Of a DNA stretch of 64,000 nucleotides, positions 1-64,000 are shown one piece after another. The translations under genes and the position numbers were made by a program. The DNA comes from Deltaproteobacteria bacterium (GTDB taxonomy: Bacteria; Myxococcota_A; UBA9160; UBA4427), in assembly GCA_029261835.1 (NCBI GenBank), contig JAJDAO010000026.1, positions 260,666 through 324,665 of the forward strand, read 5' to 3'. The notes below the pieces were generated by a model. The model ran no database searches. It saw only the letters and a program-made list of their open reading frames with translations, and was not told the origin of the DNA. Every line of letters starts with the position of its first letter. The first letter of the stretch is position 1.

Positions 1-313
1 CCGAAGGATCCTTATCCATCGCGAGATCCTGCGGCTCAGCCGGATTCTCGCTGACATTCTCTTGGGAGCCGGACTCGGCCTCTTCCGACCGCAGCTCGGT
101 GCCCTCTTCGCCAGGCGTCGCGTCGGCCAGCTCGGCCGAGGTCTCCTCCTCCCGCTCGTCCTCCTCGAGGACCGGGTTCTCCTGGAGCTCCTGCTCGACC
201 AGATTCACGAGTTCGAGCTGGTTGAGCTGGAGCAGCTTGATCGCCTGCTGCAGCTGGGGCGTCATGACCAGCTGCTGCGTCAGCCGCAGCTCCTGTTTGA
301 GTTCGATTGCCAT
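1..313 (-). CDS. rpoN: RNA polymerase sigma-54 factor, N-terminal part (gene runs off the left edge)
   Basis: It is open-ended, so it is absent from the ORF track. My minus-strand translation from the ATG (complement of 311-313) gives [51 protein letters not shown], followed by an acidic linker. This is the Gln/Leu-rich region I signature of sigma-54. The gene lies directly downstream of lptB, as in the conserved lptCAB-rpoN arrangement. Confidence 0.85.
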
Positions 314-426
314 GCTCTCTCTTGTCGCGTCCGTCCCTCACCGAAGCTTGAGTGCGATCTGGTGGGTGTTCGGCCGCCGGCTCTACGTGTTGCCGGATTC
401 TCTCCGCCCCCGGTCCGGGCTTCGGC

Positions 427-1158
427 TCAGTTGAGTCTAAAATTCTCGCCCAGATAAACCTCGCGCACGCGCGGATCCTCGGCGATCTCCAGAGGTGTCC
501 CGAGCTTCAGGATCTCGCCCTCTCGGATGATGTACGCGCGGTCACAAATGGAGAGGGTTTCCCGGACGTTGTGGTCGGTGATCATCACTCCGATGCCGCG
601 ACCTCGCAGCTGCTCGATTATCTTCTGAATGTCGCTGACTGCGATGGGATCAACGCCCGCGAACGGCTCGTCGAGCAGCATGAAACGGGGGGCCAGCACC
701 AGGGCTCGTGTAATCTCGACACGCCGCCGTTCGCCACCCGACAGAGAGTCGGCCCGACGTTCGGCCTTGTCCGTAAGCCCCAGCTCCGACAGCAACTCCT
801 TCAGCCGTTCTCGCCGCAGTCGGCGATTCGGCTCCACCGTCTCAAGAATGGCGTTGATGTTGTCCGCGACCGAGAGCTTGCGGAACACAGACGTCTCCTG
901 GGGAAGATAGGTGATCCCCAGCCGAGCGCGACGGAACATCGGCAGACCGGTGATTTCCCGTTCACCCAGAAAGACCCGCCCGGCAGTCGGTCGCATGCTC
1001 CCGGCAACCATGTTGAAGATCGTCGTCTTGCCCGCGCCGTTCGGGCCCAGCAACCCGACGACCTCGGCAGAGCCGAGCTCGAGGTCAACCGAGTGCACGG
1101 CCCGCTTGGTGCCGAAGCGCTTGACGAGCCCGGCGGCAGATAGAGCCTCGTCGCTCAT
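427..1158 (-). CDS. lptB: LPS export ABC transporter ATP-binding protein
   Basis: Walker A GPNGAGKTT, ABC signature LSGGERRRVEI and Walker B MLLDEPFAGVD are all present. The product is about 243 aa, typical LptB size. The likely start is MSDEAL, giving an ATGA overlap with the lptA stop at 1155-1157. The track ORF extends to 1176. Confidence 0.93.
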   Translation of the reverse strand: MSDEALSAAGLVKRFGTKRAVHSVDLELGSAEVVGLLGPNGAGKTTIFNMVAGSMRPTAGRVFLGEREITGLPMFRRARLGITYLPQETSVFRKLSVADNINAILETVEPNRRLRRERLKELLSELGLTDKAERRADSLSGGERRRVEITRALVLAPRFMLLDEPFAGVDPIAVSDIQKIIEQLRGRGIGVMITDHNVRETLSICDRAYIIREGEILKLGTPLEIAEDPRVREVYLGENFRLN

Positions 1159-2186
1159 CCACCCCCCTGCCGGCAACCATCGGGAGACTCCCCGCTCTTC
1201 GGACGGATCATCACCGAGGCTGCGCCCACCACGCGGGCGCTATCACGCTGCAGATCGAATTCGATCGAGTCGCCGCGCACGATGTCGCAGCCGGAGATGA
1301 GTTCGGCTTGCCCGCTGCAGCTCAGCATCTGATCGGATCGCCGGTAGGTCGCCTGCTGGCAGCGCGCCTGTTGATCGCCCTGATTGACCTGTACGTGGCC
1401 TTTGGCGATGAGCTCATCCGGCTGCGACTGCTGCGCGGCATACAGAGCCTCGAGCTCATCCGTCAGGAGCGTGACGTCACCCTGCACGACGCGTACATTA
1501 CGCGTGAAGACCAGCCGCCGACCACCCCCTTCCAGGGAGACGAACTCGAGCTCTTCGGACACGATTTCGATGGGATCGTCCTTGTTGGCAGTCCCGAACG
1601 CAAAGAGCGGTGTGCGCTCTCCCCCTTCCGCTTCGGGCGAACGCGTCGAGACCGCGGGCGGCTCTGTTTCGGGCGGGAGCCAGCCCAAACCGGTCACGAT
1701 CGATACCGCCAGCCCTTCTGCGACACGCTCGAGCTCACTCTCGTTCTGGAACACCACACGGTGACTCTCGGCCGTGCCACCGCTGTGACCGGAACGAACC
1801 ATGACTTCGATGGCACGCCCCGACCAGCCGGCATCCAGCGGCGCCTGCGGCGTCGCATCCACACGTCCGACCACGATTGCGTCGAGCCCCTGCGCAAAGG
1901 CAACGCGGCGAACGACTCGCGGTTCGGCCTGTGGATTCAGCGGCTCGCCGAGCTCGTCGGGCGTCACGACGCGAACGCCGGACCGGCCGGCGAGTCGTTG
2001 CGCCAGGATCTCGGCAATCCTGCTGCCAGGAGGTGTGCCACCGCCCTCGAAGCTCGCAACCCCGACACTGAGCTGCGGCTCTGCCACCTGTGACTGGGCT
2101 CCACCGAGCGCCATCGTCGAACCGCAGACGACGAACACGCTGAGCCAGCAGACGACAGCCCGGCAGCCGCTGTAACCAGTTCGCAT
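1155..2186 (-). CDS. lptA: LptA/OstA-domain periplasmic LPS transport protein with a long N-terminal extension
   Basis: The C-terminal half (VFTRNVRVVQGDVTLLTDELEALY...AKGHVQVNQGDQQARCQQATYRRSDQMLSCSGQAEL...GDSIEFDLQ) looks like the OstA/LptA beta-jellyroll repeat. An N-terminal signal-like segment is present. The gene lies between lptC and lptB. Confidence 0.75.
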   Translation of the reverse strand: MRTGYSGCRAVVCWLSVFVVCGSTMALGGAQSQVAEPQLSVGVASFEGGGTPPGSRIAEILAQRLAGRSGVRVVTPDELGEPLNPQAEPRVVRRVAFAQGLDAIVVGRVDATPQAPLDAGWSGRAIEVMVRSGHSGGTAESHRVVFQNESELERVAEGLAVSIVTGLGWLPPETEPPAVSTRSPEAEGGERTPLFAFGTANKDDPIEIVSEELEFVSLEGGGRRLVFTRNVRVVQGDVTLLTDELEALYAAQQSQPDELIAKGHVQVNQGDQQARCQQATYRRSDQMLSCSGQAELISGCDIVRGDSIEFDLQRDSARVVGAASVMIRPKSGESPDGCRQGGG

Positions 2187-2189
2187 CTC

Positions 2190-2777
2190 TCAGCGACCCC
2201 TCACGACACTGCTGCCAGCCAGCAGCCGAAAGCGGTCTTCCCGCATGTCGTAGCGGAAGCCACCACCCCGATAGGTGCCACCCGCATCGCGAATCAGTAC
2301 CGGCGCATCGCTGTAGAACACACCCCCGGAGTCGTCGTAGCCGATCCACTCCGCCTCGAACTTCAATCCCTCGGAGGTTCGACCGTGGATCTCGCCTTCC
2401 AGACGAAAATCATTCGTAGCGAGGTTGATCCGCCCGCGTTGACAACGCAGCTCGAGCCCGAGGCGATGTTCGGCGGGAATCACGTTGACATGGACCTGCT
2501 CCAGTTCGGCGGTCTGCGTATCCGTGAAATAGTGAGCCGTCTCCGACCACAGCACGAACTCATTGACCGAGTCCCGGCTCGAGACGAACGTCATGCCACC
2601 GATGTCCAGGCTGTCTTTCTGCCCCAGAGCCGTTCCGCTCCAGGCTACCGTCAGCAGCACCGCGAGTTCGACGATCGCCCATCGGCACGATCCGGCGCGA
2701 GCGATCGCCTCTCGACCGCGGCCGCCCGCTCGACGTCTGCGGTCGAGCCCGCGACCCGCTTCCCGGCGGAAGACCAT
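2190..2777 (-). CDS. lptC: LptC-like LPS export protein (membrane-anchored)
   Basis: It sits immediately upstream of lptA. It has a single N-terminal TM (IVELAVLLTVAWSG) followed by a beta-rich periplasmic domain (FVLWSETAHYF...VHVNVIP...NLATNDFRLEGEIHG). The start is chosen at the internal MVFRR; the 5' part of the 301-aa track ORF is Arg-rich junk. Confidence 0.65.
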   Translation of the reverse strand: MVFRREAGRGLDRRRRAGGRGREAIARAGSCRWAIVELAVLLTVAWSGTALGQKDSLDIGGMTFVSSRDSVNEFVLWSETAHYFTDTQTAELEQVHVNVIPAEHRLGLELRCQRGRINLATNDFRLEGEIHGRTSEGLKFEAEWIGYDDSGGVFYSDAPVLIRDAGGTYRGGGFRYDMREDRFRLLAGSSVVRGR

Positions 2778-2854
2778 TCTGCCTCGCCAGAACGCGAATC
2801 TGCCCCGTATCACCACGGACCTTCGTGCGTTGTTCCGGCCAGCAACAGTCCGAG

Positions 2855-3121
2855 TCAGTCCGTGCGGCCGAAGAGGGTCTTGAATGGCTCGTGTGACCCC
2901 ACCCAGTAGGCGGGGCGCATGACGACGTAATCGAGCGCGACGCCGATCGGATGCACGACGTATGCGACTATCCGGAGCGGGTGCCCAGCTTGCTTCGGGT
3001 CGTACTTGTCCGCACCGGCAGTCAGCGGCGTGCCGGCGATGATTGCCGCCAGCATGCAGCCGCTGAGCCACCAGAGGAGCCGTCTTGAAGGGCACACCGC
3101 GGCCACGTTCTTCTCGGCCAT
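2855..3121 (-). CDS. small lipoprotein, unknown function
   Basis: A lipobox L-S-G-C follows a hydrophobic segment (RRLLWWLSGCMLAAIIAG). The product is short at about 88 aa. The start is ambiguous (3121 or 3151). Confidence 0.45.
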   Translation of the reverse strand: MAEKNVAAVCPSRRLLWWLSGCMLAAIIAGTPLTAGADKYDPKQAGHPLRIVAYVVHPIGVALDYVVMRPAYWVGSHEPFKTLFGRTD

Positions 3122-3271
3122 TCGTTTGGCGCCACCGTCGCCCCTCCGCATTCCTGTCTCCCCGTTGTCTGCCGGCTGCTCGAGCTTCCCGTCAGTGCGA
3201 GTCGCGAGCAGCCTCTGTCCAAGTCCTTTGCCGCGCTTGTACGCTCGGCCCGAGCAAATATCGGGCCAAAG

Positions 3272-4789
3272 TTACCGCCTAGATCGGTCGGCCGCAGCAT
3301 GAAACTGAGCGCGGCCCACCCCATCGCGTCTGGCCATCGCCTCACGGCCGGGCTTCCCGGGCGGCCTGCGCACCTCCTCTTCCACTTGATCGCGCACGGC
3401 CGTCCAATCGTGCAGCAGGCGCCGCCGAGCGCCCCGCGCATCGACTTCGCGGTAGCCCATGCGACGGGCCAGCGCGATCTGCTCTGGCGCACGCTCGGGA
3501 AAGTCGCAAACGGGCTGCTCGTCCGCGAGCTGCAGGAAGTGCTCTGCGCGGCGGAGCCAGCCATACGCGTCGCTCGCGGAGCGAGCCGAGACTTCGTCGA
3601 GGTAGCCATACAGGCCGAGCCGCGTCAGGGCCTCAAGTATATTGCCGGTTCTCAGTCGAGCATCACTCGCCCCGTGGGTGACGACCAACTGGTGAACGAA
3701 GACTTCGAGCTGCCGGATTCCTCCAGCACCCCACCGCAGATCCCGCTCGAGTCCTTCGCCGGTTCGGGGTTGCGCGACCCGGCTCAACTGAGCCGAGGTC
3801 ACCCCGAAATCGGCCTGGAGCCCGGGCCAGATGCCGCGCACAAAGGCTTCAGCGGGATCGCCAGCACCGAGCAGACGCCGGGCGGAAAGCAGTCTGGACG
3901 GAGCGAGAAGAGCGTCCCTCGCAGCGACGTCGAACGCGCCCCAAAGCGGCGGAAGCGCCAGCGGCGCCAGACGCTGCGCGCGCGGAACGCCGGCGGGCAG
4001 CAGCCAGGCGGAAAGGCGGTACAGCACGCCATCTCCGCGCTCGAGCCCGGACAGCAGCACCTGCATCAGGCGCTCGAACCCGTGCCGCCAGCTCGAGCCC
4101 GCACGCTCGGGCGTCAGGAAGAGCAGTTCGACACTCGGCGTGATCGAGATTTCCCGGCGCCCTAAGCTCCCCAGCGCCAGCGTCGGCGGCACCGGAATCC
4201 CGGCCTCTTGAGCGGCGCGCTCGAGCGCTCGCGCCAGGCAGCGGGAGGCCAGCTCCGAGAGCTCGACAAAGCTCTCCTGCAGCGGGCAGCCGAGCAGCTC
4301 GCGGGAGGCCACCCGGAGCAGCCCGCGGTACTTGGCCTCGCGGATGTCCGCCCAGCCGCTGTTCAGTCGCGGCTGGTCCTTCTCGGGCGCCGCCGGGGGA
4401 TCGCCCGCCAGATCATCGGCCCAATGGGGGTTCTCGATGAGCTGTCTTGCGAGGAAGTCGCTGGATCCGAGCAGCAACGCGAGCGACGGCATCACAGCGG
4501 CGTCCAGGGGGCGGCCGAGCTCCTCGCGCATGCGTCCCGCAAGCTGATAGAGAGCCTGCGCCCCACGACCGGGCCGAGCGGACAGCAATAGGGCGGGAAG
4601 CCACGAGGCGCGACTGGCCCGCAGCTCCGGCAGGCGTGCGACACGCCGAAGCACCTCGGCTGTCCGAACCGGGTCCGGCTCGCCGAGCCTTGTGAGAACG
4701 TCGATCGGCGGCGGCTCCTCTCGTTGCAGCGAAGCAAGAGCCGCTGAAATCACACCGTCCACGGCGAACCCCCCTGGCACCGTGCACAC
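3272..4789 (-). CDS. single-module GlnE-like nucleotidyltransferase (glutamine synthetase adenylyltransferase family)
   Basis: It has a GxLGxRE NTase strand motif (LGSLGRREISITPSVELLFL) and, downstream, DLRWGAGGIRQLEVFVHQL. The latter resembles the GlnE/GlnD DIKxGxGGIRxIEF motif. At about 505 aa it is roughly half of a canonical two-module GlnE. Confidence 0.65.
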   Translation of the reverse strand: MCTVPGGFAVDGVISAALASLQREEPPPIDVLTRLGEPDPVRTAEVLRRVARLPELRASRASWLPALLLSARPGRGAQALYQLAGRMREELGRPLDAAVMPSLALLLGSSDFLARQLIENPHWADDLAGDPPAAPEKDQPRLNSGWADIREAKYRGLLRVASRELLGCPLQESFVELSELASRCLARALERAAQEAGIPVPPTLALGSLGRREISITPSVELLFLTPERAGSSWRHGFERLMQVLLSGLERGDGVLYRLSAWLLPAGVPRAQRLAPLALPPLWGAFDVAARDALLAPSRLLSARRLLGAGDPAEAFVRGIWPGLQADFGVTSAQLSRVAQPRTGEGLERDLRWGAGGIRQLEVFVHQLVVTHGASDARLRTGNILEALTRLGLYGYLDEVSARSASDAYGWLRRAEHFLQLADEQPVCDFPERAPEQIALARRMGYREVDARGARRRLLHDWTAVRDQVEEEVRRPPGKPGREAMARRDGVGRAQFHAAADRSRR

Positions 4790-5047
4790 TGAATGGAATC
4801 GGGACCGGGTTCCAGCATCCAGTCCGTCTCCATCCTTCCTCTGCTACCGGCGAGGTCTTCAGCCGCGCCCTGCGCACGCGGCGAAGTCACCTTCGCCAAA
4901 CTCCTTCGGAAGCATTCCGCGCCTACCGACAGCGCGCAGCGGGAGAAGAACGCAAACAGGCCGGCAATAATGCACGGCCGGTTTACGGGTGTTCGCCCCG
5001 GCCCGCCTGAGGTTTCCCGCACGATGAGAAGCGGACGTCGCGAACTG

Positions 5048-6493
5048 CTAGCGGCGCCAGAATCCGCTGCTGAGAAGAACGAGCAGCGTAAAGAGCTCCA
5101 GGCGGCCTGCGATCATGCAGAACGCGAAGGTCAGCTTCACGGCGGCGGGGAAGTGCGCGAAGTTGTCTGCGGGTCCGATCTCACCCAGGCCCGGGCCAAC
5201 ATTGCCCACTGTGGTGAGCGCCGCGGACATGGCCGTGATCAGGTCATAGCCGAAGGCCGTGACGACGAGTGCTGTGACCCCCACGAGTGCAAAGTAGACT
5301 GCGAGAAAGATCCAAGTGCCGGCGAGAATATCGTTCGGAACGGGCTTCCCGCCGTAGTGCACGGGCGGCCGGATCGCATTGCGATGGGCGGCCGTGGCAA
5401 ATGTATTTCGCACCGCGCGAAAGGCCAGCACGGCTCGCAGGCTCTTGACGCCACCGCTGGTAGAGCCCGCCATCGCCCCGAGAATCATTAGAGAGAGCAG
5501 CACCAGATGACTGAGACTCGGCCAGAGCTCGAAGTCGGCCGTGGTATAACCCGTCGTCGTCATGACCGACACCACCTGGAAGACGACGTGTCTGAACAGG
5601 GGGCCGTCCCCGCTCGGCGCCTGGACACGCCAGGCCGCCAGTGCGATCAGCAACACGGCCAAGCTCAGCACCGAGAGGTAGTAACGCAGCTCCGTGTCTT
5701 CCCACACGGTCCGCACACGCCCCGTCAAGAGCCGATAGTGAAGCACGAAGTTCATCCCGGCGAGAATCATGAAGACGATCACCACCCAGTCGATGGCCGC
5801 GGAGTCGTAGGCGCCGATCGAAGCATTCCGCGTGGAGAACCCACCTGTGGACAGCGTCGTGAGCGAGTGGCAGAGCGCATCGAAACCCGACATTCCCGAC
5901 AGCAGCAAGGCCAAGCATTCCGCCAGGGTCAAGCCGACGTAGATGAGCCACAGCTGCCTCGCGGTCTCGGCCACGCGCGGGCGAATCTTCTCCTTGACCG
6001 GCCCCGGAACCTCGGCTTTGAAAAGCCGCATGCCGCCAATTCCGAGAATCGGCATCAGCGCCACGGTAAAGACCACGATCCCCATGCCGCCCAACCACTG
6101 CGTGAGCGACCGCCACAACAGCAGCGCGCGCGGGGTCTCCTCGATTGCGACCAGCACTGTGGATCCGGTGGTCGTAAAGCCCGCGACCGACTCGAGCAGG
6201 CCATCCACAGGGGACAGTACGCCTGTCGTGACGTAGGGCAGCGCTCCGAACACCGATGCCAGAATCCAGGCGCTACTCACGATGAAGAATCCGTCCCTGG
6301 GACGTACGCGCACGTTCTCGGGACGCACGCCGAGCGCGATGGGCAGCCCGAGCAACAGGGGCACAGCAGCGCTGATGAGGTAGGGCAAGGCCGCTTCGGC
6401 GAAGAGCAGGGCCGCGATCAGCGGCACGAGCTGGAAAGCACCCATCAGCACCAACAGCCAGCCGATCAGTTGCGTGGCGAGCAGGATGTTCAT
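5048..6493 (-). CDS. trkH: Trk-type potassium uptake protein, membrane subunit
   Basis: The protein is polytopic and carries repeated selectivity-filter-like motifs (TTTGST, LSTGGFS, MTTTGYT, GSTSGGVK) typical of TrkH/KtrB. The start is taken at MNILLATQ; the upstream 45 codons are Arg/Pro-rich. Confidence 0.9.
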   Translation of the reverse strand: MNILLATQLIGWLLVLMGAFQLVPLIAALLFAEAALPYLISAAVPLLLGLPIALGVRPENVRVRPRDGFFIVSSAWILASVFGALPYVTTGVLSPVDGLLESVAGFTTTGSTVLVAIEETPRALLLWRSLTQWLGGMGIVVFTVALMPILGIGGMRLFKAEVPGPVKEKIRPRVAETARQLWLIYVGLTLAECLALLLSGMSGFDALCHSLTTLSTGGFSTRNASIGAYDSAAIDWVVIVFMILAGMNFVLHYRLLTGRVRTVWEDTELRYYLSVLSLAVLLIALAAWRVQAPSGDGPLFRHVVFQVVSVMTTTGYTTADFELWPSLSHLVLLSLMILGAMAGSTSGGVKSLRAVLAFRAVRNTFATAAHRNAIRPPVHYGGKPVPNDILAGTWIFLAVYFALVGVTALVVTAFGYDLITAMSAALTTVGNVGPGLGEIGPADNFAHFPAAVKLTFAFCMIAGRLELFTLLVLLSSGFWRR

Positions 6494-6738
6494 GCGGGAC
6501 GATCCCTTCTTCGCCGGGGCGCGGCCGGCCAGAAAGTACAGCAGCGGACCAGATCGCGGACCGGCCGTGGGCGCGCGGCTGCGGTCTCGGCACGGGGAGC
6601 GGAGGCACCTTCGCAGCGAGCCCGCCACGCTGCGGTCAATCGCATATTTCAGGTTGACCCGAGGGGCAGATCGCCATTGTGCGAAAAATGCCAGCCTTTT
6701 TGCTAGGAAGTTCTGCGATGGATCGATAGACTGGCGTT

Positions 6739-6754
6739 CTAAATCGCGATTTAG
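6739..6754. promoter_or_regulatory. perfect 16-bp palindrome CTAAATCGCGATTTAG in the divergent trkH-ilvB intergenic region
   Basis: Read directly from the sequence. The palindrome is relatively AT-rich and lies in a lower-GC intergenic stretch about 95-130 nt upstream of the ilvB start candidates. Confidence 0.3.
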
Positions 6755-6846
6755 CTAACAGATACCCAGGGGGCAGGCGATATTGATGGAAGACAGCTCG
6801 TGTTTCTGCGAGTTGTGCTTCGAGTGTCGTCCGCGAATCATCCAAA

Positions 6847-8601
6847 TTGGCCATTACTCACGAAAGAACCAGGGCAGATCAATCGATGGACGCAAGAATT
6901 CCGACCGGAGCAGAGAAACTCATCCAATGTCTAGAGCGCGAAGGGGTCGAACACATCTTCGGCCTCTCTGGCGGCGCGGCGATTCCGCTCTTCGACGCGC
7001 TGGTCGACTCTTCGATCAAGCTGATCCTGGTTCGGCATGAGCAGGGGGCGGTCCACATGGCCGACGGCTATGCGCGAGCCACCGGCCGGCCGGGCGTCGC
7101 GCTCGTGACCTCGGGTCCCGGCGCGACGAACACGGTCACGGGCCTGCTCACCGCCCACATGGATTCGGTGCCCGTCGTCGTGCTGACGGGCCAGTGCGTC
7201 TCCGACATGTTGGGCAAGGACGGCTTCCAGGAGGCGGACGTCACAGGCATCACCTATCCGGTGGTCAAGCACAGCTATCTGGTGCGCGACGCGAACGGCA
7301 TCCCGAGAATCACGCGCGAGGCGTTTCACATCGCGACCACCGGTCGCCCCGGCCCGGTGCTGATCGATCTGCCGAAAGACATCACCCAGGGGCCCTGCAC
7401 GGCGCCCTTCGTCGATGAGATCAATCTGCCCGGCTACACGATCCCCGGGCGCGGGGAGCCCGAGTCCATCTCCGCCGCCGCCGACCTGCTCTCGGCAGCG
7501 CGAAGACCCGTGCTCTGTATCGGACACGGCACCGTCATCGCAGATGGGGGCAAGGCGGCCGTCACACTGGCGGAGAAGCTCGGCGCACCCGTGGTAGCGA
7601 CGCTGCTCGGCAAGGGTGCAGTGGACGAGAACCACCCGCTACACCTGGGCATGCTCGGCATGCACGGCACCGCTTACGCGAACAGGGCCGTGGCCGAGTG
7701 CGATCTGCTGATGGCGGTGGGCTCGCGTTGGGACGATCGCATCACGGGCAAGCTGGACGAGTTCTGCTGCGATGCGGTCAAGATCCACATCGACATCGAC
7801 CCGGCGGAGTTCAACAAGATGATCAGACCCGACATCAGCATCGTGGGAGACGCACGGCTGGTGCTCGAGGACCTGATCCCGCTCGTCGAGCCTGCGGACA
7901 CGGATGCCTGGCTGCGACGCTGCGAGACGTGGCGCAACAAGTATCCGCTCAAGTACGCCCGGCAGGGGGGGCTGCGAACACAACACGTGATCGATCGTCT
8001 CAACGCACTGACCCAAGGCCAGGCCGTCATCGCGACGGACGTCGGCCAGCACCAGATGTGGGCCGCTCAGTTCTGCAAGGTCTCCGCCAACCGCCACTGG
8101 ATCAGCTCGGGCGGCGCCGGGACGATGGGATTCGGTCTGCCGGCGGCGATCGGCGCCCAATTCGCGTGCCCGAACAAGAAGGTCTGGGCCATCGTCGGCG
8201 ATGGCGGCTTCCAGATGACCCAGGCGGAGCTCGCCACGGCGGCGATCCACGACCTTCGCATCAAGTGCCTCATCATCAACAACAACTACTTGGGCATGGT
8301 GCGACAGTGGCAGGAGCTGTTCTTCGAGAACCGCCTCTCGGGCGTCGATCTCGAGGGCAACCCGGACTTCGTGAAGCTCGCTCAGGCATATGGCATCAAG
8401 GCCCTGCGCATCCGCCGTCCAGCCGACATCGATCGCATCCTCGCGCAGGCCCACGAATACGATGACGGCCCCTGCGTGGTGGTGGCCGAGGTCGCCAAGG
8501 AAGACAACGTCTTTCCGATGATCCCCGCCGGCGCACCGATGACCGGCATGATCATCGAGAAGCCCAAGCACAGGCTCGACAAGCCCACCGGGAGCACCTG
8601 A
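6847..8601 (+). CDS. ilvB: acetolactate synthase (acetohydroxyacid synthase) large subunit
   Basis: The full-length ThDP enzyme signature is present: GAEKLIQCLEREGVEHIFGLSGGA, GPGATN, and the ThDP motif GDGGFQMTQAELATA...NNNYLGMVRQWQ. An alternative start lies at 6886 (MDARIP). Confidence 0.95.
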   Translation: MAITHERTRADQSMDARIPTGAEKLIQCLEREGVEHIFGLSGGAAIPLFDALVDSSIKLILVRHEQGAVHMADGYARATGRPGVALVTSGPGATNTVTGLLTAHMDSVPVVVLTGQCVSDMLGKDGFQEADVTGITYPVVKHSYLVRDANGIPRITREAFHIATTGRPGPVLIDLPKDITQGPCTAPFVDEINLPGYTIPGRGEPESISAAADLLSAARRPVLCIGHGTVIADGGKAAVTLAEKLGAPVVATLLGKGAVDENHPLHLGMLGMHGTAYANRAVAECDLLMAVGSRWDDRITGKLDEFCCDAVKIHIDIDPAEFNKMIRPDISIVGDARLVLEDLIPLVEPADTDAWLRRCETWRNKYPLKYARQGGLRTQHVIDRLNALTQGQAVIATDVGQHQMWAAQFCKVSANRHWISSGGAGTMGFGLPAAIGAQFACPNKKVWAIVGDGGFQMTQAELATAAIHDLRIKCLIINNNYLGMVRQWQELFFENRLSGVDLEGNPDFVKLAQAYGIKALRIRRPADIDRILAQAHEYDDGPCVVVAEVAKEDNVFPMIPAGAPMTGMIIEKPKHRLDKPTGST

Positions 8602-8603
8602 GA

Positions 8604-9140
8604 ATGAGTGCAGCATCGATGATCGCGCCGGGGACCCGCTCCTCGGACAGCAAGAACATGCACACCATCTCCGTCTTCGTAGCCGACGAGCCGGGCGTGC
8701 TGGTTCGCGTAGCGATGGTTTTCTCTCGGCGGGGCTACAACATCGAGAGCCTCGTCGTGAGCCCTTCGGCGCGCAGCGGTTTCTCACGCATGACCATCAC
8801 CTGCTCCGGAGACACCTCGATCCTGGAGCAGATGATCAAGCAGCTCGCGAAGCTGGTCGACGTCATCCGTGCCGTCGATCACACCGACGACAACGCCTAC
8901 GAGACGGAAATCGCATTGATCAAGCTTCAGTGCGACACCGACGAAAGAAGCGAGATCCTGCAGATCGCCGAGCACTTCAATGCGAAGGTCGTGGACTATG
9001 GCATCGAGAGCGTCGTACTGCGCGTCTACGGCAGCAGCGAGAAGATGGATGCCATGATTTCACTACTCTCCATATTCAAGGTTGCGGAGCTGGTTCGCTC
9101 GGGCAAGATTCTGATGGCGCGAGGCATTAAATCCACCTGA
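8604..9140 (+). CDS. ilvN: acetolactate synthase small (regulatory) subunit
   Basis: An ACT-domain N-terminus (HTISVFVADEPGVLVRVAMVFSRRGYNIESLVV) is followed by the ALS_ss_C-like tail. The gene starts 2 nt after the ilvB stop. An alternative start lies at 8658. Confidence 0.9.
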   Translation: MSAASMIAPGTRSSDSKNMHTISVFVADEPGVLVRVAMVFSRRGYNIESLVVSPSARSGFSRMTITCSGDTSILEQMIKQLAKLVDVIRAVDHTDDNAYETEIALIKLQCDTDERSEILQIAEHFNAKVVDYGIESVVLRVYGSSEKMDAMISLLSIFKVAELVRSGKILMARGIKST

Positions 9141-9170
9141 GCGCGCACGAGCCGGCTCTCACCCCGCTAG

Positions 9171-9187
9171 GGAACCTCTGCACAAGC
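9171..9187. repeat. IS left inverted repeat
   Basis: GGAACCTCTGCACAAGC. Its reverse complement is found at 10297-10313. Confidence 0.85.
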
Positions 9188-9226
9188 CTCTCCGAACACG
9201 GTACACAGTAGCCGGGGGGTACAGAG

Positions 9227-10198
9227 ATGAGCGATCAGCGGACATTTGCATCGGTAGCGTGGAGCCGGAAGGGCAAGGTGACGCGCCGGGAGCGGTTCTT
9301 GGTGGAGATGGATGCCGTGATCCCGTGGCAGCGTCTGATTGCGCTGATCGAGCCCCAGTACCCCAAGGCCGGGCGGGGCCGCCGTCCTCATGATCTGGAG
9401 CTCATGCTGCGGATCTACTTCCTGCAGCAGTGGTTCAACCTGTCGGATCCGCAGGCGGAAGATGCGATCTACGACAGTGAGTCGATGCGGCGGTTCGCGA
9501 AGGTGGAGCTTTCGCAGGACAAGGTCCCCGACGAGACGACGATCCTGCGCTTCCGGCACCTTCTCGAGAAGCACCGGCTGACCGAGGCGATCTTCGAGGC
9601 GGTAAAGGATCTACTGACCGAGCACCATCTTCTGCTTCGCGCAGGGACGATCGTGGATGCGACAATCATCGCGGCCCCGAGTTCGACGAAGAACGCAACG
9701 AGGACGCGGGACCCGGAGATGAAGCAGACCCGCAAGGCCAGGAACTGGCACTTCGGGATGAAGCTGCACATCGGGACGGATCGTCGAGGTGTCGTCCACA
9801 GCCTGACGGCCACGCACGCAGCCGAGGCTGATCTCAAGCAGCTCCCGAACCTGCTCCACGGCGAGGAGAGCGTGCTCTACGGCGACCAGGCGTACTGGAA
9901 GGAGGCCGACCGGCAAGCCTTCGAGGAGCAGGGCGTGCGCTACCGGGTCAACCGGCGTGGCCCCCGTGGCAACCGCAGCTTGAACGAGCGGTGGCGCAAG
10001 ATCAACCGAGCCCGCTCACGTACTCGTGCTCGCTGCGAGCACCCGTTCCGCATCGTGAAGCAGCTCTGGGGGTTCGACAAGACGCGGTACCGCGGAATCG
10101 CCAAGAACCTCGCCCGAGCCCAGACGATGTTCGCTCTGGCCAACCTCTACGCGGTTCGACACAGGCTGCTCCCACCCCAGGTGAGGTGCGCCCTGTGA
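9227..10198 (+). CDS. IS5-family DDE transposase
   Basis: The 323-aa product carries typical IS5/IS4 DDE_Tnp_1 features: an N-terminal DUF4096-like region (IPWQRLIALIEPQYPK...GRRPHDLELMLRIYFLQQWFNLSD), DATIIAAPSS, YGDQAY and the C-terminal RxxxE...K region (RARCEHPFRIVKQLWGFDKTRYRGIAKN). Confidence 0.95.
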   Translation: MSDQRTFASVAWSRKGKVTRRERFLVEMDAVIPWQRLIALIEPQYPKAGRGRRPHDLELMLRIYFLQQWFNLSDPQAEDAIYDSESMRRFAKVELSQDKVPDETTILRFRHLLEKHRLTEAIFEAVKDLLTEHHLLLRAGTIVDATIIAAPSSTKNATRTRDPEMKQTRKARNWHFGMKLHIGTDRRGVVHSLTATHAAEADLKQLPNLLHGEESVLYGDQAYWKEADRQAFEEQGVRYRVNRRGPRGNRSLNERWRKINRARSRTRARCEHPFRIVKQLWGFDKTRYRGIAKNLARAQTMFALANLYAVRHRLLPPQVRCAL

Positions 10199-10296
10199 TC
10201 GATCGACTGCGACCAAGTCACTTTCAAACGCCCAGTCAGGGCGGGGCAAGCCCCTTCATCCCCGAACCCCTCTCTGCCAACGGCCGCTGTAAGGCC

Positions 10297-10313
10297 GCCT
10301 GTGCAGAGGTTCC
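10297..10313. repeat. IS right inverted repeat
   Basis: GCCTGTGCAGAGGTTCC is the reverse complement of the left IR with one mismatch. Confidence 0.85.
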
Positions 10314-10652
10314 CTAGTCGTCACTGCCGTTCGTCTTCTTGCTGCTCTTTCCTTTGCTCTTGTCCTCGCCGCCACCCTTACCGCTCTTTCCGCTGGCCTT
10401 GCTCTTACTGCCGCTCGCGCCCCCAGCAGCAGAATGATCTCCGGCCGAGTGGCTTCCGCCGCCGCTACTCCTGCTTCCGTCGGCGTTGACCACCGTGTGG
10501 CTCGAGTTCTGCAGGTCATCGGAGAGAACAACCGGCTCCCTGGCTGTGACGGTTCGATCCGCCGAGGCCAGCTTCGTGCCGAAGAACATCGCTGTGAGGA
10601 TCACGAAGCTCCATACGAGCAATCTGATATCCCGATTCGCTGAAGCACTCAT
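10314..10652 (-). CDS. small membrane-anchored/secreted protein with a Gly/Ser/Lys-rich low-complexity tail
   Basis: The ATG at 10650-10652 is preceded by AGGAG with an 8-nt spacer. A hydrophobic N-terminal segment (LLVWSFVILTAMFFGTKLASA) is followed by a GS/K-rich tail. Its TAG stop (complement of 10314-10316) lies inside the CTAG target-site duplication of the IS. Confidence 0.5.
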   Translation of the reverse strand: MSASANRDIRLLVWSFVILTAMFFGTKLASADRTVTAREPVVLSDDLQNSSHTVVNADGSRSSGGGSHSAGDHSAAGGASGSKSKASGKSGKGGGEDKSKGKSSKKTNGSDD

Positions 10653-10799
10653 TGAGCCATCTCCTGGGCAGGGGATACGCCGCCGCGGAATACCAAGGAT
10701 CCCGCGAATCAGCCACTTCGGACTCAACGGTCGTATCGCCTCTCGACATGAGAGGCGGACGGCGATGCTCCAAAGAACACCGGATCATGTCACAGAGCC

Positions 10800-10917
10800 T
10801 TTGCCGGGCGCCGCATTCCAGCTCGCCCTCACACGCGAACAGCACTGCGGACGCCCTGCCGATACCCGAGCCACCGCCGGTCACCAGCGCGACTTTGTCC
10901 TCTACCAATGCCGCCAT
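10800..10917 (-). pseudogene. remnant of an SDR-family oxidoreductase (N-terminal Rossmann motif only)
   Basis: The minus-strand translation MAALVEDKVALVTGGGSGIGRASAVLFACEG matches the SDR TGxxxGIG start. After about 32 residues the reading frame degenerates into non-SDR sequence. No continuation is recognisable in other frames. The lower boundary is approximate. Confidence 0.5.
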
Positions 10918-11553
10918 CGCTCCTCCCCAGATCTCTCCGCGTCCGATGTCGCAGCCCGCTCTCGCGATACTCGCTGCGCCGGTTTCATCGATCGCACCAT
11001 CCGGCGGAGAACGCCGAGACGACGGATGCGGGGCCACTGGGGGTGGGATTGGGCGGAGGCCGACAGAAGCTCGGCGTAGCGCCGTCCCTCTCGGCGACCT
11101 TCGGGCTCTAGCAGCGGGACGGTGAAGCCGCTCTGAACCGCACGTCTTCTCTGGAACGCGGTGTGGTGGGCTCCCCCGGCTGGCTCGAGGCGAACGTGTG
11201 GCTTCCCTGGTACCACCGCGGAGTCGTCGGCTGAGAGAGGCGACTTCGCCGGTTCGCCGGCCCATCGGGGGAGCCCACACCCTGGATACGTGGCAGGCCC
11301 GCTCCTCGCAAAAGCAAAGGGCACCGAAAGTGTTTGGTGGAGGACGTATCGAGCAGCAAGACACTGTGTTTCACCATCGGGTCGCCCTCCCTCCTATCAG
11401 CTCCGATCATGGCCCCGCCCTCGCCGCCCAACTGTGAACCACTTCACACTCACGCAAGATTGTTTGATCGATAGCGAGATCGTCAGACCAGGCCAGACGC
11501 TGTGTCGCGAGGATTGCGCTTGTATCCGCAGTCAAAGAGCTACGATCGGGTGG

Positions 11554-12249
11554 ATGGATCGTCGTAAGCTACTGGCCAGCATCTCGATCTTCTCCTCGCT
11601 CGACGAGTCCGAGCTCGACCTGCTACTCCAGGTGACGGCGACCAAGCGCATGGCGGCCAAGGAGGTGCTCTTTCGCAAAGGGGATCCTGGCCGGCAGCTC
11701 TACGGTGTCCTCGCCGGCCGGCTCAAGGTGATGGCGACCGGAAAGGACGGCAAAGATCTCGTCTTTGGTTTGATGGGGCCGGGTGAAGTGATTGGTGAGA
11801 TCGCGGTCGTGGACGAGAACCCCCGCTCTGGAACAGTCGTCGCACTGGAGCCAGCGGAGCTCCTGACGCTCCATCGCCGGGAACTGCTGCCCTTCCTCGA
11901 GCGACACCCAAAGGTGTGCATTCACCTGGCGGGCGTGCTGGCCGGCCGCCTGCGGCGTCTGAGCGAACACACAGAGGACGCGATCTTCCTGCCGCTGGCG
12001 GCGCGCATGGCCAAGACGCTGCTCGTCTTGGCGGCGAGCTATGGTGACGATCTGCAACCCGGAGCAACGGTCGATATTCGGCTCGCGCAGCAAGACCTGG
12101 CAGACATGGTCGGGACAACGCGAGAAAGTGTCAACAAGCAGCTACGAGTATGGGAGACGGCCGGCCGTGTAGAGCTCAAGCGAACACGGATCAAGCTGCT
12201 CGATATCGAGGCTCTGGAGGCGATCTCGGAGCTGACTTCACTCTCTTGA
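11554..12249 (+). CDS. Crp/Fnr-family transcriptional regulator
   Basis: A cNMP-binding domain (LFRKGDPGRQLYGVLAGRLKV...GPGEVIGEIAVVDENPRSGTVVALE) is followed by a C-terminal HTH (QQDLADMVGTTRESVNKQLRVWE). The start is set at MDRRKLLASI; the upstream 131 codons of the track ORF look non-coding. Confidence 0.9.
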   Translation: MDRRKLLASISIFSSLDESELDLLLQVTATKRMAAKEVLFRKGDPGRQLYGVLAGRLKVMATGKDGKDLVFGLMGPGEVIGEIAVVDENPRSGTVVALEPAELLTLHRRELLPFLERHPKVCIHLAGVLAGRLRRLSEHTEDAIFLPLAARMAKTLLVLAASYGDDLQPGATVDIRLAQQDLADMVGTTRESVNKQLRVWETAGRVELKRTRIKLLDIEALEAISELTSLS

Positions 12250-12356
12250 ACGGGCCTTGAACGGGCCCGACAACAGGCTTTGTGACCTCGCCGAGGGACA
12301 CCGAAAGGTCTGCCGCTTGAAGGCCTTTGGAGCCAGCACCCATATGATCGAGTAGC

Positions 12357-13484
12357 ATGCGCGCCATGGCGAAGAGACAGGAACAGGAAGCGGCGCGTGA
12401 GGAAGTGACTGAGGTTGCACCTGGCATTCTGCGGCTGGAGCTGCCGATCCACATGCCAGGGCTCGGGCACGTCAACTGCTACGCATTGCTCGACGGCGAG
12501 GGAGCAGCTCTGATGGATCCCGGTCTGCCGACGCCGGGGTCGCTCAGAGCATTGAAGAGCCGGCTCGCACGGGCAGACCTACGGCTCAAGAACATCCACA
12601 CGGTGCTCGTCAGCCACTCGCACCCGGACCACTTCGGCGGTGCAGTGCACGTGGTGAAGGAGTCGGGTGCAAAGCTCATGGCCCACACGAGCTTCAGCCT
12701 GGGCTTTGCGCGCCCCGCTGCACCGGAGGTCTCGGTGGGTGACCTGCACGCGCACGAGAGCAGCCTCAGAGACGATCCGGCGCCGATCGAGAGCCACGGC
12801 GGATGCGAGCCAGAAGGGTCTCCGCGTGCCCCCTTCACGCCAACGCTCTCTCTGCCCGACAGGGGCACTCCGTGGGGCGGCGAGCATCCGCGACCTTCGT
12901 TCAAGATGCGGATACGCTGGCGGTTGATGCAACTGATGCAGCGGAGCTGGATCTTCCCCGCCGTCTCGCACCCGCTGGCGGAGGGGGACGTGCTGCGGCT
13001 CGCCGGGCGCGAGTGGTTCGTGGTCCACACGCCCGGCCACACAGCGGATCACTTCTGCTTGCACGACCCGGTCGAGGAGGTCTTCCTGGCGGGCGATCAC
13101 GTGCTTCCGACCATCACGCCGCATATTTCGGGGCTCTCGAGCAGCCGGGATCCACTGGCGGCGTTCTTCGAGTCGCTCGATCGTGCGGCGGCGATCCCGC
13201 ACGTGCGTAACGTGCTGCCCGCCCATGGGCATCCGTTCGATGACTTGGCGGCCCGCTGTGAGGCGATCAAGCGGCATCACGATGAGCGCCTGGCGAAGGT
13301 TCGCGCGATCGCGCGGGAGATCGGGCCCGCCACGGTCGAGGCGTTCAGTCGACGGCTCTTCAAGCGACGCAGTTGGGGCTCGATGGCGGAGAGCGAAACC
13401 TACGCCCACCTCGAGCACATCCGGAAGACCGGTCAAGCAGAGTGTCACCAGAACGCGCAGGGCAAGCTCACCTACGTGCTCTGA
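12357..13484 (+). CDS. MBL-fold metallo-hydrolase
   Basis: The HxHxDH motif (VSHSHPDHFGG) is present, along with later His/Asp ligands (TPGHTADH, GDHVLP, AHGHP). Confidence 0.85.
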   Translation: MRAMAKRQEQEAAREEVTEVAPGILRLELPIHMPGLGHVNCYALLDGEGAALMDPGLPTPGSLRALKSRLARADLRLKNIHTVLVSHSHPDHFGGAVHVVKESGAKLMAHTSFSLGFARPAAPEVSVGDLHAHESSLRDDPAPIESHGGCEPEGSPRAPFTPTLSLPDRGTPWGGEHPRPSFKMRIRWRLMQLMQRSWIFPAVSHPLAEGDVLRLAGREWFVVHTPGHTADHFCLHDPVEEVFLAGDHVLPTITPHISGLSSSRDPLAAFFESLDRAAAIPHVRNVLPAHGHPFDDLAARCEAIKRHHDERLAKVRAIAREIGPATVEAFSRRLFKRRSWGSMAESETYAHLEHIRKTGQAECHQNAQGKLTYVL

Positions 13485-13493
13485 TATAGGACG

Positions 13494-14243
13494 CTAGGAG
13501 AGTGTCCCGCCGTCCACGCGGATCTGTTCGCCATTGACGTGCGCGGCATCTTCCGACGCCAAGAAGGCCACGACGGCGGCGGCCACCTCGGGCCCTCTGA
13601 ATTCGTCGAGTGGCAAGATCCGCTCGAGGAGCTTTGGGTCCGCACCCTCGGGCAGCTGGAACACCTGGTGCATGGGTGTCGACACCGAGCCCGGACACAC
13701 GGCGTTGGCGCGCAGGCCCTGCTTGCCGTATTCGATGGCCAGCGTGCGGGTGAGGCCGAGCACGCCGCCCTTCGACGCCGAGTAGGCTGCTGTCCAGGGG
13801 TGCCCAGCCAGAGCTGCGGTCGACGACATGTTGACGATGTTTCCGCCGCCTTCGAGCAGGTGAGGCAGCGCGGCCTGGCACATCAGGAAGGTGCCGGTCA
13901 GATTCACCGCCAAGATCTGGTTCCACTTTTCGAGCGGAAGCTCGTGTGTGTTGTCGAAGTGGAGGATGCCCGCGATGTTGCAGAGCGAGTCGAGCCTGCC
14001 GAACTCCGAGACCGTGCTGGCAATCGCGTGTCGTACAGCCTTGGGGTCGCTGACGTCGCACACCAGCGCGAGCGCCTCGGCCCCGAGTGCACGCGCCTGC
14101 TTGGCGGCGAGCTCCACCGCCTCGTTCTGCACGTCGACGCAGGCGAGCGTCGCTCCCTCTGAAGCCATTCGCTCGACGCTGGCCCGGCCGATGCCAGATG
14201 CGGCACCGGTGATCAGCACAACCTTGTCTTCGAAGCGAAGCAT
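13494..14243 (-). CDS. SDR-family oxidoreductase
   Basis: It has TGAASGIGRA, NIAG and the catalytic YSASK motif, at the classical SDR length of 249 aa. Confidence 0.9.
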   Translation of the reverse strand: MLRFEDKVVLITGAASGIGRASVERMASEGATLACVDVQNEAVELAAKQARALGAEALALVCDVSDPKAVRHAIASTVSEFGRLDSLCNIAGILHFDNTHELPLEKWNQILAVNLTGTFLMCQAALPHLLEGGGNIVNMSSTAALAGHPWTAAYSASKGGVLGLTRTLAIEYGKQGLRANAVCPGSVSTPMHQVFQLPEGADPKLLERILPLDEFRGPEVAAAVVAFLASEDAAHVNGEQIRVDGGTLS

Positions 14244-14383
14244 GGCGGCTCTCCTCGTCTCCCCAGATTGAGTCTGTCTGAGCCGCTACTCCCCCAGAAC
14301 GACCGGCGCATACTAGAACACGTTTCAGTCTCGCGCCCGAGAGTTCGCTGCCCTCTGGGGCGCGTTCTTCGTCGAGAAGCCGG

Positions 14384-15157
14384 CTACTGACCGCCACCGT
14401 CGAGGTAGATGCGCTCGCCCGTGATGTAGGAAGCCCGCTCGGAGACCAGATAGTGGACCGTGTTGGCCACGTCCTCTGGCTGGCAGACCCGCCCGAACGG
14501 CATGGCGGGATCGAGCGCGCGCATGTCGTCGACGTTGGCGGTCGCCTTCATGAGGCGGCGCCCCATCTCGGTTTCGACCAGGCCGGGTGCCACCACGTTG
14601 ACGCGAATGTTGTGCTCGCGCTCTTCCTTGGCCAGTCCGAAGGCCAGAGCCTCCATGGCGGCCTTGCCCATGTTGTACGGAGCGCCTCGTGCACCCCAGT
14701 AGCGGGTGGCGGCGCTCGAGATCATGATGATGTCGCCACGCTCGCGCTCCCTCATGTCGGGAATCACCAGCTTGCAGAGCTCGTGGGGGCCCAGCGCATG
14801 GATGCGGATGACCCGTTCGAGCTCGCTCGCCTCGGTACCCGCGACGCTCTGGCCCCGGCTCGCGATGCCCGCATTGTTGACCAGCAGGTCGATCGTGCCG
14901 AGCTCGCTCGTCACTGCCTCGACCATGCGGGCCAGTGAAGCGTTGTCGTCCAGCGAGGCCCGACAGGCCATCGATTGTCTTCCGAGCGTGCGAATCGCTG
15001 ACACGGTCTCCGCGGCCGCCACTTCGTCTCGGTTGTAGTTGATCGCGACGTTCGCACCGTCCCCGGCCAGGGCCACGGCGATGGCGCGCCCGATGCCGCG
15101 GCCTCCACCGGTGACCAGTGCGACGCGCCCCTCGAGTGACATGCTCTTCTCCTCCAA
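14384..15157 (-). CDS. SDR-family oxidoreductase (FabG-like)
   Basis: It has TGGGRGIGRA, NNAG and YNMGK catalytic motifs. An alternative start lies at MSLEGRV (15142). Confidence 0.9.
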   Translation of the reverse strand: MEEKSMSLEGRVALVTGGGRGIGRAIAVALAGDGANVAINYNRDEVAAAETVSAIRTLGRQSMACRASLDDNASLARMVEAVTSELGTIDLLVNNAGIASRGQSVAGTEASELERVIRIHALGPHELCKLVIPDMRERERGDIIMISSAATRYWGARGAPYNMGKAAMEALAFGLAKEEREHNIRVNVVAPGLVETEMGRRLMKATANVDDMRALDPAMPFGRVCQPEDVANTVHYLVSERASYITGERIYLDGGGQ

Positions 15158-15183
15158 GTCGACAAAAATCCGGCCGAGAGCCC

Positions 15184-15347
15184 AGAAGCTATCTCATAAA
15201 CCCCTCCCGTCGCCTGGCACGCGCCTTCGGCCCGAGTTCTTTGTTGCGAAACCTTGCCGTAGCTACGGCTATGCCTGCGGTTTCGCGTCTCGACCTCGGG
15301 CCGAATTCACGCACCCGGCTCGGTCCGGGGTTTATGAGATAGCTTCT
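15184..15347. repeat. 164-bp imperfect palindromic, MITE-like element
   Basis: It has perfect 21-bp terminal inverted repeats, AGAAGCTATCTCATAAACCCC (15184-15204) and GGGGTTTATGAGATAGCTTCT (15327-15347). Internal complementary blocks are present (TTCGGCCCGAG, GCGAAACC). A central 12-bp palindrome CCGTAGCTACGG lies at 15257-15268. Confidence 0.6.
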
Positions 15348-15388
15348 ACAAGATCGCGCTCCGCATCGGCAGCCAGTATGCTGGCGCC

Positions 15389-15745
15389 ATGCCGCACCGC
15401 GACCTCTCGCATCTCGAGTCTCGCTGGAACTGCAAGCTCACCACGCTGGGGCGCAAGAGTGGCCAGCCGAGACGCGTGACCATCTGGTTCGCGCTGGGGT
15501 CGGGGGTCGTCTACCTGACCGGCAACGAGAGCACTCCCCAGTGGTGCCGGAACATTCGAGCCAATGGGCAGGTCGAGATCGAGATCGCGGGAGAGAAGCT
15601 CGTGGGACGTGCGCGTGTGATCGACGATCCCGCCGAGGCCGCTGCCATTCGCCAGCGCTTCGTGCAGCGCTATCTGCTGGCTCGGCTCTCCCGACTCTTC
15701 GGCGGCTACACGGACTCTGTTGCCGTGGTGGTCGAGATCGCCTGA
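15389..15745 (+). CDS. deazaflavin-dependent nitroreductase-family / PNPOx-like small protein (DUF385-like)
   Basis: The 118-aa product contains LTTLGRKSGQPRRVTIWFA...VYLTG...PQWCRNIRANGQVEIEI...DDP, the pattern I associate with the DUF385 split-barrel family. Confidence 0.65.
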   Translation: MPHRDLSHLESRWNCKLTTLGRKSGQPRRVTIWFALGSGVVYLTGNESTPQWCRNIRANGQVEIEIAGEKLVGRARVIDDPAEAAAIRQRFVQRYLLARLSRLFGGYTDSVAVVVEIA

Positions 15746-15758
15746 CGGAGTCGCGCGG

Positions 15759-16565
15759 CTACTTCTTCTCGTTACAGCGCGAGTTCGGCGTCACGCGCGG
15801 TCCTTCGTTCGCGAGCTCACGCACACTGCCGGTCACGCGCCGCGCACGGCCAATCACGTCTGCGCTGAAGGTGTGACAGGCTGCGCCGACCATCTGCGCG
15901 AAACTCTCGGCCCTTCGCATACGGTCGAAGTCGTACTGACGCCCCAGGCCGATGAAGACGGCGCGCCTTAGCACGAGGGCGGCTTCGGCCAGGTCGGCGT
16001 CGAGCTCCGTCGCGACCCAACGATTGAAGGCCGCGTCCGAGAGCTCGCGGCCGGCGAATGTCTTCGGCTCGGACTCCAAGATTCGAAGCCCTTGCAAGAG
16101 CCAGCCGAGCATCGGCTCGCCATCGCGCGCTAGCCTGGCGTGAGAACGGCCTTCGAAGCGATCGGGTAGCGAAATATCGTACTTGCGCTCGGCCGCTCCA
16201 CCTTCGGCCAGACGCGCTGCGTGACAGACGGCGAGGCTGGCGATATCGAACAGATGTGTGCACTGGCGACGTGGATCCGTGTAGCGCGCCACCGCGGTCA
16301 GAGAACGAGTGAGAGGCAGCCCGCGAAGCCGCGCGATGAGGGCGACGGACTCCGGGCAGGTGGTCCAGGGGACGCGAATCTCTTCGCCTTGCACGTCGCT
16401 GACGCGTGCATCCTCGTACCACAGAGTGACTGCGAAGTGGTGGAAGTCGTCTTCGAGCTCACCTCGAACTGAATCGCCTTGTGCGCGCAGCTGGATGCGG
16501 CGTATGTACGCGCCCCGGCCGTAGTCGCTGCGCAGGGGGATGCGGCTCTTGCTGGGCTGCTCCAT
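15759..16565 (-). CDS. DUF2889-like protein, unknown function
   Basis: It contains DDFHHFAVTL...VPWTTCPES...RRQCTHLFDIASLA. As I recall the family, this resembles the DUF2889 HH(M/F) and GCTHL motifs. Confidence 0.55.
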   Translation of the reverse strand: MEQPSKSRIPLRSDYGRGAYIRRIQLRAQGDSVRGELEDDFHHFAVTLWYEDARVSDVQGEEIRVPWTTCPESVALIARLRGLPLTRSLTAVARYTDPRRQCTHLFDIASLAVCHAARLAEGGAAERKYDISLPDRFEGRSHARLARDGEPMLGWLLQGLRILESEPKTFAGRELSDAAFNRWVATELDADLAEAALVLRRAVFIGLGRQYDFDRMRRAESFAQMVGAACHTFSADVIGRARRVTGSVRELANEGPRVTPNSRCNEKK

Positions 16566-16617
16566 GGCGGGCAGAGGATATCGCGCCGTTCGGCCGGCAG
16601 CTCGCCGCCCTGCGCAC

Positions 16618-17541
16618 TCAGAGCTCTGGGTGAGTGACGATGTCGCTCTCGGAGCGGAGCTCGTCCAGGTAGACCCGCAGTGCGCGGTCGCCGCTGCGTC
16701 GCCGCCACTCGCTCCGTACCTGGCTTTCGATTTCTTCCAACGCCGGCGTGCGCGCCGGCTCGCGTTCCACTAGCTCGAGCACGTGGAGGCCGACTCCCGA
16801 ACGGACCGGCTCGCTCAGCCCGCCCACTGCGAGATTCATGACGGCGCGCAATACGGACGGGCCGACGTACTCGCGCAGCTTGAGCGCGGGCAGCAGAGCG
16901 TCGGGCAGTGGCGAAACCTCGCTGTCGCCGTACTCGCTCGCAACATCGGCGAAATCGCGACCGCGTCGCAGCTGCTCGAGTGCCGCTTCGGCGCGGGCGT
17001 ACGCTTCTGGCTCACGCTCGCTCTGCGGGATGCGGAAGAGGATCTGACGCACGCGGAGTCGTCCGGGCTGCGTGAAGAAATCGCGTTGCTCGCGGTGGAA
17101 CTCTCGCAGCTCCGACAGCTTGGGCTCGCGGTCTTCGGCGCCGCTCACGATCGAAGCGATCAGGCTCGAAGTCAGATCAGCGCGAACCCGCCGGTCGCTC
17201 TGCGCGAGTCCGAGTTGAAGCGCCCTTTGCACGAGCAGCTCCTCCTCGATCATGCGGTCGAGTACGAGCTGGCGCTTGGCTGCGTCGACGGTGTTGCGCG
17301 AGTCACTCTCGAGAGCGGTCAGCAGCCGCTCGTAGTCGCCGCGCTGAATCAGCACTCCGTTGACCGCCGCCGCCACCCCGTCGGGCAGTGTCGCCCGCTC
17401 GCCGCCTGCCGGCGCGAGAAGCCCGACCGCGGCCATGAGCAGGCCCAGACCCGCGCCGCCGGCCAACAGCGCCAGGGCACGCCGGGGGTTGGCTCGTTCC
17501 GCTCCTGCCGTCTCGCCCGACGCGTGCTCGCGACCGCCCAT
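16618..17541 (-). CDS. parvulin-type peptidyl-prolyl isomerase (SurA/PpiD-like), membrane-anchored
   Basis: The C-terminal rotamase domain reads RVRQILFRIP...DFADVASEYGDSEV...GLSEPVRSGVGLHVLELVE. An N-terminal TM (ALALLAGGAGLGLLMAAVGLLAP) is present. The start is uncertain (17541 or 17628). Confidence 0.75.
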   Translation of the reverse strand: MGGREHASGETAGAERANPRRALALLAGGAGLGLLMAAVGLLAPAGGERATLPDGVAAAVNGVLIQRGDYERLLTALESDSRNTVDAAKRQLVLDRMIEEELLVQRALQLGLAQSDRRVRADLTSSLIASIVSGAEDREPKLSELREFHREQRDFFTQPGRLRVRQILFRIPQSEREPEAYARAEAALEQLRRGRDFADVASEYGDSEVSPLPDALLPALKLREYVGPSVLRAVMNLAVGGLSEPVRSGVGLHVLELVEREPARTPALEEIESQVRSEWRRRSGDRALRVYLDELRSESDIVTHPEL

Positions 17542-17746
17542 CCGTGCCCCCGCCGGTGGTGCCGGCTTGCTCGTTTTTCCCGGTCTGCCAGTGGCTCGTG
17601 CCCCGAGCGGCACCGCAAGATACAGCATGCAGCAGGTGGCCGACTGGCGTTACCGGAATGACGGGTCGCAAGGTCGACGCAGCGGGGGCTTCGTGCATAA
17701 TCCGGACTGGACTGACGGGCACGTGATTGGCGAGGAGAGTGAGTTC

Positions 17747-19240
17747 ATGAGTCTGAATCTGGGGACCATTCTAGCGGCGAGCAGCCTGGAACGGCCCGGC
17801 GATGTCGTGCTTCGCCTCGGCGATGCGACGATGACCTATGCGGAGCTGGATCGCGCGGCCCGAGGTGTGGCGACCGGCCTGCGCAGGCGTGGGGTCAAGC
17901 CGGGTGACACGGTGGCGCTGCTCGTTCCGAACGTCCCCGATTTCACGATCGCGTACTTCGGCATCCTCTATGCGGGTGCCACTGTGGTTCCGATCAACGT
18001 CCTGGCATCGGCGGTGGAGGTCGCTTACTTCCTGAATGATTCTCAGGCTCGGCTTCTGATCGCCCACTCATTCTTCGAGGAGCCCGGTCGCGGGGGGGCC
18101 ACCGATGCGGACGTCCCCTTCGTGATCGCCGGTGGTGACGGACCCGATACGCTGAGCGAGATGTCCCAGTGCGATCCGATCGACGCCATCCATGCGACTG
18201 CGGCCGGCGATACCGCGGTCATCCTCTACACGTCCGGGACGACCGGTCATCCCAAAGGCGCTGAGCTGACTCATTTGAATCTATTCCTCAACTGTGCCTT
18301 CGTGGTGCCCAAGCTCGCACCGATCGGCACCGGCGAGGTGCGGTCAATGGCGGCGCTGCCGCTCTTTCATTCCTTCGGACAGACCTGCATTCAAAACGCC
18401 ACGATCGCGGCCGGCGGCTCGTTCAGTCTGATACCGCGCTTCGACGCCAAGACCGCTTTCGAGATCATCGAGCGCGACAAGATCAACTTCTTCGCCGGTG
18501 TTCCGACCATGTACTTCGCCTTCCTCCACTACGAGGGAGATCGCAGCTACGACATCTCGAGCCTTCGTTTCTGTTTGACTGGCGGCGCGCCGATGCCCGT
18601 GGACGTGATGAGCGCCTTCGAGAAGAAGTATCCGGTGAAGATTCTCGAGGGCTTTGGCCTCTCGGAGACATCGCCCATAGCGAGCTTCAGCGTGCTCGAG
18701 AAACCCCGCAAGGCCGGCTCGATCGGCTACCCGGTCTGGGGAGTCCACATGTCGATATTCGACGACAACGACCAGCCGCTGCCCGATGGAGAGCGAGGCG
18801 AGATCTGTATCCGCGGGCACAACGTCATGAAGGGCTATCTCAACCGACCCGAGGCGACCGAAGAGGCACTCAAGGGGGGGTGGTTCCACTCGGGCGACAT
18901 CGGCTATCGCGACAGCGATGGGTGCTACTGGATCGTCGACCGCAAGAAGGACATGATCCTGCGCGGCGGCTTCAACGTCTATCCGCGTGAGGTAGAGGAG
19001 GTTCTCTACCAGCACGAGCAGGTCATCGAGGCGGCCGTGATCGGTGTCCCGCACGAGAGCCACGGAGAAGAGGTGAAGGCGGTCGTCGCGCTCGCGGCGG
19101 GTGGGAGCGTGAGCCAAGACGACCTGATCGCTTTCTGCAAGGAGCGCCTGGCGGCCTACAAGTATCCGCGCATCATCGAGATCAGCGATGGCCTGCCCAA
19201 GGGGCCGACAGGGAAGATCCTCAAGCGCGAGCTCCGCTAG
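17747..19240 (+). CDS. long-chain-fatty-acid--CoA ligase (AMP-binding enzyme)
   Basis: It carries the AMP-binding motif ILYTSGTTGHPKGAELTH, plus GFGLSET, WFHSGDIGYRDSDGCYWIVDRKKDMI and PKGPTGKILKREL. The start is at MSLNLG (ATG 17747); the upstream 129 codons of the track ORF are antisense to the PPIase gene. Confidence 0.92.
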   Translation: MSLNLGTILAASSLERPGDVVLRLGDATMTYAELDRAARGVATGLRRRGVKPGDTVALLVPNVPDFTIAYFGILYAGATVVPINVLASAVEVAYFLNDSQARLLIAHSFFEEPGRGGATDADVPFVIAGGDGPDTLSEMSQCDPIDAIHATAAGDTAVILYTSGTTGHPKGAELTHLNLFLNCAFVVPKLAPIGTGEVRSMAALPLFHSFGQTCIQNATIAAGGSFSLIPRFDAKTAFEIIERDKINFFAGVPTMYFAFLHYEGDRSYDISSLRFCLTGGAPMPVDVMSAFEKKYPVKILEGFGLSETSPIASFSVLEKPRKAGSIGYPVWGVHMSIFDDNDQPLPDGERGEICIRGHNVMKGYLNRPEATEEALKGGWFHSGDIGYRDSDGCYWIVDRKKDMILRGGFNVYPREVEEVLYQHEQVIEAAVIGVPHESHGEEVKAVVALAAGGSVSQDDLIAFCKERLAAYKYPRIIEISDGLPKGPTGKILKRELR

Positions 19241-19406
19241 CCCTGGGATAGGACACCGGCCGTCGCGCAGCCCCTCCCGACGCTGGACGTCGTGACCGGC
19301 GCGCGCGATGAGAGCGCTTGATCGATCGGGTGCGTGAGGCGTGACCTCATTCGTCACACACGCGACTTATTAAGACGACGTGTGAGCGGCGAGAGGAGAG
19401 ACGGGA

Positions 19407-19736
19407 GTGGACGAGTATCGAGGGATCCAGAGAACGAGCGAAACCATCGAGACGCTCGAGACGAGAGCAGCGGAATCGATCGCTTCCGCGAGATTCCGTA
19501 TCGACGCCAGTGAGAGCACCTGCTGCCCCGTCTGTGGCAGCCGGAACATTTCGCGCGACGCGGTGCTGGAGCAGGGACTGCTCCAGCTGGCCGAATGCCG
19601 TCGCTGCGATCAGCGCTGGACTTGGCGAGAGCCGCAGCTCTTCGTTGGGCGAGCGGTTCGCTCTGCGGCCGTGCAGGTCGAGGATGATGCTTCGCCCGGC
19701 TTGCGGGTGGCACGAGAGGTTCAGAGCGCTGCGTGA
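19407..19736 (+). CDS. small zinc-ribbon protein, unknown function
   Basis: The GTG start is preceded by AGGAG with an 8-nt spacer. It has a four-Cys arrangement, CPVCG-(21 aa)-CRRC. It ends 12 nt before the first ArsA-like gene on the same strand. Confidence 0.55.
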   Translation: MDEYRGIQRTSETIETLETRAAESIASARFRIDASESTCCPVCGSRNISRDAVLEQGLLQLAECRRCDQRWTWREPQLFVGRAVRSAAVQVEDDASPGLRVAREVQSAA

Positions 19737-19748
19737 TACCGTCGCAGC

Positions 19749-20957
19749 ATGAGGCTTGTGCTCTACACGGGTAAGGGGGGCGTCGGGAAGACGACGACGG
19801 CGGCTGCCACCGCGGCTTGGGCGGCCGAACGCGGGCTTCGCAGCCTGGTGGTGTCCGCCGATGCGGCCCACAGCCTGGGAGACGTCCTCGAGCGGCGGCT
19901 CGGCCCGGAGCCGACACCCCTCTCGGTCAGACTGAGCGCCGTCGAGATCGACGCGCGGGTCGAGCTGGGGCGTCACTGGGGACGGATCAGCGAGTATCTC
20001 GTCGCGCTGTTTCGCTACCAGGGCATCGAAGAGGTGGTGGCGGAGGAGCTCGCGCTGTTGCCCGGCGCGGAGGAGATCGCGACGCTGCAAGCCGTGGAGG
20101 AGTACGCCCGCGACGCGGCATACGATTTGGTGGTCGTCGACTGTGCTCCCACCGACGCCGCGCTGCGGCTCGTCACCCTGCCCGAGGTCAGCCGCACCGC
20201 GGTTAGGATCGTGCTGAAGCTGCAGCGGGCCCTGGCGGCGGTCGTGACGCCGCTGGCCAGCGGTGTGCTGCCCGTGCCGCTGCCGGATTCCGCCGTCTTC
20301 CGCGACGTCGAGCGCCTGCTGTATCGCACACTGCGGCGGCTGAAGGCTCGTCTCGTATCGCGCGAGACCAGCGTGCGCATGGTGGTGACACCCGAACGAA
20401 TGGTGATCGACGAAGCGCGTCGGGCGTTCACTGAGCTCTCCTTGTTCGGCCTGGCCTGCGACCTCGTCGTGATGAACCGTGTGCTTCCCGAGGCAGCGGT
20501 CGAGGAGGATTTCTTCAGCGACTGGGGCCGCATTCAGCAGCAGCGGCTCACCGAGGTGGGCGAGTTCTTCGCCCCCGTTCCGGTGCTCTGCGCGCCACTG
20601 CAGGAAGACGAGGTCACCGGGTTGGCCCGCCTCTCGGCGCATGCCGCCGAGATCTTCGGCGCCGAGGATCCCGCGAGTCTGCTCTCGCGCGCGCAGGCCG
20701 TGCGTTTCGTGAAGCGGCCGCTGGGCTATCGCATCCACATCCCGCTGCCGGGTGCAGGTGAGGCGGAGCTCGATGTGGCCAAGCTGGACGACGAGCTACT
20801 GGTCAGGGCGGGTGCGCGCCGCCGCGCGCTCAAGCTCCCCGGGCGCATCGCCGCCTGCAAACTGACGGACGCGAGCCTGGGCGATGGTGAGCTGGTGGTC
20901 TGTCTCGATACAGTCGAGGTGCCACCGGCCGATTCGGCTGCTGCGGTCGAGGGGTGA
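19749..20957 (+). CDS. ArsA/Get3(TRC40)-family ATPase with HSP20-like C-terminal domain, paralogue 1
   Basis: It has the deviant Walker A YTGKGGVGKTT, plus SADAAHSLGDVL and DCAPTDAALRLVTLPE. The C-terminal beta-rich tail reads YRIHIPLPGAGEAELDVAKLDDELLVRAGARRRALKLP...GELVVCL. Confidence 0.88.
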   Translation: MRLVLYTGKGGVGKTTTAAATAAWAAERGLRSLVVSADAAHSLGDVLERRLGPEPTPLSVRLSAVEIDARVELGRHWGRISEYLVALFRYQGIEEVVAEELALLPGAEEIATLQAVEEYARDAAYDLVVVDCAPTDAALRLVTLPEVSRTAVRIVLKLQRALAAVVTPLASGVLPVPLPDSAVFRDVERLLYRTLRRLKARLVSRETSVRMVVTPERMVIDEARRAFTELSLFGLACDLVVMNRVLPEAAVEEDFFSDWGRIQQQRLTEVGEFFAPVPVLCAPLQEDEVTGLARLSAHAAEIFGAEDPASLLSRAQAVRFVKRPLGYRIHIPLPGAGEAELDVAKLDDELLVRAGARRRALKLPGRIAACKLTDASLGDGELVVCLDTVEVPPADSAAAVEG

Positions 20958-20958
20958 C

Positions 20959-22119
20959 ATGCGGGTGCTGCTGCACACCGGCAAGGGCGGCGTCGGCAAG
21001 ACCACCCTCTCGCTCGCTACCGCGCTGGCGGCGGCGCGTCATGGCCACCGGGTGTGCGTGCTCTCCAGCGACGCAGCCCACAGCCTGGCTGACGCTCTCG
21101 GGCGCCCGGTCGGCAACAGACCCGTGTCGATCAGCGACGGCGTCATGGCTCGCGAGGTCGGGGTACTCGAGGAGCTCGATCGAAGTTGGTCGGAGATCCA
21201 GCGCTGGCTGAGGGAGCTGCTGCGCGACGAGACCGACGAAGTGGTGGCCGAGGAGCTGTTGGTATTCCCCGGCCTCGAGGAGCTGCTCGCATTGCGTGCG
21301 GTGCGAGAGGTAGAGGCCAGCGGCGAGTTCGACGTCTGCATCGTCGACTGTGCGCCCACCGGCTCGACGCTGCGAATGCTGCGCTTTCCGGACGCGTTGC
21401 GCATCTTCATGGATCACTTCTTCGATCTGGAGCGCCGCGGCGCTCGCTTGCTGCGCCCCCTGGCGCGGCGCATGGGGGCCGAGCGGCTGTTGCCGGGGGA
21501 GGGCTTCTTCGCCGCTTTCGAGCAGCTCTATCGCGATGTCGAGGAGGTGCAGCAGATTCTCCTGGACGGCGATCGCACGAGCGCGCGGCTGGTCGTGAAC
21601 CCGGCGCGGGTCGTGGTGGACGAGACGCGCCGCTCCTTTGCCTACCTGAGCTTGTACGGTGTCGTGACCGACGCGGTGCTGGTCAACCGGCTGCTGCCCG
21701 ACGAGGCGGGCAAAGGCTACTTCTCCCGCTGGGCGCAGCACGAGCGGCAGGAGCTGGAAGCCATCGAGCAGTCCTTCCCCGTCCCCATCTTCCACGCCCC
21801 GCTGCGCGCGCGCGAGCCCATCGGCGTGGCGGCACTGGCCGAGTTGGCGAACGATCTCTTCGGGCAGCGCGATCCCAGCGACATGCTGGTGCGCACGCGG
21901 CCAATTCGTCTACGCAAGCGCGGCCGCCACACACTGCTGGAGATCGATCTCGGCGGCGGTGCCGAGCACGAGGTCGACGTGTTGGTGGCGGGCGTTGAGC
22001 TTCACATTCGCGTGCGGGACGCCAGACGCCGGATCGCGCTACCCGCCTCACTCGAAGGGCGCGCGGTCGAGGAGGCCAGCCTGCGAGGGGGCGTGCTCGA
22101 GGTGCTCTTCGAGCCTTGA
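20959..22119 (+). CDS. ArsA/Get3(TRC40)-family ATPase with HSP20-like C-terminal domain, paralogue 2
   Basis: The ATG lies 1 nt after the stop of paralogue 1. It has HTGKGGVGKTT, SSDAAHSLADAL and DCAPTGSTLRMLRFPD. The C-terminal tail reads HTLLEIDLGGGAEHEVDVLVAGVELHIRVRDARRRIALP...GVLEVLF. Confidence 0.88.
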   Translation: MRVLLHTGKGGVGKTTLSLATALAAARHGHRVCVLSSDAAHSLADALGRPVGNRPVSISDGVMAREVGVLEELDRSWSEIQRWLRELLRDETDEVVAEELLVFPGLEELLALRAVREVEASGEFDVCIVDCAPTGSTLRMLRFPDALRIFMDHFFDLERRGARLLRPLARRMGAERLLPGEGFFAAFEQLYRDVEEVQQILLDGDRTSARLVVNPARVVVDETRRSFAYLSLYGVVTDAVLVNRLLPDEAGKGYFSRWAQHERQELEAIEQSFPVPIFHAPLRAREPIGVAALAELANDLFGQRDPSDMLVRTRPIRLRKRGRHTLLEIDLGGGAEHEVDVLVAGVELHIRVRDARRRIALPASLEGRAVEEASLRGGVLEVLFEP

Positions 22120-22576
22120 GTGGGGAGAATGGCACTCGCCCGGCACTGCAGCGGCGAGCCCGCGAGCGAGGTTCGCTGGGCCTGCGCGCTTTCGGCTGAT
22201 AGACGCTGCCCGGGTGTCGTGGTACGGTCCGCCCGTCGGGCCTAGAACTCGGGTATTTGAATCTCGACTTGCGCATCCGGCTGTTTCAATGGGGGGGCGT
22301 TTCGGATTGGCGAAGTCATTCTTTCGTGTGGATTGCCCCTCGGCTGATTGGCTGAGCCGGTCTGCGCGATACCCCGCGGACGATTCAGGGGGGGAATCGC
22401 TTGCCTCAGGCGTCAAGACCCGACGTCTCCATCCCGATGAGGGTCGGGCAGGCTGTCGGCAAGTTGTCGAACGAGCGGCCTGGATCACCAGCGGAATCAG
22501 CCGTTTGTAGGGGGCCAGGCGTCCTTTGCGCCGGTGGGATGCCGGTTTCATCGGTTGAGCGAGGTTTGTAAGCGAG

Positions 22577-24049
22577 ATGGCAACGTTCAAATCGAATCGG
22601 GAACTGTGGTTGCGGTGGGGCGGGGCGGTTCGAGCCGTGCTCATCGCGTTGCTCCTACCGCTCGGGCTGCTCGGGGCCGGGAGCGTGGCGGCATCGGAGG
22701 TAGTCGACCTGCGCGTTGGCTCTCATCCGGAGTTCACGCGGGTCGTCTTCGAGCTCGATACGCCGACCGGCTACCGCATTGAGCGCGCTTCGCCCGAGCC
22801 CGGCGTATCGGAGCTGGTCGTATCGATCGATGCCAGCTCGATTCCGCGCAAGATCCAGTCGACGAAGTCGTTGATCGGCCTGGTGCGGATCACGCCGAAT
22901 GGTGATCGCGCGGTGGCACGGATTCGCCTGAATCACGCCGGCCTGCGCCTCAAAGAGATGATCCTCGCCAACCCGCCGCGCATCGTGCTCGATGTGCTGG
23001 CACCCGTCGTCGCAGCGAAGAAGGCGCCGGCGCCGGCTGTCGTGAAGGCGCCCAAGCCGGTGCCTCCGAAGCCCAAGGTGCTGCCTAAGGAAGCACCGCC
23101 CGTGCGCCGCGCCGCGCCCGAGTTGGCGCCGCCCGTCGCGCCCGAGCCGGAGAAGCCGAAGGCCCGCAGCGTGACCATGGCCAAGCCCAAGGCCAAGCCC
23201 GTCGTGCCCGCCGCGGAGCCCAGCGAAGGCGGTATCCCCAGTATGGGGATGGAGCCCAAGCGCGCAGCTGCGTCCTCGCCTTCCGCCAGCCCCGAAGGCG
23301 CCGAGAAGGTCGCTGAGCAGCCCGCGCGACGCGTCGAGCAGAAGCCGACGCCCGCGCCTGCGAAACGACCGCCGCTCGCCCGGCAGCCATCGAAGACGCT
23401 GGCGAAGAAGCTTCCGCGCGCGCCGAGCGAGCAGAGCGCCTCCTCGGGTGTGGGAACCGTGGGGGTCGTTCTTGCGGCGGTTGGCGTGCTGGTGCTGGTC
23501 GTGTTCCTGGCGCAGCGCCGACGCCGCAGCGCCGCCGATGAGCCAGAGGCAGATGGGTTCGCAGGGAGCGACGACAATCCCTTCAGCAGTCTATTGTCGA
23601 CGGCCGACTCCGCCGCCGACGGTGCGTCCGGCGAGATGGGATTTGGCGGCGTGGAGCAAGAGGTCGACGCAGTAGAGGTCAAAGAAGCCGAACCGGTCGA
23701 TGAGCCGGTTCGCAGAGGCGGCAGCATGGAACTCGATGGAGCGCAGACAGTGGTGACCGGCGTGGGCGCGGCCCCCGTGATCGGGAGCGTCGACGTGGCG
23801 AGTGGGCTTGGCGGTAGTGAGGAGGTGAGTCGGATGGTCCAGGAGTTCGAGCGTCGGATTGCCAGTTTGGAGACTCGCCTGGACGAGGTTGTCGATGCCC
23901 GCGAGCGTCTCGAACGCCAGGTTTCGGCTCAGACCGAAGAGCTGCGTGTGCAGCGTGCCGCGATTGCCCGCACGCAGCGGGCAGTGCGCAACCTCAGCCG
24001 TCCGGACGAAGATGGACCGACGGAGCCCGCCCTGCGCGATCCGAGTTAG
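22577..24049 (+). CDS. AMIN-domain bitopic membrane protein with Pro/Ala/Lys-rich linker and C-terminal coiled coil
   Basis: A signal-like N-terminus is followed by an AMIN-like domain (VVDLRVGSHPEFTRVVFELDTP...LANPPRIVLDVLAP). Next comes a PAPK-rich low-complexity linker, then a TM (VGVVLAAVGVLVLVVFLAQRRRR). The tail is acidic and ends in a heptad-like segment (RIASLETRLDEVVDARERLERQVSAQTEELR). Confidence 0.7.
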   Translation: MATFKSNRELWLRWGGAVRAVLIALLLPLGLLGAGSVAASEVVDLRVGSHPEFTRVVFELDTPTGYRIERASPEPGVSELVVSIDASSIPRKIQSTKSLIGLVRITPNGDRAVARIRLNHAGLRLKEMILANPPRIVLDVLAPVVAAKKAPAPAVVKAPKPVPPKPKVLPKEAPPVRRAAPELAPPVAPEPEKPKARSVTMAKPKAKPVVPAAEPSEGGIPSMGMEPKRAAASSPSASPEGAEKVAEQPARRVEQKPTPAPAKRPPLARQPSKTLAKKLPRAPSEQSASSGVGTVGVVLAAVGVLVLVVFLAQRRRRSAADEPEADGFAGSDDNPFSSLLSTADSAADGASGEMGFGGVEQEVDAVEVKEAEPVDEPVRRGGSMELDGAQTVVTGVGAAPVIGSVDVASGLGGSEEVSRMVQEFERRIASLETRLDEVVDARERLERQVSAQTEELRVQRAAIARTQRAVRNLSRPDEDGPTEPALRDPS

Positions 24050-24920
24050 CAGCCAGCTCCAGTGCCCCAACCGCTCCCGTGAATCCGCCCTGCGGAAGCA
24101 ACACGGGCGTGAGCCCGAGCATGCTCGTGACGTTCGTGAGGATCGCCACGAGTGTGGGGTTCTCGAGCAGCGTGGCGCCGCCGTAGACGACGCGTTCTGT
24201 CTCGGCCCCGCGCGCCAGACCGGCGCAGATGAGCGCCACATTCTCACCGACCAGGCCCATCACCGCGGCGGCCAGGTCCTCGCGTCGCGATGGGTCTATG
24301 GCTTCCGCCGTGCCCGCCTCATCGCTTTGCGGCGTCAGCCAGCGCGCCAGATTGCCGAAGCAAGCGGCCGTGATCTCACCCGGCAGCGGGATCTCGTTGG
24401 GCTTGTAGATGTCCGAGACCAAGAGGTCGACGTTGCCCCGCTTGCCCCGTTGAGCCAAGCGACAGAGCTCTTCGTAGCTCTTGCAGCCGGTGAGAGCGAC
24501 GCCCAGGCCGAGGATCGTGCCGCCGCCGAGAGCCGTCCCCCCGAGTCGCAGCGCATGGCCCTCCGCCACGCGCAGAATCGAAGTGCCCGTTCCGAGCGAA
24601 ACCAGCAGATAGGGCTCGCGAGTGCCGGTCGGCTGCGCGCTCAACAGCTGGTGCGCCCCAGCTCCCCAGGCCTCGAACTCGATGAACCTTCGCGTCGGCA
24701 GGTCGAGCTGCTGCTCCAGGCGCCCGGCCCCGCAGCCGGTCAGGCCCACGCTGCCCGGCGACAGGTCGCGAATCCCGCGCGCCACGGTTTCAAGCGCGCC
24801 CGCCGGCAGCAGGTCGAAGCTGAACTCCCCGCCTGGCCGCCGCGTCGCCAGCTTGGCAAGGGTTGCGCCAACGTCCACCCCCACCGCCGGCCCGCTTTGC
24901 CGATCCTCTTTCTGAATCAA
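23994..24920 (-). CDS. coaW: type II pantothenate kinase (Fumble/CoaW family)
   Basis: The match to the staphylococcal CoaW pattern is strong from memory: VGVDVGATLAKL, SLGTGTSI, GGTALGGGTILGLG, VDLLVSDIYKPNEIPLPGEITAACFGNL, VMGLVGENV and QGGFTGAVGALEL. Confidence 0.85.
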   Translation of the reverse strand: MIQKEDRQSGPAVGVDVGATLAKLATRRPGGEFSFDLLPAGALETVARGIRDLSPGSVGLTGCGAGRLEQQLDLPTRRFIEFEAWGAGAHQLLSAQPTGTREPYLLVSLGTGTSILRVAEGHALRLGGTALGGGTILGLGVALTGCKSYEELCRLAQRGKRGNVDLLVSDIYKPNEIPLPGEITAACFGNLARWLTPQSDEAGTAEAIDPSRREDLAAAVMGLVGENVALICAGLARGAETERVVYGGATLLENPTLVAILTNVTSMLGLTPVLLPQGGFTGAVGALELAANSDRAGRAPSVHLRPDG

Positions 24921-24952
24921 TCAGTTACACTCGCCGTCAGGTCGATACCCCG

Positions 24953-26773
24953 ATGTATACCGCTTTCTATGGACTTCGCGAGAAGCCCTTCGCTCTGAGC
25001 CCGAATCCCCGCTACCTGTACCTCGCCGAATCGCATCGCGAGGCGCTGGCGCACCTGCTCTACGGTCTCGAGCAGGGCGAGGGCTTCATCGTGATCAGCG
25101 GTGAGGTGGGCACTGGCAAGACGACCATCTGCCGCAGCCTGCTCGAGCGTCTCGGAGGCGAGAGCGAGGTCGCCTTTCTCTTCAACCCGAGCCGCAACGC
25201 CAACGAGCTGCTTCAGTCGATCAATGAAGAGCTCGGGCTGCCCGCCGATGGCCTCAGTCGGCGGGAGATCCTGTCGCGACTCAACCACTTCCTGCTCGAG
25301 AAGAAGCGGGAGTCGCGTCGCGTCATTCTGATCATCGATGAAGCGCAGAATCTGTCACCCAGCACGCTGGAGCAGGTTCGCCTGCTCTCGAACCTGGAGA
25401 CCGCTTCTTCCAAGCTGATCCAGATCATTCTGCTCGGACAGCCGGAACTCGATGAGAAGCTGGACTCCGACGAGCTGCGTCAGCTGCGGCAGAGGATCAG
25501 CGTTCGCTGGTGCCTCGAGCCACTGCCCCAGCCCGACACGTTCGCGTACGTGTGTCACCGGCTGCGAGTGGCAGCCGGAGCCGAGCGCGAGGTCTTCGCC
25601 GACGCCGCACTGCGGGAGATCCACCGACGCACGGGCGGAGTCCCGCGCTTGATCAATCTGCTATGCGACAGAGTGCTGCTCGCGGGCTACGCCGCCCAGG
25701 CGCATCGCATCGGCCCCACGCTGGTCAGGCAGGCAGCCGCCGAGCTGCCCGCCATGACCGCGCGCGGTGCAGAGCCGCGCGGTGTGCGCCGACGGCCGTT
25801 CGTCACGGCCGCGGCTGCCGCGGCGGTCATGTTCGCGCTGTTTTGGTTCGGCTGGCTGAGCGGCGCCGATCTCCCAGCCGGACTGGCCGGCCCGGCGCAA
25901 CAGAGCGCCGCGCCAGGCGCGTCTGTTTCCGACGTGGCCAGTCCCCCGCCGAGCATGGCCTCGCAGGCCGATTCGGCCCGCGCGTCAGCCGCGTCGGCGC
26001 GACTGTCCGAGACGGACCAGACCTTCGAGCCGTCGCCGCTGAAAGGCGAAGAGATCTGGCTCGGGCTGCCCGGCGGCGGCGCCGACGTGATGGGAGCTCG
26101 CCTGGTGACTGGCGACGGCGGGTTCCTCGCGAAGCTGCTGGCCGGTTTCGACTACACGACCAGCGCGACATCGGCCGTCGTGGCCCTGCTCGAGCCCTAC
26201 GGGCATTCGGCGGCGGGTGCCGACCCGCGGTCCGCCGACGAGGCTCGGGCACAGCTCATCGCTGCGGGGATGGCCGTCATGAGCTTCGAGCGGACGAGCT
26301 TCGAGCAGCTTCGCGATCTCGACTACCCGGCGTTGATTGAGCTAGACGCGGCCGACGGTCAGCTGAGGCTGGTCGCTCTGGTTCGTCTGGAGAGTGAGAT
26401 CGCCGAGCTGGCGGGCATCGCCGGTCATGGCTCGCTGCGCGTGCCGCTCGCAGCGCTGGAGCAGCGCTGGAACGGCAGCGCGGACGTCGTCTGGCGACCG
26501 TTCGAGCCGATTCCGCCCATTCTCGGCCGCGGCGACCCAGGCGATCGCGGCGACGCCGTGCTCTGGCTGCAGCGGGCTCTCGGCCGGCTCGGGCACCTCG
26601 ATGGTCCGGTCTCCGGTGTCTACGACGAGGATACACGCGAGGGCGTACGCCGCTTCCAGCGCAGCCGCCGGCTCGAGCCCGATGGTGTTGCGGGTCCGCT
26701 GACCCAGATGGCTCTCTACGCCGAGCTGGGAAGCTATTCCCCGCCGCAGCTCAGCGACGGGGAGGCGGGATGA
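24953..26773 (+). CDS. gspA: ExeA/GspA-like AAA ATPase with C-terminal peptidoglycan-binding domain
   Basis: The N-terminus reads MYTAFYGLREKPFALSPNPRYLYL...GEVGTGKTTICRSL...IIDEAQNLS...LLGQPEL. A TM segment follows. The C-terminal PG_binding_1-like repeat reads VLWLQRALGRLGHLDGPVSGVYDEDTREGVRRFQRSRRLEPDGVAGPLT. Confidence 0.85.
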   Translation: MYTAFYGLREKPFALSPNPRYLYLAESHREALAHLLYGLEQGEGFIVISGEVGTGKTTICRSLLERLGGESEVAFLFNPSRNANELLQSINEELGLPADGLSRREILSRLNHFLLEKKRESRRVILIIDEAQNLSPSTLEQVRLLSNLETASSKLIQIILLGQPELDEKLDSDELRQLRQRISVRWCLEPLPQPDTFAYVCHRLRVAAGAEREVFADAALREIHRRTGGVPRLINLLCDRVLLAGYAAQAHRIGPTLVRQAAAELPAMTARGAEPRGVRRRPFVTAAAAAAVMFALFWFGWLSGADLPAGLAGPAQQSAAPGASVSDVASPPPSMASQADSARASAASARLSETDQTFEPSPLKGEEIWLGLPGGGADVMGARLVTGDGGFLAKLLAGFDYTTSATSAVVALLEPYGHSAAGADPRSADEARAQLIAAGMAVMSFERTSFEQLRDLDYPALIELDAADGQLRLVALVRLESEIAELAGIAGHGSLRVPLAALEQRWNGSADVVWRPFEPIPPILGRGDPGDRGDAVLWLQRALGRLGHLDGPVSGVYDEDTREGVRRFQRSRRLEPDGVAGPLTQMALYAELGSYSPPQLSDGEAG

Positions 26774-27630
26774 GCACGATTCTCAAAGCGCTTCGCCGTC
26801 TCGAACAAGAGAAGGAGAGACAGGCGGCGGCCGAGCGGCTGCACGGCGATGTGATGGCTCCCTCGACCGCGGCCGCAGCGGGCTGGAGACGTCGCTCGGG
26901 TTGGCTGATGCTGGGACTCGGCCTTGTCGCGGGCCTACTCGTCGCGCTGCTCTACAGCGGGGTGCCGGTCGGGCCGGCGGGCAGATCCGGCCCGGAGCTG
27001 CCGGAAGTCGCAGCGGAGAGTCCCCCGCAGCGGTCGCTTCGCCGGCCGTCCTCGACACCGGCCGAGAAGCCAGCCGTGTCTCGCCGAGAGGTGGCAGCTG
27101 GCGCAGCTCTGTCGGCATCTCCCGCTTCGCCGCCGGATCGGCAGACCGCGAGTTCGCCGCCGCCTGGCGCGGCGATGCGCGCCGAGTCGGTACGGGCAGA
27201 GCCGCCGGCAGCGAAGTTGTCCGTTGCGCCGGCCTCGCCTCCGCCCGAGATCTCCGCCGTCGCGGTTGCTCCTCCGCCACCGCGAGCCAGCAGCGCCCCC
27301 GCCCCGATCCAGAAGCAGAATAGGGAGCATCCGGAGCCGTTGATCGAGCCCGCCACCAGAGAGGCGTCGGCTCGCCCCGCGCCAGTGCCGGCGCCGGTCA
27401 AGAGCATCCGACGATCGGTCGGCACGGAGGTCTCCGTCATCCGCACGGTCTGGCACCCGGTAGCGGAGCGTCGCGTCGCGCACCTCGCGGTTGGAAGCGA
27501 TCAGGAGATCGTTCGGCTTCACGAGGGTGATGCCTACAGCGGCATGGTGGTTGCGGAGATCTCTCCCTCCGGCGTCACCTTCGAACGGGGTGGCGTACGC
27601 ATCAGCCGACGCGTAGGCGAGGGGCGCTGA
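26770..27630 (+). CDS. gspB: GspB/ExeB-like protein
   Basis: The N-terminal MSTILKALRRLEQEKE resembles the GspB MSYILDAL(K/R)K(A/S)E motif. It has one TM and a Pro/Ala-rich linker. The C-terminal segment is VRLHEGDAYSGMVVAEISPSGVTFERGGVRI. A 4-nt overlap with the ExeA-like gene suggests translational coupling. Confidence 0.65.
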   Translation: MSTILKALRRLEQEKERQAAAERLHGDVMAPSTAAAAGWRRRSGWLMLGLGLVAGLLVALLYSGVPVGPAGRSGPELPEVAAESPPQRSLRRPSSTPAEKPAVSRREVAAGAALSASPASPPDRQTASSPPPGAAMRAESVRAEPPAAKLSVAPASPPPEISAVAVAPPPPRASSAPAPIQKQNREHPEPLIEPATREASARPAPVPAPVKSIRRSVGTEVSVIRTVWHPVAERRVAHLAVGSDQEIVRLHEGDAYSGMVVAEISPSGVTFERGGVRISRRVGEGR

Positions 27631-27639
27631 GGCCGGAGT

Positions 27640-28527
27640 TCAGCGCAGCGAGATCGTCCCGTTCGAAGTCCGAAGCTTGATTGGGACCCCGCCGCGACCG
27701 AGCCGGCCGCGCAGCCGGCCGTTGCTTTCGCTGGCCCGCGACCCGAAGCTCAGCTCGCTGCGGATCAGCCCGTTGTCCACACGAATGTCCACCTCGGCGT
27801 CGGGCTCTTCGGGCAGCTCCAGCACGATGCGTCCATTGCTCGTCGCCAGCGAGATCCCCTCCCTGGCAAGCTGCTCGAGTGTGGCGTGGATGAGCCCGTT
27901 GGAGGTGGAGGCATCGATCGATCCTCGGTGTTCCCCCACTTCGATCTTGCCATTACTCGAGCGCGCTACCAGGCGGCCACATGTGCAGGCGCATGAAACC
28001 TTCGCGTTCGCCGTGGTGATATCAATGTCGCCTACCACGTCATCGATCCTGACGGAGCCGTTGCTCGAATTGACGCGAACGGTGCAGCGCAGGCCCTGTA
28101 GGCAGAGCTTGCCGTTGGCAGAGCTGACGCGTGTCTCGAGCCGGCGTGGCACGCGGATCTCGAGGTCAACGCTGCCGTGGCGATTCCACTTGCGCGGGAT
28201 CTCGACGCCCAGCTCCAGCGTGCCGCTGACTTCAGCGGCGTCTACACCGATGTCGTCGAGTAGCTGCTGGGCCGCCTGCTGGGTCTCGGCCCGTGCGTGC
28301 TTGACGGCTCGCAGTGACAGATCGCTGCGATCCTCGCCGATCACGCGCGTCTTGCCGTTGGCGTTGTGGACATCGATCACGTTGCCGCGGGGCACGTCAA
28401 ACGTGATCTGCTCTTCGACGCTGGCACTCTCACTCCAGGGAATGCCCGCCAGCAAGCTGCGAAGGAAGCTGCTCAGGCCGCCCGTCTCATCGCACTTCTC
28501 GCCGTCGTCGATCGGCTTGCTACTCAT
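27640..28527 (-). CDS. DUF4097-like (putative adhesin/beta-helix repeat) protein
   Basis: It has repeated SxNGxI/V units (SSANGKLCL, SSNGSVRI, SSNGKIEV, TSNGLIHA, TSNGRIVL, SNGRLRG, TSNGTISL). The start is at MSSKPIDD; the 71 upstream codons of the track ORF look non-coding. Confidence 0.7.
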   Translation of the reverse strand: MSSKPIDDGEKCDETGGLSSFLRSLLAGIPWSESASVEEQITFDVPRGNVIDVHNANGKTRVIGEDRSDLSLRAVKHARAETQQAAQQLLDDIGVDAAEVSGTLELGVEIPRKWNRHGSVDLEIRVPRRLETRVSSANGKLCLQGLRCTVRVNSSNGSVRIDDVVGDIDITTANAKVSCACTCGRLVARSSNGKIEVGEHRGSIDASTSNGLIHATLEQLAREGISLATSNGRIVLELPEEPDAEVDIRVDNGLIRSELSFGSRASESNGRLRGRLGRGGVPIKLRTSNGTISLR

Positions 28528-28549
28528 CGCATGGTCCCGCCAGCCCGGG

Positions 28550-29350
28550 CTAGTGATACCTTCGGGAGTTATTTCGATCGTCCTCGTCTCTGCGCTGCCG
28601 CCGTTGCCGGTCCTCTTCGTGGACAGAGCGAATCTTCTGCCGCATGCGGTAGCGCCGCCACTTGAGCTTGAATGTCTCGAGCGTGGGTGCGCCCGGCGTG
28701 CGTCCCTCCCGCACGAGGTAGACCCAACCCACCACCACACCGCCCAGGTGCCCGAGATGGCTCACATTGGAGGGGCCCATGAACTCGAGAACCAGGATCA
28801 CCGGAATGAGCCAGATGGCCTTGATGGGCATCGGCGGAAAGATCAGCATGAGGGTGCGCTCTGGCCAGGTGAAGCCGTAAGCGAGCACCACGCCCATCAC
28901 GGCCCCCGAGGCGCCCAGAGTCGGAATGAGCAGGGCCTGGGTCGGGACCTGCCAGCCGAGCAGGATCGGAATGAAGGGTACACTTGCGATCAGCGCCCCA
29001 GCCCCGACTCCGCACACCAGGTAGTACTTGAGGAATCGCTGCTGCCCCCACAGCAGTACGAGCGGAGAGCCGAACATCCACAGCGCAAACATGTTGAACA
29101 TGATGTGAAACGGCAGGCCCGCGCTCGGGCTGTGGAGCCACATGTACGTGAAGGGACGCCAAAGTTGGAAGCCGTACCACACGTCTGCAGGAGAGACCGT
29201 GCCGAGCCGTGTGACGGCCGGCGAGACGAGCTGCAGAATGAAGACGACGCCGTTGGCGATCAGCAGATTCTTTATGATTTGAGGTGTGGCAGGCGGGCCG
29301 AAGCCGAGCTGGGATCCACGTCCGTACACGTTCTTCCACTCCTTGCTCAT
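28550..29350 (-). CDS. rhomboid-family intramembrane serine protease
   Basis: It has HxxxN (HIMFNMFALWMFG), the catalytic GASGAVMG and the later His (HLGHLGG) in a six-TM protein, plus a basic C-terminal tail. Confidence 0.85.
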   Translation of the reverse strand: MSKEWKNVYGRGSQLGFGPPATPQIIKNLLIANGVVFILQLVSPAVTRLGTVSPADVWYGFQLWRPFTYMWLHSPSAGLPFHIMFNMFALWMFGSPLVLLWGQQRFLKYYLVCGVGAGALIASVPFIPILLGWQVPTQALLIPTLGASGAVMGVVLAYGFTWPERTLMLIFPPMPIKAIWLIPVILVLEFMGPSNVSHLGHLGGVVVGWVYLVREGRTPGAPTLETFKLKWRRYRMRQKIRSVHEEDRQRRQRRDEDDRNNSRRYH

Positions 29351-29486
29351 TCGAACTCGCGGCGACGGCTCGACGAGCCGTCACCGGCCCAACGGGGTTG
29401 CTCCCCCCGCGCAGATCATGCCGTTTGGGGGGCGGCTGGTCGAAATGAGCGGCGGGACGGGCGCGGAATCCCGCTACAGAAGAAAA

Positions 29487-29515
29487 AGCTTAGTTATTGT
29501 GCATAGTTCAGTCAA
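29487..29515 (-). promoter_or_regulatory. candidate sigma-70-type promoter for the rhomboid gene
   Basis: The minus strand reads TTGACT-17 nt-TAAGCT inside a short AT-rich patch of an otherwise GC-rich intergenic region. The -10 element is weak. Confidence 0.25.
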
Positions 29516-29583
29516 CTTCCGGAGCGCTACCGCCGGCCGTGCCCGGTCGGCCTCAGCGCCCGCTCGGGTGTTTGCCGGTGCGC

Positions 29584-30105
29584 TCAGGCGAGCTTCCCGA
29601 GGAGCCGGGCGGCGTGGAGCAGCGCCAAGCTGCTCTTCGCGTCCGGCAGCTCGCCTGACCAGATCAGCTCGAGCGCGCTGTCCAGCGGCACCGGCACCAG
29701 CTCGATCAGCTCGTCGTCCTCGAGGCGCTGCCGGGTCTTCTCGAGTTCGTAGGCGGCGAACAGGTAGATCCGTTCGTCGGTGAAGCCGGGAGTCGTGAAG
29801 ATCCAGCCGAGCGCCTCGACACGTCCCGCCCGGTATCCCGTCTCCTCCTCGAGCTCGCGCACGGCGCATTCCGCGGGGTCCTCACCCGCGTCGAGCTTTC
29901 CCGCCGGCACCTCGTAGATCGTCCCGCCTGCCGCGTGGCGGTACTGGCGAATGAGAAGAACCTCGTCGGCTGAGAGAAAGGGCACCACTGCCGCGGCCCC
30001 TGGATGGCGCACGATATCGAGAGTCACTTGCCTGCCGTTGGGCAAGCTGACCTCCTCGGTCGAGACCTCGATCCAGGCACCCCGGTAGATGCGTCGCGCA
30101 GCCAT
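29584..30105 (-). CDS. NUDIX hydrolase (ADP-ribose pyrophosphatase-like)
   Basis: It has the Nudix box GKLDAGEDPAECAVRELEEETGY. Confidence 0.85.
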   Translation of the reverse strand: MAARRIYRGAWIEVSTEEVSLPNGRQVTLDIVRHPGAAAVVPFLSADEVLLIRQYRHAAGGTIYEVPAGKLDAGEDPAECAVRELEEETGYRAGRVEALGWIFTTPGFTDERIYLFAAYELEKTRQRLEDDELIELVPVPLDSALELIWSGELPDAKSSLALLHAARLLGKLA

Positions 30106-30163
30106 GCAGCGCAGGCTAGCCTGAAATCGTCACGCCGGTTCGCATTTCGAAGGAGAGGCGTCC

Positions 30164-30811
30164 ATGGCCCCGAGATCATTCGAGCGACCCGCGATGATCG
30201 CGCTGCCGCCCGAGGCGGCCGGAGAGGGTCGGGCTCTCGAGGGACTCTTCGTACCGGTCGACGACCCGGCATGCGGCGGTGCGGTGATCGCGCCACCTCA
30301 TCCGTTGATGGGGGGGAGCATGGAGTCCCCGGTCGTGTGCGAGATCGCGTACGCGTGCCAGCGGGCCGGTCTGGCGAGCCTGCGCTTCAACTGGCGCGGC
30401 GTCGGGGCGAGCGCGGGTGACATCAGTGCAGATCAGGTCGTGGCGGATGTCGACTATCGTGCGGCCCTCGAGTTCATGCGCGAGACGGTGAGCGGTCCGA
30501 TCTCGGGCTGTGGCTACTCTTTCGGCGCGGCCGCAGCCATTCGAGCCACGAGACAGCTTCCAGTGCCGCATGCTCTCTTGCTCGTAGCCCCGCCGACCGG
30601 CGAGCTCGAGCGAGAGCTGTTGCGCGCCTTTCCCAATGAGATCTTCATTGCGGTCGGCGATCAGGACGACTTCGTGGCCCACGACGAGCTGTCTCAGATC
30701 GCCCACGTGGCCAGGGCGGCTCACCTCGAGCTGTTCAGCGGCTGTGATCACTTCTTCATCAGCCATCTCGCCGAGCTGAGCCAGGCGATGCGGTCGTGGT
30801 GGCAGCGCTAG
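30164..30811 (+). CDS. alpha/beta-fold hydrolase (small, KANL3/Tex30-like)
   Basis: HPLMGGSMESPVV and a nucleophile-elbow-like GYSFGA are present, in a product of about 215 aa. Specific function is unknown. Confidence 0.6.
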   Translation: MAPRSFERPAMIALPPEAAGEGRALEGLFVPVDDPACGGAVIAPPHPLMGGSMESPVVCEIAYACQRAGLASLRFNWRGVGASAGDISADQVVADVDYRAALEFMRETVSGPISGCGYSFGAAAAIRATRQLPVPHALLLVAPPTGELERELLRAFPNEIFIAVGDQDDFVAHDELSQIAHVARAAHLELFSGCDHFFISHLAELSQAMRSWWQR

Positions 30812-30836
30812 CCGCTCTGACGCACAGCGGTCCGAC

Positions 30837-32120
30837 TCAGCGCTGCAGTGGACGCCCGGGCAGGCGCACGTGGAAGCGAGCGCCTCCTTGTGGCGCGTCA
30901 CCGATGTCGATGGTGCCGCCGGCCTCTTCGACCAGCCGTCGCGAGATCGCCAGGCCGAGGCCCCCCGGCTGGCCGTTACGAGTCGAGTAGAAGGCCTCGA
31001 AGACCCGCTCGCGATGCTCGTCGGGGATACCACTTCCCTGATCATCGACCGTCAGCTCGACCACGCGCCCCTCGCTGTTCGCCCGACTGTCGGCGCTGAG
31101 AGTGACGCGGCCACCGGCCGGAGTCGCCTCCAGCGCGTTGAGGATCAGGTTGAGGAGGACCTGGCGCAGCGCGTCGTGTGGCATCGCGACCCCGCATCCG
31201 CCCGTCCCGATCTGCTGAGCGATCACCACCCCTCGCTCACGGGCTCGGTGCGCGAGGAGCTGGCCGACAGCCTCGAGCGCCTCCGCGACGTCCGCCGCCT
31301 CGCCCGGATCCTGCTCGGCACGCGGCCCTGCGTGCCTCAGCACCGTGTCGATCAGTCGTTCCAGACGTGCCACTTCGCCGTTCACCACCTCGCGGAAGTC
31401 GCCGTGAAACTCCGGGTCCTCGAGGCGATCGGGCAGGAGCTGCAAGAACGTCTTGATCGAGACCAGCGGATTTCTCACCTCGTGGACGATCTCAGTCGTC
31501 AGATCGCCCAGCGCCGCCATTCGGTCCAGCCGCCGCACGGCGTCGTCGAGTCGGTCGAGTCTTGCGACCGCCCCTGCCGTGGTGAGTGGGCCACACAAAC
31601 CACTGCCGATCTCGTCGAGGGCGGCCAGCGTGCGCGGCCGAACCTCGCCCCGCCGATCGTCGGGTCCGCCCAGCAGGAGCACGGCCAGCGTCGCGGATCG
31701 CTCGTTGCCGAGGTTGGGGCGCACCGCCACCGCAGCCGTCAGCCCGGAGAGGAGGCTGAGCCTCCCGAGCGCCGGATCGAGACCCCGCTCACCGAGGTCC
31801 GTCGCGCGCGTCAGGCTACACAGCGGCCCGAATGCCTCCGGGTCGGGCGCGGGCGGCTGGCCGTCGCGTTGATAGCCGGCGGCCGCCAGGAGGCCGCCGG
31901 CCTCTCGCGGCATCCAGGCGCAGGCGCTGTGGGCAGCCGTTCGGCTCACGAGTCGCCGGACGGCATCCGCCAGCACGTTCTGCACGTCGATCTCGGCAGC
32001 GCGTGCACCGAGGGCCGAGCGTTCGGCCAGGTCGTCGGGAAAGATGGCATCGAGCAGGGCAGCAGTCGAACGCCGCGCGCCTTTCGCCGCCCTCCGGCCG
32101 TGAAGGTCACCGCCCTGCAT
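30837..32120 (-). CDS. cytoplasmic sensor histidine kinase (GAF-like N-terminus, HisKA, HATPase_c)
   Basis: The H-box is EIVHEVRNPLVSIKTF, the N-box is LLNLILNALEA, and the G-boxes are DDQGSGIP and GGLGLAISR. No TM segments are evident. No adjacent response regulator is present. Confidence 0.85.
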   Translation of the reverse strand: MQGGDLHGRRAAKGARRSTAALLDAIFPDDLAERSALGARAAEIDVQNVLADAVRRLVSRTAAHSACAWMPREAGGLLAAAGYQRDGQPPAPDPEAFGPLCSLTRATDLGERGLDPALGRLSLLSGLTAAVAVRPNLGNERSATLAVLLLGGPDDRRGEVRPRTLAALDEIGSGLCGPLTTAGAVARLDRLDDAVRRLDRMAALGDLTTEIVHEVRNPLVSIKTFLQLLPDRLEDPEFHGDFREVVNGEVARLERLIDTVLRHAGPRAEQDPGEAADVAEALEAVGQLLAHRARERGVVIAQQIGTGGCGVAMPHDALRQVLLNLILNALEATPAGGRVTLSADSRANSEGRVVELTVDDQGSGIPDEHRERVFEAFYSTRNGQPGGLGLAISRRLVEEAGGTIDIGDAPQGGARFHVRLPGRPLQR

Positions 32121-32174
32121 TGCCCCGTTGCTAACCCGCCTGCCCCGCTCCTGTCAAGCAGACAGATTCGTCGT

Positions 32175-34865
32175 CTAGAAGATGTCATCGCGCAGTGCTC
32201 TCTGCGCATCGCTGTCCGAATCGCGCTCACTGACACTGCGACTCGGTGCCGTTCCCTCGATGAAGGGCTGGAAATACGCGTCAGCGCTGCCCGCGTCGGC
32301 GATCAGCCCGGTGTTGCGGTCGATGCGCTCGAACACGATCTGGTGCCTGGGGACGTCGAAGTCGCGAACCGGAACCGAGGCCAGCGCCACCCGCATGAAG
32401 CCTCTCCAGATGGGCAGTGCAGCCCCCGCACCGGTTTCGCCGAAGCCGAGCACCTGGTTGTCGTCGTGTCCCACCCAGACCCCGGTCGTGATCTCTGGCG
32501 AGAAGCCCATGAACCAGGCGTCGCCCTGCTCGTTGGTCGTTCCCGTCTTGCCCGCCAACGGGCGGCGCAGCGAGCGCAGTCCGCGGCCGGTTCCCTCCTG
32601 CACGACCGCCTTGAGTAGGTCGCACATCAGGTAGGCGGCCGCCTCGGAGATGACCTCGTCACTGGGCATGATCTCCGCATCCGGGTAAGCGGGCATGTCT
32701 TGACCCGCGCCGGACAGCGGTCGTAGCACGGGCGGCGGCGGCTCGCCGAGCGGGACATCCTCGAGCAGCACCTGGCCAGAGTGCTCGGTCACCCGCGTGA
32801 TGAAGCGCGGCACGACACGCCGTCCGCGATTGGGAAAGACCGCGTAGGCGGTGGTGAGCTCGAGCAGTGTCACGGAGCTGGAACCCAGTGCCAGAGAGAG
32901 ATCGCGACTGAGCGGCGACCGGATTCCGAAGCGGCGTGCGTAGTCGATCACGAAGTCGACGCCCACATCGCGAAAGAGGTGTACGGTCGCGTTGTTGACC
33001 GACTTCTTGAGCGCGTTGCGCAGCGGGATGGGGCCGTAGAAGTGCCGGCCGTAGTTGCGCGGTGCCCAGACGAAGCCCGAGATGGGATCCGTGTAGACCA
33101 CCGGCCGATCCACCACTTCGGACACGGGTGTGTAGCCCTTCTCCAATGCCGCTCCGTAGATGAACGGCTTGAAGGCCGAGCCGGGCTGGCGCAGCGCCTG
33201 GGTTGCGCGGTTGAATTCACTATGCGTGTAGTCGTAGCCGCCGACCAGCGCCAGGACGTCGCCGGTCGCGGTGTCGAGCGAGAGGAGCGCGCCCTCGACG
33301 ATGGGCAACTGAAACAGGCCGAGGCGCGGCAGCGGCAGCGCGTTCTCCTCGTTCTCGTCCATCGGCTCTGTGCCCGGCTCCGGCTCTTCGACCGGCAAGT
33401 CTTCGAGGCGTACGAAGCGGGCGACATCGCCCGCACGAAGAATCCTGTCGATCTCTTTGACAGGCCGCGGTCGCCGCTTTGGGTGCACCTCACGGGCCCA
33501 GCTCACGTCTTCGAGCCGCACCGTACCCTCGACGCCCGGCGCGAAGCTCACCCGCGCGCTCTGGGCGGCGCCATCGACCTCGGTCACGATCCCGAGCAGG
33601 GGCTCGTCGAAGGGAAGTGTTGGCACCTGGATGATGGCCTCGTCCTCCGCCTCGTCCTCCACCTCGCCCTCCGGCGCTGCACCAACCGGCGCATCTTCGG
33701 CCGTCTCGGCGATCTCCATCTCGGGTGCTCCGTCGATCGGCGTGTCGATCGGTGCGTCGACAGGCGTCGCGGGCTCTTCGTCGACGGGTTCGAGCCACTT
33801 CGCGTTGGCCTCGGCGAGCCGGTCGATCTCGAGGTAGATCTCGCTCTGCGCCACCTGTCGCACCGGTCCGCGGAAGCCGCGGCGCTTGTCGTGGGCCTCG
33901 AGACCGCGCCGCAGCGAGGCCACCGCGGATCTTTGCAGATCGATGTCCAACGTCGTTTCGATCACCAGTCCGTTTCGCAGCACGGAGTCGCCGCCGAGTC
34001 GATCGAAGAGATAGCGGCGCACTAGCTCGGCGAAGTGCGCTGCCGGCGCCAGGCCCTCGTCCTCGACCGCGCCCTGGATGACGGGCGGACTCGCCATGGC
34101 CTCCTCGTACGCCGGCCGATCGATGAAGTCGTCCGCCAGCATGCGCTCCAGCACGTAGCGACGCCGTTTCTCTGCACCCGCCGGATCGCGATACGGAGAG
34201 TATTCGGAGGGGCGCTGCGGCAAGCCGGCCAGCAGGGCCGACTCCGAAAGCGTGAGGTCTCTGACCTGCTTGCCGAAGTAAGAGCGGGCCGCCTGCCCGA
34301 TCCCCCAGGCGCCGTGGCCGAAGTAGATCTGGTTTACGTAGAGGTAGAGGATTTCGTCCTTGGTGAAGTGACGCTCGATGCGACGCGCGAGAATCATCTC
34401 GCGAATCTTTCGGCGAAAGGTGCGCTCGGGTGAGAGCAGCAGGCTCTTCACCATCTGCTGGGTGATGGTGCTGGCACCCTGCTTGATCGAGCCGCCGGCG
34501 CGCAGGTTGGCGAGTGCGGCACGCAGTATGGAGGTGTAATCGAGTCCGCCGTGTTCGAAGAACGACTTGTCCTCTGCGGCCGCGAAGGCGAGCTGCACGT
34601 GACGCGGAATCTCGTCGATCTGGACCAGCCGGCGTTTCTCGTGAAAGAATTCGCCGATCGGCCGCCTGTTGCGGTCGAGCACGATGCTCGTGACGGGCGG
34701 GTTGTAGTCCGCGATACGCCGCAGATCGGGCAGATCCCTCAGGAATTGATAGTGGAACGCCCACCCGCCTGCCCCCGCTGCGAGGCACAGGGCGACGACT
34801 GTTGTCAGCACGACCCGCTTGGCCCGGGACTGGACGAAAGGCATGCGAACTCCAGCGGTTGCCAA
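32175..34865 (-). CDS. mrcA: penicillin-binding protein 1A (bifunctional transglycosylase/transpeptidase)
   Basis: The GT51 motifs are AAEDKSFFEHGG, GASTITQQ and RKIRE. The transpeptidase motifs are SAFKP, SVN and KTGTT. An acidic insert lies between the modules. Confidence 0.95.
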   Translation of the reverse strand: MATAGVRMPFVQSRAKRVVLTTVVALCLAAGAGGWAFHYQFLRDLPDLRRIADYNPPVTSIVLDRNRRPIGEFFHEKRRLVQIDEIPRHVQLAFAAAEDKSFFEHGGLDYTSILRAALANLRAGGSIKQGASTITQQMVKSLLLSPERTFRRKIREMILARRIERHFTKDEILYLYVNQIYFGHGAWGIGQAARSYFGKQVRDLTLSESALLAGLPQRPSEYSPYRDPAGAEKRRRYVLERMLADDFIDRPAYEEAMASPPVIQGAVEDEGLAPAAHFAELVRRYLFDRLGGDSVLRNGLVIETTLDIDLQRSAVASLRRGLEAHDKRRGFRGPVRQVAQSEIYLEIDRLAEANAKWLEPVDEEPATPVDAPIDTPIDGAPEMEIAETAEDAPVGAAPEGEVEDEAEDEAIIQVPTLPFDEPLLGIVTEVDGAAQSARVSFAPGVEGTVRLEDVSWAREVHPKRRPRPVKEIDRILRAGDVARFVRLEDLPVEEPEPGTEPMDENEENALPLPRLGLFQLPIVEGALLSLDTATGDVLALVGGYDYTHSEFNRATQALRQPGSAFKPFIYGAALEKGYTPVSEVVDRPVVYTDPISGFVWAPRNYGRHFYGPIPLRNALKKSVNNATVHLFRDVGVDFVIDYARRFGIRSPLSRDLSLALGSSSVTLLELTTAYAVFPNRGRRVVPRFITRVTEHSGQVLLEDVPLGEPPPPVLRPLSGAGQDMPAYPDAEIMPSDEVISEAAAYLMCDLLKAVVQEGTGRGLRSLRRPLAGKTGTTNEQGDAWFMGFSPEITTGVWVGHDDNQVLGFGETGAGAALPIWRGFMRVALASVPVRDFDVPRHQIVFERIDRNTGLIADAGSADAYFQPFIEGTAPSRSVSERDSDSDAQRALRDDIF

Positions 34866-35091
34866 ATCCTAGCCCCGATTGTTCAGGAAGCGCCTGCGAT
34901 GAGGCTGCACTCTCTCGCTACGGACCACAGTACGGCGTCGAGGCTAGCCGAGGCCGACCAGCCTGCGCTACCGCTTTGGGGTCGTGGGGCGGGGGCAAGG
35001 GGCCGCTTCGCGGTCGACTCTTGTCGCTGCTCGAATTCAGCAGTCGCGACACGGTGAGGATCGAACAACAATAGTGAAGGGGACGTTCCCG

Positions 35092-36063
35092 ATGGCAGCG
35101 CGCTCGCTCCGCATGGCATTCGTCATGGATCCCGTCGAGTCCGAGGACATCGACGCTTCGACGACTTTCGTGCTGATGCTCGAGGCGCAGCAGCGCGGGC
35201 ACGAGGTCCTGTACGTCGACCCGGCGGACCTGTGCGTCATCGAGGGTGAGCCCGCGGCCCGGGCCACCGGCGTCCGTTTGTGCCGAGAACGCGGACAGCA
35301 CGTGGCGCGGCACGACACACGGCTCGTGATTCTCGATCGTGACGTGGATGTCGCGTTCCAGCGCGTCGACCCCCCGGTCGACGCGGACTATGTCGTTGCC
35401 AGCCAGATCCTCGACCTGTGCCGGCGCACACTCGTGCTCAACCGTCCGACCAGCGTCGTGGCCTACAACGAAAAGCTGCTGGCGTTGCACTTTCGCGATC
35501 TGATGCCGGAGACGACGGTGACGCGCCGCATCGTCGACCTGCACGCCTTCATGGACGCCATGGGGGGCGAAATGGTCGTCAAACCGCTGGATGGCAAGGG
35601 TGGCGAAGGTGTCTTCCACGTCGCCAAGGGGGAGCGAAACCTCTCCTCGATCCTCGAGCAGATGACGGCTTTCGAGAGCCGCCCCGTAATGGCGCAGCGT
35701 TACCTGCCCGATATTCGGCAGGGGGACAAGCGAATCCTCTTGCTCGAGGGCGAGCCGCTCGGCGCTGTCCTGCGGGTGCCGGCCGAGAGCGAGGTGCGGG
35801 CGAATCTTCACGTCGGCGGGCGGGCGGCGCGGGCCGACATCAACCCGGCCGATCAGCGGATCATCGAGCGTCTCGCACCACGGCTGCGGCGTGATGGCCT
35901 GTTCTTGGTCGGTATCGACGTGATCGGAGGCCTCCTCACCGAGGTCAACGTCACTAGCCCAACGGGCATGCAAGAGATCAACGCGCTCGATGACACGCAG
36001 CTGCAGGCGCGCGTAATCGACCGCGTCGAGGAACTGCTCCGCCCGCCCGCCCCCTCTGCCTGA
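35092..36063 (+). CDS. gshB: glutathione synthetase (prokaryotic ATP-grasp type)
   Basis: It reads MAFVMDPVESEDIDASTTFVLMLEAQQRGHEV..., NEKLLAL, VVKPLDGKGGEGVF, GDKRILLLEGEP, RANLHVGG and LTEVNVTSPTG. The start is at ATG 35092. Confidence 0.9.
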   Translation: MAARSLRMAFVMDPVESEDIDASTTFVLMLEAQQRGHEVLYVDPADLCVIEGEPAARATGVRLCRERGQHVARHDTRLVILDRDVDVAFQRVDPPVDADYVVASQILDLCRRTLVLNRPTSVVAYNEKLLALHFRDLMPETTVTRRIVDLHAFMDAMGGEMVVKPLDGKGGEGVFHVAKGERNLSSILEQMTAFESRPVMAQRYLPDIRQGDKRILLLEGEPLGAVLRVPAESEVRANLHVGGRAARADINPADQRIIERLAPRLRRDGLFLVGIDVIGGLLTEVNVTSPTGMQEINALDDTQLQARVIDRVEELLRPPAPSA

Positions 36064-36145
36064 GTCCGCACCGCGGCATCCCCGAGAGGGCTCAAGCCGA
36101 CTCGGCCGCGACCCAGTGGGCAAATCAGGCTAGTCTCAGACAGCC

Positions 36146-37633
36146 ATGAGCGAGATCCAGGGTGCGCGCCCCAGCGACGACATTCGTCCTTACGGAATCC
36201 TGATCGTCGACGACGAGCCGGCGATCCTCGAGTCGTTGGAGTTCACCCTGGGTGCGGAGTACCGCATTCTCACTGCGCAGACGGGTGAGGAGGGACTCGA
36301 AATCCTCGACCAGGAGGAGATCGCGCTGGTGATCTCCGACCAGGTGATGCCGGGGATGAGTGGCGTGGAGTTCCTCGAGAAGGTCATCGAGCGCAATCCC
36401 CGCGCCGTCCGCATGATTCTGACGGGCTACGCGGACGTCTCGTCTCTGGTTCGCGCCATCAACGAGGGGCGGATCTATCGCTACATCCCCAAGCCGTGGG
36501 AGCCCGATGAGCTGCGCATCAATGTCAGACGTGCCCTCGAGTCCTTCGAGCTGATCTCGCAGAACACCCGGCTCACGGCGGATCTCGAGGACGCGAACGA
36601 GCGCCTGAGAGCTGAGAACCTCTACCTGCGCCGCGAGGTGGAGGGCCGCTACTCGTTTACGGAGATCATCGGTGACAGCCCGGCCATGCAGCGGGTCTTC
36701 GATGTCACGCAGAAGGTGGCGGAGACCGACGCCACCGTGCTCCTCGCCGGCGAGACCGGCACCGGCAAGGATCTGGTCGCGCGCGCCATCCATTACTCTG
36801 GACCGCGCAAGGATCAGCGTTTCGTGGCACAGAACTGTGCTGCGCTGCCCGACACACTGCTCGAGAGCGAACTCTTCGGTCACAAGCGTGGCGCATTCAC
36901 CGGCGCCCACGCGGACAAGAAGGGGCTCTTCGAGGTGGCGGACGGTGGCACCATCTTTCTCGATGAGGTGGCGGAGACCGAGCCGGGCATGCAGGTTCGC
37001 CTGCTGCGCGTGCTCCAGGATGGAGAGATTCGCCCACTGGGCTCTTCGGAAACGATCAACGTCGACGTGCGGGTGGTCGCCGCGACCAACCGCGACCTGC
37101 GCCGCGAGGTCGAGGAGGGACGTTTCCGCGAGGATCTCTACTACCGACTGCGCGTGGTCGAGATCACACTCCCCGCGCTGTGCGAGCGCCGCCAGGACAT
37201 TCCGGCCCTGGCTCACCACTTCCTCGACAAGGTCAGTCCAAGGATGGGGCGCAAGCTGGCCGGCTTCACCAATGCGGCGATGGATCGCCTGGTCGCCCAC
37301 GACTGGCGGGGCAACGTGCGCGAGCTCGAGAACGAGATCGAGCGGATCGCCGCTCTGGCGGGGCTCGAGGAGACGATCGGCGTCGAGATGCTCTCGGAGC
37401 GCATCCGCGGCGCGAAGCCGAGCGCAGTTCAGAGTGGGGCCGACGTTGTGCCGTTAACGGACTGGGACCTCAATCGATCCGTGGACGGCCTCAAGAGGCG
37501 TATGATCATCGAAGCCGTGCGAAGAGATGGCAGCAAGACACGCGCCGCCGAGCGTCTCGGGATTCCGCGCCAGTCGCTGCAGAAGATGATGAAGCGACTC
37601 GAGATCAGCGACGACGACGTGAAGGGCGGCTGA
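36146..37633 (+). CDS. sigma-54-dependent response regulator (NtrC family enhancer-binding protein)
   Basis: A REC domain (ILIVDDEP...[10 protein letters not shown]) is followed by AAA+ motifs: Walker A GETGTGKD, the GAFTGA loop (KRGAFTGAH) and RVVAATN. A C-terminal Fis-type HTH ([22 protein letters not shown]) completes it. Confidence 0.95.
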
Positions 37634-37711
37634 GGTCGCTGCTCGCCGCGAGGCGAGCGAGATGAGTGAGTTGAATCGTCCGGGCCGGATCCGGGCTGAA
37701 ACGGAGGCACG

Positions 37712-38239
37712 ATGGAGACCATCCACACCGCCAGCTTCGACTCCTCCATCGGCCAGCTGTCCGTCGCCTCCACGCAGTCGGGCCTCGCCCACCTGGCGCT
37801 GCCCTGCGCTGCCGGCCGGGGGCTCGCGGGTTGGCGCCAGAGCCACTATCCGCAGGCCGAGCTGCGTGAGGGTTACGAACCCAACCGGGTGGCGATCCAA
37901 CAGATCAGCGAGTTTCTTGACGGCAAGCGGGAGATCTTCGATCTGCCGCTCGACTTGCGGGGCACTGCCTTTCAGGTCGAGGTCTATCGCGAGGTGGCAG
38001 CGGTCCCGTACGGCGAGTGGCGCTCGTACGCCGAGGTCGCGCGTCGGCTCGGCCGTCCAAAGGCCTTTCGCGCGGTGGGGGCCGCGAACGCCGTCAACCC
38101 GATCCCGCTGGTGATCCCCTGCCACCGCGTCTTGGCCAGCAACGGTCAGCTCCAGGGCTACGCGGGCGGCCTGGCCCTCAAGGCCCGACTGCTCGCCATG
38201 GAGAACGCATCGCGGCCGGACCAGGGACAGCTCTTGTAG
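37712..38239 (+). CDS. ogt: methylated-DNA--protein-cysteine methyltransferase
   Basis: The active site IPCHRV and the preceding YGEWRSYAEVARRLG..AFRAVGAANAVNPIPLV are present. Confidence 0.9.
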   Translation: METIHTASFDSSIGQLSVASTQSGLAHLALPCAAGRGLAGWRQSHYPQAELREGYEPNRVAIQQISEFLDGKREIFDLPLDLRGTAFQVEVYREVAAVPYGEWRSYAEVARRLGRPKAFRAVGAANAVNPIPLVIPCHRVLASNGQLQGYAGGLALKARLLAMENASRPDQGQLL

Positions 38240-38267
38240 CCGTGACCCGGCGTCCGTATTGGTGAGC

Positions 38268-38300
38268 CGTGCAACGCATGCGTGTCGTGTGCGTTGCACG
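38268..38300 (+). terminator. strong hairpin downstream of ogt (possible terminator without a U-tract)
   Basis: A perfect 11-bp stem CGTGCAACGCA / TGCGTTGCACG encloses an 11-nt loop. No T-run follows, so its function as an intrinsic terminator is uncertain. Confidence 0.35.
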
Positions 38301-38389
38301 CGGAGTCCGGCGCTGCACGGTATCGCGACGCACCGTCACGAGTAATCCGGGCTAGCCTCCGCCCACTCGCCGCCTTAAACTTCGCCCCC

Positions 38390-39637
38390 ATGTCGAAGAT
38401 GACGATGAGCGCGATTGGGCTGATCCTGGCGGCTGCCGGGTTCTTCTTGGGTGAATACAGCGAGTCGCATAGATCGCCTCGGGCGCTGGCGCCGCTTCCC
38501 GCTCCTGCGAAGCTCACCGCCTCGCAGCAAGCCGCTCCCGGGAGCATTCGAGCGCTGATTCGCGAGCCCGACGCATTTGTGCGGGCGGTCGGACTCGCGA
38601 GCGAGCTCCCGAAGCTCGGCCCGGATGCGGTACCAGAGGTGCGCGATGTGTTGGCCCACGAGATGCTCGGCATGGGGGCCGCCGAGGTCACACTCCTGGT
38701 TCGCTTCTGGGCACTGCATGATCCCGCGGCCGCCACGCGATGGTCGTTCCGCCACGCGCCGATCGCCTATCGCGGCGCCGTGATTTCGCCCAGCATCGAG
38801 CTCTGGGCCTACCGCGACCCCAAGGCCGCGCTCGAAGAGATCCTGCTCATGGCCGCCGCCAAGGGGCCCAACATCGCGGCCGCTGAGAAGGCATTGGTGA
38901 AAGGCTGGTTCAAGTCGGGCAAGCCCGGCCTGACCGACTACATACGTGACCTGGGGCCGAGTCTTGCTCGGCAGCGCGCGCTTGCGGTCTTCGCCCGCGA
39001 GTTCATTCGGCACGATGGCCCCCAGGCGGTCATGAGCTGGGCCGAACGGATTCCCGCTGAGCCGAAGCGATTCAAGCTCGGTGCCTATCGCCAGGTCGGC
39101 CGTGAGCTGGCCCGAGAGGATTTCCCGTCCGCCAAGGCGTGGTGCGAGACGCACTGTGAGGGCCCCTTCGGGGCGGATGTCCGCGGGCTGATCGCGAATC
39201 TGCGCGCTCGGCAGGATGGCCCGAGCACGATGCAGTGGGTCGCCAATGCGCCGGCTGGAGTCGAGCGTGATCGGGCCGCCGAGAGGGCTTTCGAGGGCTG
39301 GATGCGCGCGGATCATGAAGGTCTCGAGCAATGGATGAGCGAGATGGGCCCCGATGGCGTCGAGCCCTGGTTCAGGCCTGCCTTGCGACACTATGCGATG
39401 TGGGTCTCGACGGAGGATCCCGAGAAGGCCATCAGGTGGCTCGAGCAGGCTGAGGATGGCGTGCAGAAGGCATCCGCCTACGTCTACGTCGGGCAGCAGT
39501 GGCTCCGGCTCGATGAGAAGGCAGCCGAAGCCTGGCTGCTGAACTCACCGCTCTCCGAAAAGATGAGGGCCAAGGTGCGTGAGCCCGGTCCCCTGCGGCG
39601 CAGCAAACAGAAGGCCCCCGTCGCCGCACCCCAGTAG
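38390..39637 (+). CDS. membrane-anchored alpha-helical repeat protein, unknown function
   Basis: An N-terminal TM (MSAIGLILAAAGFFLG) is followed by helix-rich sequence with many recurrent x-W motifs. No recognisable catalytic motif is present. Confidence 0.5.
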   Translation: MSKMTMSAIGLILAAAGFFLGEYSESHRSPRALAPLPAPAKLTASQQAAPGSIRALIREPDAFVRAVGLASELPKLGPDAVPEVRDVLAHEMLGMGAAEVTLLVRFWALHDPAAATRWSFRHAPIAYRGAVISPSIELWAYRDPKAALEEILLMAAAKGPNIAAAEKALVKGWFKSGKPGLTDYIRDLGPSLARQRALAVFAREFIRHDGPQAVMSWAERIPAEPKRFKLGAYRQVGRELAREDFPSAKAWCETHCEGPFGADVRGLIANLRARQDGPSTMQWVANAPAGVERDRAAERAFEGWMRADHEGLEQWMSEMGPDGVEPWFRPALRHYAMWVSTEDPEKAIRWLEQAEDGVQKASAYVYVGQQWLRLDEKAAEAWLLNSPLSEKMRAKVREPGPLRRSKQKAPVAAPQ

Positions 39638-39660
39638 GAGCCCGCTGTCGAGAGCGGGGA

Positions 39661-39984
39661 TCACCAGCCGCGCCAAACGATCTCGCTCCCGACTGCGTAG
39701 AGTCGACACGGCGACTGCATTCGACGCAGTCCCCGGCGCTTCAGGCACTCCTGCAGCGCGGCCTGCTCCGCCTCGGCGGATGACGCCTGCCCCCCCGCGG
39801 CGCCCGAGACCCAGACGTTGTGCGGGTCGCCCGCGATGGCGAGCGCCCGTGCCTCCGGCAGGCTGAGGTATTGCTTCCAGACTCTGGCGAGCCCGGGCGG
39901 GGGCCTGTCGGCGCCCGAGGCGCAGGCCAGCACTGCCGGGATGAGGAGCCAAGGAACGGCCAGGCGAAGAGGGGAGAACTTCAT
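39661..39984 (-). CDS. small lipoprotein, unknown function
   Basis: It has a signal peptide with a lipobox (VLACASG). The mature part carries conserved-looking Cys residues (QECL...SPCRLYA). Confidence 0.5.
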   Translation of the reverse strand: MKFSPLRLAVPWLLIPAVLACASGADRPPPGLARVWKQYLSLPEARALAIAGDPHNVWVSGAAGGQASSAEAEQAALQECLKRRGLRRMQSPCRLYAVGSEIVWRGW

Positions 39985-40029
39985 CGCGTATCGGAGAGCC
40001 TAGCAAGCAGGCTGCGGAAGAAGAGAAGA

Positions 40030-40063
40030 AGAGAAAAGGCGGGCCGACCGAAGTCGACCCGCC
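40030..40063 (-). terminator. rho-independent terminator of the IPTL-CTERM-like gene
   Basis: On the minus strand an 11-bp GC-rich stem (GGCGGGTCGAC...GTCGGCCCGCC, one mismatch) with a TTCG loop is followed by TTTTCTCTTC. It lies about 43 nt after the stop at 40106. Confidence 0.55.
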
Positions 40064-40105
40064 TTCCCCTTGTTTCCTATATATCTTGCTACTGCCGGCG
40101 CTCGC

Positions 40106-41242
40106 TCAGCTGGCAGTGGCCGTGGCGCGACGAACCATTACGAGCGTCGCACCCGTGACCAACGCCACGAGCAGCAGAATGGCACCACGCGAGAGCGTCG
40201 GTACGAACGTCGCCGGGAGCCCGAGCGTGAGGTTGAGCCAGCTCCGGTTCGCGTTCGGTCCGCTACCGGCTCGCATGCTCACGCCACTGGATACGAGCGA
40301 GATCGTGCCGAAGCCATTGACTCGGCCATCCGAGCCCGAGAGGACCATCAGCTCAGTGCCGGCGCCAGCCGTGCTCCTGGCTTCGACCGTGATCTTGCCA
40401 GTCGTCCAGGGGCCGCCCCAGCTGGTCGCGGTGTTGGCAACACCAGGCCCGAGACCAGTCGGGGTCGCGCTGAGGATCAAGCCGTTCGCGGCCACATTGA
40501 CCCCGAACAATCCGGGGTTCGGAGCCCCACCGGGGGTGCTCACCACGGTGCCGAAGGGGCCACCAATGACCGCGTTCGAAGCCGGTGTCACCAAGGCGAA
40601 GGCGGCGACGCAGCCTGCGTTCGTCGCGATATTGCAGGGAGCGGGAACGGGGCCGGCGAAAGCGAGGTTAACTGGTCCCGCGAGCTTGGCTGAAGCCGTG
40701 CCACCAAACTGATTCAGAGTCTTGGTGTACTTCATGCGTCCGGTGCTGGGGAGCGTCGTCGCGACCGGATTGGGGCAGCCGGGGTTGAAGCCGGTAGTGG
40801 GGCCGCCAGTGGGGAGCGGGCGTCCGGGGCACCATGTCACGGTCGAGGGTCCGGTTCGGCCGCTCTTGGCGAAGGTCGCTGAGACCCTGGGCACCTTGAA
40901 GCCAATTGAAGTGCCCACCTGGAAGACCTTCGGGTTCGCCAGGAACACGGGGCCGACACCCGGCGCCTGCGCTCTGGTGAGCTGCGACGGCGCAATCGTC
41001 AGTTTCTTCGGGTCTGCGCCGTTCGTCTGCTGTGCCGTTGCCCCGGGAATCGCGAGAATCTTGCCAACCGGGGCCGCGGGGGTGAACCCGAACGGAAGCG
41101 GAAGACCGTTTCCGATCTGGAATCGGGCATTGCCCGAAAGTGAATAAGGCTTGGCCTGGGCAGTCGTCACCCATGCGAAGCCAACTAGCGCGCATGCGAC
41201 CACTACGCATACGAGTCCCGATAAGGGCGCTCTTTGGGACAT
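40106..41242 (-). CDS. secreted Gly/Thr/Pro/Asn-rich protein with an IPTL-CTERM-like C-terminal sorting signal
   Basis: The ATG (complement of 41240-41242) is preceded by AAGGAG. It has a signal peptide (LVCVVVACALVGFAWVTTAQA). The C-terminus reads VPTLSRGAILLLVALVTGATLVMVRRATATAS: a motif, a hydrophobic helix and a basic cluster. Confidence 0.7.
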   Translation of the reverse strand: MSQRAPLSGLVCVVVACALVGFAWVTTAQAKPYSLSGNARFQIGNGLPLPFGFTPAAPVGKILAIPGATAQQTNGADPKKLTIAPSQLTRAQAPGVGPVFLANPKVFQVGTSIGFKVPRVSATFAKSGRTGPSTVTWCPGRPLPTGGPTTGFNPGCPNPVATTLPSTGRMKYTKTLNQFGGTASAKLAGPVNLAFAGPVPAPCNIATNAGCVAAFALVTPASNAVIGGPFGTVVSTPGGAPNPGLFGVNVAANGLILSATPTGLGPGVANTATSWGGPWTTGKITVEARSTAGAGTELMVLSGSDGRVNGFGTISLVSSGVSMRAGSGPNANRSWLNLTLGLPATFVPTLSRGAILLLVALVTGATLVMVRRATATAS

Positions 41243-41260
41243 ATCACATCTCCTTTGATC

Positions 41261-41290
41261 CACTGAAATCCACTGAAATCTGCTGAAATT
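41261..41290 (-). repeat. three tandem 10-bp repeats in the 5' leader, immediately upstream of the RBS
   Basis: The plus strand reads CACTGAAATC CACTGAAATC TGCTGAAATT. As mRNA this is AAUUUCAGCA GAUUUCAGUG GAUUUCAGUG, then GAUCAAAGGAG. Confidence 0.6.
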
Positions 41291-41446
41291 GGGAAAACCG
41301 GAGGACTCGACTCTTGATCCTGCTGATCGTGATCCGCTTTCGATTGACTCTCGATCGATTGACCGATTCTCGTTGTCGCTCGCTCGCTCGTCGCTTCCGC
41401 CGACTGCCACGGTAGTCTCTGCAGCCTCTCTGCAGGTTGCGTACGG

Positions 41447-41462
41447 TGCAACCTGGGTGCCA
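41447..41462 (-). promoter_or_regulatory. sigma-54 (-24/-12) promoter
   Basis: The minus strand reads TGGCAC-CCAGG-TTGCA. This matches the TGGCAC-N5-TTGCW consensus exactly, including spacing. It lies about 200 nt upstream of the IPTL-CTERM-like gene start. Confidence 0.6.
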
Positions 41463-41748
41463 ACCCCTCAGTCCGCCGACACCAGCCTGGAACTCTTCGC
41501 GATTTCAGTCATTTGGGCGATTTCGGCGAGAGTGGGAGGGCACGAGGTTCGGCAGAACCACTGGCGCAGCAAGCCCCGATTTTCCCCGAGCGCCGAGCGC
41601 CCCCACGGGATCGTTGTGAATAGTTCAAGAGTTTCAAATAGTTATGATCCGAGAAGCCGGAGCATTCTGCGCCAGTCGAGATGCTTGCTCCGGCGCGTTC
41701 TGCACCGCGATTGCCTGCTTCCCGCCGACGAGTCGCCTCTGGGGGGGC

Positions 41749-44058
41749 CTAGCCCGCCTGTGACTCGGGCCCAGCGCCGGGCTCCGGCTGTGTCCGTAGC
41801 TTGCGGGCGCGGTCGGCGGCTTCCTCGGCTCGCTCGGGGTCGTTGCGCTGCTGGTGGATACGGCTCAGCAGGTCCAGGGCCTCCGCCCCCCCGCCGAAGC
41901 GCACCGCGCGCTCCGCCAGCGCGAGGGCCTGGGCTGAGTCCGAGCCGTGTTCGAGCTGCAGTTGCGCCAGCTCGGCAGCCGCCTCCGGTCGATACGGATG
42001 CTCCTCGAGCACGGCCTTGAGACGGTCTTCAGCTTCCGGGTATCGGCCAGCGGCCATCAGCGCGCGCGCGGCCCCCAGCTTGGATTGCTCGTCGCCCGGG
42101 TCTGCAGCAGCGGCGCGATCAAAGAGCGAGAGTGCGCTCTCGGGGTCCTGCGCCATGCTCAGCCGACCGAGGCCCGCCAGTGCCCCGGCATTCTCCGGCT
42201 CGAGCTCGGCCGCGCGGCGGTATGCCTGACGGATTTCTTCGCTCGGCGCGCCCGCGAGTTCGAGCGCACGCCCGTGGATCACGTGCAGTGCGGCCGTATC
42301 GGGGTGCTGACCCAGGGCGTCGCGCAGCGTCGCCTGGGCTTCGTCGAGCACGCCGGCCTCGTGGGAGAAGCGCACCAGCGCGTACAGAGCAGCGGCGCCG
42401 CGTGGGTCCTTGAAGTCGACACCCTGTGACTCCCATTGGCGCAGCAGACCGACCGCCGCCGCTGGCCCCGCCCGCCCGTTGCTGCCCTCGGCCGCATGGC
42501 TGAGTGCCTGCGACATCGGCCCTGCGGCCCAAGCCGCGAACTTCAGGAGGGAGCTGCGCAGTGAGGCGGCATCGCCGAGACGCGCCCAGAGACGCAGCGA
42601 AAGCAGCTCCCCCTCCAGATCGATCGGCAACTTCTCCGCCTGCAGGCGCAGCATCGCGAGCGCCTCTGCGGGCTTGCCCTGGGCCAGGTGGAGACGCGCC
42701 AGTCTCGTGCGCGCGTCGGTACCGCCGATGTCGATGCGAAGGCAGTAGCGATACTCCGCGATGGCGCGGTCGAAGTCCCCGAGCGCCTCTGCGGAGACGG
42801 CCGCGTTGTAGCGCGCCCAGGGGTTGTTGGGCCAGAGACGGAACGCCTCGTCGAAGTGCTTCAGCGCTTCGGCGTGCTGATCGCGCTCTTGTGCCACGCG
42901 GGCGCGAATCATCTCCTGATGCTCGGGCACGCTCATTTCCGCCGCAATCTCCAGCGCCCGGTCGAGCTCGCCCGCCAGCAAGAGCGCATCCGCGTGCTCG
43001 AGCAACAGGTTCGGATGGGGTGTTCCCATCTTCCGGGCCAGTGCAATCGCGTGCTGCGACGCATCGGCGGCGGCGGCGTAGTCGCCGAGATCCTCATAGT
43101 GCTTGGCGAGGTCGACCCACGCCGTGACGGCGAGATACGGCCTACTTACCTCAGTCGCTTTCTTGAGGAGCTCCTCTGCCTCTTCGCTTTCGCCTCGGGT
43201 ACGCAGGCGCAACGCCAGTCTGGTCCGGTATTCGCGCGAGCCGGGCTCCTCGGCGGCCGCCCGCTGGAGGATCTCCAGCGAGCGGTCGAAATCCCGCATC
43301 TCGTCGTAGTACCCGATGGAGTGCCCGACCACGTTCGGATGAGCCGGATACTTCTCGATGCAGTCGGCCCAACGCTTCGCGGCCAGCTCGGCCTCGCCAC
43401 TCTCCTGGGCGAAGAGAGCCGCCGTGGCACAGTGCCAGCCCTCGACCTCGGTCCCGAGGTCGGTCTCTTCGATGCGCCGGCTCAGATCTTCGATCGCCGC
43501 CCCGGCCTCGTCGATTCGGTCGAGGCCGATCAGGGCGAGAATCCGCGGCTTCATGGCCTCGGCGTTATCGGGATCCAGCTCGACGACGCGAGCGGCGTCC
43601 GCGAGTGCCAGCTCGTCGTTCTGCCGGGAGTGCGCGTAGGCGTTCGCGCGCATCAGCAGGATCTCCAGATTGTCCGGCTGAACCTCGAGGATCTGGTTCG
43701 TGATCTCGATGGCGGTGGCCACGTTGTTGCTCGCGAGCGCACCAAAGGCGAGCTGGCTGCCCGCCGGAACGAGCCAGTCGGGGTGCTTCGCGGCCTCGCG
43801 TAGCGACCACTCGCCAAGGCTCGGCTGGCCGGACAACGCCAGCGCCCGTCCGTAGAGGTACTGAACCTCCGGGTCATCGACCCGCTCTGCGAGGAGCTGT
43901 CGCAGAGGTTCCAGAGTCGCTTCGAACTCGCCGGCCGCCTGCTGCTGACGAATGTCCTCGAGCGGATCCGATGGGCCACAGCCGGTGCTGCCGAGAAAGA
44001 GAATCTGAGCGGCCAAGCTCACAGCGAGCGGCCAGAGTGACTTTCGGGCGCGAGACAT
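41749..44058 (-). CDS. large TPR-repeat lipoprotein
   Basis: It has a lipobox (LFLGSTGCG) and many Ala/Leu-rich 34-residue TPR-like repeats throughout. The start is at MSRARKSLW. Confidence 0.8.
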   Translation of the reverse strand: MSRARKSLWPLAVSLAAQILFLGSTGCGPSDPLEDIRQQQAAGEFEATLEPLRQLLAERVDDPEVQYLYGRALALSGQPSLGEWSLREAAKHPDWLVPAGSQLAFGALASNNVATAIEITNQILEVQPDNLEILLMRANAYAHSRQNDELALADAARVVELDPDNAEAMKPRILALIGLDRIDEAGAAIEDLSRRIEETDLGTEVEGWHCATAALFAQESGEAELAAKRWADCIEKYPAHPNVVGHSIGYYDEMRDFDRSLEILQRAAAEEPGSREYRTRLALRLRTRGESEEAEELLKKATEVSRPYLAVTAWVDLAKHYEDLGDYAAAADASQHAIALARKMGTPHPNLLLEHADALLLAGELDRALEIAAEMSVPEHQEMIRARVAQERDQHAEALKHFDEAFRLWPNNPWARYNAAVSAEALGDFDRAIAEYRYCLRIDIGGTDARTRLARLHLAQGKPAEALAMLRLQAEKLPIDLEGELLSLRLWARLGDAASLRSSLLKFAAWAAGPMSQALSHAAEGSNGRAGPAAAVGLLRQWESQGVDFKDPRGAAALYALVRFSHEAGVLDEAQATLRDALGQHPDTAALHVIHGRALELAGAPSEEIRQAYRRAAELEPENAGALAGLGRLSMAQDPESALSLFDRAAAADPGDEQSKLGAARALMAAGRYPEAEDRLKAVLEEHPYRPEAAAELAQLQLEHGSDSAQALALAERAVRFGGGAEALDLLSRIHQQRNDPERAEEAADRARKLRTQPEPGAGPESQAG

Positions 44059-44157
44059 GGGCGCAGTAGTATAGTCAGCCGCTCGGCGAGTCAACACGTG
44101 CAATTGGCACCGCCCGCCCGCCTGTGCGTCGTGAGCGACCACTGCGTTCTGTGAGAA

Positions 44158-45588
44158 TTGCCGCTAGCTTTCGACGCTATGTCCAAGCCCGTACTCGAGC
44201 GCCCCTGGCTCTTGCTGGCGATCGGCACAGTGATCGTTCTGGCGCTGCTCTCCACGATCGTCGAGGTGCAGTTTGGCCCGCCCGGGGACCCGCGGCCCAT
44301 CGGCAGCGCAGACGACATCGAGCGATTGCGCGAGCGCAGCGACCTCAACGTGTTGTTCGTTGTGATCGACACGCTCAGAGCGGATCGCCTCGGAAGCTAT
44401 GGGTACGAGCGCGACACCAGCCCCTATCTCGACGGCATCGCGCAGGCGGGCGTGCGCTTTTCCCGCCACCTCTCGCAGTGCTCGTGGACCAAAGCGTCGA
44501 TGGCCTCGCTGTGGACCGGGCTCTATCCGACGCGAAACGGGGTCACGCGCTTCGACCATATCGTGCCGCCCGAGGCCGAGCTGCCCGCCGAGATACTGAA
44601 GCAGGCGGGCTTCTACACCGTGGGGCTCTACCGCAATGGCTGGGTCTCGCCGAACTTCGGATTCGATCAGGGATTCGACGTCTACACGCGCCCGGCCGCA
44701 AGGCCCATGCGCCCCTCGGTACGCGTCGAGAACCCCACCGTCTCGATTCGCGGCACGGACGAGGACGTGATCGCGGCAGGGCTGGAGTTCCTGCGCATTC
44801 ACGGCCATGAACGCTGGTTCCTGTACATGCACTGGATGGATGTGCACGAGTACATCTACGATCAGGAATCGGCGCTCTTCGGCGGCACGTACTCGGACGT
44901 CTACGACAACTCGATCCGCTGGACCGACACCAACATCGGCGTGCTCCTGGAGCACTTGGCGACCGAGGGCTATGCGGAGAACACGCTGGTCATCGTGACA
45001 TCCGATCACGGTGAGGCATTCCTCGAGCGGGGCGTGGAGGGACACGCGCGCCGTGTGTTCCGCGAGTCGACGGAGGTTCCTTTCTTCCTGTCGTTCCCCT
45101 TCCGGCTGGAGTCCGGCGTCGTGGTCGAGACCCGCACGCGCAATGTCGATGTCTGGCCGACCGTGCTCGACCTGCTCGGCCTGTCAACGCAGGCCGGGAT
45201 CGATGGGCGCTCGGCGGTTCCCGAGATTCTGGCCAGTGCGCGCGGGCAGGAGGCGACCCGGCCCGAGCCGACCGCTGTGGCTCATCTGGACCAGAACTGG
45301 GGCCAGACGGGCCGCGAGCCCGAGCCCACCGTTGCCGTCGCGCAGGGCAGCTACCGCTACGTGCGTGCGGTGGAGCTGGGCCGCAGCCGTGAGCAACTCT
45401 TCGATGCTGCACGCGATCCGCGCGAACTCGAAGATCGATCCGAAGCGGAGCCCGAACTCGTCGAGCAGCTTCGCGAGATCGCGGATTCGTATCTGGCTGA
45501 GAAGCCGCCGTGGGGAGCCGCTCCCAAGAGAGAGCTCGGCGAGATGGAGCTGAACCAGCTGCGCGCCCTCGGCTACGCGCTCCCCTGA
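44158..45588 (+). CDS. sulfatase-like hydrolase/transferase (alkaline-phosphatase superfamily), membrane-anchored
   Basis: An N-terminal TM is present. The metal-site motif is NVLFVVIDTLRADRLGSYGY, and SDHGEAF occurs later. The expected C/S-x-P-x-R formylglycine motif is absent; the sequence there reads QCSWTKASMASLWTG. Confidence 0.8.
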   Translation: MPLAFDAMSKPVLERPWLLLAIGTVIVLALLSTIVEVQFGPPGDPRPIGSADDIERLRERSDLNVLFVVIDTLRADRLGSYGYERDTSPYLDGIAQAGVRFSRHLSQCSWTKASMASLWTGLYPTRNGVTRFDHIVPPEAELPAEILKQAGFYTVGLYRNGWVSPNFGFDQGFDVYTRPAARPMRPSVRVENPTVSIRGTDEDVIAAGLEFLRIHGHERWFLYMHWMDVHEYIYDQESALFGGTYSDVYDNSIRWTDTNIGVLLEHLATEGYAENTLVIVTSDHGEAFLERGVEGHARRVFRESTEVPFFLSFPFRLESGVVVETRTRNVDVWPTVLDLLGLSTQAGIDGRSAVPEILASARGQEATRPEPTAVAHLDQNWGQTGREPEPTVAVAQGSYRYVRAVELGRSREQLFDAARDPRELEDRSEAEPELVEQLREIADSYLAEKPPWGAAPKRELGEMELNQLRALGYALP

Positions 45589-45598
45589 TCCGTCACGC

Positions 45599-48265
45599 TC
45601 AGAAAGAGATCATGACCGTCATCCCGTAGGTTCGGGGGTCTCCGAGGAAGTGGATGGTGGTCCGGTTGAACGTGGAAGCGTCGAAGGAGAAGGTCCGATA
45701 CACCTTGTCGCTGATGTTTCGCACCCAGCCGGTGATCTCGATATCGGTGTTTCGCGGTCGGAAGACGGCAGTGATGTTGTGGAGCCAGAAGGCGGGCTGT
45801 CCGATCGTGTTCGGCGGCATGAAGAGCTGCTTCTCATCATTCGGCAGGCCGCGCCCCGCCGACGCATCGAAGAAAGTGTCGTCCGTCCAGACGCCATCGT
45901 ATCTGGCCGTGAACTCGCCCCAGCGTCCCATCTGAAAGGTCTGCTCGCCCGTGAGGCTGACCTTGAGCTGCGGCGAGTTCAGCAGCGGGTTCCCGGTGTG
46001 GTCGATGGCGTTGTTGGTGACGAGGAAGCCGGCCCCGAAGTTCTTCTGGGTAACCTGGTTTTCGACAAAATCGAGGAATTGGCTCTCGAGCCAGCTCATG
46101 CGAGCCCTGACGAGTGCCCCCTCCCACGGCCTTCCGCCCAGGTCGATCTCCGACCCGTAGACCTCCACGTCGCTGGCGTTGATCACGACGAACTCGGGCT
46201 GGGAGCTGAAGTCCTGCTGGACGGTGAAGAGCTGGTAGTTCTGGTAGGCATAGTGGAAGAACGACAGATCGAGGTCCAGCCTGCCGTCGAACCAGCTCCC
46301 CCGTAGGTTCATTTCGAAGGCGTCGTTCTTCTCGGGCCCCGCCGAGGAAAGGCCCGAGCGAATCGAGCTCGTGGCGTTGAAGTGCCCCGCCTTCCAGCCG
46401 CGGGTGTACTTCCAAGAGACGTGCGTGTCCTCTCGGAAGCGATATGTCAGGCGGATGACGCCCGTCGGGGCGCTCCAGGTCTTCTCGGCAAGTTCGAAGA
46501 TGGGAGGCCCACCCTGCCCCGTGCGGAGCTCGTAGTCCACCCCTTTGCGCTCCCAGTTGTACCGCACGCCCCCATCCAGGGTGAAATCGCTCCAGAAATC
46601 CCAGCTCGCCGAGGCGTAGCCGCCGACGCTGTAGGTCTCCTGCGTGTACTCCCGCCTGCCGACCCCCAGCACCGCCGCCGTCAAGTTGAAGTTGTTCTCG
46701 ATTTCCACGTGGAGGTCTTCGGTCAGGAAGATGCCGCCGACTTCCCAATGCACCGGGGCCACTTCGACGAAGTCCCCGGACAGCTCGAGGATCTGGCTGA
46801 ACTGCCAGCCCTCGTCCTTCGCCACGATCTCGAAGAGCACGTTGGGAGAGAAGTCCAGATCGCGGTCGACCAAACGGTCGTAGCCGTAGTAGCCGGTGGT
46901 CGTCTTCAGGAGGAGCCCCTCCGGAAGGCTGATCTCACCTCGCAGCGACGTGCCCCAAGTGTCGTTCTTCAGGGGTCCAACGCGGTTGTAGCTGCCAGAA
47001 CGCGGGTCGATATCGAGATCTGACGCCAGCTCGTTCATGACCTGGATATTCGCCATGTCGACCGCCAAGGCTTCTGCGGCATTCTCGTTCATCCCGGCTG
47101 CGAGCAGAGGCGCCTTTGCGGCCACCCTGGCGCGCTCCCTCATCTCTTTCACGGCGAACGAAATGTACTTCCCGCTATCTCGCCCGCCGAGCGTCCCGAC
47201 GACGGTGGATCCGTCCGGTCCCGTATGCGGGCCCGTCGTCCCATACGCCAGGCCGAGACGACTCAGCTGGTCTCGGCGCGAGCCGTACACGCCGAGCAAC
47301 CAGTATTGGTCCAGAGTTGGCTGGAAGCTGATGTTCGTGCGAGCGGCCCAGTTCCAGGTGTCGTTCACCATCGACGGTAGTCCCACTGGGATAGGCGAGA
47401 TTCCGTCGAAGGACGCGCTCCTTCGCGGTACATCTTCGCCACAGAGCGACCATTCGGGATCCGTTCCCGGGCGCTGGCCGTTCGGCCGAAGCCCGCGTTC
47501 GGAGCGGGGGATCGCATCGCCGCAAAAATTCTTCTGGAAGCCGTCGCGCGATTGGAAGCGGAACGCGACACGCGCCGCCACGATATCCTCGAAGATCGGT
47601 GCCTCTACCGCGCCTTCGTAGTCCCGCGACGCGAAGTTCCCGAAAGAGGCCCGCAGGTAGCCGCCGTAGTCGCCCGTCGGGCGGCGTGAGTACATCTTGA
47701 TCACGCCCGCGGAGGCGTTTCGGTAAGCCCCGATCCCCTGGGGCCCGCGCAGCACGTTGACGGCTTCCATGTCGAAGAACGTCGGGAGCTGCAGCGCCTG
47801 TGCGCTGAGGGGGACATCGTCGAAGTAGAGCGCGATGGCGCTCGCCGAGTTGGCATTGAAGTCGTTGAGACCAACGCCGCGTATGAAGAACGTCGGCGTT
47901 GTCGAGCCCGTCGTCCGGACCTCGAGGTTGGGGGTGAACTGGCCGATATCGGCTACGCTCACCGCCCCTAGGGCTGCGAGGTCGTCGGAGTCGAAGCCCG
48001 CCACCGAGTCACCGGAGGCGAAATCGTCGGCGGTCTCGGATTCGCCCGCGAGGATGACCCTCTCTTCGATGCCCTCCTCGGCGGTGGTCCACTCCTCACT
48101 GGGCTCCTCGTCTTGTTGGGGTGTCGCAGTGTCGGCGGTCGCCGTCGCGGCCTGCGACTCCTCCAGAGCCTCGCCGCGGGCCGAATCCTGCGCCGACACG
48201 GGGCCCGTGTAGATCGATTGAAGCGCCAGAGCGAGGACGACCAGAAACGGCCCGCGGATCAGCAT
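45599..48265 (-). CDS. TonB-dependent outer-membrane receptor
   Basis: It has a signal peptide, a plug domain (FIRGVGLNDFNANSASAIALYFDDVP...NVLRGPQG), a long beta-barrel and a terminal aromatic residue (TVMISF). Confidence 0.9.
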   Translation of the reverse strand: MLIRGPFLVVLALALQSIYTGPVSAQDSARGEALEESQAATATADTATPQQDEEPSEEWTTAEEGIEERVILAGESETADDFASGDSVAGFDSDDLAALGAVSVADIGQFTPNLEVRTTGSTTPTFFIRGVGLNDFNANSASAIALYFDDVPLSAQALQLPTFFDMEAVNVLRGPQGIGAYRNASAGVIKMYSRRPTGDYGGYLRASFGNFASRDYEGAVEAPIFEDIVAARVAFRFQSRDGFQKNFCGDAIPRSERGLRPNGQRPGTDPEWSLCGEDVPRRSASFDGISPIPVGLPSMVNDTWNWAARTNISFQPTLDQYWLLGVYGSRRDQLSRLGLAYGTTGPHTGPDGSTVVGTLGGRDSGKYISFAVKEMRERARVAAKAPLLAAGMNENAAEALAVDMANIQVMNELASDLDIDPRSGSYNRVGPLKNDTWGTSLRGEISLPEGLLLKTTTGYYGYDRLVDRDLDFSPNVLFEIVAKDEGWQFSQILELSGDFVEVAPVHWEVGGIFLTEDLHVEIENNFNLTAAVLGVGRREYTQETYSVGGYASASWDFWSDFTLDGGVRYNWERKGVDYELRTGQGGPPIFELAEKTWSAPTGVIRLTYRFREDTHVSWKYTRGWKAGHFNATSSIRSGLSSAGPEKNDAFEMNLRGSWFDGRLDLDLSFFHYAYQNYQLFTVQQDFSSQPEFVVINASDVEVYGSEIDLGGRPWEGALVRARMSWLESQFLDFVENQVTQKNFGAGFLVTNNAIDHTGNPLLNSPQLKVSLTGEQTFQMGRWGEFTARYDGVWTDDTFFDASAGRGLPNDEKQLFMPPNTIGQPAFWLHNITAVFRPRNTDIEITGWVRNISDKVYRTFSFDASTFNRTTIHFLGDPRTYGMTVMISF

Positions 48266-48375
48266 TGGGGTTGGTCGACCTCTTTCTGTTCTCTGTCTTG
48301 ACGGCTTGATCGCTCGATCGTTCTCGTGTCGGGGTGTGCGATATGTAAGCCTTGATGCAATAATCCTACGCGTCC

Positions 48376-49398
48376 ATGTGGTCTAAGGTCAAGAGACGAG
48401 GAGTGCTCGGGACAATGCTGGTCGCATTGGCGGTCCCCGCTGTACTCACCGCACCTCTTACCTCAGCCGCGGATCCAGCGGCCACGACAGAGCCCGGATG
48501 GCAGCTCGGGCTGTCATTGACCTCCGGGGTCACGACCAACGAACAGGTGGGAAGCTTCGAGAGCTACGTCGAGGGCAGCGATCCGCGTGAGGAGGTCAAC
48601 GCGGCCGGCAAGGGCAGCGAGAGCGCGATAGCGCCATTCGCCGGCGCGAGCTTGGAGCTCCGGTCGCCCGCGATCACGCTGTTTCCCGGAAGCCCACGCG
48701 TGTTCGCGGCCGTAGAGGTCCTGCCGACCTTCACCGGCCCACGGCGTCTCGCCAGTCAGGGCGATCCAGGCGAGTTCGCATTTCCCGACGGCAACTTCGT
48801 CAAGGACCTGTCCGATGCGGACCGCAGGGCCGGCTTGCAGAGGATTCCGGTGGAAACACTCATGGGGCGCGGGGACGAGATCACCGCCTCGGTGATGACC
48901 GTCGCGTGGGCGGCCGGAATCGGGGCCGCGTTTCCCCTCGAGGCATGGGGACGGAGGCTCTCGCTGCGACCCTACGCGGGCTGGATTCGATACGGCGTCC
49001 TGATCGAGGGGGTAGTGCGCCGTCCATTCAAGACCGATGTCGGCGACGGTCAATCCCCCTTCGGCCAGGAGTACCGCGCGGTCGTGCTCTCCCGACGCGA
49101 GGTGTTGTTCTTCAACGGCTTGGGGCCCGGCTTCGAGCTCGAGATGGAGGTGGGTCGCTGGGGCGCTTTCCAGCCGTCCATCTTCGTGGGTGGAGCCGCT
49201 TACCGCGTGCTTGGCAACAGGAGGCTCGAGGTCTCTGCGGCAAAGAGCTACCCCGAGCTGTTCGAACCCTTCCCTGCGATAAGGGGCGGCGACGTTCTTC
49301 TGCCGGCCGTCAGGAATACGGCAACTTGGTCGATTGACATCGCTCCGTGGCTGTACCGGGCCGGCGTCGGTCTGCGGGTACGGTGGCCCGGGAAGTAG
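48376..49398 (+). CDS. exported protein, possibly outer-membrane beta-barrel, unknown function
   Basis: A signal peptide (LVALAVPAVLTAPLTSAA) is followed by alternating hydrophobic beta-like segments. It is divergent from the TBDR gene. Confidence 0.5.
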   Translation: MWSKVKRRGVLGTMLVALAVPAVLTAPLTSAADPAATTEPGWQLGLSLTSGVTTNEQVGSFESYVEGSDPREEVNAAGKGSESAIAPFAGASLELRSPAITLFPGSPRVFAAVEVLPTFTGPRRLASQGDPGEFAFPDGNFVKDLSDADRRAGLQRIPVETLMGRGDEITASVMTVAWAAGIGAAFPLEAWGRRLSLRPYAGWIRYGVLIEGVVRRPFKTDVGDGQSPFGQEYRAVVLSRREVLFFNGLGPGFELEMEVGRWGAFQPSIFVGGAAYRVLGNRRLEVSAAKSYPELFEPFPAIRGGDVLLPAVRNTATWSIDIAPWLYRAGVGLRVRWPGK

Positions 49399-49442
49399 CC
49401 CGCCCCAGCGAGAGGGGCCGTTTGGTCGGTCGTGTCGCCGGG

Positions 49443-51608
49443 ATGCTGCCGGCGCCGCTCGTCCACGCAGCCGCGTTGGCGACCGTGGCGCTGCTGCTCG
49501 TCTCGGCGGGGCAGCCCATCTTCACCGACGATACGTGGTGGCACCTCGCGATGGGCGAAGCGTATCTCACGCAGGGCCCGTGGCTATCTTCCGACCCCAT
49601 GCTCCACACCGCGACGGGACCGGCGGCGCCGGCCGCCTGGCTGTCCGACGTGACGTTCTACGGTGTTGAGCGCGCCCTTGGCTTTCAGGGGCTGCGTCTG
49701 CTCCACGTGATGCTCGTGGCGGGGATCCTGGGCCTCGCCTGGTCGCTGCTGCGCCGCAGCGGTGGCTCTCGCGCCTTCGCGAGCCTGGCAGTGGCGCTCT
49801 TTAGCGTCCTGTCCGCCTATCGCCTCTTCCAGCTGCGCCCCCACCTGCTGAGCGTGCTCGCGGGTCTTCTCCTCGTACGGCTCCTGATCGTGGACCGCGA
49901 CCCGCCGTCCTGGTCGAGGGTGGCGGCTTCGGCGGTGCTGCTCGGCCTCTGGGCGAATCTTCACGGTGGCTTCCTGCTCGGTTTCGTCTTGCTGGCGGCC
50001 GCCGTCGCGGGCCTTCTGCTCGACGGCATTCTGGCTGCCGAGTGGGGTCAGCGAGACCGCTTGCGGGTGCGCCGCATCGCGTGGGCGCTCGCCTTGGGTC
50101 TCCTCGCCAGCCTCGCGAATCCTTCCGGAGCCGGGCAGCATCTGCTCTACTTCGCGGCCGGAAGCGCGACACCCGAACTCGCTGTCGTGGCCGACGAGTG
50201 GGCGATCGTCAATCTCTTTCAGCTCCCGGTCCCCAATCTGCCCCCGAGCCCGCTTGCCTGGGCCGTCGTCTGGAGTCTGCTTCTGTTGACACTCATGAGT
50301 GTCTTTCTCGGGCTCCGTGCGCGAGCCCGTGCGCCCGATGCCCACTCGGCTGCTGGCATCGATCCGGCGCTGCTCGCGCTGGCGGCCGTCTCTCTACTGG
50401 CGCTTCTCTCCGCCATTCGGCTGCTGTGGCTGGGGATCGTGCCATTGCTCCTGATTGGTCATGTCGCACGCGCTCAGGGCCTCTTCGAGGGCAGACCCGC
50501 TCGCGTCTTCTCCTGGGCCGCTGCGGCGACGGCAGTGGCGCTCGTGCCCGGCTTCATTGCGCTGGGACCCTGGCCCATGATCTCGCGGGCGATTCACCCA
50601 TCTTGGTATGCGCGCCCCTACGCGGCCGCCAAGTACCACGCCCACGCGGTCTGGTTCCTGCGTGACGCCGAAGTCGAAGGCAGGCTCTTCAACGACTACT
50701 CGGACGGGAACTTCCTGGGATACTGGCTCGCCCCCCGGCTCAAGGCCTTTGTCAATGGCTCGCTTAATGTGCCTAGAGAAGTCATGGATGCGAGATACGC
50801 GATCGTTCGCCGCGAGGGATCGCGACCCGGGGAGAGCTTCGGCGCGTTGCTGGACCGCCATCAGATCGACGCGTTCTTCGGCACGGGTGTGCCCGCTGTG
50901 CCCCGCCCCGGCCGTCCCGTTCTTCACACCACGCTGCATCTCGAGGCGGAGCCGGGCTGGATTCTCGTGTTCCGCAGCATGGAGAGCGCCGTCTACCTAC
51001 GTTCCGCGGAACGCAATCGAAGCAACCTGCAGCGAATCACGGGATACTACGCACGGCAGGGCGTGCCCTTCGACCCCGAGCTGGGTTTCGACGCCGAGCG
51101 CGTGATCCGCGAAGCATCGGATTGGGCAGTGACTCACGGTCTGCTTCCGGTCGACTACCGCCATCTGCGTCGGCAGGCGCGCGCGCTCGACCCCTCGCGT
51201 CGACCCGCGGCGCGAGACAGGCTCGCTTCGCTCTATGCCGTGATCGGACTGCATGAACGAACAACTGCGGTCGACCGCAAGTCGCTCCTCTCGGCCGCAA
51301 ACACCAGGCCGGGCAGCGCTGCTGGTCCCGAACCGGGCACGCTGCTGGCCGCCCGCCGACTCGTCTGGTCGCTTCTCCATCTCGCTCGCTTTGACGAAAG
51401 CCTCGAGGCCGCCGAGCGGCTCGAAGCCCTGGCTTCCCGAGAGGACGGCCTCTCGGCGCTCCTGGTCGACGCAGCGCGTCGCGTCCCGGCACTTTCCGAA
51501 GAAGAGGCCGCCACTCTCGTGGCGGTGCTTCCCGTCTTCAGTCAGCCACAGGGGATGCGAGTCCTCGCTGGCTTCCAGGAGCCGGTCGCGCGCGAGCGGC
51601 GACAATGA
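49443..51608 (+). CDS. polytopic membrane protein, GT-C-like candidate glycosyltransferase with a soluble C-terminal domain
   Basis: About 11-12 predicted TM helices occupy the first 400 aa. An acidic first-loop motif (IFTDDTWWHLAMGE) is present. The C-terminal 300 aa are helix-rich. The start is chosen at MLPAPLV. Confidence 0.5.
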   Translation: MLPAPLVHAAALATVALLLVSAGQPIFTDDTWWHLAMGEAYLTQGPWLSSDPMLHTATGPAAPAAWLSDVTFYGVERALGFQGLRLLHVMLVAGILGLAWSLLRRSGGSRAFASLAVALFSVLSAYRLFQLRPHLLSVLAGLLLVRLLIVDRDPPSWSRVAASAVLLGLWANLHGGFLLGFVLLAAAVAGLLLDGILAAEWGQRDRLRVRRIAWALALGLLASLANPSGAGQHLLYFAAGSATPELAVVADEWAIVNLFQLPVPNLPPSPLAWAVVWSLLLLTLMSVFLGLRARARAPDAHSAAGIDPALLALAAVSLLALLSAIRLLWLGIVPLLLIGHVARAQGLFEGRPARVFSWAAAATAVALVPGFIALGPWPMISRAIHPSWYARPYAAAKYHAHAVWFLRDAEVEGRLFNDYSDGNFLGYWLAPRLKAFVNGSLNVPREVMDARYAIVRREGSRPGESFGALLDRHQIDAFFGTGVPAVPRPGRPVLHTTLHLEAEPGWILVFRSMESAVYLRSAERNRSNLQRITGYYARQGVPFDPELGFDAERVIREASDWAVTHGLLPVDYRHLRRQARALDPSRRPAARDRLASLYAVIGLHERTTAVDRKSLLSAANTRPGSAAGPEPGTLLAARRLVWSLLHLARFDESLEAAERLEALASREDGLSALLVDAARRVPALSEEEAATLVAVLPVFSQPQGMRVLAGFQEPVARERRQ

Positions 51609-51785
51609 GGGTCGACCGGCGCCGTGATTCGTGCGATAAGTCGATACGCGTTACTGAGTCTCAGTGCCACATCGTGCCGGCGCCCCGGATACGCGGACAT
51701 CCACCGCCGCCAGGGGCCGGACTGCCACCGTCGTGACCGCCGGGTTTGCGGTCGGAGAAAACCTGCGGGTCTAGGAGCGAGTCTC

Positions 51786-52607
51786 ATGAGAACGTCAAGC
51801 GGTTGGGTCGTAGCGGCAGCCAGTGCGAGTTTTGTCTGGCTCTGCGCGACTGGGAGTGTTTTTGCCCAGGAGGCGCAGGAGCAAGTGCCGCCGCCGCCCG
51901 GGGTGTTGGGCGACCTGATCGGCGTGCGCTCAGAGGGAAACGATGCGGCGGCCGAGGCACAGCGAAAGGTCGACGCCATCAGCGACGAAACCGCCGGGCT
52001 GCTCGACCAGTTCCGCACGACGCTGAAGCAGATCGATGCGATCGACGTCTACAACAGGCAGATGACGGAGCTGTTGGCAGCGCAGAACGTCGAGATGGTA
52101 GAGCTTCGCGGCCAGGTCTCACGCGTGCAAGAGGTGGGGCGCAGCGTGACGCCCCTGATGCTGCGCATGATCGAGGCAGTCGACAAATTCGTTCAGCTCG
52201 ACACGCCCTTCCTGATCCGGGAGCGCACGGCGCGCGTCGCCGAGCTTCACGCCATGATGGGACGCGCGGACGTGACGACTTCAGCGAAGTTTCGCCAGAT
52301 CATGGAGGCCTACCAGATCGAGAATGAGTACGGGCGAACGATCGAGGCATACCGCGACTCGCTCAAGATCGGCGATCGGGAGTCGACCGTCGACTTCCTC
52401 CGCTTCGGCCGCATCGCTCTGGTGTATCAGTCGATCGACGAATCGGAGGCGGGTGTGTGGAGCCAGGAGACACGATCGTGGGTTCCGCTCGACTCGAGCT
52501 ACCGGTCGGCGCTCCGCGAAGGTCTGCGGATCGCTCGCAAGCAGGCGGCACCAGATCTGATCCGACTGCCGCTGCCGGCGGCGGTGGACGCGCGAGGGTC
52601 GAGCTGA
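51786..52607 (+). CDS. DUF3450-family protein (TtpB-like TonB2-system component)
   Basis: A signal peptide and a coiled coil are followed by TPFLIRERTARV..., FRQIMEAYQIENEYGRTIEAY and DFLRFGRIALVYQS, the pattern I associate with DUF3450. It lies directly upstream of a long MotA/TolQ/ExbB protein. Confidence 0.75.
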   Translation: MRTSSGWVVAAASASFVWLCATGSVFAQEAQEQVPPPPGVLGDLIGVRSEGNDAAAEAQRKVDAISDETAGLLDQFRTTLKQIDAIDVYNRQMTELLAAQNVEMVELRGQVSRVQEVGRSVTPLMLRMIEAVDKFVQLDTPFLIRERTARVAELHAMMGRADVTTSAKFRQIMEAYQIENEYGRTIEAYRDSLKIGDRESTVDFLRFGRIALVYQSIDESEAGVWSQETRSWVPLDSSYRSALREGLRIARKQAAPDLIRLPLPAAVDARGSS

Positions 52608-54016
52608 TGAGAAAGCTGCTATCGAGCGCGTTTCTAATCTGCCTCGCGTGTCTGATCGCTTTGGTTGCACACGCCGAGAGCGCTCCTCCCCGTACTGGCG
52701 AGCCGACATCGCTCTTCGAGCTTCTCGACCTCGTCAGGGGTGGCCTGCAGGTGGAGAGCGAGGAGAATCGCCTGCGCGAGCAGGAGTTTCTCGCTGCCCG
52801 CGAAAACCAGACCCGCCTGCTCGCCGAGGCGAAGGCCGCGCTCGCGGAGAAGGAGGCGCTCAGCCAGCGCCTGGAGCAGGAATACGCCGACAACGAGAAC
52901 ACCCTCGCCGAGCAGGAGGAGAGACTCGCCGAAGGCCTGGGGCAGATGGGAGAACTCTTCGGTGTCGTGCGGCAGGTGGCGACGGATACCAGTGGTCAGG
53001 TCTGGGACTCGCTCACCAGCTCGCAGCTCGAACCTCGCAAGGATCTGCTCGACCGCCTCGGGCGCAGCAAAGAGCTTCCCTCCACCGAAGACCTCGAGGA
53101 GCTTTGGTTCGAGCTGCAGCGCGAGATGACCCAGCAGGGTCAGGTCGTGCGCTACCGGGCCGAGGTGTTGACCATCGAGGGCCAGGTCGAAGAGCGCGAG
53201 GTCATTCGCGCGGGTCCCTTCAGCGCGTTGTCGCGTGGCCGCTATCTGGTTTGGGCACCCGCGCAGGAGAAGCTGATCGAGCTGACTCGGCAACCCCCTT
53301 CGCGTTACCTCGACACAGTGGCGACGTTCGAGAACACGAAGACTGGTTTCGGCCCGCTGGCGGTCGACCCATCACGCGGATCGCTGCTGGGCGCGTTGAC
53401 GCAGACACCGAATTTCCAGGAGCGCATCCAGCAGGGCGGTTATGTGGGCTACGTGATCATCGGCCTGGGGATCTTCGCATTTGCGCTCGGGATCATTCGC
53501 TGGGTGGCGGTTGCGTGGACGAGCCGAAAGGTCGCGGTGCAGCGAAAGCGCGATCGCGCTCACGCGGGAAACCCGCTGGGCCGCGTGCTCGCCATCTATG
53601 ACGACAATCGAGAGCTGGATTCCGAGACGCTCGAGCTCAAGCTCGACGAGGCCGTGTTGCGCGAGACGTCCAAGCTCGAACGCTTCCTCTGGGTGGTGAA
53701 GACGGTCTCCGTGGTGGCGCCTCTGCTCGGCCTACTGGGCACTGTGACCGGTATGATCCAGACCTTCCAGGCCATCACTCTCTTCGGGGCGGGAGATCCG
53801 AAGATGATGGCGGGCGGCATCTCGGAGGCGCTGGTCACGACCATGCTGGGCCTGACCACGGCGATTCCGCTGGTGCTTCTCTACGACACGCTCGCCAACG
53901 GCACGCGGCGCATCATCGACGTACTGAACGAGCAGAGCGCGGGGTTGATCGCATCCCGGGCCGAGATGGAGCCGGCCGGGACGGAGTCGAATCGCTCGAG
54001 GGGTGGCCGTGCCTGA
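52607..54016 (+). CDS. long MotA/TolQ/ExbB-family proton-channel protein (TtpC-like)
   Basis: The 469-aa product has a periplasmic coiled-coil N-domain. The MotA_ExbB core reads APLLGLLGTVTGMIQTFQAI...GGISEALVTTMLGLTTAIP. Its ATG overlaps the upstream stop (TGATG). Confidence 0.85.
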   Translation: MRKLLSSAFLICLACLIALVAHAESAPPRTGEPTSLFELLDLVRGGLQVESEENRLREQEFLAARENQTRLLAEAKAALAEKEALSQRLEQEYADNENTLAEQEERLAEGLGQMGELFGVVRQVATDTSGQVWDSLTSSQLEPRKDLLDRLGRSKELPSTEDLEELWFELQREMTQQGQVVRYRAEVLTIEGQVEEREVIRAGPFSALSRGRYLVWAPAQEKLIELTRQPPSRYLDTVATFENTKTGFGPLAVDPSRGSLLGALTQTPNFQERIQQGGYVGYVIIGLGIFAFALGIIRWVAVAWTSRKVAVQRKRDRAHAGNPLGRVLAIYDDNRELDSETLELKLDEAVLRETSKLERFLWVVKTVSVVAPLLGLLGTVTGMIQTFQAITLFGAGDPKMMAGGISEALVTTMLGLTTAIPLVLLYDTLANGTRRIIDVLNEQSAGLIASRAEMEPAGTESNRSRGGRA

Positions 54017-54536
54017 TCTGGAAGTGATCGCCGTGGTTCGGGACTTCGTGGAGCGGGGCGGCAATGTCCTGCTGGTGATCGCGTTCGTCACCGCCGTGAT
54101 GTGGACGCTGATCTACGAGCGTTTCTGGTACTTCCGAACACAGCACAAGAAGCTTGCGAGCGAGATCCAGCAGACATGGCAGGCGCGGTCCGACCATTCC
54201 TCCTGGGAGGCGCATCAGATCAGGACGATGCTTGTATCGCAGGTGCGGCTCAGCCTCCAAAAGAGGCTGTGGCCCATCGAGACGCTCGTCACTCTCTGTC
54301 CCATGTTGGGGTTGCTGGGCACGGTGACCGGCATGATCGAAGTGTTCGACGTGATGGCGATCGCCGGCAGCGGCAATGCCCGGGGAATGGCGGCCGGCGT
54401 GTCGAAGGCCACGCTTCCCACCATGGCGGGCATGGTGGCGGCGCTCTCCGGCATGCTCTTCAGCATCCAGCTCAGACGCTATGCCCTCGACGAATCGGAT
54501 CGCGTCGAGGACAGCCTCGAAGTCAAGCACACGTAG
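54003..54536 (+). CDS. exbB: ExbB/TolQ-family proton-channel protein (short form)
   Basis: The 177-aa product carries CPMLGLLGTVTGMIEVFDVM...GVSKATLPTMAGMVAAL. It has a GTG start overlapping the upstream gene by 14 nt. Confidence 0.85.
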   Translation: MAVPDLEVIAVVRDFVERGGNVLLVIAFVTAVMWTLIYERFWYFRTQHKKLASEIQQTWQARSDHSSWEAHQIRTMLVSQVRLSLQKRLWPIETLVTLCPMLGLLGTVTGMIEVFDVMAIAGSGNARGMAAGVSKATLPTMAGMVAALSGMLFSIQLRRYALDESDRVEDSLEVKHT

Positions 54537-54635
54537 GTGAGATCGATGGGGTGTAGACGGGCGCACGAGCGACGAGGACGGTTTGTAATGCAAGCCAACA
54601 TGAGACTCGCAACGGATCCGGTGGCCTGAATCTCT

Positions 54636-55244
54636 GTGCGCATCTTGACCGCGAGCATACTTGGTGTCGTGACCGCCTTTGGGCTCTTCTGGGTGATGCA
54701 GGCCCTCGTCGGCGTGAGCGGCGAGCTCAAGGAAGCGGGCAAGCGGCTCTCGATCGAATTCGTGAGGCTCAGGCCGGACACCACACCCGAGCCGAAGAAG
54801 AGGGAGCCGCCCAAGCGCGCGAAGCCGGAGCAGCAGCCCGCCCCCCCACCGATGAACCTCGCGAAGAACATGAACCCCTCGGAGGCGGTGAGCGCAATCG
54901 TCCCGATGGTGGATAGCGAAGTCGAGCTGGAAGAGGCGACGAGCCTGGGTGCCGGAGGCACTGATCGCGACGTCGCGGCGCTCGTGGAAGTCGATCCGGA
55001 GTACCCCGAACGTGCTAAGAGACGCGGCATCGAGGGATGGGTGGACCTCGAGTACACCGTGACCGCGCTGGGTACGGTTCAGAACGCGAGAGTGATTGGC
55101 TCGAAGCCGCCCTATATCTTCGATCGAGCCGCACTGCGGGCGATCGTCAAGTGGAAGTACAAGCCCAAGATCCAGAACGGTGTCGCGGTAGCGAGGCCGG
55201 GCAAGCAGATACGCCTGCACTTTGACCCCGGGAAGGGCAGATGA
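54636..55244 (+). CDS. tonB: TonB-family energy transducer
   Basis: It has an N-terminal TM and a Pro/Lys/Glu-rich spacer (PEPKKREPPKRAKPEQQPAPPP). The C-terminal TonB domain reads PEYPERAKRRGIEGWVDLEYTV...G.V.NARV...FDRAALRAIVKWKYKP. Confidence 0.85.
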   Translation: MRILTASILGVVTAFGLFWVMQALVGVSGELKEAGKRLSIEFVRLRPDTTPEPKKREPPKRAKPEQQPAPPPMNLAKNMNPSEAVSAIVPMVDSEVELEEATSLGAGGTDRDVAALVEVDPEYPERAKRRGIEGWVDLEYTVTALGTVQNARVIGSKPPYIFDRAALRAIVKWKYKPKIQNGVAVARPGKQIRLHFDPGKGR

Positions 55245-56518
55245 TGCGAGCGCAACCGATGTGGCTCCCACTGCTCTTCCTGCTGGCCGGCCTGTCCCTG
55301 CCCGCGAGCGGGTGGGCGGAAGATGCCGCAGGCCAGAAGACGATCGACCTCGAAAAGCTGCGCATACAGCGTAAGGCTCGACTCGGCCGCTACCCGGTCG
55401 CGCCCCGCATTACGCGGTATCTCGCCTCCGCGACAGAGACCGCGGACGAGGGAGATCCCGAGAGTGCCCGGGCCCTGCTCGACAAGCTGAATCCGAAGCG
55501 GCTCAACCCCCACGAGCGCGCGGTCGTTTTTCGAAGCACGGCCTACATCGCCTACGCGGCGGGAGACTTCGAAGATGCCGTCGAGCACTTCGAGAAGGTC
55601 CTCGGCGAGGAGATCCTCCTCCCCGATGTCGAGGACATGCTTCGATTCAGCGTCGCCCAGCTGCACATCGCCCAGCAGCAGTGGCGGGAGGCCATCGCTG
55701 CTGTGGAACGCTGGCTTCTCTATGCCAAGCAGCCGAAGCCACTCGCCTACTACCTGATGGCGATCTCCTACTATCAGCTCGACGAGATCGACCAATCCGT
55801 CGTCTATGCGGAGAAGGCGGTCGACTTCGCCCCGGACCCGAAGGAGAGCTGGCTGGTGCTCCTCGCAGCCAACTACGTGCGCCAGGAAGACTTTGCGAAA
55901 GCAGTGCCGGTGCTCGAGGAAATGGTGACGCGCTTCGCGAAGAAACAGTATTGGGTGCAGCTGTCGCTGATCTACGGCACTCGGGACAACTTCCGGCATT
56001 CGCTCGCCGTGCAGCAGGTCGCCTATCAGCAGGGGCTGCTGACCCAGGACAGCGAGCTGCGTCGGCTGGCGCGTTCGTACCTCTATCACGACCTGCCCCA
56101 CCCCGCCGCACAGCTCTTGGAGAAGGGGCTGGAGGAGGGGGTGATCGAGCCCGACGCGAAGGCGCTCGAGCTGCTGGCCAATAGCTGGCTTGCCGCGCGC
56201 GAGTCCGATCGGGCCTTCGGCCCGTTGCAGAAAGCGGCCGAGTTGTCGGATGATGGCGACCTATACGTTCGCCTCGGGCGGGTAAACATGCAGCGTGAGC
56301 AGTGGGGCGAGGCGGTGAAGCTCTTCACGAAGGCCATCGACAAGGGCGACCTCAAGAAGCCCGGCAGCGTGCGGCTGCTGCTCGGCATCTCCTACTACAA
56401 CGACCAGAAGACCGAGCGTGCGCGCTCTGCGTTCCTGCGCGCCCGGGAATACGAAAACACTCGCGAACGGGCAGAGCAGTGGATCACACACATCGCGAAG
56501 GAGGCCAGCGAGGGATGA
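55241..56518 (+). CDS. TPR-repeat periplasmic protein (TtpD-like)
   Basis: A signal peptide is followed by TPR-like repeats. It overlaps the tonB stop (ATGA). Confidence 0.7.
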   Translation: MMRAQPMWLPLLFLLAGLSLPASGWAEDAAGQKTIDLEKLRIQRKARLGRYPVAPRITRYLASATETADEGDPESARALLDKLNPKRLNPHERAVVFRSTAYIAYAAGDFEDAVEHFEKVLGEEILLPDVEDMLRFSVAQLHIAQQQWREAIAAVERWLLYAKQPKPLAYYLMAISYYQLDEIDQSVVYAEKAVDFAPDPKESWLVLLAANYVRQEDFAKAVPVLEEMVTRFAKKQYWVQLSLIYGTRDNFRHSLAVQQVAYQQGLLTQDSELRRLARSYLYHDLPHPAAQLLEKGLEEGVIEPDAKALELLANSWLAARESDRAFGPLQKAAELSDDGDLYVRLGRVNMQREQWGEAVKLFTKAIDKGDLKKPGSVRLLLGISYYNDQKTERARSAFLRAREYENTRERAEQWITHIAKEASEG

Positions 56519-56644
56519 TTTCCGAGCTGCTTTCCGAGCTGCGTTGTTGCGACTCGAGCAGGCGAGAGCGGTCGCTGCGAACCCCGTCTGTCTGTCTCGA
56601 GAGTGCCGATATTCGTTTTGAGCCGGTGGGCCGGGGAGAAGAGC

Positions 56645-57043
56645 ATGCGACGAAGACGTGAACTGGACCAGAGTGAGGTCAACCTGACACCGATGCTCGA
56701 CGTCGTCTTCATCATGTTGATCTTCTTCATCGTCACGGCCTCGTTCGTGAAGGAGGCCGGCATCGACATCAGCCGCCCGCCCGCGGCTACCGCGGAGCGC
56801 AAGGAGCGCGGCAACATCCTGGTGGCCATCACCGAGAACAACCAGATCTGGATCGACCGGCGCCAGGTGGCCCTGAAGGCTCTGCGGGCCAACATCGAGC
56901 GGCTTCACGCCGAGAACCCTCAGGGCTCGCTGGTCATCCAGGCCGACGAGAAATCGCAGAATGGCCTGCTGGTCCGGGTGATGGACGCCGCCAGACTGGC
57001 GGGTGTCAGCAATGTCGCCCTCGCGGCGGAAGTCGTTCAGTAG
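56645..57043 (+). CDS. exbD: ExbD/TolR-family biopolymer transport protein
   Basis: It reads EVNLTPMLDVVFIMLIFFIV and, later, LVIQADEKSQNGLLVRVMDAARLAG, in a product of about 132 aa. Confidence 0.9.
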   Translation: MRRRRELDQSEVNLTPMLDVVFIMLIFFIVTASFVKEAGIDISRPPAATAERKERGNILVAITENNQIWIDRRQVALKALRANIERLHAENPQGSLVIQADEKSQNGLLVRVMDAARLAGVSNVALAAEVVQ

Positions 57044-57157
57044 CGGCAAGCAAGAGAGCCGTCTGCTCGGCTCGCGGGACGTCATCGCACCAGTACGGCC
57101 TGTCGGTTGCCGCGCGCCGCCCGTCACATATCGACGGGCGAGAACGCATGCCCGTTC

Positions 57158-57457
57158 TCAGAAGTCCCCGAGACCCCGCTGCAGGACGCTCTCCGCCGGA
57201 CTCGTGACGAAGTGATTCCAAGCCTGCTCGACGGCCCGCCTGCCGTTGGGCGCGGTCAGCAGCGTCGCGGGCAGGAAGAGCCCCGCTCCGACTGCCAACG
57301 CCGCCAGCCCGCAGGGGCGCAGGATCACGACATCGAAGCTCGCGGCGGCGATGTCCACGATGCGTGAATTGGCCTGAGACGGGCCCGCGAGCAGCAGGAA
57401 GCTCGCCACAAGCGTCATGATTGCTGCGCTGCCGCTGGTTCTGACTCGCTTTCGCAT
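57158..57457 (-). CDS. small exported hypothetical protein
   Basis: It has a signal-like N-terminus (AAIMTLVASFLLLAGPSQA) and a second hydrophobic segment. No clear RBS is visible. The upstream 186 codons of the track ORF look non-coding. Confidence 0.35.
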   Translation of the reverse strand: MRKRVRTSGSAAIMTLVASFLLLAGPSQANSRIVDIAAASFDVVILRPCGLAALAVGAGLFLPATLLTAPNGRRAVEQAWNHFVTSPAESVLQRGLGDF

Positions 57458-57576
57458 GCGGCGTAGGTTACCACGCTCGTGTCCCGTGTGGCTCGAGAAA
57501 TGGCTCGCTGCGGCGACCTTCACGCCGCTCGCTGGCTGACCCGTGGCATCTCTGGCAACGCGGGGTGGGCACCTTC

Positions 57577-59256
57577 TCACGGCTGAATGCGGTAGACGTG
57601 GATCGAGCCCCCGATCGAAGCCACGGGCGCACCCAATCCCTTCGTCATCACCGGGCCCACGGAGCGCAGCTGTCCATGATCCACCATCGGGTAGTCCATG
57701 TGGTAGAGCGAGACACTGACGGCCAGTAGCCCCGGCTTGAGCGAGCGGCCAGGCACCTCGTAATCGATTCCGTAGAGAGCGGGATCGACGCTTCCGAAGT
57801 ACAAGAGCTGAATCTCCTCGGCCCCCTCCCTCTCGAGGTAGCTCGCGAGCTGAGGCAGATCCTGGCCGATATCGATGTTCGCGTCGGAGGCGTGGCGGTA
57901 GCCCTGCTCGCTTCCGCCGAAGAAGACGTTCACGTACGAGAGATAGTCCGGATGGCTCGACACCGATACGGCAAGTATCCAGGCGAGCGCCACGCCCGCC
58001 ACGGCGAGGGGCCATCGCCGTGTGCCAGCGCGCGCGATCGTCGCCACGACCCAGAGCTGCACGAGCGGGACTGCGGAGAGCAGCGCTCGCGCTCCGAGCT
58101 GACGCTTCTCACTGAGGGAAAGCAGTGTGAAGAGCAGCACGGGATACACGAGCAGCAGCAGCAGCTCGCGTCTCGGCAGACGCGAACCCGCAGTTGAAAC
58201 ACTCAGCGCCAGTGCGAGGCCGAAGGTGACGAAGAAGGCGAGCGGGGTCTTGAGCGCGAGCACCGCGAGGAAGTAGTACCAGCGCCCACCCTGGAAGCGC
58301 TCACCGAAGAGAAACGACGGGATGGCCGAATCGATTTCGACGAGCTGCGCGTCGAAGGCGCGCAGGTAGGCGCCCGGCAGCGGAATCGGCAGCTCACCGA
58401 ACGCCGACGCTTGCCATGGCTGGAGACCGGCGCTCTGCAGCGAGAGCTCCGAGAGGCTCATCCCGAACTCCTGCCACGCATAGCCGCTGTTCAGCACGAA
58501 CAGGCTGAGCCCCGCTGCGGCCCCGTAGCAGCCCAAGAGGTACGCGAGGCGCGGCCGTGGTTCTGGCGAGAGACGCCGCCAGCCGACCACGATCAGCAGC
58601 AACGCCGGGTAGAGCAGGATCGCGTAGAACTTCGTCAGCTGAGCCAGCCCGAGCGTCAGACCGCATAGAAGGACGCTTCCGAGTGTCGGTCGCAGCAACA
58701 TTGCTCGGCAGAACCAGAGCGCCAGTGCGACGAAGACGGCCGTGCCGGTATCCGTTCCCACCAGGCGTGCGTGAGCGAGAACATTGGGAGAAAGGCAGAC
58801 GAAGCCCGCTGCCAACAGCCCCGCTGCTTCGGGCGCTTCGGGTGCGAGCTGCCGCCCCCACAAGAAGAGCAAGGCGCCCAGGCCGGCCACCAGCAGAATG
58901 GGAACGACGCGAGCGATGGCGTAGACGCGAAGGTAGTCGGCCTCGTGCTGCTCGAGAAAACGATATCCGATGGACCAGAACGAGAAGGGATCAGGGGAGG
59001 GGGGCGGCGCGACCGGCTCCCGTTCCAGCTCGAGGAAGAGCAGGGGCACGGCCGAGAGCACGTTGACGAGCGGCGGGTTGAGAGAGCTGTAGCGCGAATC
59101 GCCCGTTTGCAGATAGTGGAAGCCGGATGGCAGGTGACCCAGCTCGTCAACGGTGACCGATTTCTTGCTGGCACTCGACAGCCCGAGTGACAGATACAGG
59201 AGCAGCAGCAATGCGAGGCCCCAGACACCCATCGCCGAGCCCGGTCTCCACCTCAT
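57577..59256 (-). CDS. glycosyltransferase family 39 / ArnT-PMT_2-like membrane protein
   Basis: It is polytopic, with a first-loop acidic motif (SVTVDELGHLPSG) and a soluble C-terminal beta-rich domain. An ATGA overlap links it to the upstream gene. Confidence 0.7.
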   Translation of the reverse strand: MRWRPGSAMGVWGLALLLLLYLSLGLSSASKKSVTVDELGHLPSGFHYLQTGDSRYSSLNPPLVNVLSAVPLLFLELEREPVAPPPSPDPFSFWSIGYRFLEQHEADYLRVYAIARVVPILLVAGLGALLFLWGRQLAPEAPEAAGLLAAGFVCLSPNVLAHARLVGTDTGTAVFVALALWFCRAMLLRPTLGSVLLCGLTLGLAQLTKFYAILLYPALLLIVVGWRRLSPEPRPRLAYLLGCYGAAAGLSLFVLNSGYAWQEFGMSLSELSLQSAGLQPWQASAFGELPIPLPGAYLRAFDAQLVEIDSAIPSFLFGERFQGGRWYYFLAVLALKTPLAFFVTFGLALALSVSTAGSRLPRRELLLLLVYPVLLFTLLSLSEKRQLGARALLSAVPLVQLWVVATIARAGTRRWPLAVAGVALAWILAVSVSSHPDYLSYVNVFFGGSEQGYRHASDANIDIGQDLPQLASYLEREGAEEIQLLYFGSVDPALYGIDYEVPGRSLKPGLLAVSVSLYHMDYPMVDHGQLRSVGPVMTKGLGAPVASIGGSIHVYRIQP

Positions 59257-61070
59257 TCTCGTCTTGCCTGCAGGCGCCGCAGGTTCTCGCGCGCCTCCTC
59301 GAAGGCGGGGTCGATCGAGAGCGCCCTCTCGAAGCTGCCGATCGCGTCATCCGGTTTGCTCAGCTCGAGGTAGACCAGGCCGAGCTCGTTGTAGATGTCC
59401 GCGCGGCCCGCGTCGATGCGCAGGCCCGCCAGGTAGCTCACCACGGCGCCCTCGAGGTCACCGGATTCGAAGCGCGCCGTGGCCGAGTTGAAGTGCGGCT
59501 GTGCGTAGTGGGGATCGATCCGGACTGACTCCTCGAAGAGCTCCATCGCGCGTGCGAGATCCCCCTGGCGCGCATGAAGGGCGCCGAGGTTGTTGGTCGC
59601 TCTCGCGTTGTCGGCACGCAGCCGAATCGCCTCGCGATACTGCCCCATCCCCTCTTCGATCCGTCCCGCCGCTACGAGCTCGTTGCCCACGTTGTAGTGC
59701 GTCACGGAGCGCATGAAGTCCCGATCGAGCACAGGCCAGTTGCAGAAGAGGGCGGCGGCCGCCACCGCGATGGTGGCGTAGGCGATCTCCCCCTCCGCCC
59801 TCGCTCGCAGGAATCCGCGAGACTGAACGAGGCCCGCCGCTGCGAATAGCAGCAAGAAGGGCACCATCGGCAGCCGGTAGCGCCAGAATACATAGAAGAG
59901 CAAGACGGTGGCGGTGTAGGTCAGAAAGAGAATGTAGAGGGGCAGTAGCCGCGCTCTCGCCGGCCACGTGATCCAGACCCCCAGCACCGCCAGTGGGGCC
60001 AGCAGCCCGAAATGAAACAGCCAGCCCGCCGCGCGCAGTGGGAGGGATGATTCCGCGTGCGTGTATTGATCTTCGGTGTCGACCATCTCGACCGCGTTGA
60101 AGGCCAGCACGAACTTCCGGGCCATCAGCTCGATCCAGTCACCCGGCTGCGACTGGATGTACTGCAGTGCGAGACCCGTGTAATAGCCTGAGATCTGCGC
60201 CGGTGTCAGCGATTGCCCCAGAGCTTGCTGCGCCAGCTCGATGGCGTCGCTCCGCTCGATCAGAGGCTCGCCCCTCCCGAGGAGCAATGGCGCGTAGGAG
60301 CCGTCGGCGGCCGGATTGTTGCCGATGTAGAAGTTGTGGCCGAATTGAGAGGTCGTCAGGTGGAATTCTCCAGCGACGTACGCGTTGCGCAGCGCGACGG
60401 GGAGCAGCACGAGCGCGGCGCCACAGAGAAACGAAGCGGCGAGCGCCACTCGGCGTCTTCGAGAGAAGGGAGGCTTGAGGAGCAACCACGGAAGAAGCAC
60501 GATCACGAACGCGAGGGCGTTCTCGCGTGACAGAACGAGTGCGCCGATCACCACCCCGAGCCCCAGGCACTGAAGGGGCCTGGCAAGCAAATCGGGTGCA
60601 CTCAGTATCCACAGCGCGAGGCAGATGAAGAAGATGTCCAGTACGGACTTCTGAACCATCGCGTCAGAGAAGAGAGCCGGCGCATACACGGCGAGCAGCA
60701 ATCCCGCCACGATCCCAGCCGGCTTCGAGAAGAAGCCCCAGCCGGCGCGGGCGAGAAAGACGCATGAGCAGGCGCCGAGTATGATCTGAACGATCCGAAC
60801 GACGAGCAGCTCATCGCCCAGCAGGGCGTAGATGGTTGCCAGGAAATACGGATACAGGGGGGCCTGGTAGAAGACCTCGCTCCCGAGCCAATCACCCCCC
60901 GCGATCTGCCTGGCCCACAAGTGGTAGACCCGCGAGTCGCCCATTCTCATGTCGAAGAGAACGGAATCCGTCAGCCGCCACAGGTGCAAACCGCGCACCG
61001 TCAGTGCGAAAGCGAAGATCAGCAGGGACCACCGCGTCTTATCGCGCTGCGCGGCCGAAGCTACGGGCAA
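59253..61070 (-). CDS. GT39/PMT_2-like membrane protein fused to C-terminal TPR repeats
   Basis: The N-terminal 430 aa are polytopic (FDMRMGDSRVYHLWARQIAGGDW...). The C-terminus carries clear TPR units (AIRLRADNARATNNLGALHARQGDLARAMELFEESVRIDPHYAQPHFN...). Confidence 0.7.
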   Translation of the reverse strand: MPVASAAQRDKTRWSLLIFAFALTVRGLHLWRLTDSVLFDMRMGDSRVYHLWARQIAGGDWLGSEVFYQAPLYPYFLATIYALLGDELLVVRIVQIILGACSCVFLARAGWGFFSKPAGIVAGLLLAVYAPALFSDAMVQKSVLDIFFICLALWILSAPDLLARPLQCLGLGVVIGALVLSRENALAFVIVLLPWLLLKPPFSRRRRVALAASFLCGAALVLLPVALRNAYVAGEFHLTTSQFGHNFYIGNNPAADGSYAPLLLGRGEPLIERSDAIELAQQALGQSLTPAQISGYYTGLALQYIQSQPGDWIELMARKFVLAFNAVEMVDTEDQYTHAESSLPLRAAGWLFHFGLLAPLAVLGVWITWPARARLLPLYILFLTYTATVLLFYVFWRYRLPMVPFLLLFAAAGLVQSRGFLRARAEGEIAYATIAVAAAALFCNWPVLDRDFMRSVTHYNVGNELVAAGRIEEGMGQYREAIRLRADNARATNNLGALHARQGDLARAMELFEESVRIDPHYAQPHFNSATARFESGDLEGAVVSYLAGLRIDAGRADIYNELGLVYLELSKPDDAIGSFERALSIDPAFEEARENLRRLQARRE

Positions 61071-61267
61071 GCCAACTCCTCGCTCTGCACTCGAACGGGC
61101 GCTTTGCAGCGAGCGCTCACGCCCGCTCGGTCCCCCATATCATCCCGGATATCCAGCCCCAGCACACCACACGGGCGGTCATCCGCCGCGAGCTCGGCCG
61201 ACGCATGTGACTCTCGGCAAGCTGATCAGGACGGCTCGAATCCCTCCGGCCGCGCCCGGGTTGCCGG

Positions 61268-62455
61268 TCAGACCTCTTCCAGCGCCTGATCCATATCGGC
61301 GATCAGGTCGTCGGCGGTCTCGATGCCGCAGGCCAAGCGCACCAGCGAGTCCGTGATGCCGTAGCTGCGGCGCTCCTCGGGCGGGTAGTCCCAGAACGAC
61401 ATCGTCACCGGTAGCTCGATCAGGCTCTCGACGCCGCCCAGGCTGGGGGCCTGGTACGGAATTCGCGTGGCATCCACGAAGCGTATGGCACCCGCTAGAT
61501 CCGTATCGATCTCGAAGGTCACCACACCGCCAAAGCCGTGCAGAGAGCGGATGGCGACCTCGTAGTCGGGGTGGCTCTCGAGACCGGGGTACCAGACCCG
61601 CCGTATCTTCGGGTGCGTTTCGAGGAACTCGGCCAGCGCGAGGCCGTTGCTATTGTGCCGCTCCATGCGGATCGCGAGTGTCTTGAGACCGCGTAGCAGG
61701 AGCCAAGCGGCATGGCTGTCGATGATGCCGCCCAGCACGCCCAGAGTCTTGCGAATCGGTTCCACCTGATCGCGCGCGCCCGTGATGGTTCCGGCGAGCA
61801 GATCGTTGTGGCCTCCGAGGTACTTGGTGGCGCTGTGGATCACCAGGTCGGCCCCCTCATCGAGTGCTCGGTGGTTGACCGGTGTGGCGAACGTCGAGTC
61901 GATGATGACTTTGACATCGCGCTCGTGCGCAACCCGCACGAAGGCCGGCACGTCCGTGACGCGCAGGTATGGGTTGGTGGGCGATTCCGTGAAGAACAGC
62001 ACGGTGTCATCGCGGATGGCCCGCTCGAAGCCGTCGAGGTCGCCCGGCTCGATCACCGTGGTCTTCACACCCGTGCGCCCGAGGTATTCCTTGATGAACT
62101 GGCGCGTGCGGCGGTAGCAGTCAGCGGTGACGATCAGGTGGCTGTTCTGCGGCAGCATGGAGAAGAAGGTGGTGGTCGCGGCGCACATGCCCGAGGCGAA
62201 TAGGACGGTCTCCTCACCACCCTCCAGCTCGCTGAGCTTGCGCTCGACTGCCCGCCAGGTCGGGTTGCCGTAGCGGCCGTACTCCTCGCGGTCGGTCTTG
62301 CCCTCCTGGTAGTCGATCACCTCCTGCGAGTTCTTGAACCAGAACGTGGAGGTCTGGTAGACGGGCGTGGTGATGGCGTTGGCTTCCTGTTGACGGAGCT
62401 CCCCGGCATGCACCGAGCGAGTTGCCGCTCCCCGCTCCGAAAGGCGTTTAGACAT
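61268..62455 (-). CDS. Cys/Met-metabolism PLP-dependent enzyme (cystathionine gamma-synthase / beta-lyase family)
   Basis: The PLP-lysine motif SATKYLGGHNDLLAG is present, along with ESLGGVESL-like GGVESLIE. It has family-typical length (395 aa). Exact specificity cannot be called from sequence alone. Confidence 0.88.
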   Translation of the reverse strand: MSKRLSERGAATRSVHAGELRQQEANAITTPVYQTSTFWFKNSQEVIDYQEGKTDREEYGRYGNPTWRAVERKLSELEGGEETVLFASGMCAATTTFFSMLPQNSHLIVTADCYRRTRQFIKEYLGRTGVKTTVIEPGDLDGFERAIRDDTVLFFTESPTNPYLRVTDVPAFVRVAHERDVKVIIDSTFATPVNHRALDEGADLVIHSATKYLGGHNDLLAGTITGARDQVEPIRKTLGVLGGIIDSHAAWLLLRGLKTLAIRMERHNSNGLALAEFLETHPKIRRVWYPGLESHPDYEVAIRSLHGFGGVVTFEIDTDLAGAIRFVDATRIPYQAPSLGGVESLIELPVTMSFWDYPPEERRSYGITDSLVRLACGIETADDLIADMDQALEEV

Positions 62456-62651
62456 AGCTCTCTCTCGTTGCGCACTGATGGTGGCGACTTAGCAGATCGG
62501 GCGAACTCGCCCCGAGGTGGGGGGGCTCGAGGGCCTGCAAGTGCCTGAAATCGTCCCTTTTGTCTACGAACCCGAAACACCAATGTAGCCCGATTTTCGC
62601 GCCGCGTCGTCACCTCGTGCGTGGCGGGCGGGGAATTCGGGCTACTTTCGA

Positions 62652-63287
62652 TTGATGGGGCACTCTCAATCCGCAGGACCCAGGCGCGGCGGACGGACGG
62701 ATGAGGGCGTGTATCGGGTCCTGGTCTTCTGCGCCTCGAGTCGTCGCTGCGATGACAGCTATCACGCACTCGCTCGGGAGCTCGGTACGCGCCTCGCGAA
62801 GGCGGGCATGCGGATCGTCTACGGCGGAGGTGGCGTCGGCTCAATGGGCGCTCTGGCCGACGGCGCCCTCGCGGCCGGCGGCGAGGTGGTGGGCATTCAG
62901 CCACGCTTCATGTACGAGCTCGAGTGGACACACCGCGGTCTGACAGAGCTCCACACGGTGGCGGACATGCAGGAGAGAAAGCGTCTGATGCTGGCGAGCT
63001 GCGACGCGGTGGTGGCCCTGCCCGGCGGCTCGGGCACGTTCGAAGAGCTCTTCGAGGTGCTGACCGCCAAGCGTCTCGGACTCTTCTGCGGTCCCATCGT
63101 ACTCGTCAATCAACACGCCTTCTTCGACCTCTGTGTCGGGCTGCTCGATCGCTGCATCGAGGAGGGCTTCATGGACGCGAGACACCGTGACATGTGGCAG
63201 GTCGTCGAGTGTGTCGAGGATGTGATCCGCGCGATCGATGAAGCCCCCGGCTGGTCGCCGCAGGCCCGTCGGTTCGCCGCGCTGTGA
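62652..63287 (+). CDS. LOG-family (TIGR00730) nucleotide 5'-monophosphate nucleosidase / lysine-decarboxylase-like protein
   Basis: It carries VYGGGGVGSMGALADGA and PGGSGTFEELFEVLT, the LOG signature PGGxGTxEE. The true start may lie later than 62652. Confidence 0.85.
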   Translation: MMGHSQSAGPRRGGRTDEGVYRVLVFCASSRRCDDSYHALARELGTRLAKAGMRIVYGGGGVGSMGALADGALAAGGEVVGIQPRFMYELEWTHRGLTELHTVADMQERKRLMLASCDAVVALPGGSGTFEELFEVLTAKRLGLFCGPIVLVNQHAFFDLCVGLLDRCIEEGFMDARHRDMWQVVECVEDVIRAIDEAPGWSPQARRFAAL

Positions 63288-64000
63288 GCCTGCACGGCCC
63301 GCCCGACCCGAAGCGATGGCCGCAGGCCGATTCACTGAGCGAGCTGGTGCGCTCTCTCCCCTTCCCCGATCCGCGGCAGGCCGGGCCCGACGGTCTGCTG
63401 GCCTACGGCGGCGATCTCGCGGCCGAACGTCTCGTCGCCGCCTATGCGCAGGGCGTCTTCCCGTGGTACGAGTCGACGCCCATTCTCTGGTATTCGCCCG
63501 ATCCCCGCAGCGTGCTCGTTCCGGCCGAGCTCGTCGTCAATCGAACGCTGCGCAAGAATCTGCGTCGTCGCCGCTTCGAAATCCGCTTCGACAGCGACTT
63601 TCGCGCCGTCATCGACGCCTGTGCGCGCGCACCGCGGCCGGATCAGGCCGGGACCTGGATCACCGACGACATGCTTGACGCCTACTGCGAGCTGCACGCG
63701 CTCGGCTTCGCCCACTCCGCCGAGGCCTGGCGCGATGGCGAGCTGGTGGGCGGTGTCTACGGCGTCTCGCTCGGGGCGGCATTCTTTGCCGAATCGATGT
63801 TCGCGCGCAGCAGCGATGCCTCCAAGGTGGCGTTTGTCCACTTGGTGGCACAAATCGCTACATGGAACTTTCGTTTTCTCGACTGTCAGGTCTACACCCC
63901 CCACACCGAGCGCCTGGGCGCACGGGCCTGGTCGCGCACGCGCTATCTCGAAGAGCTCGCGCGCGCTCTCGAGCGGCCAACGCGCCGGGGGCGGTGGGGC
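63284..64000 (+). CDS. aat: leucyl/phenylalanyl-tRNA--protein transferase (3' end beyond window)
   Basis: It is open-ended, so it is absent from the ORF track. My translation gives ...FPDPRQAGPDGLLAYGGDLAAERLVAAYAQGVFPWYESTPILWYSPDPRSVL...ELHALGFAHSAEAWRDGELVGGVYGVSLGAAFFAESMFAR. A GTG at 63284 overlaps the LOG stop (GTGA). An alternative GTG lies at 63347. Confidence 0.85.
   Translation, partial: MSLHGPPDPKRWPQADSLSELVRSLPFPDPRQAGPDGLLAYGGDLAAERLVAAYAQGVFPWYESTPILWYSPDPRSVLVPAELVVNRTLRKNLRRRRFEIRFDSDFRAVIDACARAPRPDQAGTWITDDMLDAYCELHALGFAHSAEAWRDGELVGGVYGVSLGAAFFAESMFARSSDASKVAFVHLVAQIATWNFRFLDCQVYTPHTERLGARAWSRTRYLEELARALERPTRRGRWG

Follow-up and report, generated by a model that had tools for sequence, protein, structure and literature searches.

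An exact sigma-54 consensus element upstream of the target gene

Is the gene for a secreted, C-terminally tagged protein transcribed by sigma-54 RNA polymerase, and which upstream sites and which activator would control it? This question is raised by a 506-nt intergenic region in the 64,000-nt stretch of DNA analysed here (hereafter the window), which separates the stop codon of a TPR gene (41749) from the ATG of the target gene (41242). The first-pass annotation had described a sigma-54 promoter, a palindrome, an AT-rich island, and a repeat-rich leader in this region, and nearly all of its sequence features were found where it had placed them. The genes and core features of the locus are as follows.

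41749..44142, minus strand: upstream gene for a 797-aa TPR protein, a conserved neighbour (PrsT score 120 bits, cut-off 312 bits)
41447..41462, minus strand: sigma-54 -24/-12 element TGGCACCCAGGTTGCA, the unique exact consensus match, with the top PWM score and equivalents in orthologues
41243..41436, minus strand: predicted 5' leader of ~194 nt, its start placed from promoter geometry
41250..41255, minus strand: Shine-Dalgarno sequence AAGGAG, 7 nt before the ATG at 41242, by direct reading
40106..41242, minus strand: coding sequence of the 378-aa secreted protein with a C-terminal tag, ATG at 41242
40032..40069, minus strand: GC-rich, terminator-like hairpin of 17 bp, 37 nt past the stop codon; its T tract is weak

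Direct reading of the minus strand from 41462 to 41447 gives TGGCACCCAGGTTGCA, that is, the -24/-12 element TGGCAC-CCAGG-TTGCA. The GG lies at 41461-41460 and the GC at 41449-41448, with a spacing of exactly 10 nt, and all specified positions of TGGCAC-N5-TTGCW are matched, so the perfect element reported by the first-pass annotation is indeed present. It is intergenic, on the same strand as the downstream gene, and 205 nt before the ATG at 41242. No sigma-70-like promoter was detected in 39500-42000.

The exact pattern TGGCAC-N5-TTGCW occurs once in the 64-kb window, against 0.02 matches expected, and an exact match arises in 2 of 100 dinucleotide shuffles of the window. With one mismatch allowed, three matches are found against 1.3 expected. 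In a scan with an approximate position weight matrix (PWM), whose frequencies were set from the published consensus, 41462-41447 is the best site in the window with 16.7 bits. However, 6 of 100 dinucleotide-shuffled windows reach the same approximate score. The earlier description of this element as the only good sigma-54 site holds for exact matches and not for near-consensus ones, since another minus-strand site, at 3268-3253, reaches 16.1 bits with the same approximate matrix. Because 2-6% of shuffled windows contain a site equal to the flagged one, the motif alone is weakly significant and suggestive.

The window also carries one end of the sigma factor gene.

1..313, minus strand: 5' end of rpoN encoding region I (activator-interacting domain), with the remainder cut off by the window edge

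The rpoN gene listed in the first-pass annotation is therefore represented by its 5' end, and the remainder lies outside the window. The fragment comprises the first 104 codons, matches Sigma54_AID with 60 bits, and adjoins lptC-, lptA-, and lptB-like genes on their downstream side. A full rpoN gene was not found in the window by a Pfam search of 46 ORFs or by an RpoN-box regular expression. Judged from the fragment at the window edge, the genome encodes sigma-54.

Conservation of the element in orthologous loci

Homologous loci were collected from two sources. Fourteen came from genome assemblies, most of them labelled Myxococcota, Myxococcales, or Deltaproteobacteria, three labelled Spirochaetales or Spirochaetaceae, and one labelled "bacterium". 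A further 64 were taken from metagenomes. In the first 14 loci, we searched for relaxed matches, in which GG and GC are fixed and at most two other mismatches are allowed. Ten such matches were found in 5.3 kb of same-strand upstream DNA, whereas 0.53 would be expected from the frequency in the remaining DNA of the same 14 loci (P = 3e-10).

For the larger set, 33 non-redundant homologous loci with at least 150 nt of upstream DNA were scored, and a site was counted if it scored 10 bits or more and lay no further than 450 nt upstream of the start codon. A -24/-12 element is present in 25 of these 33 loci, which derive from Myxococcota MAGs and metagenomes (binomial P ~ 7e-32), and a site of at least 10 bits occurs in 3% of 911 control segments. 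By the same definition (at least 10 bits, 450 nt upstream), the other eight loci have no such promoter. The conserved elements sit 57-249 nt before the start codon, giving predicted leaders of 57-249 nt with a median of 99. The family promoter consensus is (T/A)GG(C/A)AC-N5-TTGCA, in which GG and GC are invariant and TTGCA is kept in 23-25 of the 25 promoters. The proteins encoded by these divergent orthologous loci are 29-52% identical.

Since related uncultured Myxococcota carry a sigma-54 promoter before the same gene, a working promoter at this position is very probable. The first-pass proposal that a sigma-54 promoter drives the surface-protein gene through a leader of ~195 nt is strongly supported by this comparison, as the same promoter type precedes the orthologues. 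Conservation is decisive here: it, and not the motif by itself, carries the case for the predicted promoter. From the aligned upstream regions, we regard it as settled that the putative sigma-54 promoter is an ancestral and selected feature of the gene family.

Candidate enhancer palindromes and an IHF-like site

Upstream of the element, we found three palindromes of the form GGnGCA-N3-TGCnCC and an IHF-like site. Distances for enhancer and IHF-like sites are counted from the first base (T) of the -24/-12 motif at 41462.

41692..41706, minus-strand reading: enhancer-like palindrome 1, distal, GGTGCAGAACGCGCC, one mismatch to GGnGCA-N3-TGCnCC
41659..41673, minus-strand reading: enhancer-like palindrome 2, distal, GGCGCAGAATGCTCC, no mismatches to GGnGCA-N3-TGCnCC
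41632..41644, minus strand: IHF-like site TAACTATTTGAAA (TTTCAAATAGTTA on the plus strand) in an AT-rich island, one mismatch to WATCAA-N4-TTR
41563..41577, plus-strand reading: enhancer-like palindrome 3, proximal, GGCGCAGCAAGCCCC, one mismatch to GGnGCA-N3-TGCnCC

The search for inverted repeats upstream of the promoter, which the first-pass annotation had recommended, thus yields palindromes starting at -244, -211, and -115. They extend to 41706 and so reach beyond the interval 41243-41650 described there, which had missed this likely enhancer. Two homologous loci carry the same motif, L007 at -192 and -103 and L005 at -211 and -101. The proximal palindrome therefore lies at nearly the same distance in the window (-115), L007 (-103), and L005 (-101). 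The 12-mer GGCGCAGAATGC of palindrome 2 is identical in L007 and in L023, and these two loci are identical to each other. The motif is absent from the 28 other promoter regions, and the fetched loci contain it at a background rate of 0.055 per kb. The window as a whole has six matches, no more than chance would give (5.6 expected), but three of these lie within 145 bp of one another, upstream of the promoter. From this clustering and the positional conservation in L005 and L007, we read the palindromes as a candidate enhancer of the window promoter.

Most orthologues show a different arrangement. Two GGAAA-N4-TTTCC dyads, 21-23 bp apart, are followed by an IHF consensus site, YAA-N4-TTGATW, and then by the -24/-12 element. 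The typical phasing of dyad, dyad, and IHF site is -133/-111/-52, or -69/-31 where one dyad was detected. Of 25 loci, 17 have dyads and 14 have IHF consensus sites, where the background rates are 0.006 and 0.03 per kb, respectively. As predicted from these motifs, dyads and an IHF site at fixed phasing are textbook sigma-54 architecture. The promoter region of the window contains no GGAAA-N4-TTTCC dyads. We read this pattern as an exchange of the enhancer type in the sub-lineage of the window, L005, and L007. The site of the activator AtoC is GCTATGCAGAAATTTGCACA (PMC3118216), and its GCA/TGC half-sites also occur in the window palindromes, which is a resemblance only.

The AT-rich island contains AACTATT twice and TTTCAA-ATAG-TTA at 41632-41644, and the island, the duplicated heptamer, and the IHF-like site described earlier are all present. 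A TAA-N4-TTGAAA variant in the same orientation recurs in L003, L006, and L008, where it lies 30-31 nt upstream of the -24 element. The window's IHF-like site is 182 nt upstream of the motif, against the usual 30-63 nt in orthologues, with the two distal palindromes on its upstream side and the proximal one on its downstream side. Since the pattern occurs at chance frequency in the window (six matches against 5.2 expected), the case for this site as a bending site is positional and by orthology only.

Activator and kinase genes in the window

If the promoter is real, which enhancer-binding protein (EBP) would act on it? The first-pass annotation had pointed to an NtrC-family activator gene (36146-37633) and a histidine kinase gene (30837-32120), and our domain search agrees with both assignments. 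The EBP has receiver, sigma-54-interaction, and HTH domains, and its best NCBIfam matches are AtoC and NtrC. However, the two genes are not orphans, as had been stated, but conserved neighbours inside one gene block, rhomboid-NUDIX-hydrolase-HK-PBP1A | gshB-EBP-ogt. Across more than 100 clusters, the EBP keeps 70-84% identity. The target locus does not follow the EBP block in relatives whose EBPs are 79-84% identical. Twenty-four other target loci are 5 kb or longer, and none of them shows an EBP signature within the fetched DNA (up to 5-6 kb per side, as far as the contigs extend). Likewise, neither a sigma-54 site nor an enhancer cluster was found near the window-type EBP in its conserved block.

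According to one alternative, the promoter is real and its activator is this neighbouring EBP paired with the kinase, a reading to which we give a low probability. The EBP gene and the 3' end of the target gene are only 2.5 kb apart, the protein has the receiver, sigma-54-interaction, and HTH domains, and the palindromes share GCA/TGC half-sites with the site of AtoC (PMC3118216), one of its two best matches. On the other hand, it belongs to a separate conserved block that the target locus does not follow in relatives, and no EBP signature accompanies the other target loci in the fetched DNA. Its sequence is also strongly kept over more than 100 clusters, whereas the enhancer type varies between orthologous target loci. 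Moreover, its 358 bits compare with a PrsR cut-off of 502.6. Since the EBP sits in a separate block and no EBP is found at the other target loci, the proposal of this activator and kinase as regulators of the surface protein is possible but unsupported; in the other genomes examined, they show no linkage to the target locus.

Leader, repeats, and the palindrome over the -12 element

Several further repeats flank the promoter and the ribosome-binding site.

41499..41529, minus strand: degenerate CGAAATCGC array, period 9, ~3 copies; contains ACTGAAATC, complementary to the leader repeats
41433..41455, no strand: perfect 8-bp inverted repeat CAGGTTGC-N7-GCAACCTG, spanning the -12 element to ~+4
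41416..41435, minus strand: CTGCAGAGA-GG-CTGCAGAGA, a predicted 6-bp 5'-terminal stem-loop in the transcript
41258..41290, minus strand: tandem 10-nt repeats AATTTCAGCA / GATTTCAGTG / GATTTCAGTG and a partial fourth (GAT), abutting the ribosome-binding site

We infer from the promoter geometry that transcription would start at ~41436, 12 nt downstream of the C at -12 (41448). The inverted repeat over the -12 half, noticed in the first-pass annotation, is present at 41433-41455 but is not conserved in the 24 other promoters. Its 8-nt arm appeared in 0 of 500 shuffles of the downstream sequence. Across the 25 promoters, the best palindrome arm over -12 averages 3.56 nt against 3.17 expected; because this mean is near expectation, the -12 palindrome is not a family feature.

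The leader repeats noted earlier were all recovered: TCGATTGAC occurs twice at 41340-41363, GGATCA three times in the leader, and the 10-nt tandem array comprises 3.2 copies at 41258-41289. No 10-nt repeats were noticed when the orthologue leaders were read by eye. We consider the -12 palindrome and the 10-nt leader repeats real but, as far as the compared sequences indicate, lineage-specific. The degenerate array upstream of the promoter contains, at 41501-41509, a perfect 9-nt inverted copy of the leader repeats, and L007 has its 10-mer CCGAAATCGC at a comparable position. This array and the leader repeats pair in both the minimum-energy and the centroid folds of a hypothetical read-through RNA, and the overall fold of that RNA is not better than those of shuffles. 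In the orthologue leaders, GGAT occurs 22 times against 12.8 expected and GGATC 13 times against 4.65 expected.

Two candidates for the nature of the leader were rejected. As a structured RNA, it gives a fold z-score of +1.61, which is less stable than its shuffles. As a CsrA/RsmA-type leader, it would call for GGA enrichment, and GGA occurs 54 times against 55.8 expected in the orthologue leaders. No csrA gene was seen in the window. An Rfam scan of 40000-43000 (E <= 1) returned nothing in the leader, and its weak hairpin-type matches fall on the terminator hairpin only.

These repeats could form a lineage-specific second layer of control, with the -12 palindrome as a repressor operator and the 10-nt repeats and their inverted upstream copy serving translational control; for instance, a read-through RNA from the TPR gene might pair ACUGAAAUC with GAUUUCAGU, or the repeats might be used by an RNA-binding protein. 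We consider this layer unlikely, at about the level of the neighbouring EBP as activator. The absence of the palindrome arm from the 500 shuffles, the perfect 9-nt complementarity between 41501-41509 and the leader repeats, which pair in both read-through folds, the GGAT and GGATC enrichment in orthologue leaders, and the unusually unstructured leader are all in its favour. However, the palindrome is not conserved, the repeats were not noticed in the orthologue leaders that were read, GGA is not enriched, the leader has no Rfam match, and the fold z-scores are not significant. In addition, all of these observations were made post hoc on one sequence.

Product and transcript of the target gene

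Besides a signal peptide, the 378-aa product carries a C-terminal tail made up of a VPTLS motif, a transmembrane (hydrophobic) helix, and RR, in that order. This tripartite shape is what remains visible of the IPTL-CTERM-like character assigned earlier, but the score for IPTL-CTERM (TIGR04174) is 10.9 bits (E = 0.44), below the 20.5 cut-off. Searches of the product against Pfam and NCBIfam returned no family above cut-off. Weak IPTL-CTERM matches occur in 6 of 25 family members (best E = 0.0011). For the PEP-CTERM domain (TIGR02595), the window protein has no match, and 2 of the 25 members match with E = 0.041 or worse. Within the family, the tag ranges from the VP(T/A/S)(L/I)S type to the PEP type. 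An AlphaFold2 model of the product, built with 25 homologues, is all-beta with a mean pLDDT of 79.7, and its comparison with PDB structures gave no meaningful match (TM-score at most 0.16). The 69 homologues of the product come nearly all from metagenomes and MAGs.

In the collected loci, the target gene lies in a conserved block, TonB-dependent receptor | sulfatase | 800-aa TPR protein -> target -> 107-aa protein | 451-aa protein. The strong hairpin predicted past its stop codon suggests a single-gene transcript. Part of the transcription may also come from read-through, as no terminator was detected in the stretch from the TPR gene to the promoter.

Proposed model of transcription from the probable sigma-54 promoter

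Combining these observations, we propose the following model. Sigma-54 RNA polymerase would sit as a closed complex on TGGCAC-N5-TTGCA. Some NtrC-family EBP probably binds the three GGnGCA-N3-TGCnCC palindromes 115, 211, and 244 nt upstream. The DNA is probably bent at the IHF-like AT-rich site, which separates the distal pair from the proximal palindrome. The activator would then hydrolyse ATP and so open the promoter, with a start near 41436. The transcript would consist of an unstructured leader of ~194 nt and the single gene (40106-41242), and would probably end at the hairpin at 40069-40032. The encoded protein would be secreted and all-beta, with a C-terminal sorting or anchoring tail of the PEP-/IPTL-CTERM type. 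Read from the sequence and its orthologues, this model as a whole, comprising promoter, palindrome enhancer, IHF-like site, leader, and single-gene transcript, seems to us likely to be correct.

It is very improbable that the match is instead a chance occurrence or a non-functional relic, with transcription coming from another promoter or from TPR-gene read-through: equally good sites do occur in 2-6% of shuffled windows and no terminator was detected after the TPR gene, but the element recurs, with position and orientation kept, in 25 of 33 orthologous loci whose proteins are as divergent as 29-52% identity, enhancer and IHF motifs accompany it, and no sigma-70-like promoter is present.

Comparison with known sigma-54 systems

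The closest precedent for the window locus, by analogy, appears to be the sigma-54 PEP-CTERM box. Most PEP-CTERM protein genes stand alone as single-gene operons, preceded by over 200 nt of non-coding DNA (Haft et al. 2006, PMC1569441). In the box of Proteobacteria, a 17-nt motif 1 ending in TTTACA is followed by a spacer of ~63 nt and the sigma-54 motif, which stands ~71 nt (23-221) before the start codon, and the box is associated with PrsR, PrsK, and the TPR lipoprotein PrsT (PMC1569441). The window gene has the features of such a single-gene operon, namely the 506-nt intergenic region, the sigma-54 motif, and the hairpin after the stop codon. It also shares the tail of motif, transmembrane helix, and Arg cluster, and some members of its protein family have a true PEP motif. 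Common to both are the long upstream region, an activator motif that is sometimes repeated (a candidate one in the window), a spacer, the -24/-12 element, and a leader of tens to ~220 nt, together with the genetic association with a large TPR protein.

There are also clear differences. Motif 1 of the box is missing, as neither TTTACA nor TGTAAA occurs in 41243-41760, and the enhancers here are GGAAA-N4-TTTCC or GGnGCA-N3-TGCnCC instead. The window protein scores below the PEP-CTERM and IPTL-CTERM cut-offs, and the window proteins fall short of the Prs cut-offs, with 358.5 against 502.6 for the EBP, 93 against 300 for the kinase, and 120 against 312 for the TPR protein. The host, judged from the labels of the homologous loci, is a member of the Myxococcota, which are absent from the genomes described in PMC1569441. 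By this comparison, the window locus seems to work like the PEP-CTERM box system and yet to fall outside it by these scores and motifs.

A broader context is the comparative survey of Francke et al. 2011 (PMC3162934), whose title presents sigma-54 as a central controller of the bacterial exterior. A sigma-54 promoter before a surface-protein gene fits this theme; the survey is general in scope (PMC3162934).

Canonical NtrC-type sigma-54 promoters, such as glnAp2 and nifH, combine upstream activator sites with an IHF bend. The window shares with them the exact GG-N10-GC spacing, a putative AT-rich IHF-type site, GCA/TGC half-sites, and several dyad-symmetric sites 100-250 bp upstream. In the canonical promoters, IHF lies between the enhancer and the promoter, whereas the window's IHF-like site lies between the distal and proximal palindromes. 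The palindrome also differs in polarity, GGTGCA-N3-TGCACC against TGCACC-N5-GGTGCA for the NtrC site.

What does the locus mean in this setting? It is a well-supported but ordinary instance of a known gene switch, and it reveals no new mechanism. It provides a concrete regulatory model for an uncharacterised conserved surface-protein family of uncultured Myxococcota, and adds a new clade and new enhancer motifs to the known association of sigma-54 with exported proteins that have a C-terminal sorting tag. The two enhancer types at orthologous promoters would be a small natural case of activator rewiring, which, on the motifs compared, is probably the most interesting aspect of the locus. We tentatively suggest, as a possibility somewhat short of even, that the gene family and its TPR neighbour are an undescribed Myxococcota counterpart of the PEP-CTERM box, in which the core was kept, the enhancer swapped, and the lineage's own controls added. 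Two GGAAA-N4-TTTCC dyads with an IHF site would then serve in most lineages and three GGnGCA-N3-TGCnCC palindromes in that of the window, and such a swap, if true, would imply rewiring to a different activator. Candidates for the lineage's own controls are the -12 palindrome and the inverted GAAATC arrays, which flank the promoter and the ribosome-binding site.

Translocated and duplicated copies of the target gene

Two homologous loci deviate from the usual gene arrangement. In L080, a translocated copy of the target gene lies 23 nt behind a sulfotransferase gene, and no sigma-54 site of at least 10 bits is found anywhere in the locus. In L079, a metagenomic contig, the target gene is tandemly duplicated. 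The dyads and a strong sigma-54 site (14.7 bits) occur at the first target copy only, and a 12.0-bit match, TGGGACGAAGGTAGCT, follows the stop codon of both copies.

Conservation of the target gene block, and further copies of the target gene

The target gene belongs to a gene block that is common to many Myxococcota loci.

38282-48265: target gene block, shared among others with the homologous loci L003, L004, L010, L012, L014, L042, L051, and L067

In the kept arrangement, genes for a TonB-dependent receptor, a sulfatase, and an 800-aa TPR protein precede the target gene, which is followed by the genes for a 107-aa protein with a signal-peptide-like N-terminus and a 451-aa protein. In the homologous locus L079, the target gene is duplicated in tandem (2471-5113), and the second copy lacks both the enhancer dyads and the strong sigma-54 site of the first; a 12.0-bit sigma-54 match follows the stop codon of each copy. 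A translocated copy in another homologous locus, L080 (3034-5158), is located 23 nt behind a sulfotransferase gene and carries no sigma-54 site of at least 10 bits.

Leader motifs and sorting tags of the target family

GGAT and GGATC are enriched about 2- to 3-fold across the 5' leaders predicted for the target family, as exemplified by GCGGATCAC, CAGGATCAA, and, in the window, GTGGATCAA; GGA shows no enrichment in the leaders of these orthologues. The window holds a single match resembling the enhancer dyad GGAAA-N4-TTTCC.

41100-41113: GGAAGACCGTTTCC, within the target coding sequence

This segment codes for the conserved GNGLPLP motif of the target protein, and the match is probably coincidental. 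At the C-terminus, one protein family bears two types of sorting tag (alignment A1 of the family, columns 601-661): a VP(T/A/S)(L/I)S type, which is IPTL- or MYXO-CTERM-like, versus a PEP type (LPEPG...RRR). The 'midcut-by-XrtH' model gave weak matches in 5 of the 25 family members.

A second near-consensus sigma-54 site ahead of the rpoN gene string

A second near-consensus sigma-54 site lies directly past the stop of a GlnE/GlnD-like gene.

3253-3268, minus strand: sigma-54 site TGGCCCGATATTTGCT, 16.1 bits
2190-2780, 1155-2186, and 427-1239: lptC-like, lptA-like, and lptB-like genes
1-313, minus strand: 5' end of rpoN, the rest being cut by the window edge

Since a 98-aa ORF (ATG at 3151) that begins approximately 100 nt downstream of this site is the first member of the lptC-lptA-lptB-rpoN gene string, sigma-54 may have an input into the operon encoding sigma-54 itself.

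Surroundings of the kinase and activator genes

The histidine kinase (HK) and the NtrC-family activator (EBP) are conserved neighbors in one block, rhomboid-NUDIX-hydrolase-HK-PBP1A | gshB-EBP-ogt, as revealed by comparing window 28550-38239 with loci L081-L086. In one of these, L084, the gene directly after ogt is that for the Cys/Met PLP enzyme, whose window counterpart is located at 61268-62455; the 38-61 kb region of the window is therefore arranged differently from L084. Elsewhere, a transposase gene indicates an insertion sequence.

9227-10198: DDE transposase gene (DDE_Tnp_1 and DUF772)

Two ArsA-type ATPase genes in tandem and, near them, a gene for an AAA_22 and peptidoglycan-binding protein are found at 19749-22119 and 24863-26773. 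With the model 'XrtA/PEP-CTERM system-associated ATPase', the latter protein reaches 301.7 bits, slightly below the model's cut-off of 324.5 bits.
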